This document shows, in pieces, positions 1 to 64,000 of a stretch of DNA of 64,000 nucleotides. The DNA lies in NCBI GenBank assembly GCA_035462175.1, contig DATHUP010000065.1:64771-128770 (forward strand), given 5' to 3'. This stretch comes from Acidimicrobiia bacterium. Its GTDB lineage: Bacteria; Actinomycetota; Acidimicrobiia; Spongiisociales; ZC4RG35. The notes under the pieces are model-generated. The model was given only the letters and a program-made list of their open reading frames with translations, searched no databases and was not told the DNA's origin. A program made the position numbers and the translations under genes. Numbering within the stretch: the stretch's first letter is position 1; the number at the start of each line of letters is the position of its first letter.

Positions 1-1311
1 GTTGGCCACGAAGATGCTGCAGTTCATCGCCCGAGCCATCCGAGTGATGGTCTCGACATTGGTGCTGTGGATCGAGGCGGTATGACGGAAACCGTGCTCG
101 GAGCGCACCGCCAGGTCGATTGCGTCGTCGACGTTGCGCACCCGCACCACAGGCATCACCGGCATCATCTGCTCGGTCCAGACCAGGTTGTGCTCCCGGG
201 GCACCTCGGCGACGAGGAGCCTGGTGTCGGCATTGGCGCTCACCCCGATCTCGGCCAGGATCTTGGCCGCGTCCTGGCCGATCCACCTCGGTTCGATCAT
301 CCCGGGCTTCCCCGGCGGCCCCATCTCCTTGAAGATCACCCGCTCCAGACGCTTCAACTCGTGCTCTTTGAGCCGGTAGGCGCCGGCGCCGACCATTGCC
401 TGCACCAGTCGATCGGCCACGGTGTCGACCACGATCGTCGTCTTCTCGTCGGTGCAGATCACGTTGTTGTCGAACGACGCGCCTTTGACGATGGCTCGGC
501 CCGCGCTGTCGATGTCGGCAGTCTGGTCGACCACGGCAGGCGGGTTGCCCGGCCCGGCGGTGATCGCCTTCTTGCTCGTCTCCAGGGCCTCCTTGACCAC
601 ACCGGGGCCCCCGGTGACGAGGAGGACCCGCACGTCCGGGTGGTTCATCAGCTCCTTGGCCGATTCCAGGGTCGGAGCGGGTATGGCGGTGATCAGGTCG
701 GGCGGCCCACCGGCGCCGACGATGGCCCGGTTGAGGAGCTGGACGTTCTCGACCGAGACCATGCGGGCGCTGGGGTGGACGTTGAATGTGACCGCGTTCC
801 CGGCGGAGACGATGGAGATGGCGTTGTTGATGATGGTCGAAGTGGGGTTTGTGGTCGGCGTGATCGACCCGATGACGCCGTAGGGTGCGTATTCGGTGAC
901 CATCATCCCGGCGTCACCGGTCACCACCTGCGGCTCCAGGTCTTCGGGCCCGGGGGTGCGTGTCGTCACAAGACGGTTCTTGATCGCCTTGTCCTCGCCC
1001 CTGCCCAAACCGGTCTCCTCGGCGGCCATGTAGGCCAGTCGCTCCCCCTCCCGAAGCATGGCGGCGCGCATTGCCTCGACGATGTCCTTCCTGGCCTCGA
1101 GCCCCATCTCCCGGTAGTCGATGAAAGCGGCCTGCGCCGCGGCCACGGCCTGGTCGATGTCGGCGTGGATTCCGTCCCCGAGTTGCGCGTCGGAGAAGGC
1201 GAGCTCGTCCGAGGCGCGCAAAACAGGTGCGGCCCGCTCCGCCATCTCGGCGGTGGCGACCCGGCCCTTGACCCGCTCGATGATGGCCTGGATCTCGGTG
1301 TCGCTCAGCAT
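1..1311 (-). CDS. CoA-acylating aldehyde dehydrogenase (PduP/EutE type), C-terminus cut by window edge
   Basis: Absent from the ORF track because it runs off the window. My minus-strand translation from ATG 1311 gives MLSDTEIQAIIERVKGRVATAEM...GVIGSITPTTNPTSTIINN...VTGGPGVVKEAL...GASFDNNVICTDEK...HGFRHTASIHS, with no stop down to position 1. Catalytic-Cys context NNVIC. The start lies 2 nt after the BMC-P stop. Confidence 0.9.
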   Translation of the reverse strand, partial: MLSDTEIQAIIERVKGRVATAEMAERAAPVLRASDELAFSDAQLGDGIHADIDQAVAAAQAAFIDYREMGLEARKDIVEAMRAAMLREGERLAYMAAEETGLGRGEDKAIKNRLVTTRTPGPEDLEPQVVTGDAGMMVTEYAPYGVIGSITPTTNPTSTIINNAISIVSAGNAVTFNVHPSARMVSVENVQLLNRAIVGAGGPPDLITAIPAPTLESAKELMNHPDVRVLLVTGGPGVVKEALETSKKAITAGPGNPPAVVDQTADIDSAGRAIVKGASFDNNVICTDEKTTIVVDTVADRLVQAMVGAGAYRLKEHELKRLERVIFKEMGPPGKPGMIEPRWIGQDAAKILAEIGVSANADTRLLVAEVPREHNLVWTEQMMPVMPVVRVRNVDDAIDLAVRSEHGFRHTASIHSTNVETITRMARAMNCSIFVAN

Positions 1312-1313
1312 GG

Positions 1314-1625
1314 TTACCCGGTGGGCGCCTCCTCCCGGCCCTTGTGATAGCGCTCCTCACCACTCACGTCCCACGAGTCGACGATGGCCATGATCACCGC
1401 GTCCACCGGGCGGTCGCGGGTCAGCTCGGTCTGACGCGCCGAGCTGCCCGATGCGTAGAGCACCACTTCGCCGACTCCCGCCCCGACCGCGTCGACCGCC
1501 ACGACGTAGCTCCCGGTGTCGGCATTGTCCGCGTCGAGTTGACGGACGACGAGGAATTTCATCCCCTCCATGAGGGGCTCCTTGCGGCTGGCGACGAGAG
1601 TCCCAGCGACCCTGCCTAGATGCAC
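1314..1625 (-). CDS. BMC-P pentameric vertex protein (EutN/CcmL family)
   Basis: 103 aa. [15 protein letters not shown]...FLVVRQLD...[25 protein letters not shown] is the typical EutN/CcmL pattern. It lies inside the BMC operon. Confidence 0.9.
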
Positions 1626-1658
1626 CGTGCCATCTCCTGCCTCGTTGGCTGGTACGGG

Positions 1659-1961
1659 CTAACCGAGGTCTTCCTGCGCCTGATCCTGACGACCGAGCGG
1701 AAGGACCAGGTCGATGTTGACATGAGGCCTGGCGATGACATGAGTGGCGATCACTTCGCCCACCTTCTCAGCGCCGCGCACCCCGGCGTCGACCGCCGCC
1801 TTGACCGCGGCCACGTCGCCGCGGACCACCGCGGTCACGTAACCGCCTCCAGTCTTCTCCATGCTCACCAACTCCACCTTGGCCGCCTTGACCATGGCAT
1901 CGGCCGCCTCCACCATTGCCGGGAAGCTGCGAGCCTCGATCATTCCCAGAGCTTCAGCCAT
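1659..1961 (-). CDS. BMC-H hexameric shell protein (PduA/EutM-like, single BMC domain)
   Basis: 100 aa. [60 protein letters not shown] is a canonical BMC (PF00936-type) domain. Confidence 0.92.
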
Positions 1962-1996
1962 GAAGCTCCTCCTTTCGTTGTGTTCTCTTCACCGAC

Positions 1997-2647
1997 TCAA
2001 CCCGAACCGCCGGCATCCCGACCGGACAGACCCTCCAGCGCCGCTACCGCCGCCTGCCAGCCGACGTCGATGTCCCGCTCCTCTCCGCCCAGGTACACCC
2101 GACCCATCGAGCCGAAGCTGCGCACCTCGAGCACGTTGATCTCGGCCGCCTTCTCCCCCTCGTTGGCAGCAAGAGATGCATAGGCGGCAGGCTCACACTC
2201 GAGCACGTACAGGGTTTGGCCGGGGATGATCATCTGGCCGTGACGGGTCCGGTTGATCAGCTGGGCATGATGATCGTCGAGACGACGGATGATCTGGGAG
2301 GAGAGGATGCGAGGCTTGATCCGGTCGTCCTCGGTGGCCTCGATGGCGTCGAGGATGGCGGCACCGGCGGCCCGGGTCTCGGCCTGGTCAGGCGAGTGAA
2401 CCTCGAGCACCCCGTAGTAGCGCTCGATGATCTGCAGCCCGGGCTTGACCGAGGTCGCCTTCAATGCGACGTCGGAGAGCCGGTTGATCTCGATCCCGGG
2501 GGCGACCTCGACCCAGAGGGAGGCGTCGTTGGCCAGGGGAAGGAAGCCCTGGGCCACCGTCCCGAGGAATGCGGCGTATTGCGGCTGGAGGCTGTCCAGG
2601 AACGCAAACGACCTCAGCTCAATACCTCTCGCCACCTCTACCTCCAT
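1997..2647 (-). CDS. BMC-T tandem-domain shell protein (CcmP/CsoS1D-like)
   Basis: [48 protein letters not shown]...[48 protein letters not shown]. Two roughly 100-aa halves resemble CcmP/CsoS1D as I recall them. Start taken at ATG 2647; GTG 2635 (preceded by GGAGG) is an alternative. The ORF-track start at 2698 is rejected because its N-terminus is R/S/P-rich and overlaps deoC. Confidence 0.85.
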
Positions 2648-3452
2648 CCTTGCCGCCGACGATCTCGATCCCGGCCGAGGCTCCGATTCTGGTCGCACCG
2701 GCGGCGATCATGTCCTCGGCATCGCCGGTGGTGCGCACCCCGCCCGAGGCCTTCACTCCCATCTCCGGGCCGACCGTCTCCCTCATCAGCGCCACGTCGT
2801 ACACCGTGGCCCCCCCGGGACCGAACCCGGTCGAGGTCTTGACGAAGTCCGCCTTGGCCCGCTTGGCCAGGGCCGATGCGATCACCTTCTCCTCGTCGGA
2901 GAGCAGGGCCGTCTCCAGGATCACCTTGCACAGGGCGCCCACCTCGTGGGCGGAGTCGACCACCTTCTCGATGTCCTTGAGCACAAGGTCGTGATCGCCC
3001 GACTTGAGGGCGCCGATGTTCAACACCATGTCGACCTCGCGGGCACCGTCGCGCAACGCACGACGCGCCTCCATCGCCTTCACCTCCGGAGTCGTCGCCC
3101 CCAGGGGGAATCCGATCACACTGCACACCGCCACCGGCGTGCCCCGCAGGTTCTCCGCCGCCCGCTTCACCCAAGTGGGATTGATGCACACCGAGGCGAA
3201 GTGGTACTGCTCCGCCTCACGGCAGAGCCGGTCGATGTCGGAGGCGGTCGCCTCCGGCTTGAGCAGGGTGTGGTCGATGTAGCGGGCCATGTCGAGGGGG
3301 ACCTCCGCCGCCTCGCCGTGGAACGCCACCCGGTCCGCCCCGTTGGCCACCACTTCCCGGACCTTGTCCCCGGTGTCGCAGACGTCATACCGTGCGGAGA
3401 GGGCGGCTAGCACCTCACGGGTGACCATCTCGACTAGGGCATCCCGGTTCAT
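2619..3452 (-). CDS. deoC: deoxyribose-phosphate aldolase (DERA) with an N-terminal extension of about 40 aa
   Basis: [12 protein letters not shown]...[10 protein letters not shown]...[11 protein letters not shown]...[15 protein letters not shown]...[10 protein letters not shown]...FVKTSTGFG match the DeoC family, including the Schiff-base Lys context [11 protein letters not shown] 3452 overlaps the upstream stop as ATGA. Confidence 0.9.
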
Positions 3453-4078
3453 CCTGTTTCCTGTCTCATCCCTGCCGGGGAGTATTGCCGTTCGATGGCA
3501 TCGATCTTGGCAACCCTCCGGGCGTGTCTGTCGCCACCCCATTCCACGGACAGCCACTCCTCGACGATCTGCCAGGCAAGGGCATCGCCGACCAACCCCG
3601 CCCCGAGGGTGAGCACGTTGGCGTGGTTGTGCTCCCGGCTGTTACGGGCCGAGGAGAGGTCGTAGCAGAGGGCCGCCCGCACTCCGGGCACCTTGTTGGC
3701 CACCATCGCCGAGCCGATACCGGCACCGTCGACCACGATCCCGTAGCGACAGGCGCCGGAGGCGACCTCACGAGCGACCGCATGGGCGAAGTCGGGATAG
3801 TCCACCGCATCGTGTGAGTTGGTCCCGCAGTCGAGCACCTCGTAGCCGGCTTCCTTCAGCTTGAAGCCGATCTTCTCCTTGAGGGGATATCCGCCGTGGT
3901 CGGCCCCGATGGCGATCCTGGTCTTTTCGTCTCCTCCGGACGCGGCCGGTTCCCGATGATCGGGATGGCCCTCGGAATCCGCGGGGTGCTCGGAGCCGAC
4001 GACTCCTTCGAGGACACGCTCGACGAGGGAACGGACCTCTTGTTCGGAGGGTGAGCCCGGACCTGCACGGTGTGTCAT
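3449..4078 (-). CDS. RpiB/LacA/LacB-family sugar-phosphate isomerase with a 53-aa N-terminal extension
   Basis: [17 protein letters not shown]...YEVLDCG...VDYPDFA...[28 protein letters not shown]...[14 protein letters not shown] is the RpiB pattern. It is preceded by [53 protein letters not shown]. Confidence 0.85.
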
Positions 4079-4162
4079 CTGGCTGGGTAAGTCCTCCTCA
4101 CCGCGCCCATCCTAGGAACATGGAGGTAGGCCCACAGTGCCGGCCGGCGCCAGGTTCGTAAG

Positions 4163-4858
4163 ATGCGAGACATGGCCGATCGGGACCCTGCCTTCCTCTG
4201 GGAGACCGAAGTGCTCCGCACCTCGGCCCGGCCGCCGTCGTCGCCACCGCCCCCGACGGGTACAACGGAGCGCAACGACTGGCTGACTCTCCGCCGGGCC
4301 AGTGAGGTCACCGGGGTCCCGGTCTCGACGCTGCGCACCTGGGCTCGAAAGGGGAAGATCCCGACCACCCTCGACGACACGCCCTCGGGCCCACGGCGGA
4401 TGGTCTCCTTGCAGGGCGTGGAAGAGCGGGCGCGGCGTTTGGGCCACGAGGTGGGAGAAATGGGTGAGGCCCGCCACGAGCCGGAGCTCGCCGCGAAGCC
4501 GGCCGCGCCGGCCGGGTCGGATCAGATCTCCCCGCCTCCGGGAACGATGCTCGTCCCCATCGACGCCTGGGACAAGATGCTCCTCCAACTCGGCAATCTG
4601 CACCAGGCCGGCCAGCAGCTGGCCGAGGCGAGGGAGCGCGCCGCCCGGGCCGAGACCGAGGCGGCATTTCTCAGGGAGCGTCTCGCCGAGTTGCGGGAGC
4701 CGAAACCCGGCGAGGAGGAGGAGTCAGGTCCGCATCTCCCCGTCGGAGATGCGCCCTCGGATCATGAAGAGCCTGAAGCAGTGAAGCCACCCTCGAAGAT
4801 GCCTTCCTTCACCGCGTACCTGTGGCGGTTGGCGGTGTCCGAGCGTCGTCGAAAGTGA
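4163..4858 (+). CDS. MerR/excisionase-type HTH protein with a C-terminal coiled coil (candidate regulator, divergent from the BMC operon)
   Basis: WLTLRRASEVTGVPVSTLRTWARKGKIP is an HTH_17/MerR-like helix-turn-helix. The C-terminal LLQLGNLHQAGQQLAEARERAARAETEAAFLRERLAELRE is heptad-like. Confidence 0.6.
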   Translation: MRDMADRDPAFLWETEVLRTSARPPSSPPPPTGTTERNDWLTLRRASEVTGVPVSTLRTWARKGKIPTTLDDTPSGPRRMVSLQGVEERARRLGHEVGEMGEARHEPELAAKPAAPAGSDQISPPPGTMLVPIDAWDKMLLQLGNLHQAGQQLAEARERAARAETEAAFLRERLAELREPKPGEEEESGPHLPVGDAPSDHEEPEAVKPPSKMPSFTAYLWRLAVSERRRK

Positions 4859-4867
4859 CGACTCTGG

Positions 4868-5947
4868 TCAGGCGGTAGGGCCGCTGATCAGACGGTAGGT
4901 GATGTCTTGGTCGAGAGTCATGTCCATGACGAACCCGATCATCTCCCCGGTCGTCTCGTCGGGCATGTTCATGTCCATCGAGATGTCGGTGGACGAGTTC
5001 GTCTCTGATTGGCGGGCCAAACCGGCCTCGACATCGAACCAGGTCTTGCTGTCGGCGGTGGTGCCGTCGACGCGGATCAAGAACTGGAGCTGGTCGAGCA
5101 TCGCGTCGAGCTCGGCCGTCTCCTCGGCGGTCGCATCCTCGGCGAAGGCGCCGAACATGCCGGCGAAGAACTGGGCGAGATCGAACTCGATCAAAGAGGT
5201 AGTCGAGTTGGTGTCGATCACGTAGACCTCGGTCCCGTCGAGATCTTCGGTCCCGGTGACCGTGCTGGAGATGCTGGTGACGATGGGGTTCCCGCCAAGG
5301 CCGGGCGTCTCGATTTCGTCTGTCCAGGTATCCCCGACCGCGACCTCCTCATCGGAGAAGGAAGGGCCGACGAATTGCCCGGGATCGAGACCGGGAGCCG
5401 GGGCGCCGCCTCCCAGTGGCCCCAGGTCGCCGAACATCCCGGTTAGGGGGTCTTCGGCACCGGCTGGGCCTTCCTCGACGAGGTTGCCCTGCTCGTCGAC
5501 GACGACGGTGACATCGATCGGGTCCAGGGAGGCGAAGTCGGGGGCTTCCTCAGACTCAAACGGCTCACCATCGACCGTGCCGGTCACGGTCACGCCGCCG
5601 AACTCCCCGGTTATGTTCACCTCGAAGGTGCCGGGCTCGGGGCCTTCGGAGACGACATGCGTGAATGTGGCGGTGCCGGCCAGGTCGATCGACGCCTCCC
5701 CGGGCACCTCCTCGCCACCCATGAGCGAGGGGTTACCGGAGGCATTCAGCTCGATGTGCTGGTCCAAGTCGACTTCGTACTGGTACTCGTCGCCGGCACT
5801 GAGCGAATAGGAGAGGAGGACAGCCTCCACCTGCGGTGCGGTCGTGGTGGTGGTGTCCTCGGAGGAGGTGGTCGTCGAGTCCGAAGTCTGGGCACAGGCG
5901 GCCAGGACGAGGGCCAGCGCGGAGAGGATGGAGAGTTGACGCTTCAT
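4868..5947 (-). CDS. secreted lipoprotein, unknown function, highly acidic
   Basis: MKRQLSILSALALVLAAC contains a lipobox and is followed by a Thr/Ser-rich linker. The mature part is D/E/T/G-rich. No family recognised. Confidence 0.75.
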   Translation of the reverse strand: MKRQLSILSALALVLAACAQTSDSTTTSSEDTTTTTAPQVEAVLLSYSLSAGDEYQYEVDLDQHIELNASGNPSLMGGEEVPGEASIDLAGTATFTHVVSEGPEPGTFEVNITGEFGGVTVTGTVDGEPFESEEAPDFASLDPIDVTVVVDEQGNLVEEGPAGAEDPLTGMFGDLGPLGGGAPAPGLDPGQFVGPSFSDEEVAVGDTWTDEIETPGLGGNPIVTSISSTVTGTEDLDGTEVYVIDTNSTTSLIEFDLAQFFAGMFGAFAEDATAEETAELDAMLDQLQFLIRVDGTTADSKTWFDVEAGLARQSETNSSTDISMDMNMPDETTGEMIGFVMDMTLDQDITYRLISGPTA

Positions 5948-6015
5948 TTGGACACGTTATCGGTATGCGGGGGCTTTCCTTTTAGCGCTTAGTCGCGTTG
6001 TACCGTCCTGGCCGC

Positions 6016-6924
6016 ATGAATCCGTGGACCCCGCTCGTGGTGGCGACCCTCGGGTGGGGCACGGCAGCCGTGCTCACTCGGGCCCTGCTCAACAGCGGTG
6101 TGTCGACTTTCATCGTCGTCCCGATGCGGTTCGGCATCGCCCTCGCCCTCCTCCTCGTCGTGTCCCGGTTCTGGAAGCGGTTCGACGCGCCCGATCGGCG
6201 ACATTGGAAGCGGGGGTTGATCCTCGGTGGGGTGGCCCTGGCCCTGCCCAACACCTTGTTCACGTTGGGCCTCGAGGATCTCCCGGTGAGCCTGGGCGGG
6301 CTTCTCATCGCACTGATCCCAATCGCGACGGTGGGCGGCGCCCACTTCCTGGTGGAGGGTGAGCGGTTCAACCCGCGGTCGGTCCCCGGGCTGGTGGTGT
6401 CGCTGGTCGGGACCGGGATCCTGGTCGGCGTCGGCGGAGGGGCGCTGGAGGGAGTGGGCAACCTTTGGCGCGGGGTGGGGGTGTCCCTTGTCGCCGTGGT
6501 CCTGGCCGGCGCCGGCGGCGCCTTGACCCGTCGTTTCGCGCTCGAAGTCGGTGGCGACGGCCTCGTCATCCCCCAGTTCGCCATTGCCACCGCGATCAGC
6601 CTGGCCGCGGTGCCCTTTCTCAACACCACCCCCGTGTCGACCATCGAGCCCTCGGAGTGGGCGCTGCTCATCGCGCTCGGGGCAATCGCCACGGCGGTGC
6701 CGTTCAGCGCCTTCCTGGTCGCGGCCCAGATCAACCTGGCGTCCCGTCTCGCTGTGGTCGGATACGTGGTGCCGGTGATCGCCGTGGCCCTGGCCGTGGT
6801 CTTCCTCGGCGAGACGCTGACCGTTCCCATCGTCGTGGGTGCGATCCTGATCCTCGCCGGCGTGATGCTCACCGAGCGTTCCACCCGTCACGTTCCCGTC
6901 CCCGGGGTCAACATCGCGAGGTGA
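6016..6924 (+). CDS. EamA/DMT-family transporter
   Basis: Polytopic hydrophobic pattern with two EamA-like halves (LGWGTAAVLTRALL..., ...LGAIATAVPFSAFLVAAQ). ATG 6016 chosen (MNPWTPLVV); the ORF opens at TTG 5998. Confidence 0.8.
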   Translation: MNPWTPLVVATLGWGTAAVLTRALLNSGVSTFIVVPMRFGIALALLLVVSRFWKRFDAPDRRHWKRGLILGGVALALPNTLFTLGLEDLPVSLGGLLIALIPIATVGGAHFLVEGERFNPRSVPGLVVSLVGTGILVGVGGGALEGVGNLWRGVGVSLVAVVLAGAGGALTRRFALEVGGDGLVIPQFAIATAISLAAVPFLNTTPVSTIEPSEWALLIALGAIATAVPFSAFLVAAQINLASRLAVVGYVVPVIAVALAVVFLGETLTVPIVVGAILILAGVMLTERSTRHVPVPGVNIAR

Positions 6925-6940
6925 CGGGACCGCCGTCCGC

Positions 6941-7058
6941 AACCTGAGGTTCCACGTAACGCATATGCAACGAACTCTCTCCGGTTCACCTGGGCGCGTC
7001 AGGCAGTTCGGAAACTCGAGAGCGTTTGTAACGGATATGAAACGCAGAACCTCAGGTT
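6941..7058. repeat. 118-bp TIR-flanked intergenic repeat, copy 1
   Basis: The ends AACCTGAGGTTC (6941) and GAACCTCAGGTT (7058) are perfect 12-bp inverted repeats. Imperfect arm pairing extends to about 41 bp. Internal direct 17-mers are GTAACGCATATGCAACG (6956-6972) and GTAACGGATATGAAACG (7028-7044). A second copy lies in inverse orientation at 43658-43808. Confidence 0.7.
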
Positions 7059-7083
7059 CGAAGTGGCGTTTACCCTCCGGGGG

Positions 7084-8721
7084 ATGAGTCGTCGGATACT
7101 GGTTGCGGTCGGCTGGCCCTATGCGTCGGGATCGCTCCATCTCGGGCACCTGGGCGGGGCTTATCTGCCCGCGGACATCTTCGCCCGATACCACCGGATC
7201 GCCGGCAACGACGTGCTGATGGTGTCGGGGTCCGACGCCCACGGGACGCCGATCACGGTCAAGGCCGACGAGGAGGGGATCAGCCCTCGCCAGGTGGTCG
7301 AGCGGTACCACCCCGAGATCGTGGGTTATTGGGACTCGCTGGGAATCTCGTTCGACCTGTTCACCACCACGATGACCGAGAACCACGCCGCGGTGACACA
7401 GGACGTGTTTCTCCGTCTGCTGGAGAAGGGATACTTGGTCAAGAGAACGACCACCCAGTATTACGACCCGGAGGCCGAGCGGTTTCTCCCGGACCGCTAC
7501 GTCGAAGGGACCTGCCCCCACTGTGGCTACACGCAGGCCCGGGGAGACCAGTGTGAGAATTGTGGGCGCACCCTCGACGCCATCGACCTGATCGACCCCC
7601 GTTCCCGTCTGACCGGGTCGACGCCAGTGCTCAAGGAGACCGAGCACTTCTTCTTCAAACTGCCCGAGTTCGCCGAGCCGTTGCGGGAGTGGCTGGAGTC
7701 GAAGTCCAACTGGCGCCGGCATGTGAGGAACTGGGCGCTGGCGATGATCGCAGAAGGCATGCCCGAGCGCGCCATCACCCGGGACATCGAATGGGGCGTG
7801 GAGGTGCCGGTCGACGATCTCGGGCAGGGCAAGCGGATCTACGTCTGGTTCGACGCCGTCATCGGCTATCTGAGCGCAGCCAAGGAGTGGGCCGCCACGT
7901 CGGGGGAACCCGACGCGTGGAAGCGATGGTGGGAGGATCCCGAGGCCGAGTCGTATTATTTCGTCGGCAAGGACAACATCCCCTTCCACGCCGTCATGTG
8001 GCCGGCGATGCTCATGGGATACGGTGGGCTCAACCTGCCAACCGACGTGCCTGCCAACCAATTCATCACGTTCAAGGGGATGAAGGCGTCGAGATCCCAG
8101 GGTGTTGGATTGCCCATCAGTTGGTATGCCGAGCGACTCGAGCCCGATGCCATCCGCTATGCGATAGCCACCGTGCTCCCAGAGCAGAACGACACGGACA
8201 TCAGCGACGACGACATCATCCGACGGGTCAACGAGGAGCTGGTTTCAACCTGGGGCAACCTGGTCAATCGCGTCCTCTCGATGAGCGAGCGGAACTTCGA
8301 TGGCCAGGTACCACCCAGAGGATCGCTCACGGCCATCGACGAGGCGCTGCTTTCCTCGGTGGACAAGACGTTGCAGACGACGGCCGGCCACATCGAGGCC
8401 GTGGAGCTGAGGGCCGGCTTGCGCACCGCCATGGACTCGGCAGCGGACGTCAATGCCTATCTGAACTCCGAGGAGCCCTGGCACGCGATCAAAGAGGATC
8501 GGGACCGTGCCGGCACCATCCTCTGGACCGCGATCCAGGCCATCTCGGGGATCAGGGTGGCCCTGGCCCCCTACTTGCCGTGGAGCACTTCCCGGCTCGG
8601 CGAGATGCTCGGCATCGGCGCCGTGACCGGTTGGGAGCGGCCCGACATTCCGGGAGAGGCACGGCTGGGCCGGGTCACGACCCTGTTCGACAAGCTGGAG
8701 CCCGACGCCCTCGACGACTGA
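7084..8721 (+). CDS. metG: methionine--tRNA ligase
   Basis: WPYASGSLHLGHL (HIGH motif), Zn knuckles CPHCGY...CENCG, and the KMSKS-like GMKASRSQG. ATG 7084 preferred over GTG 7063. Confidence 0.93.
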   Translation: MSRRILVAVGWPYASGSLHLGHLGGAYLPADIFARYHRIAGNDVLMVSGSDAHGTPITVKADEEGISPRQVVERYHPEIVGYWDSLGISFDLFTTTMTENHAAVTQDVFLRLLEKGYLVKRTTTQYYDPEAERFLPDRYVEGTCPHCGYTQARGDQCENCGRTLDAIDLIDPRSRLTGSTPVLKETEHFFFKLPEFAEPLREWLESKSNWRRHVRNWALAMIAEGMPERAITRDIEWGVEVPVDDLGQGKRIYVWFDAVIGYLSAAKEWAATSGEPDAWKRWWEDPEAESYYFVGKDNIPFHAVMWPAMLMGYGGLNLPTDVPANQFITFKGMKASRSQGVGLPISWYAERLEPDAIRYAIATVLPEQNDTDISDDDIIRRVNEELVSTWGNLVNRVLSMSERNFDGQVPPRGSLTAIDEALLSSVDKTLQTTAGHIEAVELRAGLRTAMDSAADVNAYLNSEEPWHAIKEDRDRAGTILWTAIQAISGIRVALAPYLPWSTSRLGEMLGIGAVTGWERPDIPGEARLGRVTTLFDKLEPDALDD

Positions 8722-8771
8722 GGGACCGATTTCCCTCCGCTCTACATTCTCCGCGCCGATAAGATCCCGTC

Positions 8772-8957
8772 ATGAGTCGTGTCGCCCGAATTGCCGGCGG
8801 ATTCACCCTCATCGGGGCAGGCACCGTGATGCTCGTGCTGCCCGGCCCCGGCCTGGTCACCATCTTCGGCGGCCTCACTCTGCTGGGAAAAGACCTGCCC
8901 TGGGCCAAGCGCGTCACCGACGCGGTGAAACGCCGGGCCGTGAACCGGGACCGCTGA
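8772..8957 (+). CDS. small PGPGW-motif membrane protein
   Basis: 61 aa with two hydrophobic helices flanking VLPGPGLV. Confidence 0.6.
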   Translation: MSRVARIAGGFTLIGAGTVMLVLPGPGLVTIFGGLTLLGKDLPWAKRVTDAVKRRAVNRDR

Positions 8958-8965
8958 GCGAGTCT

Positions 8966-9373
8966 CTAGTTGGGCGGGTAGACCCCGGCGTCCTTGGCCT
9001 TGTCCGTCTGCCAGAAGATGTCTGCGATCTCGTCGATCAGCTCCACCAGCTTCCGCCCGTCCTCAGGGTCGACCGACTTCTTGGCGTTCCCCGCCTGGAG
9101 GATCGCCCGCCAGAACAGGTCGTCGAGGTTGGAGAACTCCTTGCGATGATCGGCGGTGAAGAAGTCGACCCAGAGCACCATCAGATGGTGTTTGACCAAC
9201 TCGGCCCGCTCCTCCTTGATCATGATCGCCCGATCGCGAAACACCTCGTCATCCGAGGCCTGGTACTTCTCGGCCGACTTGAGGACCGACATGGCCTCGA
9301 TCTTGGCCTGAGCCGGGTCGTACACCCCGCAGAAGAGATCGCAGTGGGCGTGGGCAACCGTTATCTGCCGCAT
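8966..9373 (-). CDS. sodN: nickel superoxide dismutase precursor
   Basis: MRQITVAHA|HCDLFCGVYDPAQAKIEA. This is the Ni-hook HCxx(P)CGxY directly after a short leader ending in Ala. ATG 9373 chosen; the longer ORF-track N-terminus is rejected. Confidence 0.9.
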   Translation of the reverse strand: MRQITVAHAHCDLFCGVYDPAQAKIEAMSVLKSAEKYQASDDEVFRDRAIMIKEERAELVKHHLMVLWVDFFTADHRKEFSNLDDLFWRAILQAGNAKKSVDPEDGRKLVELIDEIADIFWQTDKAKDAGVYPPN

Positions 9374-9417
9374 GGCACTCCTTCGTTGTCGACGTGGACC
9401 TTCGACCATACCCTGCA

Positions 9418-10389
9418 ATGACGATTCCCATGCAGCGGTTCCGTGTCTCCGAGGACTCGATGCGGCCAACTCTCGTTCCCGGCGACGAGTTCGTCGTCAC
9501 CGGGTCCCGGACGCCGGTGGTCGGCGACATCGTGACTCTGCCTCACCCGGATCGGCCCGACTTCTGGCTGGTCAAGCGGCTCAAGGCCGGCCCCGGAAAC
9601 CGGGTCGACGGGCGGGCGCTGGGGGCGGGTGAGGCCTGGGTGACGTCGGACAATCCGAGGGTCGAGACAGCCGACTCGAACCGGTTCGGCGTGGTGCCGA
9701 TGGCGTCTCTCAAAACCATGGTGACCCGATTCGACGAGACCACATTCCTCGAGGCAGTCGCCCTGCTCAGCAACGAGGAGCCGCCCTTCGCCAGGGTCGT
9801 CGAGGTGCTCGGCCCGCCGCCTTTCTGGCAGCGACCCGCCGGTTTTCCCACCCTGGTCTGGCTGATCATGGAGCAGCAGGTCTCCCTCGAGTCCGGAGCG
9901 GCGATGTACCGGAGACTCCATGGCCTGCTCGGGACTATCACCCCTGAAGCCGTGGCCGGGTCGTCGGACGCCGACCTCCGCGCCATCGGCGTGACCAGGC
10001 AGAAGACGGCTTATCTGCTCGAGTTGGCCAGTTCGATCGTCACCGGCGAGCTCGACCTCGCCGCCCTGGGGGAGGAGACCGTGGTAGATGCGAGACGGAC
10101 ATTGCTCTCGATCAAGGGGATCGGCCCCTGGACCGCCGACGCCTACCTGCTCTCGGCCCTACGCTTCCCCGACGTCTTCCCGGTCGGCGATCGCGCCCTC
10201 CAGGTGGGGACGGCGGAAGTCCTCGATCTCGCCTCGGCCCCGCCCCCCGACGATCTGGACATGCTCTCCTCCCCGTGGCGGCCGGTCCGGGCCGCGGCGG
10301 CCCGCATCATCTGGCACGCCTACCTGAAAACGAGGGGTCGAGTGGAGCCCTCCGACCCGACGGCGGACTCGGGGCACACACCGCTCTGA
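9418..10389 (+). CDS. fusion of a SodX-type S26 peptidase (Ni-SOD maturation protease) with an HhH-GPD DNA glycosylase (AlkA/Mag-like)
   Basis: The N-terminal part, RVSEDSMRPTLVPGDEFVV...GDIVTLPHP...FWLVKRL...WVTSDNP...DSNRFGVVP, carries the S26 Ser/Lys motifs and resembles SodX. The C-terminal part, FPTLVWLIMEQQVSLESGAAMYRRL...GVTRQKTAYLLELA...IKGIGPWTADAYLLSALRFPDVFPVGD, is an HhH-GPD domain. It is one open frame with no internal stop. The start is uncertain (GTG 9394, ATG 9418 or ATG 9430). Confidence 0.75.
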   Translation: MTIPMQRFRVSEDSMRPTLVPGDEFVVTGSRTPVVGDIVTLPHPDRPDFWLVKRLKAGPGNRVDGRALGAGEAWVTSDNPRVETADSNRFGVVPMASLKTMVTRFDETTFLEAVALLSNEEPPFARVVEVLGPPPFWQRPAGFPTLVWLIMEQQVSLESGAAMYRRLHGLLGTITPEAVAGSSDADLRAIGVTRQKTAYLLELASSIVTGELDLAALGEETVVDARRTLLSIKGIGPWTADAYLLSALRFPDVFPVGDRALQVGTAEVLDLASAPPPDDLDMLSSPWRPVRAAAARIIWHAYLKTRGRVEPSDPTADSGHTPL

Positions 10390-10407
10390 CCGGCGTAGAG
10401 TCGGGTC

Positions 10408-10809
10408 ATGACCGAGTTCGTGGTCCGGATGGAGAACCGTCCCGGCCGACTTGCGACGTTGACCGAAGCTCTGGCCGCATTCGGGGTCAACATCGAGGCG
10501 CTGGCGGCGTACGGTCACGACGGAGAGGGGACCGTCCGCCTCATCGTCGACGACGCCCCCACCACTCGCCGGGTCCTCGAAGAGGCCGCCCTCCACAACG
10601 AGGAGCACAAAGTGCTCACCGCTCAGCTCCCCCACCGACCCGGTGAGCTGGCCCGGCTCACCCGGCTACTGGCGGATGCCGGAGTCAACATCGACGCAAT
10701 CTACGTGCTGCGCTCCAACGCAGAAGGGATCGAATTCGCGATCTCGATAGACCAGGGCGACGAGGCGGTGCCCGACCTGCCCATCACCGGCGGCGCATTG
10801 GTGGTCTAA
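10408..10809 (+). CDS. tandem ACT-domain protein
   Basis: Two repeats of the ACT pattern: VVRMENRPGRLATLTEALAAFGVNIEAL and LTAQLPHRPGELARLTRLLADAGVNIDAI. Confidence 0.75.
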   Translation: MTEFVVRMENRPGRLATLTEALAAFGVNIEALAAYGHDGEGTVRLIVDDAPTTRRVLEEAALHNEEHKVLTAQLPHRPGELARLTRLLADAGVNIDAIYVLRSNAEGIEFAISIDQGDEAVPDLPITGGALVV

Positions 10810-10837
10810 GCCCTGCGGGGCGATACTCTGCCGCCGC

Positions 10838-11968
10838 ATGTGGTCCAAACTCGTCGAATTCGTTCGCGCCCGAAAAGCCCTGTCCATCGCCATCGCCGCA
10901 GTCGTGCTGCTCGTTGCCGGAGGAGCCATCTTCATGGCCGTCCGCGCCGACCCGGAGGTCCCCACGACCACCACCAGCCCTCCGCCGACCTCGACCACCA
11001 TGGCGGAGACGACTACGAGCCTGGCCACCTCCACGACGGTCGGCGGCGCGACGTCCCAGATCAACGGCCTCCCGGTCGCAGACCCCGAGCTGCTCGATCG
11101 CCGGCTCCTCGCGGTCAAGATCGACAACCACCCCGACGCCAGGCCGCACTCGGGGATCGAGGACGCCGACGCAGTCATCGAGCTCATGGTCGAGGGCGTT
11201 ACCCGCTTCATCTCCATGTGGCAGCAGAGCGACTCCGAGTTTCTCGGCCCGATGCGATCGGGTCGCCCGACGGATCAGACCCTCCTCGCCTTCTTCAACG
11301 AGCCCAGCTTCGCCATCTCCGGAGCGCAGAGCTGGGTGCAGAACATGATCCGCAGCGTCGGCATCCATCTAGTCGGCGAGGTGGAGCCGGGCACCTTCCG
11401 CGTCCGGGGCCGAAGAGCCCCCCACAACCTCTTCACCAACACGATCCTGCTGCGGGAGTACGCGGACGCCCAGGATCACCCCGATGAGCCGATCGACGGG
11501 CCGATGTGGGTGTTCGGCCCGATGCGTGAGGATGCCGAAGAGGCGAGCAAGGTCTCATTCGACTTCCTGGGCAACCCCGTCGAATGGACCTGGGACGAGA
11601 CCACGGGGATGTGGCTCCGCACCCTCGGGGGCGAAGAGTCGATCACGGTCACCGAGGACGAGGACGAAGACGGGAACGAAGACGGGAACGAGGACGAGAA
11701 CGGGAGCCAGATCGCCTTCCCGGTGCTGGTCGCGCTCTACGTGGAGCAGTACACCGTGGGGGACCTTCCCGCCAGCCGCACTGCGGGCCAGGGCCTGGCT
11801 TACGTCTTTGCCGAGGGCAAGGTGGTCCAGGGCACCTGGCAACGCGACGACATCGACGAGTGGTTCACCCTGGAGGACAACGACGGCGCGACGATCGAGG
11901 TCCCACCCGGTCAGGTTTGGATCTCGCTGATCCCGAACACGACGGGGATCGTGATCGAGCCGAGCTGA
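10838..11968 (+). CDS. membrane-anchored DUF3048-family protein
   Basis: N-terminal TM helix, then a Thr/Pro/Ser linker, then LAVKIDNHPDARPHSGIEDADAVIELMVEGVTRF, which is typical of DUF3048. An acidic EDEDEDGNEDGNEDENG insert is present. Confidence 0.75.
   Translation: MWSKLVEFVRARKALSIAIAAVVLLVAGGAIFMAVRADPEVPTTTTSPPPTSTTMAETTTSLATSTTVGGATSQINGLPVADPELLDRRLLAVKIDNHPDARPHSGIEDADAVIELMVEGVTRFISMWQQSDSEFLGPMRSGRPTDQTLLAFFNEPSFAISGAQSWVQNMIRSVGIHLVGEVEPGTFRVRGRRAPHNLFTNTILLREYADAQDHPDEPIDGPMWVFGPMREDAEEASKVSFDFLGNPVEWTWDETTGMWLRTLGGEESITVTEDEDEDGNEDGNEDENGSQIAFPVLVALYVEQYTVGDLPASRTAGQGLAYVFAEGKVVQGTWQRDDIDEWFTLEDNDGATIEVPPGQVWISLIPNTTGIVIEPS
11666..11689 (+). repeat. perfect 12-bp tandem duplication (GAAGACGGGAAC x2) inside the DUF3048 gene
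   Basis: Read directly. Encodes the in-frame EDGN-EDGN within an acidic low-complexity insert. Confidence 0.6.
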
Positions 11969-11995
11969 CCCTGCGGAAGGCTATGGTCGCCCATC

Positions 11996-13282
11996 GTGTC
12001 CGCTGCCAACCGTATCCGGGATGCGCTCGAAGCCGCCATGGCCACTCAGGGCGCCCTGAACGCATTCACCCTGATCGAGAGTGAGCCGGCACTGGCCCGG
12101 GCCGAAGAGGCCGACTCGGCCGGGGAGGGAGACGAGCCCGGGAGCCTCCTCACCGGGCTCCCGATCGGGCTCAAGGACCTCATCGATCATCAGGGACGGG
12201 TGACCACGGCGGGATCGGCCTTCTACCGCCACCGGCCCGAAAGGTCGGCTTCGGTGGTGACCAGGCTCGAATCGGCCGGGGGGATCGTCATCGGGCGCAC
12301 AGGTCTGCACGAGTTCGCCTTCGGCTTCTCCTCGGAGAACCCGCACTTCGGTCCGGTGCGAAACCCATGGGACGTCAACACCTCCCCCGGCGGCTCGTCC
12401 GGGGGCTCGGCGGCCGCCGTCGCCGCCGGCATAACCCCGATCGCCATCGGGACCGACACCGGCGGGTCGGTTCGGGTGCCGGCCGCACTGTGCGGTTGCT
12501 ACGGGTTGAAGGTCACCCACGGTCGCATCCCCCTCGACGGCGTCTTCCCGCTGGCCTCCTCGATCGACACGGTGGGACCGCTCGCCGACTCGATCGACAA
12601 CCTCGACCGCGCCTACCGGGTCATGTCTGGAGACGACGGCGAGGAGCCCCGCCAGGTCCGACTCCGGATCGGGATCCCTCAACCCTGGGTCGGCGACGCC
12701 CCGACCAACGACGAGGTCGGAGCCGCATTCGAGGCGACCGTGGAGGCATTGGGAGGGTTGGGGCACAGTACCCGTGCAATCGAGATGCCCGACGCCCTCC
12801 CCGACCCGAGGCTCATTCACGCCATCGCCGCCGAGGTGAGCGCGGTCCACAGGTCCTTCCGCGAGCAGGGGCTCCCCTACGGGGAGGACGTGGCCAGACG
12901 GGTGGACGACTGCCTGACGACGACGGGAGAGCAGCTCCAGGCGGGAAAGGAGTGGCAGCTGATGATCCGGGCCCGATTCGCCGAGGCCCTCCACGACCTC
13001 GACTACCTGATCACCCCGACCACTCCGGTCATGCGCAAGGTCATCGGAGAAGACTCGATCGGCGACCGACATTATCGAGCCGTCCTCTCCTGGTTCACAG
13101 CGATGGTGAACCACTCCTTGCATCCCGCCATCGCCCTGCCCCTGTTGGGCACCGGGGCGCCGCCGGTGTCGCTCCAGGCCATTGGGCCGCTCGGCTCAGA
13201 GACAGGTCTCCTCGGGTTCGGTAGATCATTGGAGAGGGCCGGACTGGTCGGGTTCACCCCTGCTCCGAATGGCCTCGAGTAG
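11996..13282 (+). CDS. amidase-signature family amidase
   Basis: GLKDLID...TTAGS...GGSSGGSAAAVAAG...AIGTDTGGSVRVPAALCG is the AS signature with the Ser-cisSer-Lys context. GTG start. Confidence 0.85.
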   Translation: MSAANRIRDALEAAMATQGALNAFTLIESEPALARAEEADSAGEGDEPGSLLTGLPIGLKDLIDHQGRVTTAGSAFYRHRPERSASVVTRLESAGGIVIGRTGLHEFAFGFSSENPHFGPVRNPWDVNTSPGGSSGGSAAAVAAGITPIAIGTDTGGSVRVPAALCGCYGLKVTHGRIPLDGVFPLASSIDTVGPLADSIDNLDRAYRVMSGDDGEEPRQVRLRIGIPQPWVGDAPTNDEVGAAFEATVEALGGLGHSTRAIEMPDALPDPRLIHAIAAEVSAVHRSFREQGLPYGEDVARRVDDCLTTTGEQLQAGKEWQLMIRARFAEALHDLDYLITPTTPVMRKVIGEDSIGDRHYRAVLSWFTAMVNHSLHPAIALPLLGTGAPPVSLQAIGPLGSETGLLGFGRSLERAGLVGFTPAPNGLE

Positions 13283-13400
13283 TGCATGACATCGATAAAC
13301 TGGAACCACGCGGCAACCGGGAGCGGTCTTCTCAGCAGAACCTCTTTTTCAAACCCTGGCGAGACGCGTGCAATGAGAGAAAACAAGGAAGTGAACCAAA

Positions 13401-15275
13401 GTGGTCGACGAGATCGCCACCTCTGACCCTTCAACCACAGCCCATACCGAGACCCTAGACAAAGTAGTGATCCGATTCGCCGGAGACTCCGGCGACGGGA
13501 TGCAGGTAGCCGGATCGAGATTCACCGACGCCAGCGCCCTCTTCGGGAACGACTTGGCCACCCTCCCCTCGTTCCCGGCAGAGATACGCGCCCCGGCAGG
13601 AACCCTTCCCGGCGTCTCCAGCTTCCAGGTCCAAATCGCCGACTTCGACATCCTGACCGCGGGCGACCAACCCGATTGCCTGGTTGCGATGAACCCCGCG
13701 GCGCTGAAGAAGAACCTGAAGGACCTAAGGCAGGGGGGAACGCTGATCATCAACAGCGACTCCTTCGAGGAGCGCAACCTGGCCAAGGCCGGTTACGACA
13801 CCAACCCTCTCGAAGACGGCACCCTGGAGGGCTTCCGGGTCATCAAGGTGCCCATGGACGAGCTGACAAAGGAAGCGGTCAAGGACACGGGAGTCTCCGG
13901 GCGCAGCGTCCTTCGCTCCAAGAACTTCTTCGCCCTGGGCCTCCTCGCCTGGTTGTTCCACCGCCCCACCGAGCCGACCATCGACTGGGCGAGGAAGAAG
14001 TTCGCCCGCACCCCCGAGGTGGCGGAGGCCAACGTCGCCGCATTCCAGGCCGGCTACACGTTCGGTGTCGCCACGGAAGCGGCCAAGATCACCTTCGAGG
14101 TCAAGCCGGCCGCCCTGCGCCCGGGCACCTACACCAACGTGAACGGCAACACCGCCCTGGCCTGGGGGCTGATCGCAGCCTCCCGACTCTCCGGGCTGCC
14201 GTTGTTCTACGGCAGCTACCCGATCACGCCCGCATCGGACATCCTCCACGAGCTGGCCCGGCACAAGAACTTCGGCGTTCGGACCTTCCAGGCGGAGGAC
14301 GAGATCGCAGGAGTGGGCACTGCCATAGGCGCCGCCTTCGCCGGTAGCCTCGCCGTCACCGGTTCCTCGGGCCCTGGCATCGCCCTCAAGAGCGAGGCGA
14401 TCTCTCTGGCCTTCATGATGGAGCTGCCCCTCATCGTCGTCAACGTGCAGAGGGGCGGGCCCTCGACCGGGCTGCCCACCAAGCCGGAGCAATCCGACCT
14501 CCTCTTCTCCCTCTACGGACGTCATGGCGAATCACCCATCCCCGTGCTCGCCATCGCCTCGCCGTCGGATGCCTTCGAAATGACCATCGAGGCGGCTCGC
14601 ATCGCCCTCAAATACATGACCCCGGTGCTCCTCCTCAGCGACAACCAGGTAGCCAACGGCTCCGAGCCGTGGATGCTGCCCGACGTGAGCTCTCTCCCCC
14701 CTATCGAGGTCGAGTTCGCACGGCATCCGAACGGTCCCAACGGCGCCTTCCTCCCCTACATGCGGGATGTGGACACGTTCGCCCGCCCCTGGGCCGTTCC
14801 CGGCACCCCCGGTCTCGAGCATCGGATCGGCGGTCTGGAGAAGGAGGCCATCACCGGGAATGTGTCCTACGACCCGGCCAATCACCAGCTGATGACCGAT
14901 TCCCGGGCCTGGAAGGTGGCAAACATCGTCAACGACGTGCCCGACCTGGTGGTGGACGGTGACGAGGATGCCGATCTGCTGGTGCTGGGATGGGGATCGA
15001 CCTTCGGCTCGATCCGGGCTGCGGCGCGCCGGGTGAGGCTGGACGGGGGCAGGGTGGCCACCACCCATCTCCGTCATCTCAACCCGCTGCCGCGGAACCT
15101 GGGCGAGGTTCTCAATCGGTACGAGAAGATCCTGATCCCCGAGCTGAACACGGGTCAGCTGCGCAAGGTGATCAGGGCCGAGTTCCTGGTCGACGCCAAG
15201 GGCCTGAACAAGGTCGCCGGCGAGCCGTTCAAGATCTCGGAGATCTCGGAAAGAATCGTGGAGATGAGCAAGTGA
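13401..15275 (+). CDS. korA: 2-oxoglutarate/2-oxoacid:ferredoxin oxidoreductase, alpha subunit
   Basis: 624 aa. VIRFAGDSGDGMQVAG...GSYPITPASDILHELA...QAEDEIAGVGTAIGAAFAG. GTG start preceded by AAGGAAG. Confidence 0.9.
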   Translation: MVDEIATSDPSTTAHTETLDKVVIRFAGDSGDGMQVAGSRFTDASALFGNDLATLPSFPAEIRAPAGTLPGVSSFQVQIADFDILTAGDQPDCLVAMNPAALKKNLKDLRQGGTLIINSDSFEERNLAKAGYDTNPLEDGTLEGFRVIKVPMDELTKEAVKDTGVSGRSVLRSKNFFALGLLAWLFHRPTEPTIDWARKKFARTPEVAEANVAAFQAGYTFGVATEAAKITFEVKPAALRPGTYTNVNGNTALAWGLIAASRLSGLPLFYGSYPITPASDILHELARHKNFGVRTFQAEDEIAGVGTAIGAAFAGSLAVTGSSGPGIALKSEAISLAFMMELPLIVVNVQRGGPSTGLPTKPEQSDLLFSLYGRHGESPIPVLAIASPSDAFEMTIEAARIALKYMTPVLLLSDNQVANGSEPWMLPDVSSLPPIEVEFARHPNGPNGAFLPYMRDVDTFARPWAVPGTPGLEHRIGGLEKEAITGNVSYDPANHQLMTDSRAWKVANIVNDVPDLVVDGDEDADLLVLGWGSTFGSIRAAARRVRLDGGRVATTHLRHLNPLPRNLGEVLNRYEKILIPELNTGQLRKVIRAEFLVDAKGLNKVAGEPFKISEISERIVEMSK

Positions 15276-16300
15276 CCTCCCCGTCGTACACACGCGCCGA
15301 CTTTCAGACCGACCAGGAGGTGCGCTGGTGCCCCGGATGCGGCGACTACACCATCCTCGCCTCGGTGCAGCAGTTCCTCGCCGGTCTGGGCCGACCACGC
15401 GAGGAGTTCGTCTTCGTCTCCGGAATCGGTTGTGCAGCCCGTTTTCCCTACTACATGAACACCTATGGGATGCACTCGATCCATGGCCGCGCCCCGGCCA
15501 TCGCCTCGGGCATCGCCTCGACCCGGCCCGAGCTCTCGGTATGGGTGATCACCGGTGACGGGGACGCCCTCTCCATCGGGGGCAATCACCTGATCCATGT
15601 CCTGCGCCGTAACGTCGACCTCAAGATCCTGTTGTTCAACAACCAGATCTACGGCCTCACCAAGGGGCAGTACTCACCGACGTCCGAGGCGGGGAAGACC
15701 ACCAAGTCCTCGCCATACGGGTCGATCGACTACCCGTTCAACCCGGTCTCCCTGGCACTGGGAGCCGAGGCGACCTTCGTGGCCAGGACCCTGGACATGG
15801 ATCGCAACCACACCCAGGACCTGCTCCGGGCCGCCTACGAGCACGAGGGCTCCGCTTTCATCGAGATCTACCAGAACTGCAACGTCTTCAACGACAAGGC
15901 GTTCATCCAGCTCACCGGGAAAGAGGAGCGGGTCCACAACCGGATCGACCTCGAGGCAGGGAAGCCGGTCGTTTTCGACGGCGGGGCCAAGGCCGTGGTG
16001 CTGCGCGACGGCCAGGCGACCATCGTCGACTCGTCGTCGGTCGACCCCGGGGCGATCCTGGTCCACGACCCCACACGGCCCGACCCGGCCGTCGCATTCG
16101 CACTGAGCCGCCTCTCCCACGGCCCCTATGGGCCCACCCCGCTGGGCATCTTCCGCGACGTGAGCCGACCTACCTATGAGGGCCAGATGAATGCCCAGAT
16201 CGAGGCCGCTCGCGAGAAGCAAGGGGATGGGGACCTGTCCGCTCTGATCGCCAGTCATGGCACCTGGACGGTCAAGGACCCCTCCTCCAACGGGGGCTGA
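15272..16300 (+). CDS. korB: 2-oxoglutarate/2-oxoacid:ferredoxin oxidoreductase, beta subunit (TPP-binding)
   Basis: WCPGCGDYTIL...ITGDGDALSIGGNH...NNQIYGLTKGQ. GTG 15272 overlaps the korA stop as GTGA. The ORF-track N-terminus in this frame is rejected. Confidence 0.9.
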   Translation: MTSPSYTRADFQTDQEVRWCPGCGDYTILASVQQFLAGLGRPREEFVFVSGIGCAARFPYYMNTYGMHSIHGRAPAIASGIASTRPELSVWVITGDGDALSIGGNHLIHVLRRNVDLKILLFNNQIYGLTKGQYSPTSEAGKTTKSSPYGSIDYPFNPVSLALGAEATFVARTLDMDRNHTQDLLRAAYEHEGSAFIEIYQNCNVFNDKAFIQLTGKEERVHNRIDLEAGKPVVFDGGAKAVVLRDGQATIVDSSSVDPGAILVHDPTRPDPAVAFALSRLSHGPYGPTPLGIFRDVSRPTYEGQMNAQIEAAREKQGDGDLSALIASHGTWTVKDPSSNGG

Positions 16301-16323
16301 CGGCGATCGCCTCACGGTGTGCG

Positions 16324-16899
16324 TCAGGTGAGGCCGGACTCCACGAACTCGACCAGGGATCTGGCCAAGGCATCGCTATCGAGGTCACCATCCGGGCGGT
16401 ACCACCGTTCCAGCGCGTTGAGGATGGAGAGGATGAGTATCGAGGCGATCTTGGGATCGACATCCTCCCGGAACGATTGCTCACCGATGCCCGAGCCCAG
16501 CACGTCCCGGAAGGCCTGCTCGTAGGCATCACGAGCTGCGATGACCCGGGAGCGATGCCCATCGTCGAGCATGCGGGCCTCGTTGAGGAAGGTCCGGACC
16601 ACGTCCTGGTTGGCCAGCACGACGCCCACGTGACCGCGGATCAAGGCCCGGAGCCGATCGCGGGCAGTCCCCTCGACCGCGAGGGCAGAAGCGGCCGACT
16701 CCTGGAAGAGCCGGGCTCCCTGTTCCACAACCTCGACCAGAAGATCCTGCTTCGAGTCGACGTGTGCGTAGAGGGAAGAGCCCAACATGCCCAGCTCCCG
16801 CCCCAGATCGCGCATCGAAGTGCCGTGATACCCGCGTTCGGCGAAGAGCCGCCCGGCGGCGGCGATGACATCGGCCCGGCTGTTCCTCGTGGTGACCAT
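16324..16899 (-). CDS. TetR-family transcriptional regulator (probable PaaR)
   Basis: ADVIAAAGRLFAERGYHGTSMRDLGRELGMLGSSLYAHV is a TetR HTH. It lies immediately downstream of paaE with a 1-nt stop/start overlap. Confidence 0.8.
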   Translation of the reverse strand: MVTTRNSRADVIAAAGRLFAERGYHGTSMRDLGRELGMLGSSLYAHVDSKQDLLVEVVEQGARLFQESAASALAVEGTARDRLRALIRGHVGVVLANQDVVRTFLNEARMLDDGHRSRVIAARDAYEQAFRDVLGSGIGEQSFREDVDPKIASILILSILNALERWYRPDGDLDSDALARSLVEFVESGLT

Positions 16900-17969
16900 C
16901 AGCGGTGGTCGTAGCGCACGACGACCCGATCCGACATCGGGTGGGACTGGCAGGTGAGCACGTAACCGGCATCCAGCTCCGAGTCGACGAGGGCGTAGTT
17001 CTTGTCCATGCGCACCTCCCCGACCTCGATGCGACCCTTGCACGAGGCGCACATCCCACCCTTGCAGGAGTAGGGCAACTCGGATCTGACCCGCAATGCG
17101 GCGTCGAGGATCGAGCTCTCCGGCGACATACGGGTCTGCACCGCCCGCCCGTCGAGGATGACCGTGAGATCGACCGAGCCCTCCCCGGGTGGAGGCTCGG
17201 GGGGTAGTGAGGCCGGGTCGAGCGGGCCGGCGAAGAAAAGCTCGTCATGGACGCTCCGGTCGTCGACACCGAGGTCGCGCAGAACGCGCCGCGCTGTCGT
17301 CACCAGGTCATATGGGCCACAGAGATACCACGAATCCACCTCTCGCCCGGCGAGCAGCCGGTCGTGGAGGAAGTTGATCTTGCCCTCGTCGATCCGACCG
17401 GCCAGCAGAGGCAGGTCCGACCCCTCCCGGCTGAGGACGTGGAGGAGCTGGAATCGGTCGGGATACCTGTCCTTCAGCCCTTCGAGCTCCTCGAGGAACA
17501 TGACGGTGTTGGCGGTCCGATTGCCCAGGACCAGGGTCCACGACGAGCCAGGCTCGGACTCGAGCGTGGTCCCGATCAGCGATAGGACGGGGGTGATCCC
17601 CGAGCCGGCGGCGATGGCAACCCGGTGACGGCTCGTTGCCGGATCGGGCTCGATGGTGAACTCGCCGGTCGGGGTCGTCACCTCGACCATGTCGCCCGCT
17701 TTGAGCATCCCGGTGGCATAGTTGGAGAAGGCGCCACCGGGGAGTCGTTTGATCCCGACCCGGAGCTTTCCCCCGTTTGCGTTGGAGCAGATCGAATAGG
17801 AGCGGCGCACGTCCTCTCCGTCGATCGTGGCCCGCAGCGTGACATGCTGGCCGGGTAGGTAGCGGAAATCGTCGGCCAGCTCTGCCGGCACGTCGAGGGT
17901 GACGGCCACCGAGTCGTCGGTGAGTGGGGTCACCTCGAGGACTCGGAGAGGGTGGAAGGCGACGCTCAC
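16899..17969 (-). CDS. paaE: 1,2-phenylacetyl-CoA epoxidase reductase subunit (FNR-like domain plus 2Fe-2S)
   Basis: FHPLRVLEVTPLTDDSVAVTL...RSYSICS...GSGITP...C-terminal CKGGMCASCKGRI. GTG 17969 chosen by alignment with the E. coli PaaE N-terminus as I recall it. The 68-aa S/R-rich extension in the ORF track is rejected. Confidence 0.85.
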   Translation of the reverse strand: MSVAFHPLRVLEVTPLTDDSVAVTLDVPAELADDFRYLPGQHVTLRATIDGEDVRRSYSICSNANGGKLRVGIKRLPGGAFSNYATGMLKAGDMVEVTTPTGEFTIEPDPATSRHRVAIAAGSGITPVLSLIGTTLESEPGSSWTLVLGNRTANTVMFLEELEGLKDRYPDRFQLLHVLSREGSDLPLLAGRIDEGKINFLHDRLLAGREVDSWYLCGPYDLVTTARRVLRDLGVDDRSVHDELFFAGPLDPASLPPEPPPGEGSVDLTVILDGRAVQTRMSPESSILDAALRVRSELPYSCKGGMCASCKGRIEVGEVRMDKNYALVDSELDAGYVLTCQSHPMSDRVVVRYDHR

Positions 17970-18138
17970 TGCACTAGTGCTCCGGCTCGTGGGTTCCGTG
18001 CGTGTAGCGCCGAGCCATCGGCGTTCCTGGCGAGGACGCAGGACGAAGGCGCACCCGGTGCGGTGCGTTGAGGACGAGGACGCAGCCAGGGACGTCGAGG
18101 GCCCGGCGGAACATGCGTGAGACTTGCGAGTCGGTGCA
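17970..18138 (-). other. about 170-nt structured intercistronic spacer between paaD and paaE
   Basis: Outer inverted repeat CTAGTGCTCCGGCTCG (17974-17989) versus CGAGTCGGTGCACTAA (18128-18143), with about 14 of 16 positions pairing once wobble is counted. Inner CCTGGC...GCCAGG pair, central CGCACC/GGTGCG hairpin, and four GAGGACG-type direct repeats. Confidence 0.4.
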
Positions 18139-18609
18139 CTAATACTCCTTGAAATGGTCGAAGGGCTCGCCACAGGAGGAGCACATCATCAGCGCCTTGC
18201 ATGCTGTGGAGCCGAAACGGGACACCAGCCTGGGTGTCGATGCCTGGCATCTGGGGCAGAGCACGACCCCGTCGGGAAGCGGCGGAGCGATTCCGAACCC
18301 GGCCAGCTTCTCCCTTCCCTCCGCGGTGATCCAGTCGCTGCTCCAGGCGGGATGGTGCACGGTGATGACCTGCACCTCGGCGAACCCGGCGGCGGCCAAG
18401 GCCGACTCGAGGTCTTCTTCAATCTGGCGCATGGCGGGGCACCCCGAGTAGGTGGGGGTGATGGTCACCTTCACCCTCCCTTCATCCCAGCTCACATCGC
18501 GCAAGATCCCCAGGTCGGCCACGGTGAGCACCGGAATCTCGGGATCGACCACTCCTCCGGCCACCTCACGCGCCAGATCCATATCGAGAGCCGGAGCCCT
18601 GCTCACCAT
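18139..18609 (-). CDS. paaD: 1,2-phenylacetyl-CoA epoxidase subunit PaaD
   Basis: VVDPEIPVLTVADLGILRDV...TITPTYSGCPAM...CPRC...CSSCGEPFDHFK. ATG 18609 overlaps the paaC stop as ATGGTGA. Confidence 0.85.
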   Translation of the reverse strand: MVSRAPALDMDLAREVAGGVVDPEIPVLTVADLGILRDVSWDEGRVKVTITPTYSGCPAMRQIEEDLESALAAAGFAEVQVITVHHPAWSSDWITAEGREKLAGFGIAPPLPDGVVLCPRCQASTPRLVSRFGSTACKALMMCSSCGEPFDHFKEY

Positions 18610-19340
18610 TTCAACCCCGGGTAGCTGCGCTGCATCCACTGCATCTCGGCGAGGAGGGGGCCGAGATGCTCGGAGTGAAACCCACTTCTCCCACCGCTGC
18701 GCTGATAGGGATCCTCGGGGACGCGAAGACCGCCTTCGTCGAGCACGTCCTGGATGGTCCCCTCCCACCGGTCGCGGCTGACCCGGCCCGGGCCTTCGAA
18801 CAACTCGCCCGTGTAACGCCACAAGGCATCGACCGCTGACTGCGAGCGATGATGCGACTCTTCGGTGCCGTCGCCGAGACGAACTACCCATGCCGACGAG
18901 TGACGCAGGTGATAGCCGGCCTCTTTGGCCGCCCGGCCCGCGATCCCGGTCACTGTCTCGTCGTCCGTGCGTGACAGCCCATCCCAAAGCTCCACCTGAT
19001 AGGCGTCGAAGAAGAGCGACCGCACCATGGTGTGGGCGAAGTCACCGTTGGGCTGCTCCACGAGCAGGAGGTTGAGGAATTCCCGCTCGGTTCGCCTCAT
19101 CGCGTAGTCGTCCTCGGTTCGGCCGGTCCCTTCGATCTCACCGGCCCGGGTGTAGAGGGCTCGAGCAACCCCGAGGTGATCGAGTGCGATGTTCCCCAGC
19201 GCGATGTCCTCCTCGAGCTCGGGTGCGTTGGAGATCCACGCCCCCAATCTCTGCGCAAGGACCAGATTGTCATCCGCATGAGCGATCAGGGTCGTGACAA
19301 GTGATTCGGGGTCTGTGGTAGAGATCTCGGCGCCCATCAC
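18603..19340 (-). CDS. paaC: 1,2-phenylacetyl-CoA epoxidase subunit PaaC
   Basis: LIAHADDNLVLAQRLGAWISNAPELEEDIALGNIALDHLG is PaaC-like. Position between paaB and paaD. Confidence 0.85.
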   Translation of the reverse strand: MMGAEISTTDPESLVTTLIAHADDNLVLAQRLGAWISNAPELEEDIALGNIALDHLGVARALYTRAGEIEGTGRTEDDYAMRRTEREFLNLLLVEQPNGDFAHTMVRSLFFDAYQVELWDGLSRTDDETVTGIAGRAAKEAGYHLRHSSAWVVRLGDGTEESHHRSQSAVDALWRYTGELFEGPGRVSRDRWEGTIQDVLDEGGLRVPEDPYQRSGGRSGFHSEHLGPLLAEMQWMQRSYPGLKW

Positions 19341-19681
19341 ATCCGCCCCACCTCGTCGGGGATTTCGTAGGTCGTGGCCAGCCGGTAAACCTTCTCGTTG
19401 GCCTCGACGTACTCGGAGATCTCGTCCGGGTCGAAGGAGTGGATCTCGCTGCTCAGAACCACCCAGAGACTGGCGCCTTCACCCCTTCTGGTGTAGACGT
19501 CCCGGGCGTTCTGCAATGCGCTCTCGGCGTCGGCGGCGTGGAGACTGCCGATGTGGACATGGGAGAGCCCGCGGTGGGCCCGGACGAACACCTCCCACAT
19601 CGGCCAGGGCTCGGCGGAGAGCTCGGTTCCCTCGTCGATGTCGGCACTCTCACCGGGGGCAACCGGCACGTCGTATGTCAC
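19337..19681 (-). CDS. paaB: 1,2-phenylacetyl-CoA epoxidase subunit PaaB
   Basis: WPMWEVFVRAHRGLSHVHIGSLHAADAESALQNARDVYTRR is the conserved PaaB core. Confidence 0.9.
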   Translation of the reverse strand: MTYDVPVAPGESADIDEGTELSAEPWPMWEVFVRAHRGLSHVHIGSLHAADAESALQNARDVYTRRGEGASLWVVLSSEIHSFDPDEISEYVEANEKVYRLATTYEIPDEVGRM

Positions 19682-19691
19682 CTGCGCCTCC

Positions 19692-20621
19692 TCATGCCGC
19701 CGTCCTCCCCGCCTTCTTGGCGGCGTGGGCGGTGGCGGCCTCTCTCACCCAGGCGCCCTCCTCCCAGGCCCTGACCTTGTGCTCGACCCGGTCACGGTTC
19801 ATCGGGCCGTTGCCTTTGACGACGGCCCAGAACTCGTCCCAGTCGATCTCGCCGAAGTCGTAATGGCCACGTTCCTCGTTCCATCGCAGCTCCGGGTCGG
19901 GGATGGTCAGATCCAGATAGCCGGCCTGGGGCACCGTCATGTCTACGAACTGCTGCCGCAAGTCGTCATTGGAGACGCGCTTGATCTTCCACTGCATCGA
20001 CTGCTCGGTGTGGGTGGAGTCGGTGTCGTGTGGGCCAAACATCATCAGAGAGGGCCACCACCAGCGATCGAGCGCATCCTGGGCCATCGCCTTTTGCTCC
20101 GCGGAGCCCTGACAGAGCCGGATCAGGATCTCGTAGCCCTGACGCTGATGGAACGACTCCTCCTTGCATATGCGGACCATGGCCCGGGCGTAGGGGCCGA
20201 ACGAGCAGCGGGTGAGCATCACCTGGTTGGTGATGGCCGCCCCGTCGACAAGCCAGCCGATGGTCCCGATGTCCGCCCAGCTCAAGGTGGGATAGTTGAA
20301 GATGGACGAGTACTTGTGCCTTCCTCGATGCAACAGCTCCTGGAGCTCGTCACGCTCGACGCCCAGGGTCTCGGCGGCGGAGTACAGATAGAGACCGTGA
20401 CCGGCCTCGTCCTGGACCTTGGCCATGAGGATGGCCTTTCGGTGCAGGGTCGGGGCCCGGGCGATCCAATTCCCTTCGGGTTGCATCCCGATCACCTCGG
20501 AATGGGCGTGCTGTGCGATCTGGCGGATCAGCGTCTTGCGGTAGGCGTCGGGCATCCAGTCGGTCGCCTCGACCTTTTCCTCGGCGGCGACGATGGCGTC
20601 GAAACGCTCTTCATGGCTCAT
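19692..20621 (-). CDS. paaA: 1,2-phenylacetyl-CoA epoxidase catalytic subunit PaaA
   Basis: [11 protein letters not shown]...[19 protein letters not shown]...[13 protein letters not shown] shows di-iron ligand contexts. ATG 20621 chosen. Confidence 0.9.
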
Positions 20622-20636
20622 GCCCGGAGAATAACA

Positions 20637-20654
20637 CGAACGAACGTTCGTTCG
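20637..20654. promoter_or_regulatory. perfect 18-bp palindrome CGAACGAACGTTCGTTCG, candidate PaaR (TetR) operator
   Basis: Read directly. It lies 16-33 nt upstream of the paaA ATG and contains two overlapping matches to CNAACGNNCGTTNG, a PaaR-type consensus as I remember it. Confidence 0.5.
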
Positions 20655-20827
20655 AATGGGACTAGTCATATCAGGGGGATCGAAAAACGGCTCTGGAGGA
20701 AGGCCGGGACCGGAGGGAGAGTGGGGCTGCGCTGGGAGAGAGCGCCAACGGGGATTGCGACGGGCGCTCACCCCTCGGCATCTTGGCTTGCAGATGAATG
20801 TCGGGAGCGATCCCCGCAATCACCCCA

Positions 20828-20864
20828 GAAGGGAGGGTCTCACCACAGGGAGGCCCTCCCTTCG
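20828..20864 (-). terminator. stem-loop downstream of the ABC-F gene (putative intrinsic terminator, no U-tract)
   Basis: GAAGGGAGGG (20828-20837) pairs perfectly with CCCTCCCTTC (20855-20864). It begins about 20 nt after the ABC-F stop. Confidence 0.35.
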
Positions 20865-20882
20865 TCGTTGTGCGGCGCCCTC

Positions 20883-22481
20883 TTAGGCGAGGGCGACCAG
20901 ATCGAGCAGCTCCTCGTCGAAGAAGCGCATCTCGCCTTCGGGCATGAGCACCGCCCGGTCCGGCACCAGCTCGGCGACGAAGTCGGTGTCGTGACTCACC
21001 AGCAGCACCGTCCCCTCGTAGAGGGTGAGTGCGTCGAGGAGGGCCTCCTTCGCCTGTGGGTCGAGGTTGTTGGTCGGCTCGTCGAGGAGGAGGACGTTGG
21101 GCCGCGCCGCCACCAACATGGCCAGGGCGAGTTTGGTCTTCTCCCCCCCGGAGAGCGTCGCGGCGTCCTGGTCGACCTTGTCGGCCAGGAGGAAGTGACC
21201 CAACAGCGAGCGCAAGGTCTGCTCGGGCAGACCGCCCACCTCTCGCATGTGATCGAGAACGGTGATCCCGGCGATGATCTGCTCGTGCTCCTGGGCGTAA
21301 TAGCCGAGACTCGCCTTGTGCCCGAGGGACACCTCCCCGAGATCTGGTGTCTCCACCCCGGCCAGGATTCGAAGCAGTGTCGTCTTGCCCGCCCCGTTCA
21401 GCCCGATCAGCAGCATCCGCTCCCCTCTCTCCACGGCGAGCTCGACGTCGACGAAGACCAGGTTGTCCCCGAACGACTTTGCCAGCCCGAATGCGGACAG
21501 GGGCACACGGCCCGACTGCTCGGGCTGGGGAAAGGCGACCTTCACCTTCTTGCCCCGCCGTTGCACCTCGACCAGCTCCCGTTTCATCCGGTCGACCCTG
21601 GTCTCCCAAGCCCGAGCCGCCTTGGCCATCTTCTCGGTGCTCCCCTTGAAGCGTCGGATGTTCTCCTCGAGCCGGGCGATCGCCTCGTCCTGATGTCTGC
21701 GCTGCCGCTCCTTCTGCACCCGTCTCCGGTCCCGCTCGGCGAGATAGTGCGAGTAGTTGCCCCGGTACGCCTCGATCTCCCCGTGCTCCAGGGCCAGGAC
21801 CGAGGTGATCGCCTCGTCGAGGAGGGGCAGGTCGTGGGAGACGACCAACATGCCTCCCCGGTAAGACGACAGCCACTCGATCAGCCAGGTCTTGGCGTCG
21901 AGATCGAGATGGTTGGTGGGCTCGTCGAGAAGCATGATGTCGGTCTCGGCAAAGAGGATCCGGGCCAGCTCGACCCGACGACGCTGCCCACCGGACATGG
22001 TCAGCACCGATTGACCCAATTCGTCGTTGCCGATCCCCAGAGCGGCCGCCATTCGCTTCGCCTCGGCCTCGGCGACGAATCCGCCCTTGGCCTCGAACTC
22101 CTCGTGGAGCCTGGTGAAACGGGCGATGCCCCGGTCCCGCTCCGCCCCGCTCAGGTCATGGAGCCGACGTCTCGCCTCCTCGATACGACGTTGCAATGCC
22201 CCGATCTCCCGCGCCATCAGGATCCGTTCCAGGGCGGTGGCGTCGGGATGCTCGAGCTCGGGCAAGGATGCCTCCTGGGAGAAGTAGCCGATGCGCCCGG
22301 ACCTGAGGATCGTCCCTTCCACCGGCGCCTGGGCGCCGGTCAGCGTCCTCATCAAGGTGGTCTTTCCCGCCCCGTTGCGGCCGACGAGACCGATCCGGTC
22401 GCCCGACTGCACGCTGAACGAGGCCCCTTCGAGCAGGATGCGGGGGCCGACGTCGATCCGGAGGTCGCGTGCGATCAGCAT
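20883..22481 (-). CDS. ABC-F family ATPase (two ABC domains, no TM domain)
   Basis: Walker A GRNGAGKTT and GLNGAGKTT. Signatures MSGGQRRR and LSGGEKTK. A charged inter-domain linker is present. Confidence 0.9.
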   Translation of the reverse strand: MLIARDLRIDVGPRILLEGASFSVQSGDRIGLVGRNGAGKTTLMRTLTGAQAPVEGTILRSGRIGYFSQEASLPELEHPDATALERILMAREIGALQRRIEEARRRLHDLSGAERDRGIARFTRLHEEFEAKGGFVAEAEAKRMAAALGIGNDELGQSVLTMSGGQRRRVELARILFAETDIMLLDEPTNHLDLDAKTWLIEWLSSYRGGMLVVSHDLPLLDEAITSVLALEHGEIEAYRGNYSHYLAERDRRRVQKERQRRHQDEAIARLEENIRRFKGSTEKMAKAARAWETRVDRMKRELVEVQRRGKKVKVAFPQPEQSGRVPLSAFGLAKSFGDNLVFVDVELAVERGERMLLIGLNGAGKTTLLRILAGVETPDLGEVSLGHKASLGYYAQEHEQIIAGITVLDHMREVGGLPEQTLRSLLGHFLLADKVDQDAATLSGGEKTKLALAMLVAARPNVLLLDEPTNNLDPQAKEALLDALTLYEGTVLLVSHDTDFVAELVPDRAVLMPEGEMRFFDEELLDLVALA

Positions 22482-22590
22482 GAGCGAACGGTGTCGACGG
22501 GAGGTTAGGAGCGGGGATCGACATACCCCGGCTGATTAATGGGGGGATCGGCGCGCCGGGGGCGCCCGGCAGCGACTACCTTCTCGCCCC

Positions 22591-23673
22591 ATGTTCGGGC
22601 GGTTCAAGGCGCTGTTCGACTCACCCTTCCTGCGCCGGGTGAGCTGGCATGTGCGACGGGTGGGCGAGAAGATCGACAAACGGTTCTTCAGCTCGCTCCT
22701 CCTCGGTCTCGCCCTTTTCCTCTCGGTGGCGGCGGTTGCGATCTGGCTGGCCGAGACCGAGGGCTCGGTCGAGCAGCTGGGCCGGTCCTTCTACTGGGCT
22801 GGAGCCACCGTGCTCGGTCTCGGCGAGGGGGGCTTTGTCTCCGGGCCAGTGGGCTGGGCCGTGGGTTGGCTGCTGGGATTGTTCGGGGTGGCCATCGTGG
22901 CCACCATCACCGGGGCACTGGTGGGTTTCGTCATCGATTTCCTATTGAAGGAGGGACAAGGGATGGGAGCTTCGGGGTATCGGGACCACATCGTGGTTTG
23001 CGGTTGGAACTCGACTGCCCGTGACCTGATCGGGGAGCTGGCCCGGGACGAGTACGGGACCAAGATCGTCCTGCTCCACGACAGTGAGCGAAGCCCGGCC
23101 GACGACTCGGTGTACTTCGTCCGCGGTGACACCACCAACGAGGGAGACCTCAAGCGGGCCGGGATCGAGAGCGCGGTGTCCGCCATCATCTGCCCGGCGG
23201 ACGGGTCGAACGAAGCCGACATGTCCTCCATCCTCACCGTCCTCGCCATCGAGTCCCTGGCCCCCGAGGTGCGCACTGTCGTCGAGGTGAACAACCCCGA
23301 CCACGTCCCCCACTTCAGACGGGCCGACGTGGACGAGGTGATGGTGACGTCCAAGCTGGCCTCACATCTCCTCGCCCGGACCGCCATGTACCCGGGTCTG
23401 TCCGAGCTGGTGATGGACATCGTCTCCGGGGGGCAAGGCTCCGAGCTGTACCGGGTCACCCTCCCGGAGGACTGCGTCGGCATGTCCATCGACGAGCTCT
23501 CCGCCAAGCTGCGCAGGGATCACCACGCGACGTTGCTGGCGGTGTCACGAGACGGGACCACACACACCAACCCAGACCCGGGCTTCCGGTTGGAGAACGA
23601 GGACGACCTGGTCGTGGTGGCCGAGTCCCTGGGCGCCCTGCAACCCCTGCGGGAGTCGTCGGCGCTCGCCTGA
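22591..23673 (+). CDS. 2-TM potassium-channel-like protein with a C-terminal RCK/TrkA-N domain
   Basis: TM1, then the pore segment FYWAGATVLGLGEGGF, then TM2, then a Rossmann-like HIVVCGWNSTARDLIGEL and an RCK C-lobe. Confidence 0.8.
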   Translation: MFGRFKALFDSPFLRRVSWHVRRVGEKIDKRFFSSLLLGLALFLSVAAVAIWLAETEGSVEQLGRSFYWAGATVLGLGEGGFVSGPVGWAVGWLLGLFGVAIVATITGALVGFVIDFLLKEGQGMGASGYRDHIVVCGWNSTARDLIGELARDEYGTKIVLLHDSERSPADDSVYFVRGDTTNEGDLKRAGIESAVSAIICPADGSNEADMSSILTVLAIESLAPEVRTVVEVNNPDHVPHFRRADVDEVMVTSKLASHLLARTAMYPGLSELVMDIVSGGQGSELYRVTLPEDCVGMSIDELSAKLRRDHHATLLAVSRDGTTHTNPDPGFRLENEDDLVVVAESLGALQPLRESSALA

Positions 23674-23890
23674 GAGGCAAGCCCGATATTTCGGCTGCGG
23701 GAAAGCCGGCGTTCACCTCATGGTCACCCGGGTCGGGTAGAACTCGGGTTGCCGGAGATCGCCACGGATCACCGGCGACAACCGATCCCTCCTCCCAGGA
23801 TCATCGGGGCGGCCAACGGGTCGCCCCGATCTCGTATTGGCCACCGGGTCGGGGAGCCCGGCGCCCATGCCGTAGTCTCACCGCTCGAGC

Positions 23891-25078
23891 ATGACCAATA
23901 TCCCGAATCGGACACGAGTCGTAATCATCGGGGGCGGCCCGGCCGGCTCCCTGCTGGCCTATCTGCTCCACCTGCACGACGTCGACACGGTGATACTCGA
24001 GCTGCGCACCAGAGCGCACGTGCTGGAGCGGGTCAGGGCCGGGGTGATCGAGCACGGGAGCGCCGAGATCCTGGAGGACGCCGGTCTCGGCCGCCGAATG
24101 GGAAGGGAGGGCTTCGCCCACGACGGGGTTCAGATCGCCTTCGCCGGGGAGATGCTGCGTGTCGACTTCAAGGGACTGACCGGACGGCACGTGACCATCT
24201 ATGGCCAGACCGAGCTGCAAAAGGACCTGTACGAGGCGATCGACGCCGCGGGGGTCCCTCTCGTCGACGAGGTGGAGGACATCAGGATCGACGACGTCGA
24301 ATCGGAGAGCCCGTCGGTGGTCTTCACCCACCGGGGCGAGACCCACACCATCGCCTGCGACTTCGTCGCCGGCTGCGACGGGGTCCACGGCGTGAGCCGG
24401 GACTTCATCCCGGCCGGGTTGAGACACAGCTTCGAGCGGATCTACCCGTTCTGTTGGGTCGGCCTGCTCTCGGAAACCCCGCCGGTCAGCGACGAGCTGA
24501 TCTATGCGAGCCACGAGCGAGGCTTTGCCCTGTGCTCGATGCGCAACGAGCACCGCAGCCGCTACTACGTCCAGGGCCCCGCCGACACCACCCTCGACGA
24601 CTGGCCGGACGACCGCTTCTGGTCCGAGCTGACCGCAAGGCTCCCCCCAGGGCCGGCGCAGAGCCTGGTCAGCGGCCCTTCCATCGAGAAGCTCATCACC
24701 CCGTTGCGAAGCTGGGTCAGGGAGCCGATGAGCCACGGTCGGCTGTTCCTGGCCGGCGACGCCGCCCACATCGTCCCCCCGACCGGGGCGAAAGGGCTGA
24801 ACCTGGCCATCTCCGACGTTGTGTATCTGAGCCGGGCCTTTGCAGACTTCTACACCTCCGGCTCGACCACGGGGCTCGAGGGATACTCGGACACCGCCCT
24901 GGCCAGGGTGTGGAAGGCGGTGCGGTTCTCCTGGTGGATGACCACCATGCTGCATACCTTCCCCGGGATGAGCGACGAGTTCGAGCGTCGGCTCCAGATC
25001 GCCGAGCTGGAGCATCTGTTCGAATCGGAGAGTGCGCAGCTGGTGATGGCCGAGAACTATGTGGGCCTGCCTCTGTGA
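23891..25078 (+). CDS. pobA: 4-hydroxybenzoate 3-monooxygenase
   Basis: RVVIIGGGPAGSLLAYLL...GCDGVHGVSR...LFLAGDAAHIVPPTGAKGLNLA is the PobA/FAD monooxygenase pattern. Confidence 0.9.
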   Translation: MTNIPNRTRVVIIGGGPAGSLLAYLLHLHDVDTVILELRTRAHVLERVRAGVIEHGSAEILEDAGLGRRMGREGFAHDGVQIAFAGEMLRVDFKGLTGRHVTIYGQTELQKDLYEAIDAAGVPLVDEVEDIRIDDVESESPSVVFTHRGETHTIACDFVAGCDGVHGVSRDFIPAGLRHSFERIYPFCWVGLLSETPPVSDELIYASHERGFALCSMRNEHRSRYYVQGPADTTLDDWPDDRFWSELTARLPPGPAQSLVSGPSIEKLITPLRSWVREPMSHGRLFLAGDAAHIVPPTGAKGLNLAISDVVYLSRAFADFYTSGSTTGLEGYSDTALARVWKAVRFSWWMTTMLHTFPGMSDEFERRLQIAELEHLFESESAQLVMAENYVGLPL

Positions 25079-25103
25079 GGCCGGTGTGAGCGAGAAGGGC
25101 ACG

Positions 25104-25475
25104 ATGAGCGGATACGAGGACGGGATGAGGGTTAGACGGAAGGTCCTCGGTGACGAGCATGTCGACCGGGCGACCGCTTCCGCCACAGGGATGGATGCCG
25201 ACTTCCAGCGATGGATCACCGAGACGGCGTGGGGAGGGGTCTGGGCCAGACCAGGTCTCGACCTGAGGACACGGAGCCTCATAACCATCGCCATCCTCGG
25301 GAGCCTCAACCACGAGGAGCTCGAGCTTCACCTCCGCGCCGCGAGGAACACCGGCGTGACACCGGCGGAGATCGGGGAGGCCCTTCTCCACGTCGCCGTC
25401 TATGCCGGTGTCCCCGCCGCCAACCGGGCTTTCAAGGTGGCCAAGACGATCTACGACGAGGATGATGCGAAATGA
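25104..25475 (+). CDS. pcaC: 4-carboxymuconolactone decarboxylase
   Basis: WARPGLDLRTRSLITIAILGSLNHEELELHLRAARNTGVTPAEIGEALLHVAVYAGVPAA is the CMD family pattern. Confidence 0.85.
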   Translation: MSGYEDGMRVRRKVLGDEHVDRATASATGMDADFQRWITETAWGGVWARPGLDLRTRSLITIAILGSLNHEELELHLRAARNTGVTPAEIGEALLHVAVYAGVPAANRAFKVAKTIYDEDDAK

Positions 25476-26197
25476 GCGAGCCCGTGATCCGCCACTACGG
25501 CCCCAAGGCATACGCCGACCACCCGCCGTTCTCCTATCCCGACTACCGGTCGACGGTCAAGCGAAGCCCCGGCCACGATCTGATCCGGATCGTGCAGACC
25601 CTGACCGAGACCACCGGCCCCGGCCCGGCGTGGGCCGAGATCTCCGAGGAGGACACCGACCTGACCACCAACACCGGCACGGGGAGCCCGGCCATCGGCG
25701 AGCGGATCATCGTCACCGGGCGGGTCCTGGACGAAGAGGGACGGGGAGTGCCCGACACCGTTGTCGAGATCTGGCAGCCGAACGCCAGCGGGCGCTACGC
25801 CCATTGGCGGGAGACCGAGTTCCCAGCTCCCCTCGATCCCAACTTCGTCGGGGTGGGCCAGTGTCTCACCGACCGCCAAGGTGCATATCGGTTCACCACC
25901 ATCAAGCCAGGGCCCTATCCGTGGGGGAACCACCCCAAGGCCTGGCGCCCCTCCCACATCCACTTCTCGCTGCTCGGGCCCGCCCTCGGCATGCGTCTGG
26001 TCACGCAGATGTACTTCCCCGGCGACCCGCTGATCCCCCTCGACCCGATCTTCAACTCCGCCCCACCTCATGCCAGGGACCGCCTCGTCGCCACCTACGA
26101 CCACGACGTCACCGAGGCCAATTGGGCCCTGGGTTATCGCTGGGACATCGTGCTTCGCGGCGAGATGGCCACCCCGCTCGACGAGGGGGAGAGTTGA
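25472..26197 (+). CDS. pcaH: protocatechuate 3,4-dioxygenase beta subunit
   Basis: VVEIWQPNASGRYAH...TIKPGPYPWGNHPKAWRPSHIHFSL. Confidence 0.9.
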   Translation: MSEPVIRHYGPKAYADHPPFSYPDYRSTVKRSPGHDLIRIVQTLTETTGPGPAWAEISEEDTDLTTNTGTGSPAIGERIIVTGRVLDEEGRGVPDTVVEIWQPNASGRYAHWRETEFPAPLDPNFVGVGQCLTDRQGAYRFTTIKPGPYPWGNHPKAWRPSHIHFSLLGPALGMRLVTQMYFPGDPLIPLDPIFNSAPPHARDRLVATYDHDVTEANWALGYRWDIVLRGEMATPLDEGES

Positions 26198-26778
26198 GGG
26201 GGCGGCTGGGGCAGACGCCGTCGCAGACCGTCGGGCCCTTCTTCACGCTCAGGCTCTACCGCGAGGGGGAGAACGTCCTGGTCGGCCCCGGCCGGGACGA
26301 GGAGCGAATAGTGATCGAGGGACGGGTGCTGGACGGGGACCGGAACCACATCGAGGACGCCCTCCTCGAGATCTGGCAGGCGAATCCGTCGGGCAGATAT
26401 CGCCATGCCGACGACAGCCGCGACCTCCCGCTCGACGAAGGTTTCACCGGCTTCGGGCGGGCGATCTCCGACTTCCACACCGGCGAGTACCGATTCGAGA
26501 CGGTGAAGCCGGGCCCGGTCCCCGACGTCGAGGGCGCTTTCCAGGCGCCACACATCTCATTGATCGTCCAGGGGCGTGGAATGCTCAACCCGGTGTTCAC
26601 CCGGATCTACTTCTCCGACGAGGAGCGGGCCAATGGAGACGACCTCATCCTGCGCACCGTTCCCGCGAGCAGACGCCACACCCTCATCGCCGAGCTGACC
26701 GACGAGGGGCCACCCAGGGTCTACCGATTCGACGTGCGGTTCCAGGGTGAGGACGAGACGGTGTTCTTCGACTTCTGA
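26194..26778 (+). CDS. pcaG: protocatechuate 3,4-dioxygenase alpha subunit
   Basis: LGQTPSQTVGPFF...LEIWQANPSGRYRH...TVKPGPVP...APHISLIVQGRGM. TTG 26194 overlaps the pcaH stop as TTGA. The long ORF-track N-terminus is rejected. Confidence 0.85.
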   Translation: MRGRLGQTPSQTVGPFFTLRLYREGENVLVGPGRDEERIVIEGRVLDGDRNHIEDALLEIWQANPSGRYRHADDSRDLPLDEGFTGFGRAISDFHTGEYRFETVKPGPVPDVEGAFQAPHISLIVQGRGMLNPVFTRIYFSDEERANGDDLILRTVPASRRHTLIAELTDEGPPRVYRFDVRFQGEDETVFFDF

Positions 26779-26779
26779 C

Positions 26780-27898
26780 ATGGTCGATCCTGGATTCACC
26801 ACCGAGGAGATGACCAGGGTTTTCGCCCCCTCCGCCCGGGTGGAGGCGATGCTCCGATTCGAGGCGGCCTTGGCTCTGGCCCTGGCCGACACCGGCCTCG
26901 CCCCGCCGGATTCAGCAGGGAGGGTGGCCGACGCCTGCTCGTCCCCTGCCTCGGACCCGGATGCGATCCTGGCTGCCACCTGGGTGGAAGGGACCCCGCT
27001 CGACCCTCTCCTCGCCGAGATTCGGGGCCGCGTCTCCGAAGACGACTCCCGGTGGCTCCACCACGGGGCGACCACCCAGGACGTGATCGACACCGCCACT
27101 ATGGTCCAGGCTGCGGAGGGGCTGGGAATACTCGAGTCCGGGCTGGCCGACCTGGCCCGCATACTCGCCCGACTCGTCGCCGATCATCGAGGTCAGCCCC
27201 AGATTGGCCGGACCTTCCTTCAACACGCCCGGCCTTCCACGTTCGGCTTCAGGGCTGCAACCTGGCTCGATCCCGTCCTTCGCCACCTGGGCGAGCTGAG
27301 GGAGGCCCGGGCCGGCCTGGTGGTCCAATTGGGCGGGCCGGTGGGCGACCTGGCTCCCTACGGCGAGAGAGGGATCGAGGTGGTGGAGGCTCTGGCCACC
27401 CGCCTGGGGCTGCGCTCCCCCGGCATCTCCTGGCACAGCGACCGGTCCCGGGTGGCGGCCCTGGTCGCCGTGCTCCAGCGGTGCGCCCGGACCATGGCCA
27501 GAATCGGTGGGGACATCGCCCTGCTCGCCTCCACTGACATCGCCGAGGTCCGGGTCCGATCCGGAGGCTCGTCGAGCATGGCCGGGAAGCGAAACCCGAT
27601 CGACCCCATCAGGGCTGTGGCCGCAGCCGAGGCCTGCACCGGGGCGGCGAGCATGGTCACGGGCGGTCGTTCCCACGAGCTCGACCGGGGAATCGGCGGC
27701 TGGCATGTCGAGTGGCTGGCCATCCCCCTCGTCTTCGAGACGACCGCCTCGGCGGTGGAGGCGATGAACATCTGCCTCGGCTCACTCGAGGTCGCCTCGG
27801 GGCAGATGGAGTCTCGAGCCGGGGACGGCCCCGACCTCGACCCGAGGCTGATCGATCGGGTCCTCGCCGCCTACGAGGCGACGGTCGAGCCGGGATGA
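26780..27898 (+). CDS. pcaB: 3-carboxy-cis,cis-muconate cycloisomerase
   Basis: Fumarase/ASL superfamily pattern (GATTQDVIDTA, GGSSSMAGKRNP) in pca context. Confidence 0.85.
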   Translation: MVDPGFTTEEMTRVFAPSARVEAMLRFEAALALALADTGLAPPDSAGRVADACSSPASDPDAILAATWVEGTPLDPLLAEIRGRVSEDDSRWLHHGATTQDVIDTATMVQAAEGLGILESGLADLARILARLVADHRGQPQIGRTFLQHARPSTFGFRAATWLDPVLRHLGELREARAGLVVQLGGPVGDLAPYGERGIEVVEALATRLGLRSPGISWHSDRSRVAALVAVLQRCARTMARIGGDIALLASTDIAEVRVRSGGSSSMAGKRNPIDPIRAVAAAEACTGAASMVTGGRSHELDRGIGGWHVEWLAIPLVFETTASAVEAMNICLGSLEVASGQMESRAGDGPDLDPRLIDRVLAAYEATVEPG

Positions 27899-28680
27899 CG
27901 GCCCATGAGGGAAGAACCGGGACTCTCGACTGGTCCGACGCTGGTGGTGGTCCGGGCCGGCCCCTGGTCATGGTCCATGCCCTGGGCGCGAATCGAGACC
28001 TCTGGGCGCAGCAGGTTCCGATCCTGTCATCGAAAAGACGTGTGGTTCTGCTCGATCTCCCCGGGCACGGCGCTTCGCTGGCGGCGCCCAGTCACTACAC
28101 CGTCGCAGAGCTGGGGCTCGACGTCCTCGACGTCGCCACCGCGGCAGGCGTGGGTGAGTTCGACCTGTGCGGCATCTCGTTGGGTGCTCTCGTCGCACTC
28201 TGGATGGGGATCAACGCTCCGGATCGGGTGCAGGCCCTGGTCGTCTCCAACACCGGGGCCCGAGTGGGAAGCGAGGAGCTCTGGGCGGCGCGGATCGAGG
28301 CGGTCGAGGCCGGAGGCATGGAAGCGGTGAGGGAGGCCGCAGTGGACAGGTTCTTCTCCCCGGACCACGCCTCGGCCAACCCTGGGATGGTCGCCGAGGC
28401 AACGAGGGTCCTCCTCTCCGTCGACCCGGTTGGTTATATCGGCTGTTGTGCCGCCCTCAAGGATGCCGACCTGCGTGAGTCGGTGGGCGTCATCCGCTCC
28501 CCCACCCTCGTCATCGGGGGGGACCGGGACATAGCGACCCCGCCGGGAGAGTCGGTCTGGCTCCACGACCACATCCCGGAGAGCGATCTCCTGATCCTCG
28601 AGTCCGCGGCCCACTTCTCCAACCTGGAACGACCCGACGATTGGACCGCCGAGGTGTCAGGGTTTCTAGAAGGGCGCTGA
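27895..28680 (+). CDS. pcaD: 3-oxoadipate enol-lactonase (alpha/beta hydrolase)
   Basis: LVMVHALGANRDLW...DLCGISLGALVAL (nucleophile elbow GxSxG)...SAAHFSNLE. ATG 27895 overlaps the pcaB stop as ATGA. Confidence 0.85.
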   Translation: MTAHEGRTGTLDWSDAGGGPGRPLVMVHALGANRDLWAQQVPILSSKRRVVLLDLPGHGASLAAPSHYTVAELGLDVLDVATAAGVGEFDLCGISLGALVALWMGINAPDRVQALVVSNTGARVGSEELWAARIEAVEAGGMEAVREAAVDRFFSPDHASANPGMVAEATRVLLSVDPVGYIGCCAALKDADLRESVGVIRSPTLVIGGDRDIATPPGESVWLHDHIPESDLLILESAAHFSNLERPDDWTAEVSGFLEGR

Positions 28681-28684
28681 TCGC

Positions 28685-29473
28685 CTAACCGGCGTGTGCC
28701 TGCCGGGTGCGTTCCTTGAGATCGCGCAGGATGACCAGCTCCTCGGTCGTGGGCGGCTCGGTGACTTCGACCGCTTCGGCGACCCGGAGCTCCCATCCGG
28801 TCTGAGCGCGCACGGTCTCGACATCGACTCCCGGGTGGGTGGCCACAAGGGTCAGCTCATGGGTGGAGGTATCGGGTTTGAGCACACCCTGGTCGGTGAT
28901 TACCAGAGTGGGCCCCGCCCCCTGACTCCCCGATCGACCTTCACCATGCCGGCCGAAGCCCAGCGTGGTGACAAAGTCGACCACCGGCACGAAAGAGCGC
29001 GGAGTCTGCCGCAACATCACGATCACCTCGCCCGCATTCGCCGCGATCTCGGGCGCGCCCCCGGCGCCGGGTAGACGGACATCGGGCCGGTCGTAGGGCC
29101 CGATCACGGTGCTGTTGAGATTGCCGTACCGGTCGATTTGGGCCGCGGAGAGAAAGCCGACGTCGATACGCCCCGCTTGGAGCCAGTAGGCAAAGATCTC
29201 GGGGACTCCCACCACGAGGTCGGCCGTCTCCGCCAGCTCACCGTCGCCTATCGACAGGGGGAGGATGTCGGGCCTGGTGCCAATCGTGCCCGACTCGTAG
29301 ATCAAAACCACCTGAGGCGCATGGGAGAGACGAGCCAGGTTGGCGGCCTCCGAGGGAAGCCCGATGCCGACGAAACACACCTGGCCGTCCTTCAAGCTCC
29401 TGGCCGCGGTCACGGTCATCATCTCGTCCGACGTGTACACGGCCGACCGGGCCGCTTCCTCACCCACCGCCAC
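28685..29473 (-). CDS. pcaJ: 3-oxoadipate CoA-transferase subunit B (CoA-transferase family I beta)
   Basis: VCFVGIGLPSEAANLA...LIYESGTIG...SAAQIDRYGNLNSTVIG. GTG 29473 chosen. Assignment as pcaJ is by context. Confidence 0.8.
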   Translation of the reverse strand: MAVGEEAARSAVYTSDEMMTVTAARSLKDGQVCFVGIGLPSEAANLARLSHAPQVVLIYESGTIGTRPDILPLSIGDGELAETADLVVGVPEIFAYWLQAGRIDVGFLSAAQIDRYGNLNSTVIGPYDRPDVRLPGAGGAPEIAANAGEVIVMLRQTPRSFVPVVDFVTTLGFGRHGEGRSGSQGAGPTLVITDQGVLKPDTSTHELTLVATHPGVDVETVRAQTGWELRVAEAVEVTEPPTTEELVILRDLKERTRQAHAG

Positions 29474-30311
29474 CCCCGAGCATTTCGAGGTAGGCGGCAT
29501 GGTCCTCGGCTCCCAACACGAAGTCCTCCATCCAACGGGCGAAGCTCTCGCGGTCCCGGGAGATCGCGTCCCACCCGGTGTAGAAGGCATTGTCCCGGGT
29601 CGAGAAGCCCATCGCATAGGACGGGTGCGACCCGTCTGGGACCGGGGCGATCGCGGTGACGGTCCACGCCGGCAGCACCACGTGATTGGGCCCGGACGCC
29701 GACAGCTCGTCCACGACCTCCTCCACGGTGACGATCGCAGACTTGGCCGCGAGGACCGCCTCGCGCTGCACTCCGGTGATCCCCCACATCCCGACGTTTC
29801 CCCGTCGATCCGCCTGTTGGGCATGGATCACCGTCACATCGGGGTTGAGAGCCGGGACCGCCGCCAGCTCTTCGCCGGTGAAGGGACAGTGGATCGACGC
29901 CACCCTGGTGTGATCGCCGAGGTCGGTGCCGGCGTAACCCCGCAGCACGGCAAAGGGGAGCCCGGAGGCACCCGCCGCATACCGTGCCGCCATCCCGGCG
30001 TGGCTGTGCTCCTCGATCTCGAGGGGATGGGGCAAGTCGTGCTCGACTGCATCCCGGAACCTGTGCAGCGAGCCGACCCCCGGGTTCCCACCCCAGGAGA
30101 AGATCAGCTTCCGGGCGCATCCCATCCCGATCAATTGGTCATAGATGACATCAGGAGTCATCCGGGACAGGGTCAGGTCCTTCTTGCGTTGGCGGATCAG
30201 CTCGTGGCCGGCGGCAAACGGGATCAGGTGGGTGAAACCCTCCATCGCGATGGTGGCGCCGTCGGGAACGAGATCTCCGATGGCGTCACGGAGCGAAACG
30301 AACTCAGCCAC
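29460..30311 (-). CDS. pcaI: 3-oxoadipate CoA-transferase subunit A (CoA-transferase family I alpha)
   Basis: LRDAIGDLVPDGATIAMEGFTHLIPFAAGHELIRQ...IHAQQADRRGNV. Assignment as pcaI is by context. Confidence 0.8.
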   Translation of the reverse strand: MAEFVSLRDAIGDLVPDGATIAMEGFTHLIPFAAGHELIRQRKKDLTLSRMTPDVIYDQLIGMGCARKLIFSWGGNPGVGSLHRFRDAVEHDLPHPLEIEEHSHAGMAARYAAGASGLPFAVLRGYAGTDLGDHTRVASIHCPFTGEELAAVPALNPDVTVIHAQQADRRGNVGMWGITGVQREAVLAAKSAIVTVEEVVDELSASGPNHVVLPAWTVTAIAPVPDGSHPSYAMGFSTRDNAFYTGWDAISRDRESFARWMEDFVLGAEDHAAYLEMLGGGGG

Positions 30312-30406
30312 CTGTCACTTCCCTGTCACGCCGAGCAGACAACCAGCTCACCCTACCGCCTCTGTCGTCTGCCACAGCCAGCCGGGCGAGCCATTAACTT
30401 GCCGCC

Positions 30407-30844
30407 GTGCCCGACCAGAGATACCAGCACAGCGCGACCACGCCGGCCGCCATCCACGAGGTGTGGCAGGCGCTCGAATTGCCCACCACATGGGAGGCGA
30501 TCCCGGGGGTGGACAGGGTGGTGGACCCGGTGATCGACGAATCGGGAAGTCTCCTCGGCTTCTCCTTCGAGAGTGCCGTGGGAGGGCGGAGGTACAACGG
30601 CACCGCCACCCCGGCAGGTCGGGAGGTGGGGAAGATGATCGGGTGGCACATCAGCACCTCCGAGATCCAAGGACGGATATCCGTCGGGTTGGCCCCCGAG
30701 GGTGAAGTGACCAGGGTCGACGTGAGCCTCGAGGTCGAGGGCATCGGAATACTGGGCTCGCTCTTCTTCCCGGTCATCGCCTCGGCCATCGGCGGCGGGT
30801 TCACCGAAACCGTGGAGGAGTTCGTCGGCGGCCTAAGGCCCTGA
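30407..30844 (+). CDS. SRPBCC-superfamily protein (CoxG/polyketide-cyclase-like)
   Basis: 145 aa with an SRPBCC-like beta-rich pattern (IHEVWQALELPTTWEAIPGV...) and a C-terminal hydrophobic helix. GTG start. Confidence 0.65.
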   Translation: MPDQRYQHSATTPAAIHEVWQALELPTTWEAIPGVDRVVDPVIDESGSLLGFSFESAVGGRRYNGTATPAGREVGKMIGWHISTSEIQGRISVGLAPEGEVTRVDVSLEVEGIGILGSLFFPVIASAIGGGFTETVEEFVGGLRP

Positions 30845-31165
30845 CTCCTCCTCGAGGGAGGCAAGCTCCTCGGCCACCTGTCTCGCCTCCTCGCGGCCCC
30901 CGGTTGCGATCTGGGCCCGATCGGTGATGAGGGTCACCTGGTTGTCGAGGACCTGGATGAAACCGCCATGGACCCCGATCGTGGTCCGGGTCCCGTCCTC
31001 GGCCTCGACCAGCACCACGCCCGTGACGAGGGCGCCCATGAGCGGCTCGTGATTGGCCATGATCCCCACCTCCCCGTCCGGGGTCTTGGCCAGCACGAAC
31101 GTGGCTTCCCCGCTCCAAACCGTAGCCTCGGGGGAGACGACGTCCACCTGGAAGGTGGCGGCCAT
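30833..31165 (-). CDS. atpC: F1 ATP synthase epsilon subunit
   Basis: FQVDVVSPEATVWSGEATFVLAKTPDGEVGIMANHEPLMGAL. Last gene of the atp operon. Confidence 0.9.
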   Translation of the reverse strand: MAATFQVDVVSPEATVWSGEATFVLAKTPDGEVGIMANHEPLMGALVTGVVLVEAEDGTRTTIGVHGGFIQVLDNQVTLITDRAQIATGGREEARQVAEELASLEEESGP

Positions 31166-31179
31166 GACTCAGCGGCGGC

Positions 31180-32646
<1,467 letters not shown>

Positions 32647-33531
32647 TCATGTCCGCCCCTCGGCGAGCGCTTCGGCCCCGCCCACTATCTCGGCGATGGC
32701 AGTGGTGATCTCGGCCTGGCGGGCCCGGTTGGCCTGGACCCGGAGCACCCGGATCAGCTCCTCGGCGTTGTCAGTGGCCGCCTTCATCGCCCTGCGCCGG
32801 GCGCTGTGCTCGGAGGCGGAGGCCTCGAGCAGGATGTTGAAGATGGTGGCCTCCACGTAACGGGGGAGGAGGCGGTCGAGGATCTCCTCGGGTGATGGCT
32901 CGTACTCGTAGGAGACCTGATGCTCTCGCTCCGTCTCAGCGGTCTCTGGCGGGGTGATCGGGAGCAGGTCGAGACGGGCGGGCACCTGGGTCATGGCCGA
33001 CTGGAACCTGGTGAAGAACACCTCGACCGCATCGATCTGCCCCGTGGCGAAGGCGGCGAGGGCGGTGTTGGCGATGGCGCGGGCGTCGCCATACCCGGGG
33101 GTGTCGGTTACACCCACGTAGGCGCCTTCGATCCGGTAGCCCCGATAGCGGAAATAGCCCTGCGCCTTCTTGCCCACCGCGTAGAGGACGACGTTCTTGC
33201 CTTCCCGATCGAGCTCGCGGATCCGGGCCTCCGCGAGCCGGATGATGTTGGAGGCATAGGAACCGGCCAGGCCGCGGTCGGAGGAGACGATGAGAAGACC
33301 GACCGTCCGGATGTCACGTTGCTCGAGCAGGCGGTGCGACGACCGGCCGGCAGCCCCCACGTTCTCGATCACCTCGATCAGCTTGGCGGTGTACGGCTTG
33401 GAGCCGTGCACCCGTGCTTGTGCCTTGGGTATGCGGCTGGCTGCGATCAGCTCCATGGCGCGCGTGATCTTCTTGATCGCATCGACCGATCCGATCCGTC
33501 GCCTGGTATCGCGGAGCTGGGCGGAGGCCAT
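32647..33531 (-). CDS. atpG: F1 ATP synthase gamma subunit
   Basis: MASAQLRDTRRRIGSVDAIKKITRAMELIAASR...ITTAIAEIVGGAEAL. Confidence 0.93.
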   Translation of the reverse strand: MASAQLRDTRRRIGSVDAIKKITRAMELIAASRIPKAQARVHGSKPYTAKLIEVIENVGAAGRSSHRLLEQRDIRTVGLLIVSSDRGLAGSYASNIIRLAEARIRELDREGKNVVLYAVGKKAQGYFRYRGYRIEGAYVGVTDTPGYGDARAIANTALAAFATGQIDAVEVFFTRFQSAMTQVPARLDLLPITPPETAETEREHQVSYEYEPSPEEILDRLLPRYVEATIFNILLEASASEHSARRRAMKAATDNAEELIRVLRVQANRARQAEITTAIAEIVGGAEALAEGRT

Positions 33532-33540
33532 GCCTGCCTG

Positions 33541-35082
<1,542 letters not shown>

Positions 35083-35089
35083 TGCTCTC

Positions 35090-35623
35090 CTAGCGGCTCA
35101 GCACGGTGTGACGAAGTTCTTCCATCGAGTGGGCCAGCGATCCGTCGATCACCACGTCGCCGATCCGGGCGACGATCCCCCCGATCACCGACTCGTCGAC
35201 GATGACCTTGACCTCGACCTGTCGACCGGTGGCCTTGCCCAGGGCGGCAGCCAGGCGCTCCACGGTTGCGTCGTCGAGCGGGACGGCGCTGCGCACTTCG
35301 GCCATGGCGTGGGATCGCGACTCGACGGCGCGCTCCACGAACGATGACGCGATGGAGGGAAGTTCCGAGGCACGGCCGAGACCGACGATGAACTGAACCA
35401 GCCCGACGCTCAGGTTTGAAGCCCGGCCCCCGATCAGCTCGTCTATCACGGCGCGCTTGCGATCCAAGGGGAGCTCGGGGTCGGTGAGCGCCGATCGGAG
35501 CTCTTCGGACTTCTCCAGGGCCTGGCCGATGGCGAGAAACTCGGTCTCGACGCGCTCGAGCTCACCCTCCGCCTCGGCGAGGGCGAGGATGGCGTCGGCG
35601 TAGCTCGAGACCCGGTCGCTCAT
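35090..35623 (-). CDS. atpH: F1 ATP synthase delta (OSCP) subunit
   Basis: 177 aa with an OSCP-like pattern. Position between atpF and atpA. Confidence 0.85.
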
Positions 35624-36178
35624 CTAGAGGGACTCCAACTCGGTCAGATAGCGCTCGATCAGGTCCTTCTGGATCTTGTCGTCGAGGGACCCGCCCACGA
35701 TCTTCTCGGCCAGGCTCACAGAGATCTCACCCACTTCGCGTCGGGCATCGGCGAGAGCGCGCCCCTTCTCGGTTTGCGCCTCCTCGCGGGCCTTCGACAG
35801 CGTGGCGGCCGCCTCCTCCTCGGCCCGGGCCACGATGTCTGCCTTGAGCTGCTCCCCGGCAACACGGGCCTCCTCGATGATCCGGTTGGCCTCGTTCTTT
35901 GCTTCGGCGAGCTGGCCGCGGTAATCGGCGAGCAGACTCTCTGCCTCCCGTTTCGCCTCCTCGGCCTCGGTGAGCTGCCCGGTGATCGCCTGCTGCCGGG
36001 CCTCGAGTGTGCGGTTGATCATCGGCATTGCCCGACGCCCCACGAACCAGAAGACGATCAGGAAGGCGATGATCCCGGCGATCAGCTCCGATGTGGGGGG
36101 CACGATCAGGCTGAGACCGCCACCCGTCTCTCCCCCTTCCTCGGCGGCCAGGACGGCCAGGGCTGTCAGTAGCTGCAT
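35624..36178 (-). CDS. atpF: Fo ATP synthase subunit b
   Basis: Single N-terminal TM helix followed by a long charged A/E/R-rich helix. Operon position. Confidence 0.85.
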   Translation of the reverse strand: MQLLTALAVLAAEEGGETGGGLSLIVPPTSELIAGIIAFLIVFWFVGRRAMPMINRTLEARQQAITGQLTEAEEAKREAESLLADYRGQLAEAKNEANRIIEEARVAGEQLKADIVARAEEEAAATLSKAREEAQTEKGRALADARREVGEISVSLAEKIVGGSLDDKIQKDLIERYLTELESL

Positions 36179-36190
36179 TCCGGTCTCCTA

Positions 36191-36433
<243 letters not shown>

Positions 36434-37246
36434 TTAGTGCTCGAAGTGGATGGACGATTCAATGTAGATCGCGGTCAACAAGGTGAAGATGTACGCCTGG
36501 AGCACGCCAATCAGGATCTCCAAGAGGAACATGAACAGGCCCAGGCCGAACCAGAAGACGCCGATGGAGCCTTTGAGCCCGATCTCCGGGATGGCGGCGA
36601 TGAAGATCACCCCCGAGGTCAGGAGCAAGGTCAGCATCAGGTGCCCGGCCACCATGTTGGCGAATAGTCGGACTGCCAGCGTGATCGGCCTCAGGATGAA
36701 GACCGAGAACACCTCGATCAGCCCCACCAGCCACCTGAGTCCGATCGGGACCGTCTTGGGCCAGGCGGTGTCGATCAGAAAGCGGAAGTTGTTCTTGGCA
36801 AAGCCGACGAACATGAAGATGACGTAGGTGACCAAGGCGAGAAAGGCGGGTATCGCCATCCGCGACGTGACCGGGAAGTTGATCAGCGGAGTGATCTCGA
36901 AGAGGTTTCCCACCAGGAGGAAGAAGAACATCGCCATCAGGTAGGGCACGTACCTGGTCCCCTCGGGACCGATCACGTCCCGGGCGATGCCGTCCCTGAC
37001 AAAGCCCACCAACCCCTCCACCGCGGCGCCGAACTTGGTGGGGACCAGTCTCTGCCCGCGCAAGCCGAAGTAGAGGATGGCCATCGCCACGAACGCGGCG
37101 AGCAGCATCAGGATGTGGGTCCGGCTGAACTCGAGCCCACCGATGGTGAAGATGGCGGGGAACTCGAACAGCTCGTTGACGTTCGCCGGGGCGCAGATCA
37201 CCTCGTTGGCGACGTCACATTCGGTGGCGAGGATCATCTGCGCCAA
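36434..37246 (-). CDS. atpB: Fo ATP synthase subunit a
   Basis: LAVRLFANMVAGHLML contains the conserved Arg. Polytopic. Confidence 0.9.
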   Translation of the reverse strand: MAQMILATECDVANEVICAPANVNELFEFPAIFTIGGLEFSRTHILMLLAAFVAMAILYFGLRGQRLVPTKFGAAVEGLVGFVRDGIARDVIGPEGTRYVPYLMAMFFFLLVGNLFEITPLINFPVTSRMAIPAFLALVTYVIFMFVGFAKNNFRFLIDTAWPKTVPIGLRWLVGLIEVFSVFILRPITLAVRLFANMVAGHLMLTLLLTSGVIFIAAIPEIGLKGSIGVFWFGLGLFMFLLEILIGVLQAYIFTLLTAIYIESSIHFEH

Positions 37247-37647
37247 CTCAGCACCCTTTCTCTATTCCTGGAGATCGAGACCGCCTCCCACGTCAGGAGT
37301 GCGAAGTAGGCGATCACCGCCGCTACCCCGAAGGCCACCCGGTCCACGTCGACCAAGCTGGCGATGAGATAGACCGCGCCCACGAACAGCACGAGACGAA
37401 GGATGAAGCCGATCAGAGCGGCGGCATGATAAGCCTGGAGGCTGATCCTTGCCGAAATCGAGAGGATGAAGCCGGCGAGCAGGAAGTTGGCGAGGACCAC
37501 CACGACGCCGAGAGCGGCGCTCCAAGCCCCATCCCACCCACGGAGGAGCCCAAAGGCAAGGACCAGAAGCGGAGCGACATAGATTGCCCGTGCCGCGGTG
37601 TCTCGGGCGAGATAGGCCTCGACGGGAGGGCCGTGCTCAAGACTCAC
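37234..37647 (-). CDS. ATP synthase protein I-like membrane protein
   Basis: Four hydrophobic helices directly upstream of atpB. GTG 37647 chosen. The P/S/G/R-rich ORF-track N-terminus overlaps the atpZ gene and is rejected. Confidence 0.55.
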   Translation of the reverse strand: MSLEHGPPVEAYLARDTAARAIYVAPLLVLAFGLLRGWDGAWSAALGVVVVLANFLLAGFILSISARISLQAYHAAALIGFILRLVLFVGAVYLIASLVDVDRVAFGVAAVIAYFALLTWEAVSISRNRERVLSWRR

Positions 37648-37873
37648 GATCGGCCTCCCCGATCGTCTTGATGTAACTCCACACCTGGACGAACCCCGAA
37701 TAGATGCCGAGCAAGCTGCCGATGACAACGAGCCAGGGTTCGGTTCCCAGCCAGCGGTCGGCGAGGAACCCGAGCAGGGCGCCGGAGAGGATGGAACCGG
37801 CAAAGGCCCCGGATCGACCCCACCCTTCGTAAATGGCGCGGCCGACCTGCTGGTGCGGTGTCTCGTACTTCAT
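37637..37873 (-). CDS. AtpZ/AtpI-family small membrane protein
   Basis: GAFAGSILSGALLGFLADRWLGTEPWLVVIGSLLGIYSG is the typical AtpZ pattern. First gene of the atp operon. Confidence 0.7.
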   Translation of the reverse strand: MKYETPHQQVGRAIYEGWGRSGAFAGSILSGALLGFLADRWLGTEPWLVVIGSLLGIYSGFVQVWSYIKTIGEADRES

Positions 37874-37905
37874 CGCATCTTGGTCTGGTGACTGGATCCC
37901 AAGCT

Positions 37906-37921
37906 TGTGAATCTATTCACA
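37906..37921. promoter_or_regulatory. perfect CRP/GlxR-type site TGTGA-ATCTAT-TCACA upstream of the atp operon
   Basis: Read directly. It lies in the 87-bp glyA-atpZ spacer, centred about 40 nt upstream of the atpZ ATG. Confidence 0.5.
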
Positions 37922-37960
37922 AAGGGTAGGAGCCGACCCGTAGCCGGCCAAATCGCGAAC

Positions 37961-39232
37961 CTACACATGTCCGGAGAAGTCCTCAGGGTAGGGCGGAAAC
38001 GCTGCGGCCAGCTCGGCGACGCGTCCTCTCACGGCGTCGAGCACGGATTCCTGGTCCCGGTTCTGCAGGGCACGAGCGATCAGCCCGGCCACCTCCGAGG
38101 CCTCGGCCTCGGTCATCCCCTGGGTGGTCATGGCCGGAGTGCCGATCCTCAGCCCGGAGGCTCGGAACGGGGGGCGAGGATCGTTGGGGATCGTGTTGAA
38201 GTTGAGTGTGATCCCCACCTCGTCGAGGAGCCGTGCCGCCTGTTTCCCGTCGAGGTCTTCGTCGACGGACCGCAGGTCGACCAGGAAGAGATGGTTGTCG
38301 GTGCCACCGGAGACCACCCGGACCCCCGCCTCCTGGATGGCGGCCGCCATCGCCCTTGCGTTTGCCACGATCTGCTCGGTATAGACATGGAACGCGGGTT
38401 GCATCGCCTCTTGGAAGGAGACGGCCTTGGCCGCGATCTGGGACTCGATCGGCCCCCCCTGGGCGTTGGGGAAGATGGCCTTGTCGACGTCCTTGGCGTA
38501 CTCGCTGGTGCTGAGGATGAGCCCACCCCTGGGTCCGCGCAGCGCCTTATGGGTGGTGCCGGTCACGATGTCGGCGTGAGGCACCGGCGAAGGGTAGGAG
38601 CCGCCGGCCACCAGACCGATGAAATGGGCGGCATCGACCATCAAGATGGCGCCGATCTCGTCCGCGATCGACCTGAAGCCCTCGTAGTCGAGAGTCCGGG
38701 AGTAGGCCGAGTAGCCGGCGAGCACGATCCTCGGCTTGTGCTCCAGAGCCAGCTCTCGCACCTGGCCCATGTCGATGAGCTCGGTCTCGGGGTCCACCCC
38801 ATAGGCGAGGAAGTCGTAGTAGAGACCCGAGAAGTTGACCGGGGAGCCGTGGGTGAGGTGGCCTCCCTGGTCGAGACGCATCCCGAGCACCCGGTCGCCG
38901 GGCTCGAGGATCGAGAAGTACACCCCCATGTTGGCCTGGGCCCCTGAGTGGGCCTGCACGTTGGCATGCTCGGCCCCGAACAGCTGCTTGGCCCGGTCGA
39001 TGGCGAGCTGTTCCATCTCGTCCACCACCGCACAGCCCTCGTAATAGCGCCGACCCGGGTAACCCTCGGCATATTTGTTGGTGAAGACCGAGCCGGAAGC
39101 CGCCATCACCGCCGGCGAGGCGAAGTTCTCCGAGGCGATGAGGTGGATGTGGGTGTTCTGCCGCACCAGGTCCTTGCGGATCAGATCGGCTATCGCCGGG
39201 TCGACCTGCTCCAGGGGGTCCATCGAGATCAT
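37961..39232 (-). CDS. glyA: serine hydroxymethyltransferase
   Basis: [15 protein letters not shown]...[11 protein letters not shown]...[14 protein letters not shown] with the PLP Lys context. Confidence 0.95.
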
Positions 39233-39245
39233 GTCCCGAGGGTAA

Positions 39246-39806
39246 CTAGACCCGGACCGGCCCCTGACGCAGGACGACTATTTCGCTCCCGGTGACGTCG
39301 ACCACGGTCGAGGACTGGCCCCCCGTCGACCGGCCCTCGACGTACACCGACACCCGGTCTCCGAAGAGAGCCCTCGCCTCATCGTGGCTCAACGACTCCT
39401 CACCGCCGCTCACGTTGGCCGAAGTCACGGCCAGGGGCCCCACCGCGGCCAGGAGCTCCAGGGTCACGGGGTGATCGGGCACGCGCAGCCCCACGGTTTG
39501 TCGTTGCGCGTCGCCAACCCAGTCGGCGAGTACCACCGTCGGGGTCACCACGAGGGTGAGGGCGCCCGGCCAGTGCGCGGCAGCGAGGTCGGCGGCGACA
39601 CCGCGGATGTCGCCGATGACCTCGGCCTGCTCGGAGGAGGCGACCAGCAGGCCGACCGGTCTGTGCTCAGGCCGGCCCTTGAGCTCGAACAACTGAGCCA
39701 CCGCCTGCTCGCTCATCGGATCGGCGCCGATCCCGTAGACGGTGTCGGTGGGGAGACCGATCACCTCGCCACGTCGTACGGCCGCCACGGCATCCTCGAT
39801 GGTCAC
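39246..39806 (-). CDS. tsaC: L-threonylcarbamoyladenylate synthase (TsaC/YwlC, Sua5 domain)
   Basis: [18 protein letters not shown]...[17 protein letters not shown]...LAVTSAN. Confidence 0.85.
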
Positions 39807-40528
39807 GGTTTGACCGCGACGATGTAGCGATCGCGGCCGCCGAGGTCCTGGCGGACGATGGCGGGCAGGTCGACGAACGAGCTGGTCGCGGAGACACCCT
39901 GCCTCTCCCCGATCTCGCAGATGACGACGCCCCCGGGTCGAAGCCAGGACGCCGCCGACGCGCCGATCCGCTGGATCACCTCGAGACCGGTGGGCCCGGC
40001 TACCAGGGCCACCTTCGGCTCCCTCTGCACGTCGGCGGGCAGCCGGTCGAAATCGACTTCCGCCACATAAGGGGGATTCGCCACGATGAGGTCGACCGAT
40101 CCGAGTATCGCGGTGGGGAGAGGGTCGAAGAGGTCGCCCTCTGCCAGATAGACCTGCAGCCCTGTCCGATACCGGTTGTCGGCGGCGACGTCGATCGCAT
40201 CCGCCGAGATGTCGGTGGCGAAAACGGCGGCCGAGGGGAACCGGCTCTTCAGGGCGAGCGCCAGGGCGCCCGACCCGGTGCAGAGGTCGATGATGATCTC
40301 CGGCTTGCGCACCATGCGGGTCGCCAGCTCGAACAAGCCTTCGGTCTCCGGTCTCGGGATCAGCACCCGTTCGTCGACGGCGATGTCGAGGGGGCCGAAA
40401 GCAGCCGTGCCCTCGATGTACTGCAATGGCTCGCCCCCGAGACGGCGGGCGATCAGATCATCGAGAGATGCGTCGGGACCGGCGGCAGCCTCCAGCCTGA
40501 CTCTCTCGTGTTCGGGAATCGTGGCCAT
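39803..40528 (-). CDS. prmC: release-factor glutamine N5-methyltransferase
   Basis: PLQYIEGTAAFGPL...LIPRPETE...DLCTGSGALALAL...IVANPPYV. ATG 40528 chosen; TTG 40561 is an alternative. Confidence 0.85.
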   Translation of the reverse strand: MATIPEHERVRLEAAAGPDASLDDLIARRLGGEPLQYIEGTAAFGPLDIAVDERVLIPRPETEGLFELATRMVRKPEIIIDLCTGSGALALALKSRFPSAAVFATDISADAIDVAADNRYRTGLQVYLAEGDLFDPLPTAILGSVDLIVANPPYVAEVDFDRLPADVQREPKVALVAGPTGLEVIQRIGASAASWLRPGGVVICEIGERQGVSATSSFVDLPAIVRQDLGGRDRYIVAVKP

Positions 40529-40671
40529 GGGCACGTCCAACTCTCTGATGCAAACCCCCAACCGTCAGAAGATACTTCACTTTTGCCGGCCCAACCGGGA
40601 ACAAAACACCGGCGAGCCCGAGGTCTGCCATCATCGGCCTGGCATGGATGTTCCAGGATGCAAGGACTTCG

Positions 40672-41040
40672 ATGAGTGAGGCCAAGCGAGTTCTTGTCGC
40701 CGACGACTCGGAAACGGTCACGACGGTGCTGGTCACCGCATTGGAGTTGGAGGGCTACCAGGTAGAAACCGCCCGCAACGGTGTCGAAGCGTACGAAATG
40801 GGCGTATCCGGGCGATACGACCTGGTGATCCTCGACCAGTTGATGCCGGGAATGCTCGGGCTGGAGATAATCGACCGTTGGCAACAGGAAGGGCACGAGA
40901 TCCAGACCATCATGCTCTCGGGGGTCGACGACGAGCGCACCGTGGTCGACAGCTTCGAGTCGGGCGCCTTGGACTTCATCAGAAAGCCTTTTCGGCTCCC
41001 CGAATTGCTGGCCCGAGTCCGCCAGCGCCTGCCCGACTGA
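40672..41040 (+). CDS. stand-alone response-regulator receiver domain (CheY-like)
   Basis: RVLVADDSE...YDLVILDQLMPGMLG...IMLSGV...ALDFIRKPF carries the DD, D and K signature and has no output domain. ATG 40672 has AAGGA 5 nt upstream. Confidence 0.85.
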   Translation: MSEAKRVLVADDSETVTTVLVTALELEGYQVETARNGVEAYEMGVSGRYDLVILDQLMPGMLGLEIIDRWQQEGHEIQTIMLSGVDDERTVVDSFESGALDFIRKPFRLPELLARVRQRLPD

Positions 41041-41095
41041 GCACCGGTTTCCTCAATCCGACCTTCGCATCGACCGATGAGAACTGATAGATCTC

Positions 41096-42241
41096 ATGAA
41101 CGCAACCACGATCGGGCTCTTGGCGGTCGGGATCGTCTTCGTCGTCGACATCATCCTGCTGCTGGGGCTGGTGACACTGAAGGCATTCCATCGCAGGCGC
41201 ACCGAGCGCCACGAGCTGCGCCGCGCCGCCTATGTGGCCACCTTGAGCCGTCACCTGGCCTCACAGGGGTCCACCGACCGGATCGGGGCCGAAGCCGCCG
41301 ACGACGACGCATTCATCGACGCGGTCATAGACCTGCGCAATGTCGTGTCCGGCGCGGACACAGAGACCCTCACCGGGCTCGTCGACGGCTTGGGGGTGGC
41401 GCAGAGACAGGTTGCCAAGCTTCGCAGTGGCTTCCCGCTGGGAAGACGGCTTCGGGCGGCGGTATCGCTGGCCGAGATTGGTGACGAGTCGACTGCGCCT
41501 GTCCTCATCGAACATCTCTCCGATCGCGAGCCCGAGATCAGGATCCAATGCGCCCGAGGTCTGGGCCGAATGCGGAACACGGCGTCCATCGACGCCATCC
41601 TGGAGAGGCTGGGCATCGAGAATCCGTGGGTGCGGGTGCGCTTCGCCGACACTCTCATCGGGTTCGGAGCCACGGCGACCTGGCCTCTGACCGCCTACAT
41701 ACGGGTCAATCTCGGCCACGACGAGAACCGCGGGGTGATCGAGGCCATCCGGGTCCTGGGAACCATCGGCGATCGCGAGGTCGGGCCCACCCTGGCCGGT
41801 GTCCTCCGTGTCGCCGCGGATCCTGAAGTCCAGCTGGCCGCAATCGAGGCATTGGGGTTCGTCGGCGGGCCCATGGCCATCCCACCTCTCGACTACGCCC
41901 TGCGCTCATCCGATTGGAGGCTCAGGGCGAAGGCGGCCACCGCACTGGGGAACATCGGCGATCCCACGGTCAACCTCGCGCTGGCCCGGGGGCTGGAGGA
42001 CGAGAACTGGTGGGTGAGACGCAACTCGGCTGCCGCCCTGGGATCTTTGCCGGGCGGCGACCGACTGCTGCTGAATGCGATGAGGTCTGCCGACCCCTTC
42101 GCCCGGGATGCAGCCGCCGAGGCTCTCGCCGACATCGGCGCTCTCACCACTGCCCGAGAGCGAGACGAAACCGGACAGGCCACCGAGGAAGACCTCCTGC
42201 TCCTCGAGCATGTCACCGCCGGGAAACGGGTGCTGGTGTGA
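41096..42241 (+). CDS. membrane-anchored HEAT-repeat (PBS-lyase-type) protein
   Basis: N-terminal TM helix LLAVGIVFVVDIILLLGLV, followed by at least six repeats of the D..vR..Aa.aLG.igd pattern (for example EPEIRIQCARGLGRM, DWRLRAKAATALGNIGD, NWWVRRNSAAALGSL). Confidence 0.8.
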   Translation: MNATTIGLLAVGIVFVVDIILLLGLVTLKAFHRRRTERHELRRAAYVATLSRHLASQGSTDRIGAEAADDDAFIDAVIDLRNVVSGADTETLTGLVDGLGVAQRQVAKLRSGFPLGRRLRAAVSLAEIGDESTAPVLIEHLSDREPEIRIQCARGLGRMRNTASIDAILERLGIENPWVRVRFADTLIGFGATATWPLTAYIRVNLGHDENRGVIEAIRVLGTIGDREVGPTLAGVLRVAADPEVQLAAIEALGFVGGPMAIPPLDYALRSSDWRLRAKAATALGNIGDPTVNLALARGLEDENWWVRRNSAAALGSLPGGDRLLLNAMRSADPFARDAAAEALADIGALTTARERDETGQATEEDLLLLEHVTAGKRVLV

Positions 42242-43647
42242 TCAACGACCTCCTCGCCTGGGCGGGCTACGCCACGCTGATCTACTTCATCGTCATGCAG
42301 GCGTACATGATCGGTCTCGGGCTGCGCTCGGGGGCGGTCATGCGACGCACCCATCACCTCAACCGGTTCGGACGGGTCTCCGAGATGCTCTCCAGCTACA
42401 CCTCGCCCCCCGTCTCCATCGTGATCCCTGCCTACAACGAGGCAGCGGGGATCGTCGCCTCGGTCCGCTCTATGTCGATCGTCGGCTACCCGCGCTTCGA
42501 GATCATCGTCACCAACGACGGATCCAGCGACGAGACCCTGAAAGAGCTTGTGGAGGCGTTCAACCTGGAGCAGGTCCGGGTCCCCTATCGCGCCGACATC
42601 CCTACCGCACCGCTGCGAGGTATCTACCGGGGACGGGGGACGGTGGACATAACCGTGATCGACAAGGAGAACGGGGGGCGGGCCGACGCCCTCAACGCCG
42701 GGATCAACGCGGCGCGCTATCCCTACGCCCTCTGCACCGACGCCGACGTCATCCTCGACGCCAATTGCCTGGTAGGTGCCATGCGCCGGGTGGTCGAGGA
42801 CCGGGAGAGGACCGTCGCCGTCGGTGGCAACATCCGGCCCCTCAACGGGAGCCGGGTCCAACTCGGCCATCTGATCAGGGCCGAAGTGCCCAAGAGGCTG
42901 GTCCCACGGATGCAGGTGCTGGAATACCTGCGCACCTTCCTCGCCAGCCGGCCCGCCTGGTCGCAGATGGAGGCGCTGCCACTGATCTCAGGAGCCTTCG
43001 GGGTCTGGAAGCGGTCGGCCGTCGTGGCCGTCGGCGGCTTCACCATCGGGCACATGGGAGAGGACATGGACCTGACCATGCGCATGCATCGATATCACAT
43101 CGACAACCAGATCCCCTATCGGATCGTCTACGAGCCGTCGGCGGTGATCTGGACCGAGGTCCCGGAAACCCTGCGGGTGCTGAGACGACAGCGGATCAGA
43201 TGGCACCGCGGGCTGATGACGTCGGTGAAGGACTTCCTCCCCATGACCTTCAACCCGAAGTACGGGAAGCTGGGGATGATCACCTGGGCCGCCATGTTCC
43301 TCTTCGAGTTCCTGGCGCCGCTCATCGAGGTGGTGGGGTGGATCACGATCCCGACCGCGCTCCTCCTCGGAGCGCTGAACACGACCACTCTCTTCGTCCT
43401 CCTCGCCCTCGCCTTCGGCATCGGGCTGCTCAACTCGTTGGTCGCCCTCCTTCTCGACGAGTCCTACGGCTACTTCAACTCCAGGACCGACACCGCCCGA
43501 CTCATCGTGATGGCCCTCATCGAGAACTTCGGCATGCGCCAGCTCACGGTTGCCTGGCGGATCCGCGCCTTCATCGGCGGCAAGGGCACCCGCGCCTGGG
43601 GCAACATGGAGCGAAGGGGCGTGGCGAACCTCGGCATCGAGGGGTGA
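42238..43647 (+). CDS. processive family-2 glycosyltransferase (PgaC/IcaA/NodC/cellulose-synthase-like polysaccharide synthase)
   Basis: VSIVIPAYNE, TNDGSSDET, CTDADVIL, GEDMDLT and RRQRIRWHRG (Q/RxxRW), with N- and C-terminal TM helices. GTG 42238 overlaps the HEAT gene stop as GTGA. Confidence 0.88.
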   Translation: MINDLLAWAGYATLIYFIVMQAYMIGLGLRSGAVMRRTHHLNRFGRVSEMLSSYTSPPVSIVIPAYNEAAGIVASVRSMSIVGYPRFEIIVTNDGSSDETLKELVEAFNLEQVRVPYRADIPTAPLRGIYRGRGTVDITVIDKENGGRADALNAGINAARYPYALCTDADVILDANCLVGAMRRVVEDRERTVAVGGNIRPLNGSRVQLGHLIRAEVPKRLVPRMQVLEYLRTFLASRPAWSQMEALPLISGAFGVWKRSAVVAVGGFTIGHMGEDMDLTMRMHRYHIDNQIPYRIVYEPSAVIWTEVPETLRVLRRQRIRWHRGLMTSVKDFLPMTFNPKYGKLGMITWAAMFLFEFLAPLIEVVGWITIPTALLLGALNTTTLFVLLALAFGIGLLNSLVALLLDESYGYFNSRTDTARLIVMALIENFGMRQLTVAWRIRAFIGGKGTRAWGNMERRGVANLGIEG

Positions 43648-43657
43648 AGCCGCACCG

Positions 43658-43808
43658 AACCTGAGGTTCTGCGTTGCATATACGTTACGAACTCTCTCGA
43701 GTTCGAGCGACGCGGTCGGGGACGCGGGGGTCGCCGGGATCCAGGTCGAGGGCGGACCGGTGAACTCGAGGCGGTTTGTGGCAAATGCGTTACGTGGAAC
43801 CTCAGGTT
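43658..43808. repeat. 151-bp TIR-flanked intergenic repeat, copy 2 (inverse orientation relative to copy 1)
   Basis: AACCTGAGGTTCTGCGTTGCATATACGTTACGAACTCTCTCGAG...CTCGAGGCGGTTTGTGGCAAATGCGTTACGTGGAACCTCAGGTT. The terminal roughly 45 bp at each end match the reverse complement of 6941-7058. The central core differs and is longer. Confidence 0.7.
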
Positions 43809-43824
43809 TCGGGTCTCCACCCGC

Positions 43825-44880
43825 TCACCCGCCGTCGGCGAGACGGGTGGCCTGTTCGTCGGTGGTGAGGGCGGTGACGAACTCGTCGAGGTCGCCGTCG
43901 AGGACTTGATCCAGTCGTCTCAGAGTGAGCCCGATCCGATGATCGGTCACGCGGTTCTCCTTGAAGTTGTAGGTGCGGATCTTCTCCGAGCGCTGGCCGG
44001 ACCCGACCTGGGAGCGCCGAGCACCGGCCACCTCGGATTGACGCCGCTCCAGCTCACGCTGGTAGAGACGGGCGCGAAGGATGCGCATGGCCTTCTCCTT
44101 GTTCTGGAGCTGGCTCTTCTCGTCCTGACAGGTGACCACCGTCCCGGTGGGGAGATGGGTGAGCCGGACGGCGGAGTCGGTGGTGTTGACCGACTGGCCG
44201 CCGGGGCCGGTGGAGCGATACACGTCGATCTTGACCTCGGCGGGGTCGATCTCGACCTCCACCTCCTCGGCTTCGGGGAGGACGGCCACCGTGGCGGTCG
44301 AGGTGTGGACCCGGCCCTGGGACTCGGTCTTGGGGACCCGCTGCACCCGATGGACCCCGGCCTCATACTTCATCCTCGAATAGGCCCCTTTTCCTTTCAA
44401 CGCCACAGTCACCTTGTCGTAGCCACCCGCCTCGGAGGGTGAGCTGTCCATCGGCTCGATCTTGAACCCGTGGCGTTCGGCATAGTGCTCGTACATGCGG
44501 AGCAGGTCGCCCGCCCAGATCGCGGCCTCGTCCCCGCCTGCCGCGGACCGGATCTCGACGATCACGTCCTTCTCGTCGGTCGGGTCGGCAGGAACCAGGG
44601 CCGAGGTCACACGACTCTCGAGTTGCTCGATCTCCGCCGCCAACTCACTGGCGAGAGCAGCCATGTCAGGGTCGTCCATCGCCCGAGCCTCGTCGAAGTC
44701 CGTTTGCGCCTGCCGGAGACGCCGGATGTCGGCCACCACGTCACGCAGATCGGAGTGACGTTTGCCCAACTCGGCGAGAAGGGACGAGTCTGCCAGGGTC
44801 TCAGGATCTCCCAGCGCCGTCTCTGTTTCCTCGAACACGGCTTCGATCTCGGCGAGCCTCGCCGCCAGGGACTCCTCCAT
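43825..44880 (-). CDS. prfA: peptide chain release factor 1
   Basis: [16 protein letters not shown] (PxT region), [18 protein letters not shown] (GGQ), [14 protein letters not shown] 44880 chosen. Confidence 0.95.
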
Positions 44881-45896
44881 CAGCCCTCCTCGTGGGGGGA
44901 GGTGATGCCGAAGACGACACGGCGCACCTCCAGGGCAGACTCGGGCACGCCGCCGCGCCCGATCACGTCGTCCACCATCTCGTCGTCCAAGGCGACCACC
45001 AGACTCGAGATGGCCACCTCGATCTGGGTCTCGTCGGGCACCCTGGTGGTGAGCTTCTGCAGCCAGACACCCGGAGCGGCCAGGGCACGGGCGAGAAGCC
45101 CCGACCTCCGCGTCCCCGACCAACGCAACAACTCGTAGGCGAAGCCGGCGACGACCGGGATGCCCAGGAGACGGGAGGTGACCAGGAACGCCCATCCGGG
45201 CCGGCCGAAGAAGGTGAAGAGGATGATCGAGCCCAGCACGACGATCAACAGGAAGCTGGTCCCGCACCGGGGATGCTCGGGCGGATAGCGACGCACCGAT
45301 TGGATGCTGAGGGGCTCCCCCGCCTCGTAGGCATGGATGGACATGTGCTCGGCGCCGTGATACTCGAACACCCGCCCGATCTCAGCGGAGCGGCCGATCA
45401 CCCAGATGTACCCGACGAACAGGAAGAGACGGGTGACCCCTTCGATCACGTTGAACACGATCCCGGACTCGCCCGACACCGCCCCGGCGGCCAGGGCGGG
45501 AAGGAGGATGAAGATCCCGGCGAAGAGCACGAAGGCCAGGGTCATGGTCCAACCGATCTGGGCCCGGGTCAGCGGCTCCTCTTCCTCACCGGCCGCCTTC
45601 TCCGCAGACCAGGAGAGGGCGCGGAAGCCGAGGCTCAGCGACTCCCAGAGCACGACGATGCCCCGGACGAGGGGGATTCGAGCAGCCCGATTCCTCTCGG
45701 CGAGACGACCGAGGACGTCGCGACGGGCGACGATGGTCTGATCCGGCTGTCGCACCGCCACCGACCAGGCGCCAGGGGCGCGCATCATCACACCCTCGAT
45801 CACTGCCTGACCCCCGACCGTCTTGGCCGGGTCGATCGAACCGCTCAGCCGCGGCGCGGCCGACTCACTCTGCGTCAGCGGCTTCCGCCTCCGCAC
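44880..45896 (-). CDS. DUF1385-family membrane protein
   Basis: [13 protein letters not shown]...[13 protein letters not shown]...[12 protein letters not shown] is typical of DUF1385. The start is approximate: GTG 45896 overlaps the rpmE 3' end and later near-cognate starts are possible. Confidence 0.72.
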
Positions 45897-46131
45897 TCGA
45901 ATCGACCGGATCCCCGGCCTTGGTGAAGGCGGTCTTCCCGTAACGCCTCTGGAAGCGCTCGACCCGCCCACCGCTGTCAACCAGCTTCTGCTTGCCGGTG
46001 AAGAACGGGTGGCACTCATTGCACAACTCGATGTGCATGTCGCCGGGTTTGGTGCTCCTGGTCGTGAAGGTGTTGCCACACGAACAGGTGACGTGGGTCT
46101 CGGCGTAGGTGGGATGAACTTCGGTCTTCAC
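45865..46131 (-). CDS. rpmE: 50S ribosomal protein L31
   Basis: [27 protein letters not shown]...[16 protein letters not shown]. Confidence 0.93.
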
Positions 46132-46144
46132 CTCGGGCTCCTAT

Positions 46145-47626
46145 CTAGTTGCCGCTGCTCTTCGCAACTTCGGCGAGGAACTCGGCATTGGACTTCGTGG
46201 TCTTCAGGCGGTCGATGAGCAGCTCGAGTGCGGCACCGGATTCCAGTGCCAACAGCACCCGGCGCAGCTTCCACACCTGGGTCAGCTCCGTCTGGTCGAA
46301 CAGCAGCTCTTCTTTCCTTGTTCCCGAAGCCTCGATATCGATCGCCGGGTAGATCCGCTTGTCGGCCAGCTTTCGATCGAGACGCAGCTCCATGTTCCCC
46401 GTGCCTTTGAACTCCTCGAAGATGACCTCGTCCATCTTGGACCCGGTCTCCACCAGGGCGGTGCCGAGGATGGTGAGCGAACCGCCCTCCTCGATGTTGC
46501 GGGCGGCGCCGAAGAACCGCTTGGGCGGATACAGGGCTTGGGAGTCGACACCACCGGAGAGAATCCGGCCCGAGGCCGGGGTGGCCAGGTTGTGGGCACG
46601 GGCGAGACGGGTGATCGAGTCGAGGAGGATGACGACATCGGTGCCCATCTCCACCAGCCGCTTGGCCCGCTCCAGCGCGAGCTCAGACACCTGGGTGTGC
46701 TCCTCTGCGGGACGGTCGAAGGTGGAGTAGATGACTTCGCCCTTGACCGAGCGCTGCATGTCGGTGACCTCTTCGGGCCGCTCGTCGACGAGGACCACCA
46801 TGAGGTAACACTCCGGGTTGTTGGTAGTGATCGCCTGGGCCATCTCCTGGAGCACCGTGGTCTTGCCCGCCTTGGGCGGCGAGACGATCAGGCCGCGCTG
46901 CCCTTTGCCGATCGGGGCGATGAGGTCGACGATCCGGGTGAGGATGCCGTTGGCCCTGCCGTCGATCTCGAGACGGAGCCTCTCGTCGGGGAACAAGGGG
47001 GTGAGTGACTCGAACCTGGGCCGTTTCATCGCCTCGTCCGATGTCATCCCGTTCACCTTGTCGATGCGGACGACGGCGGGGAACTTCTCCTTCGAGCGCG
47101 GGGGCCGGATCGGCCCGGAGACTATGTCGCCCTTGCGGAGACGGAACTTGCGCACCTGGTTGGCCGAGACGTAGACGTCCTTGTCGCCGGCCAGATAGCC
47201 GGTGACCCTGAGAAACCCGTAGCCCTCGGGGAGGATGTCCAACAGCCCTTCACGGGTCTCGAGGTCCTCCTCGGGGATGAACTCGTCCTCGCGTCCCCCG
47301 CCGCGACGGCGCCGGTTGCGGTTGCGCGAGGCACCCTGGCGGTCGTCGCTGTCGCCGCGCCCACCCTGGCGCCCATCGGAACGCGAACCGTCGGTCTCGG
47401 CGGCATCGGCTTGTGCCTCGCCGTCCTGGGCGGCACGCTCCACCCTGGGAGTCGCCTGGGGCAGGTCGACATCCTCGGTAGGTGATGCCTCGGCGACCTG
47501 ACCTGCGTCGACGAGGGCGGTGATCAGCTTCGATTTTTGGAGACCATCGGTCTCGATGCCTACTGCATCGGCGATCTGTCGCAGTTCGTCGATGGACTTG
47601 CTCTGGAGTTGAGCTCGTGTGGTCAT
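46145..47626 (-). CDS. rho: transcription termination factor Rho (with an actinobacterial-type R/G/D-rich N-terminal insert)
   Basis: Insert [35 protein letters not shown], then GYGFLR and the P-loop SPPKAGKTT, then [24 protein letters not shown] 47626 chosen. Confidence 0.95.
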
Positions 47627-47794
47627 TGGATCCTTCGCGATTCGTCGCGGACTCGATCGGACCGGGATACGCACCATCGCACTGCAATGGGGCATGCCTC
47701 GGATGAGGCTGTGGGAGGGTGGCCGAAACGTCCCGTGGCGTGGTCGGCGAACCCCATAGTAGCCGCTCGCCCGTGTTGCGCAAAGCAGTTGGGG

Positions 47795-49012
47795 TCAACG
47801 GAGGAGGCGGTCGAGCTGTGACGGCTCCGCCTCTATCACCTCGAAGTGCTCCGGTGCCGTGGCCAAGCCCTCGAAGCCGGGCGGCGGGTCCGGTCTGCGA
47901 CCGATGGCCCGCTCGACAGCCTCCCCGAATTTGGCCGGGTGCGCGGTAGCCACGACCACCTGGCGACGCGGGCCCGCTACGGCGCCGCCGACGGACCACG
48001 CGGTGGCAGTGTGCGGGTCGAGGAGATAGCCGTGGGCGTCGTGCACTTCGGCGATGGTGCGGATGATCTCCTCGTCGTCGGCGTACCCGGCCCGGAACAC
48101 GCGTGACGGGTCGTCGGTGAATCGCTCCAAGTTGGAAGGCACCGTGACGTCCATCGCCGGCGCCAGGGTCGGGGTCACCTCGGAGGCCGGCATCTCACCC
48201 GTGTTGATCAGATCGGCCAATCCCCTGTTGGCGTTGTTGGCAATGGTTATATCCTCGATGGTCGCTCCCATCTGCTTCGCCACCCAGCAGGAGAGCACGT
48301 TGCCGAAGTTGCCGGTGGGGACGACGACGTCGAACGGCTTCCCCATCCTCGCGGAGAGGTAGACGTAGTAGCCGACCTGAGCCGCAACGCGCGCCCAGTT
48401 GATCGAGTTGAAGGCGAGCAATCCGACATGACGCCCGAAGGCCTCCTTGACCATCGCCTGGCAGTCGTCGAAGGTGCCGTCGACCGCCACGGCGAGCACG
48501 TTGGGATCGTCGACCGTGGTCATCTGTCGCCGCTGGAACTCGGAGACCTTGCCTTCCGGGAAGAGGACCACGATGCGAAGGTTGGGCCTCCCCCTGCAGG
48601 CCTCGATCGCCGCCGAGCCGGTGTCTCCCGAAGTGGCGCCCAGGATCGTCCTCTGCTCTCCCACCTCCCGGTCGAGCATGCGGGCCACTATCTGAAGTGC
48701 ATGGTCCTTGAAGGACAGCGTCGGGCCCCAAAAAAGCTCGAGCACGTGACGATCCCCCACCGGGACCAGAGGGGCAACCTCGGGATGCCTGAACCGGGAT
48801 GCTGCCTCCAGGACCAGGGGGCCTACCCGCTCCGCACCGAAGAGAGTCAACGCCACGGTGACCGCCTGTTGGTAGCTCCACTTCTCCCAACCTCGGGGGA
48901 GCGAGGGGATCACCTCGGGGACGAACAGGCCCCCGTCCGGGGCGAGCCCGGTCAGCATCGCGCCACGGAAGTCGAGAGGCTCCGCCTCTCCTCTCGTCGA
49001 TAGGTATCTCAT
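47795..49012 (-). CDS. thrC: threonine synthase
   Basis: MRYLSTRG...GLFVPE...GPTLSFKDHALQ (PLP Lys)...ATSGDTGSAAIEA. Confidence 0.92.
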   Translation of the reverse strand: MRYLSTRGEAEPLDFRGAMLTGLAPDGGLFVPEVIPSLPRGWEKWSYQQAVTVALTLFGAERVGPLVLEAASRFRHPEVAPLVPVGDRHVLELFWGPTLSFKDHALQIVARMLDREVGEQRTILGATSGDTGSAAIEACRGRPNLRIVVLFPEGKVSEFQRRQMTTVDDPNVLAVAVDGTFDDCQAMVKEAFGRHVGLLAFNSINWARVAAQVGYYVYLSARMGKPFDVVVPTGNFGNVLSCWVAKQMGATIEDITIANNANRGLADLINTGEMPASEVTPTLAPAMDVTVPSNLERFTDDPSRVFRAGYADDEEIIRTIAEVHDAHGYLLDPHTATAWSVGGAVAGPRRQVVVATAHPAKFGEAVERAIGRRPDPPPGFEGLATAPEHFEVIEAEPSQLDRLLR

Positions 49013-49129
49013 TGCGGGCGTCGGCCGGGATCCAAGGGTGGGGAGGGAAACGGGCTCGGTCACTTCTCGGGGAAGGGTACAGCGGGTTGCGGTGTTGCCC
49101 CCTCGAGGGCTTACCATTCGATCCTGCCC

Positions 49130-49201
<72 letters not shown>

Positions 49202-49213
49202 CCCATCCAGTTC

Positions 49214-49255
49214 TCAGTACTCAGTACTCAGTACCGAATACCGGTTACCAAGTAC
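49214..49255. repeat. six consecutive 7-bp units ending in TAC (TCAGTAC x3, CGAATAC, CGGTTAC, CAAGTAC)
   Basis: Read directly in the 64-bp tRNA-Arg/ku spacer. This is locally AT-richer sequence. Confidence 0.6.
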
Positions 49256-49265
49256 CATTCATCCC

Positions 49266-50069
49266 ATGCCACGAGCCATCTGGAAAGGCGCCATCAACTT
49301 CGGGCTGGTCACCATCCCGGTCGGGCTCTATACCGCGACCGACAACAAGACGCCCAAGTTCAAGCAGTTGCGCAAGACCGACCATTCCCCGATCCGCTAC
49401 AAGCGGGTAGCCGAGAGCGACGGCAAAGAAGTCGAGTGGGACGACATCGTCAAGGGCTACGAGTTCGAGAAGGACCGTTACGTCGTGTTCACCGACGAGG
49501 AGCTCGACTCGGCCCATCCGGAGGGCAATAAGCTGGTCGACGTCGTCCAATTCGTCGACGAGTCCGAGATCGACCCGATGTACTACAAGTCGTCCTACTA
49601 CCTGGCCCCTGAGAAGACAGGCGTCAAGGCTTACAGGATCCTCGGGGAGGCGCTCGAGGACAAGGGACGGGTCGCTATCGCCAAGGTGTCAATCCGGGAA
49701 AAGCAGCAGCTGGCCACGCTCCGAGCCAAGGACGGCGTGATCGTCATGGAGACGATGTACTGGCCCGACGAGCTCCGCGCCGCCGAATTCGAGGAACTGG
49801 AGACCGAGGTGGAGATCAGGAAGGAAGAGGTGGAGATGGCCGCTTCTCTCATCGACAATCTGACTCGCCCCTTCGCCGCCGATGACTACGTGGACAAGAC
49901 CCGCGAGGTGATCGAGGAGCTTGCCGCAAAGAAGGTCGCAGGCGAGGAGATCATCGCCACCACCTCTCCGGAGCCCACCAAGGTGGTCGACCTGCTCGAT
50001 GCACTCAAAGCCTCGGTCGAGGCGACCAAGTCAAAGGAAAAGGAGAAGGCCACGGCGAAGGCCGGCTAA
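49266..50069 (+). CDS. ku: Ku protein (non-homologous end joining)
   Basis: MPRAIWKGAINFGLVTIPVGLY...YEFEKDRYVVFTDEEL...YYLAPEK, with a basic Lys-rich tail. Confidence 0.92.
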   Translation: MPRAIWKGAINFGLVTIPVGLYTATDNKTPKFKQLRKTDHSPIRYKRVAESDGKEVEWDDIVKGYEFEKDRYVVFTDEELDSAHPEGNKLVDVVQFVDESEIDPMYYKSSYYLAPEKTGVKAYRILGEALEDKGRVAIAKVSIREKQQLATLRAKDGVIVMETMYWPDELRAAEFEELETEVEIRKEEVEMAASLIDNLTRPFAADDYVDKTREVIEELAAKKVAGEEIIATTSPEPTKVVDLLDALKASVEATKSKEKEKATAKAG

Positions 50070-51010
50070 AGCGGGCCTTCCTCCGCCCAGGTGACCGTCT
50101 CCGGATCCGCAATCTCGATCCCCTTGTAGACCGGGGCGCGGAGATGGGAGTCGTGGGTCCACTCCTTGTACTCGACCTCTACGACGATCCCCGGCTCGAC
50201 CCAGACCGGCTTGACCGGCTTGGGCAGGATCACCTGGTTGCGAAACGGGGTGGTGGGGCGCTCGATCTGGCGCAGATAGCCGATGAAGGCGGCGAGGGTG
50301 GCGTCGTCGAACCCCGACCCGACTGCCCCGATCCAACGCAGACCCGACTCGTCATATAGGCCAACCAGGATCGAGCCGAAGGTCGAGGCTCTGCCTCCCT
50401 CACCGGGTAGATAGCCGCCCACGACTGCGCGCAACCGGTGGGTCACAGCCACCTTTCGCCAGTCGGGTGACCGTCTCCCGGGGAGGTAAGGGGATCCGAG
50501 CCTCTTCCCCACGATCCCCTCCAGTCCCTGGGCCTGAGCCAGTTCGAACAGGGTGGACCCATGCTCTGGCGTGGGCTCGGGGACGACGACGGGAGAAGGC
50601 AGGCCCAATGCCATCAGTCGCTCCACCCGCTCCTCATAGGGACGGGCGACGATGCTCTCGCCCTGGTAGAGCAGGTCGAATGCGACGAAGTTGACTCCCA
50701 CGTCGGCGCCGGTGCCCCTCCCTGCGAAGCCGGTTCGTCTCTGCAGATTGGAGAACGAGGGCCTTCCCCGATCATCGAAGGCCACCACCTCCCCGTCGAT
50801 GGCCACGCCGTCGGGCAGGGGAAGCCCTGACAACTCGGGAAAAGGGCCGGTCAGGTCGAGGCCCCGTCGAGAGCGGGCCTTGATCTGCCCTCCGTTCGAG
50901 GCGACAACCGCTCGATACCCGTCCCACTTGACCTCGAACCACCAGTTGGGGTCGTCGAACGCCGCCGCCCAGCGGGTCGCCAGCATCGGCTCGAAGTTGG
51001 GGACGCTCAA
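50066..51010 (-). CDS. ligD: ATP-dependent DNA ligase (LigD ligase-only domain)
   Basis: FEPMLAT...WWFEVKWDGYRAV (KxDG adenylation motif)...GLEGIVGKR. No polymerase or phosphoesterase domain. TTG start. Confidence 0.88.
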   Translation of the reverse strand: MSVPNFEPMLATRWAAAFDDPNWWFEVKWDGYRAVVASNGGQIKARSRRGLDLTGPFPELSGLPLPDGVAIDGEVVAFDDRGRPSFSNLQRRTGFAGRGTGADVGVNFVAFDLLYQGESIVARPYEERVERLMALGLPSPVVVPEPTPEHGSTLFELAQAQGLEGIVGKRLGSPYLPGRRSPDWRKVAVTHRLRAVVGGYLPGEGGRASTFGSILVGLYDESGLRWIGAVGSGFDDATLAAFIGYLRQIERPTTPFRNQVILPKPVKPVWVEPGIVVEVEYKEWTHDSHLRAPVYKGIEIADPETVTWAEEGPL

Positions 51011-51471
51011 CCCGCCGTGAGCTCTTCGCGAGCGAGACGGTTGACCAGGCCACCGTCGAGGTCCTCACCGCGGCTTTTCATCAGATGCCCGACGACCCGC
51101 CCGGCCGCCTTCTCCTCTCCTGCCACCCCCAGCTCGGCGATCGCCTCACGGATCAGGGCGCGTGTGGCCTCCTCGTCCAGCTTCTGCGGGAGCCAGCGGG
51201 ACAGGTACTCCACCTCGTAGCCCAACTTGTCGGCCATGGCCGCCCCCCGGTCCCCGATGTCGAGATACTCCTGCCGCGACTTCTCCATCTTCTTGACATA
51301 TGTCCCGATCACCTGTCGATACAGCTCGTCATCGAGCTCACCCTCGAAGCCGGGCCGGCTCCGGGCGATGGCTACCTCGGTTTCGACCTGACGGATCACG
51401 TCGCGTCTCCGAGCGTCCTTCGCCTTCATCGCGTCTCTCAGCTCGTCAGCGAGCTCTTCTCTGATGCTCAT
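51007..51471 (-). CDS. GatB/YqeY-domain protein
   Basis: LRDAMKAKDARRRDVIRQVETEV...EVEYLSRWLPQKLDEEA...GRVVGHLMK. Confidence 0.85.
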   Translation of the reverse strand: MSIREELADELRDAMKAKDARRRDVIRQVETEVAIARSRPGFEGELDDELYRQVIGTYVKKMEKSRQEYLDIGDRGAAMADKLGYEVEYLSRWLPQKLDEEATRALIREAIAELGVAGEEKAAGRVVGHLMKSRGEDLDGGLVNRLAREELTAG

Positions 51472-52172
51472 CGATGTCTCTCCAGGGCCGAGCGGACCGC
51501 GGCCGGGTCGTCGGTAATGATGCCCGACACCCCGAGGTCGGCCAACTCACCGGCCAGCAACGGGTCGTCGACCACCCAGGGATAGACCTGGAGACCGGAA
51601 TCGACTGCTCGGGCCAGATCGGGGCGGGGCAGCTGGATCGAGGGAACCAGAGCCGTGTGCCCAACCTGCCGACATTCCTCGATGGCCTGGTCGATGTCGC
51701 CGTTGGCGGCGACGAGGACACCGGTTGCCACCTCGGGGAAGACGCGACGCACCGTCGCCAGGCTGAGCCAATTGAACGAGGTGACGATATCTCCCGGTCT
51801 CGATCGCTCCGCCGTCTCCAACGCGATCCGATGATCGGGCTCGAAACCCGGTTGATGTGGGAGATTCTTCACCTCGAATTGGAAGGAGATCCCGGGAATG
51901 GCTGCGACGGCCTCGTCGAGCAGGGCAGGGTGATTCCTCTCTCCGACGTCGAGCTCGACCAGGACCGACCAGTCGTGGTCGGCAACAACGAGATCGCAGA
52001 TCTCGGCTTCGTGGGAGAGGACGAGTTTCCCGTCGGCGCTGCGTCTTATGTCGGTCTCCACCGAGTCGGCCACCGTCGCGGCAGCGAGGAACCCGGCCAC
52101 GGTGTTGTCGGGGAATCGGGTCGGCCAGCCCCGGTGGCCGACCACCATCGGCGCCCCCTCGAGCCCGGTCAT
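51468..52172 (-). CDS. glycerophosphodiester phosphodiesterase family protein
   Basis: VVGHRGWP...PDNTVAGF...VETDIRRSADGKLVLSHE...SGIITDDP. Confidence 0.85.
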   Translation of the reverse strand: MTGLEGAPMVVGHRGWPTRFPDNTVAGFLAAATVADSVETDIRRSADGKLVLSHEAEICDLVVADHDWSVLVELDVGERNHPALLDEAVAAIPGISFQFEVKNLPHQPGFEPDHRIALETAERSRPGDIVTSFNWLSLATVRRVFPEVATGVLVAANGDIDQAIEECRQVGHTALVPSIQLPRPDLARAVDSGLQVYPWVVDDPLLAGELADLGVSGIITDDPAAVRSALERHR

Positions 52173-52263
52173 CGGGGAAGAAATCCGTTTACACAGCGTG
52201 GCTGGGACATTATCGTTCGCTTCGGAAAATCCATCGTTCCCAGTGTTTCACATCGTGAACGCT

Positions 52264-52279
52264 TGTGAAAAACATCACA
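52264..52279. promoter_or_regulatory. perfect CRP-type site TGTGA-AAAACA-TCACA upstream of whiB
   Basis: Read directly. It ends 5 nt before the AAGGAAG Shine-Dalgarno of whiB. A second inverted repeat, TTCAC-ATC-GTGAA, lies at 52247-52259. Confidence 0.55.
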
Positions 52280-52294
52280 AAGTAAGGAAGCGTT

Positions 52295-52567
52295 TTGCTC
52301 ACCACCATCACCACAGATTGGCGGGAACTGGCAGCTTGCCGGGACTCCGAGCCGACTCTGTTCTTCCCGGTAGGCACCACCGGCCCCGCCATAGACCAGA
52401 TCGACGCTGCCATCGCCATCTGCGCCATCTGCCCGGTCCAGGAGGATTGTCTTCAGTACGCCTTAGAGACCAATCAGGAGTCCGGGGTTTGGGGCGGCTA
52501 CGCCGAGGATGACCGTCGCCGTCTTCGCAAGCGCTGGCTGGCCGAGCGCCGACGCCGCGCTGTCTGA
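52295..52567 (+). CDS. whiB: WhiB-family Fe-S transcription factor (WhiB1-like)
   Basis: DWRELAACRDSEPTLFFPVG...CAICPVQEDC...SGVWGG...RRRLRKR has four Cys, the GVWGG turn and a basic tail. TTG start with AAGGAAG 4 nt upstream. Confidence 0.9.
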   Translation: MLTTITTDWRELAACRDSEPTLFFPVGTTGPAIDQIDAAIAICAICPVQEDCLQYALETNQESGVWGGYAEDDRRRLRKRWLAERRRRAV

Positions 52568-52569
52568 TC

Positions 52570-52797
52570 TCATACGCCGGGGGCGAAGCCGACTGCCGGG
52601 CCCCCGCCCTCGGTGTCGATCTCGACGAAGGCCAGTCCGCGGCTGGGGATTCCCACGGTCCGGCTCTTGATGTCGGTGAACCAGACGACACCACCGTCGG
52701 CCACACCTTGCTCCACCTCGGCCCGAAAGGCCGCGACGTCGTCGATGTCGATCTCGACGACCTTGCTGGTGTCGACGATTCCGATCCGGGCTCTCAT
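52570..52797 (-). CDS. DUF3107-family protein
   Basis: 75 aa. MRARIGIVDTSKVVEIDIDD...VVWFTDIKSRTVGIPSRGLAFVEI matches the actinobacterial DUF3107 pattern. Confidence 0.75.
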   Translation of the reverse strand: MRARIGIVDTSKVVEIDIDDVAAFRAEVEQGVADGGVVWFTDIKSRTVGIPSRGLAFVEIDTEGGGPAVGFAPGV

Positions 52798-52868
52798 TCC
52801 GTCTCCTGGTCAGGTCCGGGCACTGTAACCCCCTTCCCTCTGCACTCCGGTTGCCGTATGAACACGAC

Positions 52869-53207
52869 ATGGGATGGGGTAGACGTCTCGGTCTTGCCAC
52901 CGCCGTCGTGATGGTCGGCTCTGTCGCTGCCGCCGCCCCGGCCGGACCCAACGGGTTCGTGCCAGTGGCCGCCGGAGAGGCAGAGACCCCGGGCACGGTC
53001 GTCGTCGAGCCCGGGGACCATCTTTGGAAGATAAGCGAGGCCGAGCTGGCCCGACGTCTGGGTCGGTCCGCAGGCGCTGACGAAGTCGCCCCCTATTGGC
53101 TCTCGGTCATCGACGCCAACCGCGATGCTCTCCACTCCGGTGACCCCGATCTCATCTACCCGGGTGAGTTGATCACGCTGCCTGCCCCGACCGCGGGCGG
53201 CGGTTAA
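52869..53207 (+). CDS. secreted LysM-domain protein
   Basis: Signal peptide MGWGRRLGLATAVVMVGSVAAAAPA. LysM-like VVVEPGDHLWKISE...IYPGELITLP. Confidence 0.7.
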   Translation: MGWGRRLGLATAVVMVGSVAAAAPAGPNGFVPVAAGEAETPGTVVVEPGDHLWKISEAELARRLGRSAGADEVAPYWLSVIDANRDALHSGDPDLIYPGELITLPAPTAGGG

Positions 53208-54532
53208 CGATCGGCGACGAACCTGGCGACGATCCCCTCGTGGGTGGCCAGGTAGAGCTCTCCTGTCCCGTCCACTCCGAAGGTGTTGATCTGCCCGAGC
53301 TGGCCCAGATCGGCCGACCAATCTCGCTCCTCGGTGACCTGGCCGCCGACGTACTTGAACGACCGGATCCACTGCGAGCACCAGTCGCTGTAGAAGTAGG
53401 TGCCGGCGAGCTCGGGGATCTCGGCTCCCCGGTAGACGTACCCGCCGGTGACCGAACAGCCCTCCTCGTGGGAGTAAGTGATCACCGGGGCGGTGTAGTT
53501 GGCCAGATCGCAGTCCTGGACGTGGAAGCAGCGAGTTCCCTCCACGTCGGACCAGCCGAGGTTGAACCCGCCCTCGTCGATCGGCAGGACGTTGATCTCT
53601 TCCTGGTCGGCGTGACCCACGTCGGCGATGTAGATCAGACCGTCGCCCGAGTCGATGGAGAAACGCCACGGGTTCCTCAAGCCGTACGCCCATACCTCTC
53701 CGGCGCCGCCGCCGCCGACGAACGGGTTTTCGGGCGGGATCCCATAGGGGTCCCCTCCGTCGACGTCAATCCGGGAGATGGCGCCGAACATTGTGTTGGG
53801 ATCCTGGCCCTGATCGCGGGAGTCGGCTCCGTCGCCCATGGCCATCCACAGATAGCCGTCTGGGCCGAAGGCGAGCTGGCCGGCGTAATGCCGGATGTCG
53901 GTAGCGTCGGGCGGCTGCTCCAACTCGACCAGGACCCTCTCGGTGTCGGGTGAGGCCAGATTCGGGTCCGACACCGACACCTGGAACTCGGAGAGCTGGC
54001 GTCGGCCGCCCTGATCGGTGTAATAGACGAAGAACCGACCGTTGTTGGCGTAGTCGGGATGGAAGGCCAGCCCGAGCAGCCCCTGCTCGATCCCGTTGGC
54101 CAGAACCCGGTCGGTCAGATCGATGAAGGCCGGGCCGAGCAGCTCGCGGTTGGCGTCGAGGACGCGGATCACCCCCACCCTCTCCACCACGAAGAGACGG
54201 TCGTCGCCTGGCGGGGAGGCGAGCACGGTGGGCTGCCTCAGGTCCTGGGCCAGGGTCTCCAGCCTGACCCCCTGCAAGGCCGGCAAGTCGCCGGCGGTGC
54301 TCGAGGTGGCCCCAGGGAGGGTCGTGACCGAGCCGGGAGCGGTTGTGGCCGTGTCCGAAGGGGTGGTGGTGGAGCCCGATCCCACCGGTGGGACCGTTCC
54401 GTCGGGGCCGGCCCCTTCCCCCGAGCCGCGCAGAAAGAAGAAGGCGATGATGAAGATGGCGAGCAAGGCGATGATCAGGGCGCGCAGCCTGGCCTGAGCC
54501 GGGGAGGCGGGTTGTCGATGACGGGCGCTCAC
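53204..54532 (-). CDS. PQQ-dependent sugar (glucose/sorbosone) dehydrogenase, membrane anchored
   Basis: N-terminal TM helix, then GLLGLAFHPDYANNGRFFVYYT...HYAGQLAFGPDGYLW...GLRNPWRFS. GTG start. Confidence 0.85.
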   Translation of the reverse strand: MSARHRQPASPAQARLRALIIALLAIFIIAFFFLRGSGEGAGPDGTVPPVGSGSTTTPSDTATTAPGSVTTLPGATSSTAGDLPALQGVRLETLAQDLRQPTVLASPPGDDRLFVVERVGVIRVLDANRELLGPAFIDLTDRVLANGIEQGLLGLAFHPDYANNGRFFVYYTDQGGRRQLSEFQVSVSDPNLASPDTERVLVELEQPPDATDIRHYAGQLAFGPDGYLWMAMGDGADSRDQGQDPNTMFGAISRIDVDGGDPYGIPPENPFVGGGGAGEVWAYGLRNPWRFSIDSGDGLIYIADVGHADQEEINVLPIDEGGFNLGWSDVEGTRCFHVQDCDLANYTAPVITYSHEEGCSVTGGYVYRGAEIPELAGTYFYSDWCSQWIRSFKYVGGQVTEERDWSADLGQLGQINTFGVDGTGELYLATHEGIVARFVADR

Positions 54533-54574
54533 GGGGCGCGGAGTGTAGGAAACACCGGTCCGGTCGTCGCCTTG

Positions 54575-55546
54575 CTACGCGTTCTCGCCCAGGAAGATCT
54601 CCGACACCGAGGAATCCATGAAGATCGCCTGCAGGGTCTCGGCCAGGATCGGGGCGATGGAGAGGACCTGGATTTTGTCCAACTCCAGGACCTCCGGGGT
54701 CAGAGGCAGCGTGTTGGTCACTATCACCTCTTCGACCGGCGCGTTCTTGAGCAGGTCGAGGGCAGGCTCGGAAAAGACGCCGTGGGTGGCGGCAATGCGA
54801 ACGCTGGCCGCACCCTGGTGCCGCACCATCTCGGCCGCGTTGGTGACGGTGCCGGCGGTGTCGATGATGTCGTCGACGATGACCACATGCCGGCCGGAGA
54901 CCGATCCGGCCATTTCCAGAGCTTCTGACACGTTGTGCTGCAAAGGATCACGCCGCTTGTAGACGAAGGCAACCGAGGCGTCGAGGAACCGGGCATAGCG
55001 CTCCGCCCGCTTCACCCCGCCCGCGTCCGGTGAGAGAACCGTGGTCGGTCCGTCGAGCCGCTCCGACAGATACTCGGTGATGATGGGCAGTGCGGTCAGC
55101 GAGTCGAACGGCTTGTGGATGAATCCCTGGAGCTGGCCGGTGTGAAGATCGACCGACACCAGACGGTCTGCGCCGGCGGTCATGAACAGGTCTCCGACCA
55201 GTCTTGCGGTGATCGGCTCCCTGGGCCGCACCTTCTTGTCCTGTCTCGAGTACCCGAAGAACGGCATCACCGCGGTGATGCGGCGGGCCGAGGCGCGGTT
55301 CAGTGCGTCGATCGTGATCAACTGCTCCATGATGCGATCGTTGATCGGGTCGCAGTGGCTCTGGATCACGTAGCAGTCGGCGCCGCGGACACTCTCGGCA
55401 GGCCGAACATAGATCTCCCCGTTGGCGAACCGGGAGCGCTCCAGCTCACCCAAGGCGACCCCCAACGTCTCCGCCACCTCCTCGGCCAGCGGGAGATTGG
55501 CTCCCCCGGTGAAGAGCATCATTCGGTTGCGGGAGACAATGTCCAA
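54575..55546 (-). CDS. prs: ribose-phosphate diphosphokinase
   Basis: LFTGGANLPLAEEVA...FANGEIYVR...YSRQDKK...VSVDLH...VIVDDIIDTAGT. TTG 55546 (GAGGA 5 nt upstream) preferred; ATG 55522 is an alternative. Confidence 0.9.
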   Translation of the reverse strand: MDIVSRNRMMLFTGGANLPLAEEVAETLGVALGELERSRFANGEIYVRPAESVRGADCYVIQSHCDPINDRIMEQLITIDALNRASARRITAVMPFFGYSRQDKKVRPREPITARLVGDLFMTAGADRLVSVDLHTGQLQGFIHKPFDSLTALPIITEYLSERLDGPTTVLSPDAGGVKRAERYARFLDASVAFVYKRRDPLQHNVSEALEMAGSVSGRHVVIVDDIIDTAGTVTNAAEMVRHQGAASVRIAATHGVFSEPALDLLKNAPVEEVIVTNTLPLTPEVLELDKIQVLSIAPILAETLQAIFMDSSVSEIFLGENA

Positions 55547-55547
55547 C

Positions 55548-56936
55548 TCAGTCCTCGGGTTTCTTGGCAGCGTGTCTCTCGGCGCGCTTCTGAGAGTAGC
55601 CGGGGATCTCTCGCTGCTCGTTGCGCTCCACTGCGAGACTGCCCTCGGCCACATCGTTGGTGATGACCGAGCCGGCGCCGGTCACGGAGCGGTCGCCCAG
55701 CGTCACCGGCGCGACCAACATGGTGTCGGAGCCGACGAAGACGTCCTCGCCGATCACGGTCCTGTGCTTCTCGTAGCCGTCGTAGTTGCAGGTAATCGAC
55801 CCTGCGCCGATGTTTGACCGGGCCCCCACTGTGGCGTCGCCGAGATAGGTGAGATGCGGCGCCTTGGCCTTCTCTCCGAGCGTGGTGTTCTTGGTCTCGA
55901 CGAAGGTCCCCACCTTGGCCCCAGTTTCCAAGACCGTTCCCGGTCGCAAGGAGGCGTAGGGGCCGACCTCACAGTCGGCGCCGACCGTTGCCCCGCGCAG
56001 CACCGAGTACCACACCGTCGCGCCCGAACCGATGACGGAATCCACGGCGAACACGTCCGGCCCGACCCGCGCCCCGGCGGCCACGGTGGTCGACCCCTCC
56101 AGATGGACCCCGGGGTAGATGCGCGCCCCGGGCTCGACCGTCACCGTGTCGTCGATGTAGGTCCGATCCGGGTCGAGCATCCAGACTCCCGACTCCATGA
56201 GTGCTCGATTGGTGCGAGCCTGCAACAGCCTGCTTGCTTCCGATAACTGGTCCTGGGAGTTGATGCCGACCACCTCCTCGGGTGTCGCCTCGACCGGTTC
56301 CAAACTCTCTCCTCGATCGGCGAGGATCCCGACCACATCGGTCAGGTAGTACTCGCCCTGCGCATTCTGGTTGGAGATGGCGCTGAGCGCATCGAACAGG
56401 TCTTTGCCCCGGAAGGCGTAGGCCCCGGCGTTGACCTCCCTGATCGACCTTTGAGAGTCGTCGCAATCACGCTCCTCGACCACTGCGACGACCAGGCCCA
56501 GGTCATCCCTGATCACCCTCCCGTAGCCGGACGGGTCGTCGAACACCGAGGTGACCATCCGCGCCGCCACTTCGTCGGGACGCCCGGCGAGACTACGGAG
56601 CAGGTCGGCGCCGAGGAGGGGCATGTCCCCATAGAGCACCATGATCGTGTCGTCGGAGGCGACGTCCTGTAAGGCGGCGAGCCCGATCTGAGTCGCATGA
56701 CCGGTGCCCAGTTGCTCGTCTTGCACCGCAGCGATCACCCCGTCGGGGAGATGGGGGTTGACCTGCTCGGCTCCATGACCCACCACCACCACCGTGCTCA
56801 CCGGCTGAAGTGGCTGCACCGCTTCCAGGACCCACCCGATCAAGGGCCGGCCCGCCGCCACGTGGGCCACCTTGGGCAGCTCGGACATCATCCGCTTGCC
56901 CTGCCCTGCGGCGAGGACGACTACGTGAAGCGGCAA
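55548..56936 (-). CDS. glmU: bifunctional GlcNAc-1-P uridylyltransferase / GlcN-1-P acetyltransferase
   Basis: VVVLAAGQGKRM...YGDMPLL, plus C-terminal left-handed beta-helix hexapeptide repeats. TTG start preceded by AGGAGAGG. Confidence 0.95.
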   Translation of the reverse strand: MPLHVVVLAAGQGKRMMSELPKVAHVAAGRPLIGWVLEAVQPLQPVSTVVVVGHGAEQVNPHLPDGVIAAVQDEQLGTGHATQIGLAALQDVASDDTIMVLYGDMPLLGADLLRSLAGRPDEVAARMVTSVFDDPSGYGRVIRDDLGLVVAVVEERDCDDSQRSIREVNAGAYAFRGKDLFDALSAISNQNAQGEYYLTDVVGILADRGESLEPVEATPEEVVGINSQDQLSEASRLLQARTNRALMESGVWMLDPDRTYIDDTVTVEPGARIYPGVHLEGSTTVAAGARVGPDVFAVDSVIGSGATVWYSVLRGATVGADCEVGPYASLRPGTVLETGAKVGTFVETKNTTLGEKAKAPHLTYLGDATVGARSNIGAGSITCNYDGYEKHRTVIGEDVFVGSDTMLVAPVTLGDRSVTGAGSVITNDVAEGSLAVERNEQREIPGYSQKRAERHAAKKPED

Positions 56937-56960
56937 GGATCACCTCTCCTTCGAGTGTTG

Positions 56961-57032
56961 CTGGGGGGGCAGGACTCGAACCCGCTCTTACAGGACCAAA
57001 ACCTGCCGTGCTACCGGTTACACCACCCCCCA
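56961..57032 (-). tRNA. tRNA-Gln (anticodon UUG)
   Basis: Manual cloverleaf on the minus strand. Acceptor TGGGGGG/CCCCCCA (U1-A72 as in tRNA-Gln), D arm GTGT-AACCGGTA-GCAC, anticodon arm GCAGG-TTTTGGT-CCTGT, T arm GCGGG-TTCGAGT-CCTGC, discriminator G. Confidence 0.88.
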
Positions 57033-57194
57033 AAAGGTGGAATGTCAGATTAACGGCAAGCTGAACTCGCACCCGCTCAGACAGGACCCAGCACCTGATC
57101 GTGCCACCGGCTACACCACCCCCCAAAGGTGGAATGTCAGATCAACGGCAAGCTGAACTCGAACCCAATCTGACAGGAAGTCTCTGCCCCCCCG
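57033..57194 (-). pseudogene. two tandem decayed tRNA-Gln-like units upstream of the functional tRNA-Gln
   Basis: Unit B (57125 down to 57033) is TGGGGGGTGGTGTAGCCGGTGGCACG..., with a 5' half nearly identical to the tRNA. It has an 8-nt anticodon loop, a broken T arm and no 3' acceptor strand. Unit A (57194 down to 57126) keeps only a 3'-half-like part. Both end in the shared spacer GAGTTCAGCTTGCCGTT(G/A)ATCTGACATTCCACC. Confidence 0.55.
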
Positions 57195-57219
57195 TTTTCG
57201 AATATGGTCGCCCTCCGAC

Positions 57220-58968
57220 ATGGACGAGCATTCGTGGACCGATCACGCCGACGGCATGGCGATCGATTGGCAGGTGCCGGTGCCGATGCCCGACGGCCTT
57301 GTGCTCCGGGCGGACGTCTACCGCCCGCAGGAGGAGGGCCGGTACCCGGTGATACTCAGTCACGGGGTCTATGCCAAGGGGCTTCCCTTCCAGGGGAGCG
57401 TCTATCAGATGCAGTGGGACAAGCTGGTGGAAAAGGACCCCACGGTCCTGGAGGGCTCGACCAACAAGTATCAGTCCTGGGAGGTCGTCGATCCCGAGCG
57501 CTGGGTGCCGCACGGTTATGTCGTGGTCAGGGTCGACTCCCGCGGGGCGGGCTGGTCGCCGGGCACCCTGGACCCGCGCTCACCGCAGGAATACGAGGAC
57601 GTCTGCTCCAGCGTCGAATGGGCCGGCACCCAAGGCTGGAGCAGTGGCAAGGTCGGCATCGCCGGCATCTCGTATTACGCGGTCATGGGATGGGCTGCCG
57701 CATCACGCCAGCCTGCCCACCTCTCAGCCGTCATCGCCTGGGAAGGCTTCAACGATCCCTATCGGGATGCCTTCTTCCACGGTGGGATCCTCAGCGAGTT
57801 CACCAAGCGCTGGCTCCCCAACCAGATCCTCCCCATTCAATACGGACAGGGGGGGCGGGCGCCGGTCAACCCCAACACGGGACAGTCGGTCGCCGGCCCC
57901 GTGACACTCTCGGAGGAGATATTGGCCGCGAACCGGGGTGACTACTGGGCGACGATCAAGGAGCACCCGCTCTACGACGATTGGCACCGGGAGCGAACCA
58001 TCGACCTCACCCGCGTCGAGGTCCCCGTGCTCAGCGCGGCCAATTGGGGCGGGCAGGGGATCCATCCTAGGGGCAACTTCAACGGGTTCGTCACCGCGCC
58101 CTCCGGCGACAAGTGGCTGGAGGCCCACGGCGACACCCACTGGACCCACTTCTACTCCGCTTACGGACGCGACCTGCAGCGTAGGTTCTTCGACCACTTC
58201 CTGAAGGGACTCGACAACGGGTTCGATGAGACTCCCCGAGTCCAGCTCAATATCCGCCGACCGGGTGAGATCTTCGAGTGGAGAGGGGAGAGCGAGTGGC
58301 CGCTCGCCCGAACCGAGTGGACCGAGTACCACCTGCAACCGGGTCTCGGTCTTTCGCCGCAGCCACCCGTCTCGGATATCAGTCTCGAATTCGAGGCGCT
58401 CGGCGAGGGGCTGCGCTTCTCCACCCCCCCGTTCACCGAAGAGACCGAGATCACCGGGCCCATGGCAGCCCAGATCTGGGTTTCCTCCACCACGGCCGAT
58501 GCCGATCTGTTCCTGATCCTCCAGCTGTTCGACCCGGACGGCCGGGAGGTCACCTTCGAAGGGTCGACCGACCCCAACACTCCCATCGCCAACGGGTGGC
58601 TACGAGCTTCGCATCGCGCTCTCGACCTGGAGCGAAGCACCCCCTGGCAGCCGTATCACCCTCATGACCGGCTGGAGCCGCTGGTGCCTGGCGAGGTGTA
58701 CCAGCTGGACGTCGAGATCGTCCCATCCTGCATCATCGTGCCCCCTGGCTTCACCCTGGCCTTGTGGATACGAGGCAAGGACTACGAGTTCACCGGACGT
58801 CTCGACGACTACGGGCAGAGCTTTGTCTACGCCACCAGGGGCACGGGCGGGATGACCCACGACGACGCGGATGACCGTCCCCCGGAGGTCTTCGATGGGA
58901 AGACCACGATCCACCTCGGACCGGATCGGCCGTCCCGTCTCCTACTGCCCGTGATTCCGGGAGACTGA
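57220..58968 (+). CDS. CocE/NonD-family hydrolase (S15 X-Pro dipeptidyl-peptidase fold)
   Basis: VPMPDGLVLRADVYRP...YPVILSHGVY...VRVDSRGAGWSPG...KVGIAGISYYAV with the GxSYx nucleophile. Confidence 0.85.
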   Translation: MDEHSWTDHADGMAIDWQVPVPMPDGLVLRADVYRPQEEGRYPVILSHGVYAKGLPFQGSVYQMQWDKLVEKDPTVLEGSTNKYQSWEVVDPERWVPHGYVVVRVDSRGAGWSPGTLDPRSPQEYEDVCSSVEWAGTQGWSSGKVGIAGISYYAVMGWAAASRQPAHLSAVIAWEGFNDPYRDAFFHGGILSEFTKRWLPNQILPIQYGQGGRAPVNPNTGQSVAGPVTLSEEILAANRGDYWATIKEHPLYDDWHRERTIDLTRVEVPVLSAANWGGQGIHPRGNFNGFVTAPSGDKWLEAHGDTHWTHFYSAYGRDLQRRFFDHFLKGLDNGFDETPRVQLNIRRPGEIFEWRGESEWPLARTEWTEYHLQPGLGLSPQPPVSDISLEFEALGEGLRFSTPPFTEETEITGPMAAQIWVSSTTADADLFLILQLFDPDGREVTFEGSTDPNTPIANGWLRASHRALDLERSTPWQPYHPHDRLEPLVPGEVYQLDVEIVPSCIIVPPGFTLALWIRGKDYEFTGRLDDYGQSFVYATRGTGGMTHDDADDRPPEVFDGKTTIHLGPDRPSRLLLPVIPGD

Positions 58969-58996
58969 GGACGGTCGGGGCCGGCCGGCTCGGCGA

Positions 58997-59992
58997 TCAC
59001 CCCCGGGAGCGAACCTCTCCCAGGTCTACCACCCGCCCGGTGGCCGCGCTCTCCACGATCCCCTCGAGGACGACAACCGCCTCCAGGCCTTCCGCCCCAC
59101 CGGTCTCGGGTGCGGAGCCGGTCCGGACATTCACCGCGAACTCCTCCAGCTCGTCCCTGACCGTGTCCAGCACGTCGACGGGCTGGCTGGTGCGCTCCTT
59201 CTCCCCGGTGCGCTGCAGGAAGAAGCGCTCCCCGTCCATCTCGTTCCAAGCAGCGGCCTCGGTGCCCCAGACAGCGGTGCGAGCGATGTCCGGGATCACC
59301 ATGCTGGTGCCGATGAAGGCAACCGGGCCGCTGCTGAACTCGAGTGAGGCAACCGTGACATCATCGAGATTGCTCACACCGATCACCTGCTTGCTGAAGG
59401 CGGACACTCTTGCCGCAGGGCCGAGCAGGTAGTTCAGGTTGTCGGCCATGTGCACGCCGAGCCCGGTCATGCCGCCCGCCGGGCTCTCCGCCGGGTCACC
59501 GCGCCAACCGGTGCGTGGGTTGAGACCGCGTGGATTGGAGAGGTTGGCCTCCGCGTAGTGGATCACACCCAATTCGCCGGCATCCGTCATCTGCTTGAGA
59601 CGACGGTTGGCCGGCTGACGTCGTCGGTTGTGACCGACCTGAAGCACAACGCCCGCCTCGTCGGCAGCCTTGATGGCGCGTTTTGCCTCCGACACCACGA
59701 GGGTCAGTGGCTTGTCGACGAAGACGTGCTTGCCGGCCGACGCCGCCTCGACGACGAGATCGGCATGGGTCGAGTGAGGAGTGGCGATCAACACGGCCTC
59801 GACGGCCGGGTCGCCGAGCAACTCGTCGAGCGAAGATGCAGGTCGCGTCCCATGGGCTGCCGCGAACTCCTCGCGCTGCTCGCGGCTCCTGGCGAAGACG
59901 CTCACCAGCTCCAGACCGGCTTCTCTCGCCTTCTCGGCCAGGGTGCCTCCCCACCATCCCAGCCCGATCGATGCCACCTTCACCGGCTCCAT
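58997..59992 (-). CDS. Gfo/Idh/MocA-family NAD(P)-dependent oxidoreductase
   Basis: VKVASIGLGWWGG...AVLIATPHSTHADLVVEAASAGKHVFVDKPL. ATG 59992 preferred over GTG 60007. Confidence 0.85.
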   Translation of the reverse strand: MEPVKVASIGLGWWGGTLAEKAREAGLELVSVFARSREQREEFAAAHGTRPASSLDELLGDPAVEAVLIATPHSTHADLVVEAASAGKHVFVDKPLTLVVSEAKRAIKAADEAGVVLQVGHNRRRQPANRRLKQMTDAGELGVIHYAEANLSNPRGLNPRTGWRGDPAESPAGGMTGLGVHMADNLNYLLGPAARVSAFSKQVIGVSNLDDVTVASLEFSSGPVAFIGTSMVIPDIARTAVWGTEAAAWNEMDGERFFLQRTGEKERTSQPVDVLDTVRDELEEFAVNVRTGSAPETGGAEGLEAVVVLEGIVESAATGRVVDLGEVRSRG

Positions 59993-60128
59993 GTCTATCA
60001 GCTCCACCTCGTTTGACGGTTACGCAATAATCGGTATTCTACATAGTGCAGGACAGTCGGCGATTTCTACCCCTGCCTTGGAGTTCGGGACCCACCGCAG
60101 GCATCGATACGGGAGGAGAAGAGAATCA

Positions 60129-61532
60129 ATGATCTTCAGACGGAAACGCCATCCTGAATCCGAATCACGGAGACAGGCACGACGATCTGGAACACACAAG
60201 GCGATTGCACTGATCTTGGCGCTGGGGCTGGTGATGGCGGCATGCGCCGACGAGGAGGGCACGGACACCACCGAAGGCGGAGACACGGGCACGACTGCCG
60301 ACGGAGGAACAGCTACCACGGCCGGAGGCGGAGACGCAGGCGAGGAGGTCGATCTCCTGGTCTGGGTGACACGTGACTACTACATCCCGCCGGACGGGTT
60401 CGAGAGCTTCATGGCCGATAACCCCGGCATCAACGTCACCTGGGACGTCCAGGCCAACGACGACATCCTGCAGCAGTTCCTCCGGATGCGCGACGCAGGC
60501 CAGCCGTTGCCTGACGTGCTCGGCGCCGAGGACTCGTTCCTCATCGCCAGCTATGTCGAGGCAGGGTTACTCGAGTCCCACGACGAGATCGCGTCAACCT
60601 GGGAGGCCGAGGATCCGGATCAATACGGCCAGCTACTTCCCCTGGTCTGGGACGAGACCGCCCTCGACGGCGTGAAGTACGGGGCATCGATCACCGCCAA
60701 CTTCGACGTCCTCTATTACAACGCCGAATGGTTCGAGGAGGCCGGGGTCACCGTGCCCTTCGACTCCCTCGACGCCGTGCTCGACGCCATGAGAGCGATG
60801 AAGACGGCGCGACCCGACAGCATCCCGATGACGGTCCAGGCGCAGGCCGGCCAGGGCGTCACCACGCTGAAGACGATGTTGGCCGCCGCCGGGGTCGAGT
60901 ACACCGAGGCAGTCCCCGACCTCACGTCGGACGCCGGGATCTACACGATCAACTGGTTCCTCCAGGCCGCACAAGAGGAGCTGCTTCCCCCCGAGGCGAT
61001 TGCCTGGGGCGAGGACGAGTCCCGTGGCGCATTCGTGTCCGGCGACGCCGGGTTGATCCTGGACGGGTTCACCACCGCCGCCGACTTCGGTGCAGCGGAG
61101 GGCTTTGCCTATCCCGACCAGTGGAACCTGACACCGGTCCCGCTCTCCCAGTCCGGCGGTGGCGAAGACGGCGTCGCCCTCTCCGCGGCGAGGGCATGGG
61201 CAGTGGTGGCAGGAACCGAGCATCCCGATGAGGCGGCCCTGGTTCTCAGGTACATCGCCGAGACCGACAACTTGATCGAGGCGGCCGGGAACGGCTCGGT
61301 CCCGATGAGGCAGACGGAGGCGATCGAGGATCCCAGGCTGCAGGAGATCTGGCCGTTCTTCAACGAGGATCTCAAGGCGGCCTACCTGGGGAGCTCGCCG
61401 ACGCCGGCCGGCCCCAAGGCCGGCGACGTCGAGGTGATACTCGAGCAGATGTTCGGCGAGATCGTGGTCGGGACCGACAAGACCGCCGAGGAGTTGGCCA
61501 CCGAATACCAGGCGCTGCTCGACGGGATCTAG
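60129..61532 (+). CDS. ABC transporter extracellular solute-binding lipoprotein (sugar/CUT1 type)
   Basis: ALILALGLVMAAC contains a lipobox, followed by a T/G/D-rich linker and an SBP_bac_1-like body. ATG 60129 chosen. Confidence 0.85.
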   Translation: MIFRRKRHPESESRRQARRSGTHKAIALILALGLVMAACADEEGTDTTEGGDTGTTADGGTATTAGGGDAGEEVDLLVWVTRDYYIPPDGFESFMADNPGINVTWDVQANDDILQQFLRMRDAGQPLPDVLGAEDSFLIASYVEAGLLESHDEIASTWEAEDPDQYGQLLPLVWDETALDGVKYGASITANFDVLYYNAEWFEEAGVTVPFDSLDAVLDAMRAMKTARPDSIPMTVQAQAGQGVTTLKTMLAAAGVEYTEAVPDLTSDAGIYTINWFLQAAQEELLPPEAIAWGEDESRGAFVSGDAGLILDGFTTAADFGAAEGFAYPDQWNLTPVPLSQSGGGEDGVALSAARAWAVVAGTEHPDEAALVLRYIAETDNLIEAAGNGSVPMRQTEAIEDPRLQEIWPFFNEDLKAAYLGSSPTPAGPKAGDVEVILEQMFGEIVVGTDKTAEELATEYQALLDGI

Positions 61533-61643
61533 AGGAAAACCCAGTGGTGCTACGTTGAGACGAGCACCCGAAGACATGAGGCACACCCGTGACACCGTCA
61601 CGGGTGTGCTCTTCCTCAGGGGAGGCCGGGCGTTGCCCAGCAG

Positions 61644-62603
61644 ATGACAGCCACCACGATCACCAGGGAGAAACCGCGCCGTCGATGGTGGCGTCGGCGC
61701 GAGGACAGGCGCGGCCCCGACCAGAACGTGGTCCTGGGGCACAACAAGGCGACGCCCTACCTGTTCAGCCTGCCCGCCATCCTCCTCGTTGCCGCCATCC
61801 TCGGCTTCCCCGTCCTCTACGGGGTGTGGCAGAGCCTCTATACCCGGGAGACGCTCGGGTCGCCTCTGGAGTGGGTGGGCCTGGCCAACTACGTGGCGAT
61901 GTTTGATGCCCCCACCTTCTGGCATGCCATGAACCGGACCGCCATCTTCACCTTCGGTTCCCTGGTACTCGGGACCGGGCTCGGCCTGTTCTTCGCCTTC
62001 GCCCTGTTCCGGGTGGTCTCGAGGCTGCGCTTCTTGCGGGCCGTCACCGTCGCCCCCTACATCATCTCCAACGTCGCCGCCGCGGTGATGTTCCGCATCC
62101 TGTTCAACAGCCAGTTCGGCGTGCTCAATCAGGTCATCGAATGGTTCGGGGTGGACGGCCCGTCGTGGCTGGCCGATCCGGGCCTGGCCATGTTCGTCGT
62201 CATAGTCACCCAGGTATGGACCGACCTCCCCCTCACCATCCTGGTCCTGCTCGGGGGGTTGATGACGGTGGACAAGTCCTATCTCGACGCCGCCCTGGTC
62301 GACGGGGCCACGGGATGGACCCGGGCCAGACGTCTGACCATTCCCCTCCTCGCCCCACAACTCCTGATCAGCACGGTGTGGCTCTCCTACTCGACGCTCA
62401 CCGGCCTGGGAGTGGTCCTCGCCCTCACCGGGGGCGGGCCTCTCCGGGCGACCCAGACCCTGGCCATGGAGATGTACACCGTCGCCTTCCGCAATCTCGA
62501 ATTCGAGGCGGCGCTGGCCATCGCCACCTTCATCCTCGTCCTCAACGCCTTTCTAACCCTGGCCTATGTGGCCATCGGCCGTCGATACGAGTATCAGCAA
62601 TGA
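61644..62603 (+). CDS. ABC sugar transporter permease (MalF/UgpA-like)
   Basis: Six TM helices. EAA-like DAALVDGATGWTRARRLTIPLL. Confidence 0.88.
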   Translation: MTATTITREKPRRRWWRRREDRRGPDQNVVLGHNKATPYLFSLPAILLVAAILGFPVLYGVWQSLYTRETLGSPLEWVGLANYVAMFDAPTFWHAMNRTAIFTFGSLVLGTGLGLFFAFALFRVVSRLRFLRAVTVAPYIISNVAAAVMFRILFNSQFGVLNQVIEWFGVDGPSWLADPGLAMFVVIVTQVWTDLPLTILVLLGGLMTVDKSYLDAALVDGATGWTRARRLTIPLLAPQLLISTVWLSYSTLTGLGVVLALTGGGPLRATQTLAMEMYTVAFRNLEFEAALAIATFILVLNAFLTLAYVAIGRRYEYQQ

Positions 62604-63532
62604 CCGACATCCATCGCGAAGAACCTCCTTTCGCCGAGGAGACGGCGAGGGCCGCGGCGGCGGTCACCGGGCCACCACCCGAGCCTCATCGGCCGGCCGG
62701 GGGACGGGTGAGACGCGGGGTGAAGCAGGCCCTGCTCGCTCTCCCTCTCATAGCCCTGGTGGTATGGACCCTGGCCCCTTTCCTGGTCACCATCTCGGTG
62801 TCCTTCAAACAACGGGCTGCCGTCTTCGCCGAGCCCGGTCTGATCCCGACCAACCCCAACCTCGACGCCTACCGGGAGGTCCTCTCCAGCGAGAGTTTCA
62901 TCGACTCGTTCCTCAACAGCCTCATAGTCGGAGTGGGAACCACGCTCCTCACCATCGTGATCGGGGTGCCCGCCGCCTATGCCTTTGCCCGGTTCAGGTT
63001 CCGGGGACGCCATCTTCTGCTCTTGTTCACCTTGCTCCCCAGACTGGTGCCGAGCCTCGGGCTGATGGTGCCGCTGTACAGACTCGCCGTCGCCGCCGGG
63101 CTTCTCGACAAGCGCTTCACCCTGATCATCGTCTACACGGGAATGCTCCTCCCACTTGCTGTCTGGCTGATGGTCGGGTTCTTCCAGCAGATCCCGCGGG
63201 AGATCGAGGAGGCGGCCAATGTCGACGGCGCAAGCCTGTGGGGCCGTCTCCGCTACATAGTGGCCCCCCTGGCCTCACCGGCGATGATCACCATCGGCGT
63301 GCTCGCCTTTCGCGAGGCGTGGAACGAGTTCACCCTCGTGCTGGTCCTGACCACGTCGCCGGGCAAGCGCACCCTCCCCTTCGAGCTGTACCTGATGCAG
63401 GGGATCGAGGGCATCGCCAACTTCCCGGGCGAGGCCGCCTTCACACTGCTGACGGTCCTCCCCTTCATCCTGGTGTACACCCGGGTGGAGCGATATGTCG
63501 TCGCCGGCCTGGTCACCGGTTCGGGCAAGTGA
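62600..63532 (+). CDS. ABC sugar transporter permease (MalG/UgpE-like)
   Basis: EEAANVDGASLWGRLRYIVAPL (EAA loop). ATG 62600 overlaps the upstream stop as ATGA. Confidence 0.88.
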   Translation: MTDIHREEPPFAEETARAAAAVTGPPPEPHRPAGGRVRRGVKQALLALPLIALVVWTLAPFLVTISVSFKQRAAVFAEPGLIPTNPNLDAYREVLSSESFIDSFLNSLIVGVGTTLLTIVIGVPAAYAFARFRFRGRHLLLLFTLLPRLVPSLGLMVPLYRLAVAAGLLDKRFTLIIVYTGMLLPLAVWLMVGFFQQIPREIEEAANVDGASLWGRLRYIVAPLASPAMITIGVLAFREAWNEFTLVLVLTTSPGKRTLPFELYLMQGIEGIANFPGEAAFTLLTVLPFILVYTRVERYVVAGLVTGSGK

Positions 63533-63548
63533 ACGACCGCACGTGTCC

Positions 63549-64000
63549 ATGGACAAGCTGATAATCACCGCCGCCTGCGATTCGTCGGTCTCCTACCCGT
63601 CCAATCCCCACTGCCCCGCCCCCACCCGGGAGAACACGGCGCTGATCGCCGAGGAGTACGTCAGATGCGTGGATGCCGGAGCAGCCATCTCGCATCTCCA
63701 CGGAGTCCGCAAGCTCGAGGCGGAGCTACAGGCCGACGGGCGCAAGCTGAGCCGGATCGACGTTGAAGGCTGGGCCGAGATCACCGAGGGGATCCGCACC
63801 GAGCGGGACACGATCATCCAATACGGCATCGCCGGGGCCCGCTTCGATCACCGGGCTCCCTTGCTCGACCTGGGACCGGAGATGATGTCGGTGGCCTTCA
63901 ACGCCCACGACGAGTACTTCCAGCCCGACCCCGATCACCCGCCCAATGCCATCTACTCCTTGCACCCCCTCGAGGAGCTGCGCGACTATGCGCGTGAGCT
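63549..64000 (+). CDS. beta-keto acid cleavage enzyme family (BKACE/DUF849), 3' end cut by window edge
   Basis: Not in the ORF track because it is open at the edge. My translation from ATG 63549 is MDKLIITAACDSSVSYPSNPHCPAPTRENTALIAEEYVRCVDAGAAISHLHGVR...IIQYGIAG..., which fits the DUF849 N-terminal pattern. Confidence 0.7.
   Translation, partial: MDKLIITAACDSSVSYPSNPHCPAPTRENTALIAEEYVRCVDAGAAISHLHGVRKLEAELQADGRKLSRIDVEGWAEITEGIRTERDTIIQYGIAGARFDHRAPLLDLGPEMMSVAFNAHDEYFQPDPDHPPNAIYSLHPLEELRDYARE

Follow-up and report, generated by a model that had tools for sequence, protein, structure and literature searches.

Bacterial microcompartments (BMCs) of the SPU type carry the deoxyribose-5-phosphate aldolase (DERA) as their signature enzyme (PMC11585597). 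The sole SPU enzymes characterized so far are those of the SPU6 locus from the Chloroflexi bacterium GWB2_54_36 (Dwyer, Sutter and Kerfeld 2024). The purified SPU6 DERA is active on 2-deoxyribose-5-phosphate (dR5P), while the accompanying RpiB-type protein (RPI) has negligible ribose-5-phosphate isomerase activity and forms a stable complex with DERA, so that a role in packaging was proposed; the same authors noted the replacement of Cys66 by Asp in all SPU RPIs (Dwyer et al. 2024). SPU-type shells from Hodarchaeales have been reconstituted (2025 preprint, bioRxiv 10.1101/2025.11.08.687404). The Hodarchaeales operons, which were acquired from Myxococcota, share with the locus reported here a core of DERA and aldehyde dehydrogenase (AldDH), and dR5P derived from DNA has been proposed as their substrate; they differ from it in that they encode two BMC-H proteins, PduS/MNdh and a phosphotransacylase (PTAC), their DERA is fused to a flavoprotein, and one of their BMC-P proteins has a DNA-binding tail. 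An earlier note on the DNA studied here held that no SPU compartment had been isolated and that the role of the isomerase was unexplained. We likewise found no description of an isolated native compartment in the literature searched, but the statement has otherwise been overtaken by the work on the SPU6 enzymes and on the reconstituted shells.

Within the SPU class, the SPU3 subtype is described by Sutter et al. (2021, Supplementary Data 2) as possessing only three enzymes (AldDH, pf02502 and pf01791, in that order), N-terminal extensions on AldDH and DERA, a single BMC-H, three BMC-P, two of them adjacent, a CcmP-like BMC-T(dp), a BMC-T(s) that lacks a pore cysteine, and no PduS. The listed hosts include Actinobacteria and Chloroflexi, and the catalogue clade 'Tdp_bland_ccmPlike' comprises the SPU3 main loci of high-GC Actinobacteria and Chloroflexi MAGs. 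The stretch of DNA that we analyzed, a window of 64 kb, very probably harbors an SPU3-type BMC operon of an uncultured, high-GC Acidimicrobiia-like actinobacterium from soil, which would serve the breakdown of dR5P by the mechanism proposed below.

Organization and conservation of the operon

The six co-directional minus-strand reading frames reported by the earlier note at positions 1-4078 are all present (Table 1), and their tight packing is evident from the sequence. The ATGA at 3449-3452 is common to the stop codon of the RPI-like gene and the start codon of the DERA gene; the DERA and BMC-T(dp) genes share 17 nt if translation of the latter begins at the GTG, or 29 nt if it begins at the ATG, and the GTG at 2635 has a GGAGG Shine-Dalgarno sequence 5 nt upstream. 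The gaps that follow measure 35 nt (BMC-T(dp) to BMC-H), 33 nt (BMC-H to BMC-P) and 2 nt (BMC-P to AldDH).

Table 1. Features at the left end of the window
Feature	Coordinates	Strand	Basis or remark
AldDH, CoA-acylating (PduP/EutE class)	1..1311	-	437/485 codons in window (N-terminal); C-terminus beyond left edge
BMC-P vertex pentamer protein, first of three paralogues	1314..1625	-	Pfam EutN_CcmL
BMC-H hexamer shell protein, sole one in operon	1659..1961	-	Pfam BMC
BMC-T(dp), CcmP-like tandem-domain gated trimer protein	1997..2635 (GTG) or 2647 (ATG)	-	phmmer against PDB
DERA, deoxyribose-5-phosphate aldolase, signature enzyme	2619..3452	-	Pfam DeoC and PDB matches
RpiB/LacAB-family protein (RPI-like)	3449..4078	-	Pfam LacAB_rpiB and PDB RpiB matches
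Putative operon promoter: -10 TAGGAT (4114-4109) and GAGGAGG (4099-4093)	4093..4114	-	5' of RPI-like start
MerR-superfamily HTH protein with coiled-coil segment	4172..4858; longest ORF from 4163	+	Weak Pfam matches

As the earlier note had supposed, the operon runs past the left edge of the window. The missing part is found on a public contig (L002), which matches the window with 99.9% identity along 11,961 nt: it adds the remainder of AldDH, a PduT-like BMC-T(s) that lacks a pore cysteine, and two further BMC-P proteins, and nothing else that belongs to the operon. The operon thus comprises nine genes in the order RPI-like, DERA, BMC-T(dp), BMC-H, BMC-P, AldDH, BMC-T(s), BMC-P, BMC-P, the first two-thirds of which fall within the window; three of its six shell genes and the C-terminus of AldDH are known from the near-identical contig, outside the window. 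The 'three-protein shell' of the earlier note therefore describes the genes visible in the window, but not the full operon, which encodes one BMC-H, one BMC-T(dp), one BMC-T(s) and three BMC-P proteins. No phosphotransacylase (PduL/Pta), alcohol dehydrogenase or PduS is encoded in the nine genes, and the leftward extension contains no signature enzyme of the Pdu, Eut, GRM or RMM systems. Neither deo genes (nucleoside phosphorylase, phosphopentomutase, deoxyribokinase) nor pta, ack or adh were found in the 64-kb window.

The same order of the nine genes is kept in every sufficiently long locus from 80 species-representative genomes, and is identical across MAGs of Acidimicrobiia, Thermoleophilia, Chloroflexia and Acidobacteriota. 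The dN/dS values of 0.01-0.29 over all nine genes indicate purifying selection; together with the order preserved in 80 species-level genomes, this argues that the operon is not a chance arrangement. One could still picture a decaying or non-assembling remnant whose enzymes operate free in the cytosol with no compartment, given that cofactor-recycling enzymes are not encoded and that the 80 loci listed all stem from MAGs, with no cultured host in which compartments have been observed. We consider this barely credible, since the nine genes are all intact and translationally coupled, selection acts on each of them with BMC-H almost frozen, the gene order is shared by such distant groups, and the pore, gate and catalytic residues are invariant.

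Shell proteins and encapsulated enzymes

The Pfam searches that the earlier note had called for returned BMC for BMC-H (5.3e-29), EutN_CcmL for the BMC-P at 1314..1625 (1.6e-29, over the full length), LacAB_rpiB, DeoC and Aldedh; together with the PDB matches they bear out its naming of the cargo. The tandem BMC-T alone stayed below the cut-off for PF00936 (18.8 against 24.5 bits). This is not to be read as a failed shell test because the protein strongly matches the solved structure of the beta-carboxysome protein CcmP (PDB 4HT5; phmmer, E=8.5e-85), which ranks above the Haliangium ochraceum (HO) BMC-T, RMM and CsoS1D; identical copies of the protein bear a precomputed CsoS1D_N domain (PF27545). 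CcmP (4HT5, 5LSR) and the BMC-T(dp) are 63% identical over a stretch of 206 residues, and both are built from tandem permuted BMC domains. The Glu-Arg pair of the gate is retained as well, Glu69/Arg70 of CcmP aligning with Glu71/Arg72, which are invariant in 83 orthologues. CcmP, however, serves an anabolic, CO2-fixing compartment, whereas the BMC-T(dp) studied here lies in a catabolic, aldehyde-processing operon. BMC-H carries the KAAK and ARPH interface motifs and a conserved TGGGY pore loop (K varies), has dN/dS values of 0.008-0.07, and is 100% identical at the protein level in relatives with a DNA identity of 84-90%. The BMC-P encoded in the window is 38-42% identical to the two terminal BMC-P proteins, and the pore residue of BMC-T(s) is His or Gln, never Cys. 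Judged by these sequence features, the shell reading frames are genuine BMC/EutN proteins. Hence, neither of the observations that the earlier note held to speak against an SPU locus was made, be it shell genes unrelated to BMC/EutN or upstream genes of Pdu, Eut, GRM or RMM type.

AldDH (Pfam Aldedh, 5.3e-39) possesses its catalytic Cys286 within the segment NNVICTDEK, invariant in 75 orthologues. The full-length protein from the near-identical contig matches the BMC aldehyde dehydrogenase of R. palustris (5JFL; E=3.4e-123) far better than the Listeria EutE-type enzyme 3K9D (415 against 167 bits). The chain stops at the end of the core fold and carries its extension at the N-terminus, where a conserved segment (residues about 4-18, EIQAIIERVKGRV) and a variable linker precede the catalytic domain. 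DERA (Pfam DeoC, 9.9e-17) is matched by PDB DERAs up to 5.4e-83 from residue 53 onward only, beyond an N-terminal extension of about 50 residues. Its residues D141, K205 and K234, which align with E. coli D102, K167 and K201, are invariant in 86 orthologues. In the AlphaFold2 model of DERA the barrel is confident; the extension, whose residues 3-19 form a helix, scores a pLDDT <40. The RPI-like protein (Pfam LacAB_rpiB, 9.7e-53; RpiB structures in the PDB also match) likewise begins with an extension, of about 53 residues, in which a conserved helix motif precedes a variable linker. In a hydrophobic-moment scan of the extensions, DERA and AldDH scored no better than shuffles and RPI was borderline. 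The extensions may recruit the three cargo proteins as encapsulation peptides, but the scan and the low pLDDT of the DERA extension make this reading a weak one when taken by itself.

The RPI-like protein

In alignment with E. coli RpiB, Cys66 corresponds to Asp117 of the RPI-like protein, the hallmark of SPU RPIs, Thr68 to Ala119, and His99 to His150. By analogy with SPU6, the protein is most likely a DERA-binding core or packaging partner rather than a ribose-5-phosphate isomerase. Its strictly conserved ligand-site motifs nevertheless sit uneasily with a purely structural role. All of 82 orthologues share Asp117 and Ala119 as well as the DHG, DYP and RH..R motifs, which we take to line the active site in RpiB structures. 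Of the 149 positions that align with E. coli RpiB, 47 show no variation in these orthologues; they cluster in such active-site motifs and include all eight checked positions outside the Cys/Thr dyad (D9, H10, G67, G69, G71, H99, N100, R133), for which P is about 6e-5 if invariant columns are placed at random, and R137 as well. The dN/dS values range from 0.12 to 0.24, and a carboxylate acts as the base in M. tuberculosis RpiB. Such data would suit a working enzyme or ligand-binding subunit, in which Asp117 might be the base acting on some sugar phosphate different from ribose-5-phosphate; the physiological pathway would then go beyond the conversion of dR5P to G3P and acetyl-CoA. We regard this possibility as unlikely. 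The substrate dR5P has no 2-hydroxyl group and hence cannot undergo aldose-ketose isomerization, the neighboring genes point to no candidate substrate, and the conserved surface could equally be the DERA-binding interface. Furthermore, the SPU6 homologue combined negligible isomerase activity with a stable DERA complex; it should be noted that Dwyer et al. assayed ribose-5-phosphate alone and left other substrates open.

Subtype, regulation and proposed mechanism

The earlier note had assigned the locus to the SPU class from the joint presence of DERA, an RpiB-type protein, an acylating AldDH and BMC-H/T/P shell genes, an assignment that can be narrowed. Enzyme set, N-terminal extensions, shell set and host phylum all agree with the description of SPU3, so that the operon, SPU by gene content, fits this subtype according to the published description (Sutter et al. 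2021, Supplementary Data 2) rather than the catalogue HMMs (BMC Caller). Likened in the same way, by description, SPU3 loci such as those of Actinobacteria bacterium RBG_16_68_12 and Chloroflexi bacterium RBG_16_72_14 share its enzymes, shell proteins and host phyla; RPI and DERA are fused in 12-20 catalogued loci, whereas they are separate genes here.

Membership in another catalogued type (SPU6, SPU2 or an HO/MIC-type compartment) is highly improbable. The SPU6 operon is likewise compact and devoid of PduS, PTAC and usually alcohol dehydrogenase; it resembles ours in its DERA with N-terminal extension and D/K/K residues, in the adjoining RPI with N-terminal extension and Cys66-to-Asp exchange, and in its three BMC-P, one BMC-H and one BMC-T(dp). 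However, the SPU6 AldDH is EUT3-like (EUT2/EUT3 branch) with a C-terminal encapsulation peptide, its T(dp) falls into the 'blue' clade, BMC-T(s) is missing, an EutQ-like protein of 130 residues is present, the regulator is of the GntR/UTRA type, and the system is restricted to Chloroflexi (Anaerolineae). SPU2 possesses four BMC-P proteins and mostly Cys-bearing T(s). The HO shell has a similar inventory (one BMC-H, T(s) and T(dp), three BMC-P), and its BMC-T is the second-best structural match for both trimers, but the main HO/MIC loci lack DERA and RPI.

Upstream of the RPI-like gene, neither a sigma-70 consensus scan nor an inverted-repeat search found anything; the putative promoter of Table 1 is suggested by CCTAGGATG, the sole conserved block across 15 otherwise diverged intergenic regions at this position. 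The MerR-like protein, whose MerR and HTH_17 matches are below the Pfam threshold, is a candidate regulator of the locus. Its gene is directly divergent from RPI in 41 related loci (at a distance of about 50-260 bp, as measured between the ends of tblastn HSPs), about 20 of which share no other flanking genes; its 1265 homologues are annotated as hypothetical or MerR, and those named by organism all belong to Acidimicrobiia MAGs. This neighbor of the Acidimicrobiia clade is not mentioned in the SPU3 descriptions consulted. Sister loci of Chloroflexia have a SorC-family regulator directly upstream, with the B. subtilis deoxyribonucleoside regulator DeoR as best solved match (4.4e-37), and some also a PfkB sugar kinase, which supports a deoxyribose-phosphate substrate. 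For the present locus, dR5P is thus suggested by DERA and by the regulators of these relatives, which have no counterpart in it.

In the mechanism that we propose, the single hexamer, the two trimer types and the three pentamer paralogues would, by homology, assemble into a polyhedral shell, to which the conserved N-terminal extensions would bring the three cargo proteins. dR5P from the breakdown of DNA or deoxynucleosides would pass into the shell and be cleaved into acetaldehyde and glyceraldehyde-3-phosphate (G3P) by DERA, whose catalytic residues are present and whose activity is known from the SPU6 homologue (Dwyer et al. 2024). AldDH, with its catalytic cysteine, would then convert acetaldehyde to acetyl-CoA and NADH. 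Since the operon has no gene for PTAC, alcohol dehydrogenase or PduS, CoA and NAD+ would have to pass between lumen and cytosol, for which the large gated pore of BMC-T(dp) would be the most plausible route, as hypothesized by Dwyer et al.; the RPI-like protein, without the Cys/Thr catalytic pair, would act in the SPU6 manner as binding core of DERA. As in Eut and Pdu compartments, a signature enzyme would produce an aldehyde within the shell and an acylating AldDH would trap it as acyl-CoA, although the signature enzyme differs, B12 is not used, and PTAC and alcohol dehydrogenase for CoA or NAD+ recycling are not encoded. We therefore view this operon as a new example of the catalogued SPU3 type and not as a new kind of system.

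Operon content and its completion beyond the window

The first 4078 nt of the window, whose G+C content is 65-69%, are filled by six tightly packed minus-strand ORFs. The coordinates that the earlier note had given for them were reproduced by our ORF calls, and the 4-nt ATGA stop/start overlap at 3449-3452, which joins the genes for the RpiB/LacAB-family protein (RPI) and deoxyribose-5-phosphate aldolase (DERA), was recovered exactly; of the remaining junctions in the window, one is an overlap of 17 nt and the others are spacers of 35, 33 and 2 nt. The Pfam assignments expected for these genes (LacAB_rpiB, DeoC, BMC, EutN_CcmL, Aldedh) were found, with the exception of the tandem BMC-T protein, T(dp), which scores below the threshold for PF00936 but was identified in a PDB sequence search by its match to the solved CcmP structure.

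Since the gene for the acylating aldehyde dehydrogenase (AldDH) runs past the left window edge, the operon was extended on a public contig, L002 (ENA ERZ27272640 k141_112037, 121 kb; 99.9% identity to window positions 1-11,961), which was used in place of the sequence beyond that edge. An exact-protein look-up found the identical BMC-H protein in 23 contigs, L002 among them. In L002, AldDH is 485 aa long and is followed by a 202-aa, two-domain tandem BMC protein (Pfam BMC, 1.3e-31) whose best PDB match is PduT (6.8e-31), here called T(s), and by two further adjacent BMC-P genes (91 and 96 aa), beyond which lie an ECF sigma factor and unrelated genes. The three BMC-P proteins, one encoded in the window and the other two in L002 and in all related loci, share 34-42% identity among themselves. 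The operon (window 1-4078 plus L002 11962-13273) thus comprises nine genes, six of which encode shell proteins, and the three-protein shell of the earlier note has to be given up. PduL/Pta, alcohol dehydrogenase and PduS were not found within 8.3 kb past the window's left edge (L002 gene calls and Pfam, 10 kb on each side of BMC-H), and deo genes, pta, ack, adh, PduS and eutABC were not found in the whole 64-kb window.

Coordinates of the operon genes, their flanking features and comparison loci (L-numbers denote related contigs or loci)
Feature	Coordinates	Strand	Remarks
RPI	window 4078-3449	minus	209 aa; Pfam LacAB_rpiB 9.7e-53
DERA	window 3452-2619	minus	277 aa; Pfam DeoC 9.9e-17
T(dp), tandem BMC-T	window 2635 or 2647 to 1997	minus	PDB sequence search, CcmP 8.5e-85
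BMC-H	window 1961-1659	minus	Pfam BMC 5.3e-29
BMC-P	window 1625-1314	minus	Pfam EutN_CcmL 1.6e-29
AldDH	window 1311 to beyond left edge	minus	Pfam Aldedh 5.3e-39
T(s), PduT-like BMC-T	L002 12101-12709
-10-like block TAGGAT	window 4114-4109	operon strand	putative
-10-like block TAAGAT	window 4159-4164		putative
MerR-superfamily HTH protein	window 4172-4858	plus	immediately divergent to RPI
Predicted lipoprotein	window 4868-5947	minus	359 aa, very acidic
EamA/DMT-family transporter	window 5998-6924	plus
EamA/DMT-family transporter	L049 6428-7357
EamA/DMT-family transporter	L055 4242-5138
Ni-superoxide dismutase and PGPGW protein	window 8772-9469
Aromatic-catabolism neighbourhood	window 13401-30311
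tRNA-Arg(CCG), Ku, DNA ligase	window 49129-51010		longest Ku ORF 49173-50069
SorC-family regulator	L055 6345-7373		Sugar-bind PF04198
SorC-family regulator	L064 6342-7313		Sugar-bind PF04198
SorC-family regulator	L084 6381-7379		Sugar-bind PF04198
Second, Cys-type RpiB	L024 15749-16204	minus	VVCGSG motif

The earlier note's assignment of the operon to the sugar-phosphate-utilising (SPU) class holds: in common with SPU loci in general, the operon encodes within a shell locus a DERA with the catalytic Asp/Lys/Lys set, an RPI (pfam02502) beside it in which the catalytic Cys is replaced by Asp, an acylating AldDH, and a BMC-H/T/P set. Sutter et al. 2021 divided SPU loci into seven subtypes, and in their SPU3 the enzymes are only AldDH, pf02502 and pf01791, in that order, with N-terminal extensions on AldDH and DERA, one standard BMC-H, a BMC-P triplet, a CcmP-like T(dp), and a T(s) with neither a PduS partner nor the pore cysteine; its hosts include Actinobacteria, Chloroflexi and Acidobacteria. 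The operon agrees with this description in every point, among them its three enzymes and its lack of a phosphotransacylase (PTAC) and PduS, a T(dp) closest to CcmP among solved structures (SPU3 has the CcmP-like, green clade), a T(s) likewise devoid of pore Cys and PduS, and the conserved N-terminal segment of AldDH, predicted to serve as the encapsulation peptide that SPU3 AldDHs carry. In the T(dp) tree of Sutter et al. 2021, the 'Tdp_bland_ccmPlike' clade is composed of SPU3 main loci belonging to the high-GC Actinobacteria MAGs RBG_16_68_12 and RBG_16_70_17 and the Chloroflexi MAG RBG_16_72_14. SPU6 differs from the operon in a C-terminal AldDH encapsulation peptide (EUT3/EUT2 branch), a blue-clade T(dp), the lack of T(s) and a EutQ-like protein of ~130 aa, whereas the AldDH studied here has no C-terminal extension and is nearer the 5JFL type, T(dp) is CcmP-like, T(s) is present, and no additional ORF for a EutQ-like protein fits the operon gaps (<=35 nt). 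SPU2 has a fourth, green-clade BMC-P copy besides the triplet and a T(s) mostly with the pore Cys, in contrast to exactly three BMC-P proteins and no pore Cys here. The SPU assignment can therefore be sharpened to SPU3, a typing based on the written subtype descriptions and the catalogue tree labels. The locus does not represent a novel kind of system.

Catalytic, gate and pore residues

The numbering of the E. coli DERA and RpiB sequences used as references reproduces the published catalytic positions, which serves as a consistency check. In DERA, the equivalents of E. coli D102, K167 and K201 are D141, K205 and K234, none of which varies among 86 orthologues. PDB matches of DERA reach 5.4e-83; the solved DERAs align from residue 53 only, and the protein is therefore extended at its N-terminus by about 50 residues. 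SPU DERAs have been described with an N-terminal amphipathic helix plus two strands as encapsulation peptide, to which the conserved extension of the window's DERA may correspond: AlphaFold2 places a helix at residues 3-19, but with pLDDT <40 for the extension, in a model (mean pLDDT 67) that derives from a shallow alignment of 83-95% identical sequences.

AldDH is best matched by the BMC-associated acylating enzyme 5JFL (3.4e-123, 415 bits; the Listeria EutE-type 3K9D reaches 167 bits) and conserves the catalytic Cys286; a variable linker separates its conserved N-terminal segment from the catalytic domain, and its C-terminus ends with the core fold. In the orthologue alignments all three cargo proteins have a conserved N-terminal, helix-like motif and after it a variable linker (EVRxLVxRVL in RPI, LVExVTREVLAxL in DERA, EIQxIIERVKGR in AldDH). 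Further support for an amphipathic helix is weak: the hydrophobic moment of these N-terminal segments does not exceed that of shuffled sequences for DERA and AldDH, where fractions of 0.52 and 0.73 of the shuffles reach the observed value, and is borderline for RPI (0.05).

A Cys-rich insert, CxxCxGxCAAxC, lies in the DERA extension (approximately residues 25-45) of Chloroflexia, Thermoleophilia and Acidobacteriota cassettes (L049, L055, L059, L064, L073, L078, L084 and others) and is absent from the corresponding stretch of the window (3452-3300). Within their first 75 residues, 20 of the 86 orthologues have at least four Cys and 17 have three. The insert looks like a metal- or Fe-S-binding motif; it has been lost in the clade to which the window belongs, where one Cys is left, and is not described in the SPU texts consulted. 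Three Chloroflexia MAGs (L076, L079, L081) encode a second, 42-44% identical DERA downstream of the cassette, which is without the extension, as its alignment begins only at residue 59.

T(dp) is 63% identical to the solved CcmP, which ranks ahead of the HO BMC-T, RMM and CsoS1D (4.7e-53) proteins, and it retains Glu and Arg at the positions of Glu69 and Arg70, the gate residues of CcmP. The pore loop of T(s) in L002, TVHPGK, has His at the position of the PduT Fe-S cysteine. Among 71 T(s) orthologues this position is occupied by His in 56, by Gln in 15 and by Cys in none; three His at the trimer pore could coordinate a metal or tune the charge.

RPI has an N-terminal extension of ~53 residues, keeps the equivalent of E. 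coli His99, and carries Asp117 at the position of the E. coli catalytic Cys66 and Ala119 at that of Thr68. Dwyer et al. 2024 (PMC11585597) reported that Asp replaces Cys66 in all SPU RPIs, that the RPI of SPU6, the subtype whose enzymes have been characterised, has negligible ribose-5-P isomerase activity, and that it forms a stable ~1:1 complex with DERA, for which they proposed a packaging role. The conservation pattern seen here is compatible with their scaffold idea via a conserved DERA interface. It also fits another reading, in which the RPI-like protein keeps ligand binding or has acquired a new activity: invariant positions (47 of 149 aligned) are concentrated in the motifs DHG, DYP, GxGIGS..ANK, R.HN..NV and RH..R, which line the active site in the RpiB structural literature and do not vary in 82 orthologues, and in place of the Cys/Thr pair stand an equally invariant Asp and Ala. 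Furthermore, a second RpiB, with the canonical Cys and no N-terminal extension, is retained in four Acidimicrobiia MAGs (L024, L030, L040, L047), where it lies on the minus strand ~3.5 kb downstream from the cassette, and the cassette RPI is therefore a distinct, constrained paralogue. Even so, retained ligand binding or a new activity, although the main rival reading, is in our view improbable. Similarly doubtful is the more elaborate version, in which RPI would be a repurposed enzyme or sugar-phosphate sensor, bound to DERA in the shell and acting on an unassayed substrate, with the Acidimicrobiia cassettes under MerR-like control instead of the DeoR/SorC or GntR regulators of other loci. 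A role as substitute for triose-phosphate isomerase was dropped, as SPU1 loci encode both proteins. We favour the published packaging role, and note the strict constraint on the RPI-like ligand site as a lead from the comparative data.

Conservation, regulation and chromosomal surroundings

Scanning genomes that each represent one GTDB species, we obtained at least 600 candidate stretches, and a DERA relative is encoded in 532 of the first 600. The best 80 loci of these candidates all come from MAGs, mostly of Acidimicrobiia, with some Thermoleophilia, Gaiellales, Chloroflexia and Acidobacteriota, and every sufficiently long locus among them has the order RPI, DERA, T(dp), H, P, AldDH, T(s), P, P. 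Comparison with three relatives gave pairwise dN/dS values of 0.008 to 0.29 for all nine genes, with the strongest constraint on BMC-H and T(dp). In uncultured Acidimicrobiia and Chloroflexia of soil and sediment, a minimal SPU3 cassette of nine genes is thus shown to be both very common and strongly conserved.

The MerR-like gene is immediately divergent to RPI in 41 loci, approximately 20 of which have none of the window's other flanking genes, and its product is therefore a candidate regulator. At E <=1e-5 this family numbers 1265 proteins; the named ones are hypothetical proteins or MerR regulators, those with an organism name are all from Acidimicrobiia MAGs, and no informative solved relative was found. 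The intergenic region keeps two -10-like blocks, both putative -10 elements, and the position of TAAGAT suggests that the MerR-like transcript may be leaderless, starting at ATG 4172. A scan across the nine-gene cassette found no sigma-70 promoter and a single terminator-like site on the minus strand, which does not exceed chance expectation; inverted repeats were sought in the intergenic region and not found, and Rfam and tRNA scans returned two tRNAs only, both far from the locus.

In all 17 Chloroflexia-type loci, a co-directional SorC-family regulator lies directly upstream of the cassette (table, and 14 more loci); among solved structures it is best matched by DeoR, the deoxyribonucleoside regulator of B. 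subtilis (8R7Y, 4.4e-37), a repressor that responds to deoxyribose-5-phosphate (dR5P). A PfkB sugar kinase is also present at three of these loci (L055, L065, L074). The DeoR-like regulator and the kinase support a deoxyribose-phosphate substrate independently, albeit indirectly, and an exchange of regulators between lineages, MerR-like in one and DeoR/SorC-type in another, is a lead worth recording. A NUDIX hydrolase adjoins the cassette in L055, L064 and L065.

Between the MerR-like gene and an EamA/DMT-family transporter, the window encodes a predicted lipoprotein that has a signal peptide with Cys and a linker rich in Thr/Ser; it has no Pfam match and is syntenic in the closest relatives only. 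EamA/DMT transporters occur near the cassette in several contexts, directly upstream and co-directional in L049 and L050, and may import the substrate; the copies are only ~30-35% identical, and their linkage to the cassette is inconsistent. Outside the operon, gene calls over the 64 kb depict a housekeeping chromosome with MetRS, Ni-SOD, 2-oxoacid:ferredoxin oxidoreductase, paa and protocatechuate genes, F1Fo ATP synthase, SHMT, RF-1, Rho, ThrC, Ku, ATP-dependent DNA ligase, Prs, GlmU and a sugar ABC transporter. The aromatic-catabolism neighbourhood comprises the 2-oxoacid:ferredoxin oxidoreductase pair, a PaaABC-like oxygenase with reductase and TetR regulator, an FAD monooxygenase, CMD, a protocatechuate dioxygenase beta subunit, a class-II lyase (PF00206 Lyase_1), an alpha/beta hydrolase and two CoA-transferase subunits. 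Ku and the convergent ATP-dependent DNA ligase, which has a LigD-type ligase domain, make up an NHEJ pair; since the longest Ku ORF overlaps tRNA-Arg(CCG) at its 5' end, the true Ku start must lie downstream of the longest-ORF start. The Ni-superoxide dismutase gene (Sod_Ni) adjoins that of a 61-aa PGPGW membrane protein, and its longest ORF has a ~30-residue N-terminal extension relative to the called gene.

Mechanism and biological meaning

Few bacterial organelles are as widespread as SPU compartments. The view of the earlier note that no SPU compartment had been isolated and that the role of the isomerase was unexplained is partly out of date: a native isolation was not found described in the literature searched, but Dwyer et al. 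2024 (PMC11585597) characterised the SPU6 enzymes, including the cleavage of dR5P by DERA, and made the packaging proposal, and a 2025 preprint (bioRxiv 10.1101/2025.11.08.687404) described SPU-type compartments in Hodarchaeales with reconstituted shells.

What is shown for this operon is its gene content, its conservation and synteny, and the residues of active sites, gate and pore; its mechanism would be that of the published SPU model. The shell proteins would assemble into a shell enclosing the cargo enzymes, dR5P would be the substrate, cofactors would be exchanged through T(dp), and RPI would have a role other than that of an isomerase. For subtypes without PTAC, Dwyer et al. 2024 (PMC11585597) proposed that acetyl-CoA exits via the T(dp) pore.

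Because the nine-gene SPU3 cassette is minimal, strongly conserved and very common, it is a compact candidate for synthetic reconstitution. It also supports the view that DNA-derived deoxyribose serves as a carbon source for abundant uncultured Acidimicrobiia and Chloroflexia.

What the first reader, a model, noticed from the sequence alone, without database searches (positions are those of the whole stretch)
40562..43824. Opposite-strand receiver / HEAT-repeat / processive GT2 synthase cassette splitting the conserved prfA-prmC pair
The minus-strand block rho-rpmE-DUF1385-prfA ... prmC-tsaC-glyA-atp follows the widely conserved order, in which prfA and prmC are normally adjacent and co-transcribed. 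Here 3.3 kb on the plus strand intervene. They encode a stand-alone CheY-like receiver, a membrane-anchored HEAT/PBS-lyase-repeat protein, and a PgaC/IcaA/cellulose-synthase-like GT2 with DxD, GED and RRQRIRW motifs and flanking TM helices. The HEAT and GT2 genes are translationally coupled through a GTGA overlap. The cassette's right border is the TIR repeat at 43658-43808. No histidine kinase, deacetylase, export or PilZ component is present, so this is not a recognisable pga/ica/bcs/pel-type system. A phosphorylation-controlled, HEAT-scaffolded exopolysaccharide synthase would be a new arrangement as far as I know.
Basis: partly seen in the sequence, partly recalled or inferred. Interest (0 to 1): 0.6.

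Follow-up and report, generated by a model that had tools for sequence, protein, structure and literature searches.

The report
Receiver–HEAT–synthase polysaccharide operon beside prfA
Three genes sitting between two translation-termination genes of an uncultured Acidimicrobiia bacterium encode a membrane sugar-polymer synthase, its membrane-anchored HEAT-repeat partner and a phosphorylation-sensing switch. The same unit occurs across many bacterial phyla and some archaea, and I found no description of it in the literature.

Summary
Window 40648-43647 (+) encodes a 130-aa stand-alone receiver, a 381-aa single-TM HEAT/PBS protein and a 469-aa GT2 with DxD, GED and QRIRW motifs. The HEAT and GT2 genes share a GTGA overlap, and the trio lies between prmC and prfA.

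The reading as an acquired, TIR-bordered cassette is not supported.
- The trio sits at this site in 13 of 15 same-genus genomes examined and in five other genera of the family.
- The two empty-site genomes nest inside trio-bearing ones, so they lost it.
- The inverted repeat is one copy of a dispersed REP-like element (64 matches in the genome).

- HEAT-linked GT2s form one clade, distinct from E. coli PgaC (27% identity).
- 60 of its 63 members have a HEAT gene directly upstream or fused.
- Diderm members add a YaiO-type outer-membrane barrel.
- 31 of 53 loci have a protein ending in a receiver domain upstream.
- The AlphaFold model of the GT2 matches processive hyaluronan, cellulose and chitin synthases.

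I found no described counterpart. This scan has flagged the same module before in other genomes. Verdict: new variant of synthase-dependent polysaccharide systems; product and regulatory mechanism are inferred.

The parts
39803..40561 (-). prmC (HemK-type release-factor methyltransferase), left flank. The true start is probably the ATG at 40528.
   Evidence: Pfam MTS and PrmC_N. tblastn alignments in relatives begin at residue 7-12 of the TTG-started ORF.
40562..40647 (+). Intergenic region between the divergent prmC and REC genes. The part up to about 40580 is the conserved prmC leader, also present at empty sites. Sequence specific to the cassette begins at about 40581.
   Evidence: Comparison of filled and empty sites. 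No sigma-70 consensus was found.
40648..41040 (+). Stand-alone receiver (REC only, 130 aa; an alternative start is M9 at 40672). It carries D19/D20, phospho-acceptor D63, S91 and K113.
   Evidence: Pfam Response_reg 2.7e-26 covering the whole domain. In 32 REC domains that lie next to HEAT genes: Asp 29 and Glu 3 at the acceptor position, S/T in 32 of 32, Lys in 31 of 32.
41096..42241 (+). Membrane-anchored HEAT/PBS-repeat protein (381 aa). It has one N-terminal TM (residues 8-26), a basic juxtamembrane stretch and a HEAT solenoid inferred to be cytoplasmic. Proposed role: co-subunit of the synthase.
   Evidence: HEAT_2 8e-36 and HEAT_PBS 3e-17. Hydropathy. Family alignment. A HEAT gene lies upstream of, or is fused to, the GT2 in 60 of 63 clade members.
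42238..43647 (+). Processive membrane GT2 polysaccharide synthase (469 aa). The start overlaps the HEAT stop (GTGA).
   Evidence: Pfam and NCBIfam. 27% identity to E. coli PgaC, E 6e-26. AlphaFold2 pLDDT 89.5, pTM 0.90. Top Foldseek hits are hyaluronan, cellulose and chitin synthases.
43658..43808 (.). Copy of a dispersed REP/MITE-like inverted-repeat element with AACCTSAGGTT termini, in the gap between the convergent GT2 and prfA genes. It is not part of the module. It may act as a hairpin terminator or insulator.
   Evidence: 64 BLAST matches in the own genome. Absent from this gap in G001, G009, G024 and G008; present in G018 and G023. RNA fold -87.6 kcal/mol, z = -3.7.
43825..44925 (-). 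prfA (release factor 1), right flank, convergent with the GT2.
   Evidence: Pfam PCRF 1.8e-65 and RF-1 3.5e-43.

Best explanation
The three genes form one operon for a regulated, synthase-dependent polysaccharide.

The GT2 is a membrane-embedded processive synthase. It polymerises a nucleotide sugar on the cytoplasmic face and threads the chain through its own transmembrane channel. The most likely product is a GlcNAc-containing beta-linked polymer, possibly with another sugar.

The HEAT protein is its obligatory partner. Its single N-terminal helix would pack against the synthase's membrane bundle, and its HEAT solenoid would lie in the cytoplasm against the catalytic domain. This is the role PgaD or IcaD play for PgaC or IcaA, and the PilZ domain plays for BcsA.

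The stand-alone receiver has no DNA-binding output. When phosphorylated by a kinase or phosphorelay encoded elsewhere, it would bind the HEAT solenoid or the synthase and switch polymerisation on or off after translation.

Shown: the domain content, the motifs, the processive-synthase fold, the strict HEAT-GT2 linkage and fusions, the conserved phospho-acceptor residues, and the age of the locus.

Inferred: the physical REC-HEAT-GT2 contacts, the direction of regulation, the sugar, and that the polymer is extracellular.

The unit is an old resident of the prmC|prfA gap in this family, not a recent insertion.
For: (1) The GT2 is of the processive kind.
- DxD, GED and QRxRW are invariant across phyla.
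- The best curated family is PgaC_IcaA.
- Identity to E. coli PgaC is 27% over 369 aa, E 6e-26. BcsA gives 6e-5 and NfrB 0.002.
- The confident AlphaFold2 model (pLDDT 89.5, pTM 0.90) best matches hyaluronan synthases (TM 0.60-0.69), then BcsA and chitin synthases.

(2) HEAT is an obligatory partner.
- In a tree of 91 GT2s, the HEAT-linked ones form one clade of 63 (support 0.94). It is separate from PgaC and from HEAT-less relatives.
- 60 of the 63 have a HEAT gene directly upstream on the same strand or fused. Two of the three exceptions sit at contig starts.
- Natural TM-HEAT-TM-TM-GT2 fusions occur in Sphaerochaeta and in Firmicutes/Mollicutes, in at least 41 protein clusters. The extra TM keeps the HEAT domain cytoplasmic.
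- The fusion folds as one compact object (pLDDT 87.5, pTM 0.86 for 950 aa).

(3) Regulation by phosphorylation.
- A protein ending in a REC domain lies upstream in 31 of 53 loci.
- That protein ranges from REC alone to REC-REC, Hpt-REC-REC and Hpt-GGDEF-REC.
- Phospho-acceptor chemistry is conserved.
- Mesorhizobium has a histidine kinase, two response regulators and an Hpt protein in the cluster.

(4) Export logic. Diderm members add a YaiO-family (TPR plus) outer-membrane barrel gene. The Acidimicrobiia loci have only the trio, flanked by unrelated genes.

(5) Selection. Across the genus the GT2 is 82-91% identical, like prfA and glyA.

(6) Hints about the sugar. In a haloarchaeal cluster, glmS and a sugar-phosphate nucleotidyltransferase follow the GT2. 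In Legionella, a nucleotide-sugar dehydrogenase and epimerases flank it.
Against: - No experiment exists for any member that I could find. The product, the REC-HEAT contact and the sign of regulation are all inferred.
- 22 of 53 loci, mainly gut Firmicutes, lack an upstream REC, so the receiver is an accessory input and not a core part.
- The cassette has no kinase. The one Hpt-bearing kinase in this genome (a CheA-like hybrid) occurs equally in trio-less relatives, so it gives no pairing signal.
- The structure tool returns no coordinates or PAE, so the HEAT-GT2 interface could not be inspected.
- No promoter or terminator consensus was found.
- Neighbouring sugar genes differ between lineages, so the product may not be the same everywhere.
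Confidence: 0.6

Rival explanations
1. HEAT-GT2 is the functional synthase pair. The receiver is only loosely associated. It could be a phosphate sink, or a switch for another process that is co-transcribed, and it does not gate the synthase directly.
For: REC is missing upstream in 22 of 53 loci with enough sequence to judge, including a whole gut-Firmicutes subclade. HEAT and GT2 overlap, whereas REC is separated from HEAT by 55 nt here. No tool result shows a REC-HEAT contact.
Against: Where REC is present, it is always the last domain before the HEAT gene, whatever else the protein carries. The trio moves as one unit between unrelated contexts in Acidimicrobiia. A REC-only protein has no other obvious local target.
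Confidence: 0.17
2. The GT2 does not make a secreted exopolysaccharide. It makes a cell-envelope-bound glycan or short oligosaccharide, for example a wall-associated polymer, a NodC-like chitooligosaccharide or a membrane glycolipid.
For: Weak hits to NodC and the chitin-synthase Pfam family. Some clusters carry an LTA-synthase-family gene. Nothing in the window shows where the product ends up.
Against: C-terminal TM bundle and full-length structural matches to channel-forming synthases. Diderm relatives carry an outer-membrane barrel gene in the cluster, which points to export across the envelope.
Confidence: 0.15
3. The cassette is a recently acquired mobile island. It inserted between prfA and prmC and is bounded on the right by a terminal inverted repeat.
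For: prfA and prmC are adjacent in the outgroup and in two same-genus genomes. An IR abuts the GT2 stop. GC is slightly lower over REC (0.59-0.63).
Against: The trio is at this site in 13 of 15 genus genomes examined and in genera g16, g18, g26, g28 and g29 of the family, down to 56% GT2 identity. The empty-site genomes are nested in the flank-gene tree, which means loss. The IR has 64 matches genome-wide and is absent from this gap in the closest relatives. There is no integrase, no transposase and no target-site duplication.
Confidence: 0.03

Closest known systems
PgaCD (E. coli) and IcaAD (staphylococci) poly-beta-1,6-GlcNAc synthases
   Same: A GT2 of similar size with TM helices at both ends and D, DxD, xED and QRxRW motifs. 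PgaC_IcaA is the best curated family hit, with 27% identity to PgaC. Both need a small-gene membrane partner encoded next to the synthase, and PgaCD is controlled after translation.
   Different: The score is far below the equivalog cut-off (136.6 against 422.3 bits). The GT2 lies in a separate clade from PgaC. The partner is a 381-aa single-TM HEAT solenoid, not a 2-TM PgaD or IcaD. The regulatory input is a phospho-receiver rather than c-di-GMP. There is no PgaB/IcaB deacetylase. The product is unknown.
Class I hyaluronan synthases (Chlorella virus HAS, Xenopus HAS1)
   Same: Closest solved folds to the AlphaFold2 model (TM 0.60-0.69, Foldseek E about 1e-14). They are compact GT2s of about 500 aa that both polymerise and translocate.
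   Different: Only 14-17% identity. HAS works alone, without a partner or a receiver. There is no evidence here for an alternating GlcA/GlcNAc product.
BcsA-BcsB cellulose synthase with its PilZ domain
   Same: Processive GT2 with a channel. The catalytic site is gated by a cytoplasmic regulatory module. Diderms add a TPR/beta-barrel outer-membrane porin.
   Different: No PilZ and no BcsB. 25% identity over only 129 aa. The regulatory module is a separate HEAT protein plus a receiver.
NfrB-NfrA-YbcH (E. coli), a c-di-GMP-activated GT2 with an outer-membrane exporter
   Same: A minimal synthase-dependent layout: an inner-membrane GT2 and an outer-membrane protein, with a signalling input acting on the synthase (annotation).
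   Different: Hardly any sequence similarity (E 0.002). NfrB carries its own c-di-GMP-binding C-terminal domain. It has no HEAT partner.
Wsp- or Dif-type phosphorelays that control exopolysaccharide output
   Same: Phosphotransfer to a receiver domain controls polysaccharide production.
   Different: As I recall, those act through a GGDEF output or other downstream routes, not through a REC-only protein next to a HEAT-partnered synthase. I did not check this against papers. No link to this genome's CheA-like kinase could be shown.

Membership tests
Processive (channel-forming) GT2 polysaccharide synthases | D, DxD, (T/G)ED and Q(R/Q)xRW motifs in a GT-A domain, flanked by TM helices | tested here: met
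   D94, D168-A-D170, G274-E-D276 and Q318-R-I-R-W322 are invariant in 36 cross-phylum sequences. N- and C-terminal helices appear in the model.
Processive (channel-forming) GT2 polysaccharide synthases | Fold matches solved synthase-translocases over the full length | tested here: met
   Foldseek against PDB: CvHAS and XlHAS1 at TM 0.60-0.69, then BcsA and chitin synthases.
PgaCD / IcaAD PNAG synthase | Reaches the curated equivalog score (NCBIfam TIGR03937) | tested here: not met
   136.6 bits against a cut-off of 422.3. Separate clade from E. coli PgaC.
PgaCD / IcaAD PNAG synthase | Small 2-TM PgaD/IcaD partner and a CE4 deacetylase (PgaB/IcaB) in the operon | tested here: not met
   The cassette holds only REC, HEAT and GT2. 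The partner is a 1-TM HEAT protein.
PgaCD / IcaAD PNAG synthase | The product is poly-beta-1,6-GlcNAc | not testable with these tools
   There is only indirect context: glmS and a nucleotidyltransferase next to a haloarchaeal homologue.
BcsA cellulose synthase | C-terminal PilZ domain and a BcsB partner | tested here: not met
   No PilZ in Pfam. No BcsB-like ORF. 25% identity over 129 aa.
Non-processive GT2 (DPM synthase / GtrB type) | A GT-A domain without QxxRW and without a translocation channel | tested here: not met
   QRIRW and a C-terminal TM bundle are present. GtrB (5ekp) matches only residues 51-110 by sequence and is not among the top 50 fold hits.
Two-component receiver domain | Acidic pair, phospho-acceptor Asp, Thr/Ser and Lys | tested here: met
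   D19/D20, D63, S91 and K113 here. They are conserved in the 32 HEAT-adjacent REC domains.
Two-component receiver domain | Cognate histidine kinase encoded next to it | tested here: not met
   No HK in the cassette or its flanks. Kinases and Hpt are present in the clusters of other phyla.
Synthase-dependent secretion systems (pga, bcs, alg, pel logic) | Inner-membrane synthase plus accessory subunit, with a TPR/beta-barrel outer-membrane porin in diderms | tested here: met
   YaiO-family barrel genes lie in the clusters of Mesorhizobium, Emticicia, Legionella and several MAGs. None was detected in the Acidimicrobiia loci, where the genes flanking the trio are unrelated housekeeping genes.
Mobile genomic island | Matching terminal repeats or a target-site duplication, a recombinase, and a patchy, recent distribution | tested here: not met
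   The IR is a dispersed REP-like element found on one side only. No recombinase. The site is occupied across the family.

The most novel reading that the evidence does not exclude
HEAT-partnered GT2 synthases are a separate, ancient class of synthase-dependent polysaccharide machines. They are found in more than ten bacterial phyla and in haloarchaea. In them, a membrane-anchored HEAT solenoid takes the place of PgaD, IcaD or PilZ. A phosphorylated receiver domain docks on the solenoid and gates the synthase directly. This would be a phosphorylation-based counterpart of c-di-GMP control, acting after translation, and it would make a polymer not yet identified.
Probability: 0.35. Interest if true: 0.78.

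Novelty: new variant of a known kind. Interest (0 to 1): 0.62.

Why it matters
Synthase-dependent exopolysaccharide systems are usually described as four types: cellulose, PNAG, alginate and Pel. All four are gated by c-di-GMP (this is my own background knowledge, not checked here).

This module would add a widespread synthase family with a different accessory subunit, a HEAT solenoid, and a different input, phosphotransfer. It occurs in soil, marine and gut bacteria and in archaea, and includes cultured strains that could be studied. Examples are Mesorhizobium ciceri WSM1271, Patulibacter americanus, Sporosarcina luteola and Stutzerimonas kunmingensis.

Identifying the polymer and the gating mechanism would fill a gap in biofilm and capsule biology. 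It would also give function to thousands of genes now annotated only as "glycosyltransferase family 2" and "HEAT repeat domain-containing protein".

For this window specifically, the work shows that the broken prfA-prmC pair is an old family trait and not a recent event.

Tried and rejected
- A mixed alignment of fusion, HEAT and GT2 rows (A3) put the HEAT proteins onto the GT2 half. I dropped it and used an alignment of fusions only (A4).
- phmmer against PDB sequences matched only the N-terminal GT-A segment. I used the fold search instead.
- A phylogenetic profile of this genome's only Hpt kinase, a CheA-like Hpt-HATPase-CheW-REC hybrid, was uninformative. It is present in 38 of 41 relatives, including trio-less ones.
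- The promoter and terminator consensus scan found nothing.
- My crude GC3-based gene calling of relatives' loci was unreliable. I replaced it with six-frame ORFs plus jackhmmer.
- A jackhmmer search with the full YaiO protein also pulled in TPR proteins. For that reason I trust mainly the barrel-only query and PGAP's annotations.
- Five literature searches and two papers read gave no description of a HEAT-partnered GT2 synthase. The Romboutsia RiGT2 synthase (PMC10374906) is a PilZ-bearing, BcsA-like enzyme and not this family.
- The apparent GT2 pseudogene in G015 was dismissed as assembly error, because rho and the DUF1385 gene are also split in that genome.


Full report
WHAT IS THERE

The window is contig C65:64771-128770 of a 3.3-Mb, 95%-complete MAG. 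Its closest database proteins are labelled Acidimicrobiia.

Between prmC (39803-40561, minus strand; the true start is probably 40528) and prfA (43825-about 44925, minus strand) lie three plus-strand genes:
- a receiver at 40648-41040;
- a HEAT-repeat protein at 41096-42241;
- a GT2 at 42238-43647, whose GTG start overlaps the HEAT TGA stop.

Pfam confirms Response_reg (2.7e-26), HEAT_2 and HEAT_PBS (8e-36, 3e-17) and the GT2 families Glyco_tranf_2_3 and Glyco_trans_2_3. The best curated NCBIfam model for the GT2 is PgaC_IcaA, but at 136.6 bits against a cut-off of 422.3.

IS IT AN INSERTION?

Twelve same-genus genomes fetched with wide flanks all carry REC-HEAT-GT2 between prmC and prfA, in the same orientation. 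Identities are GT2 82-91%, HEAT 61-84% and REC 68-90%, against 78-88% for prfA. A thirteenth, G015, does too. Its split GT2 goes with split rho and DUF1385 genes, so I read it as assembly error.

Two genus members, G020 and G005, have prfA and prmC 89 nt apart and no homologue of the GT2 anywhere in the genome. In a tree built from six flanking genes, these two form a clade nested well inside trio-bearing genomes (support 0.99-1.0). They therefore lost the trio.

Other genera of the same family (g16, g18, g26, g28, g29) have the same prmC|trio|prfA order, even where the GT2 is only 56-58% identical. In other families of the order, prfA and prmC are adjacent and the trio sits elsewhere. There it lies among unrelated housekeeping genes: MurJ, Maf, Dus, polyprenyl synthase and a sigma factor.

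Across the class, 62 of 301 genomes have an orthologue at E <= 1e-80. In the window's own family the figure is 32 of 38. The arrangement is old and is maintained by selection. It is not a recent acquisition.

THE "TIR"

The inverted repeat at 43658-43808 is real and folds into a long hairpin (-87.6 kcal/mol, z = -3.7). However, its roughly 50-nt arms match 64 places in this genome, including window 6940-7059.

In the closest relatives the GT2-prfA gap is only about 10 nt and has no repeat. Some others carry their own copies. It is a REP/MITE-like intergenic element that landed between two convergent genes, and it is not a cassette border. There is no recombinase and no target-site duplication.

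THE MODULE IS WIDESPREAD

A scan of one genome per species returned 80 loci. I searched six-frame ORFs of these loci with jackhmmer.

Every full-length GT2 relative at 33% identity or more, wherever upstream sequence was available, has a HEAT gene directly upstream on the same strand. The only exception is one Nitrospira locus. The taxa include Gemmatimonadota, Myxococcota, Acidobacteriota, Verrucomicrobiota, Balneolaceae, Nitrospira, Caulobacteraceae, Stutzerimonas kunmingensis, Bacillus caseinilyticus, Sporosarcina luteola, Clostridium caldaquaticum, many gut Clostridia, Patulibacter americanus, a Corynebacterium MAG and Salinarchaeum.

In a 91-sequence tree these GT2s form one clade of 63 (support 0.94). 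The clade is separate from E. coli PgaC and from a HEAT-less clade that includes Streptomyces sequences. 60 of the 63 have HEAT adjacent or fused.

In Sphaerochaeta and several Firmicutes/Mollicutes the two proteins are fused into a chain of about 950 aa, with the order TM-HEAT-TM-TM-GT2. The extra TM is what is needed to keep both the HEAT solenoid and the GT domain on the cytoplasmic side. At least 41 protein clusters of such fusions exist. One of them folds with pLDDT 87.5 and pTM 0.86 over 950 residues, which argues for a defined HEAT-GT2 assembly rather than two tethered domains. I could not inspect the interface.

Annotated plasmid records call the pair only "HEAT repeat domain-containing protein" and "glycosyltransferase (family 2 protein)", so no curated family covers it.

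REGULATION

A protein ending in a receiver domain lies upstream in 31 of 53 loci that have enough sequence to judge. It may be REC alone (Acidimicrobiia, Balneolaceae, haloarchaea), REC-REC, Hpt-REC-REC or Hpt-GGDEF-REC. In each multidomain protein I scanned, the best REC match is the last domain before the HEAT gene.

Across 32 such domains, the phospho-acceptor position is Asp in 29 and Glu in 3. The Thr/Ser position is kept in 32 of 32 and the Lys in 31 of 32. The window's receiver has all of them: D19/D20, D63, S91 and K113.

Mesorhizobium ciceri pMESCI01 has a kinase, two response regulators and an Hpt protein around the pair. The receiver here has no output domain, so control of the synthase at the protein level is the simplest reading. 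That step is inferred.

EXPORT AND PRODUCT

Diderm members add a YaiO-family outer-membrane barrel gene, often with TPRs. This is seen in Mesorhizobium, Emticicia, Legionella adelaidensis and several MAGs. It is the layout of synthase-dependent secretion systems. The Acidimicrobiia loci have only the trio.

The GT2 model (pLDDT 89.5, pTM 0.90) best matches hyaluronan synthases, followed by BcsA and chitin synthases. By sequence it is closest to PgaC (27% identity, E 6e-26) and far from BcsA and NfrB. It does not group with dolichol-phosphate-type transferases.

Context hints about the sugar are few and differ between lineages. A haloarchaeon has glmS and a sugar-phosphate nucleotidyltransferase downstream of the GT2. 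Legionella has a nucleotide-sugar dehydrogenase and epimerases. A GlcNAc-containing polymer is my best guess, held with low confidence.

COMPARISON AND NOVELTY

The system works like PgaCD or IcaAD: a GT2 with an adjacent membrane partner and control after translation. It fails their membership tests on score, clade, type of partner and deacetylase. It lacks the PilZ and BcsB of cellulose synthases.

Five full-text searches found no description of a HEAT-partnered GT2 synthase.

Earlier notes of this scan describe the same module in other genomes and reached similar conclusions. I treated them as leads only. The points they share with this report were re-derived here independently: the HEAT linkage, the fusions, the outer-membrane barrel in diderms, the archaeal members and the closeness to PgaC.

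New for this window are the family-level age of the prmC|prfA site, the secondary loss in two genomes, the identification of the IR as a dispersed repeat, and the conservation of receiver residues.

VERDICT

The "new arrangement" reading is supported, and the "acquired, TIR-bordered cassette" reading is rejected. This is a new variant of synthase-dependent polysaccharide systems. Its product and gating mechanism are still to be shown by experiment.

Noticed in passing
window 6940-7059 and 43658-43808; 64 matches in G000 (e.g. C45:85223-85367, C74:1094-1252, C50:102270-102388): A dispersed family of about 50-nt units with near-palindromic AACCTSAGGTT termini. The units usually come in inverted pairs around a variable GC-rich core and lie in intergenic gaps. 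It looks like a REP/MITE-type element. Related genomes carry their own copies in the same GT2|prfA gap.
   Followed up: partly
G000:C49:125773-127803 (L143:6774-8807) and the next gene, L143:8865-9773: This is the only Hpt-containing protein in the genome. It is a CheA-like hybrid (Hpt-HATPase_c-CheW-REC) followed by a soluble HisKA-HATPase kinase, lying between guaA and a UvrD/PcrA helicase gene. Pfam scans of the six neighbouring ORFs showed no MCP, CheB or CheR. It is conserved in 38 of 41 relatives. It is a possible phosphodonor for orphan receivers, but no link to the trio could be shown.
   Followed up: partly
L133 (Mesorhizobium ciceri pMESCI01) 9159-9884: A plasmid-borne HemK/PrmC-family methyltransferase paralogue lies just downstream of the HK-RR-RR-YaiO-HEAT-GT2-Hpt cluster. 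This echoes the prmC adjacency in the window. It may be coincidence.
   Followed up: no
window 39803-40561 and 43825-45267: The longest ORFs overstate both flanking genes. prmC homology starts at the ATG at 40528, not the TTG at 40561. The 480-aa prfA ORF has about 115 extra N-terminal residues that overlap the DUF1385 gene; the real start is near 44925.
   Followed up: partly
L050 (G005:C7) and L052 (G015:C4): Several housekeeping genes appear split by frameshifts in these low-contig-count assemblies: rho, thrC and prfA in G005, and rho, DUF1385 and the GT2 in G015. This is probably sequencing error and not pseudogenisation.
   Followed up: no
L146 (G280:C15) 478-3484 and 6032-7431: In one genus of the family, about 3 kb lies between REC and HEAT and about 1.4 kb between the GT2 and prfA. 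The module has gained extra genes there. I did not examine them.
   Followed up: no
L039, L040 (G028:C91, G039:C28); L154, L155 (G070:C5, G081:C29): Some Acidimicrobiia genomes carry a second, divergent REC-HEAT-GT2 copy at another locus (GT2 41% identical in G028 and G039, 67-68% in G070 and G081). In G028 the receiver of the second copy has an N-terminal extension of about 150 aa.
   Followed up: partly
L140 (Bacteroides finegoldii plasmid 4) 1-2210 and 4710-7362: A HEAT-GT2 pair lies about 2.5 kb from a chondroitinase-family polysaccharide lyase gene and is followed by DUF4838 and DUF1573 genes. This may hint at a glycosaminoglycan-like product in that lineage.
   Followed up: no
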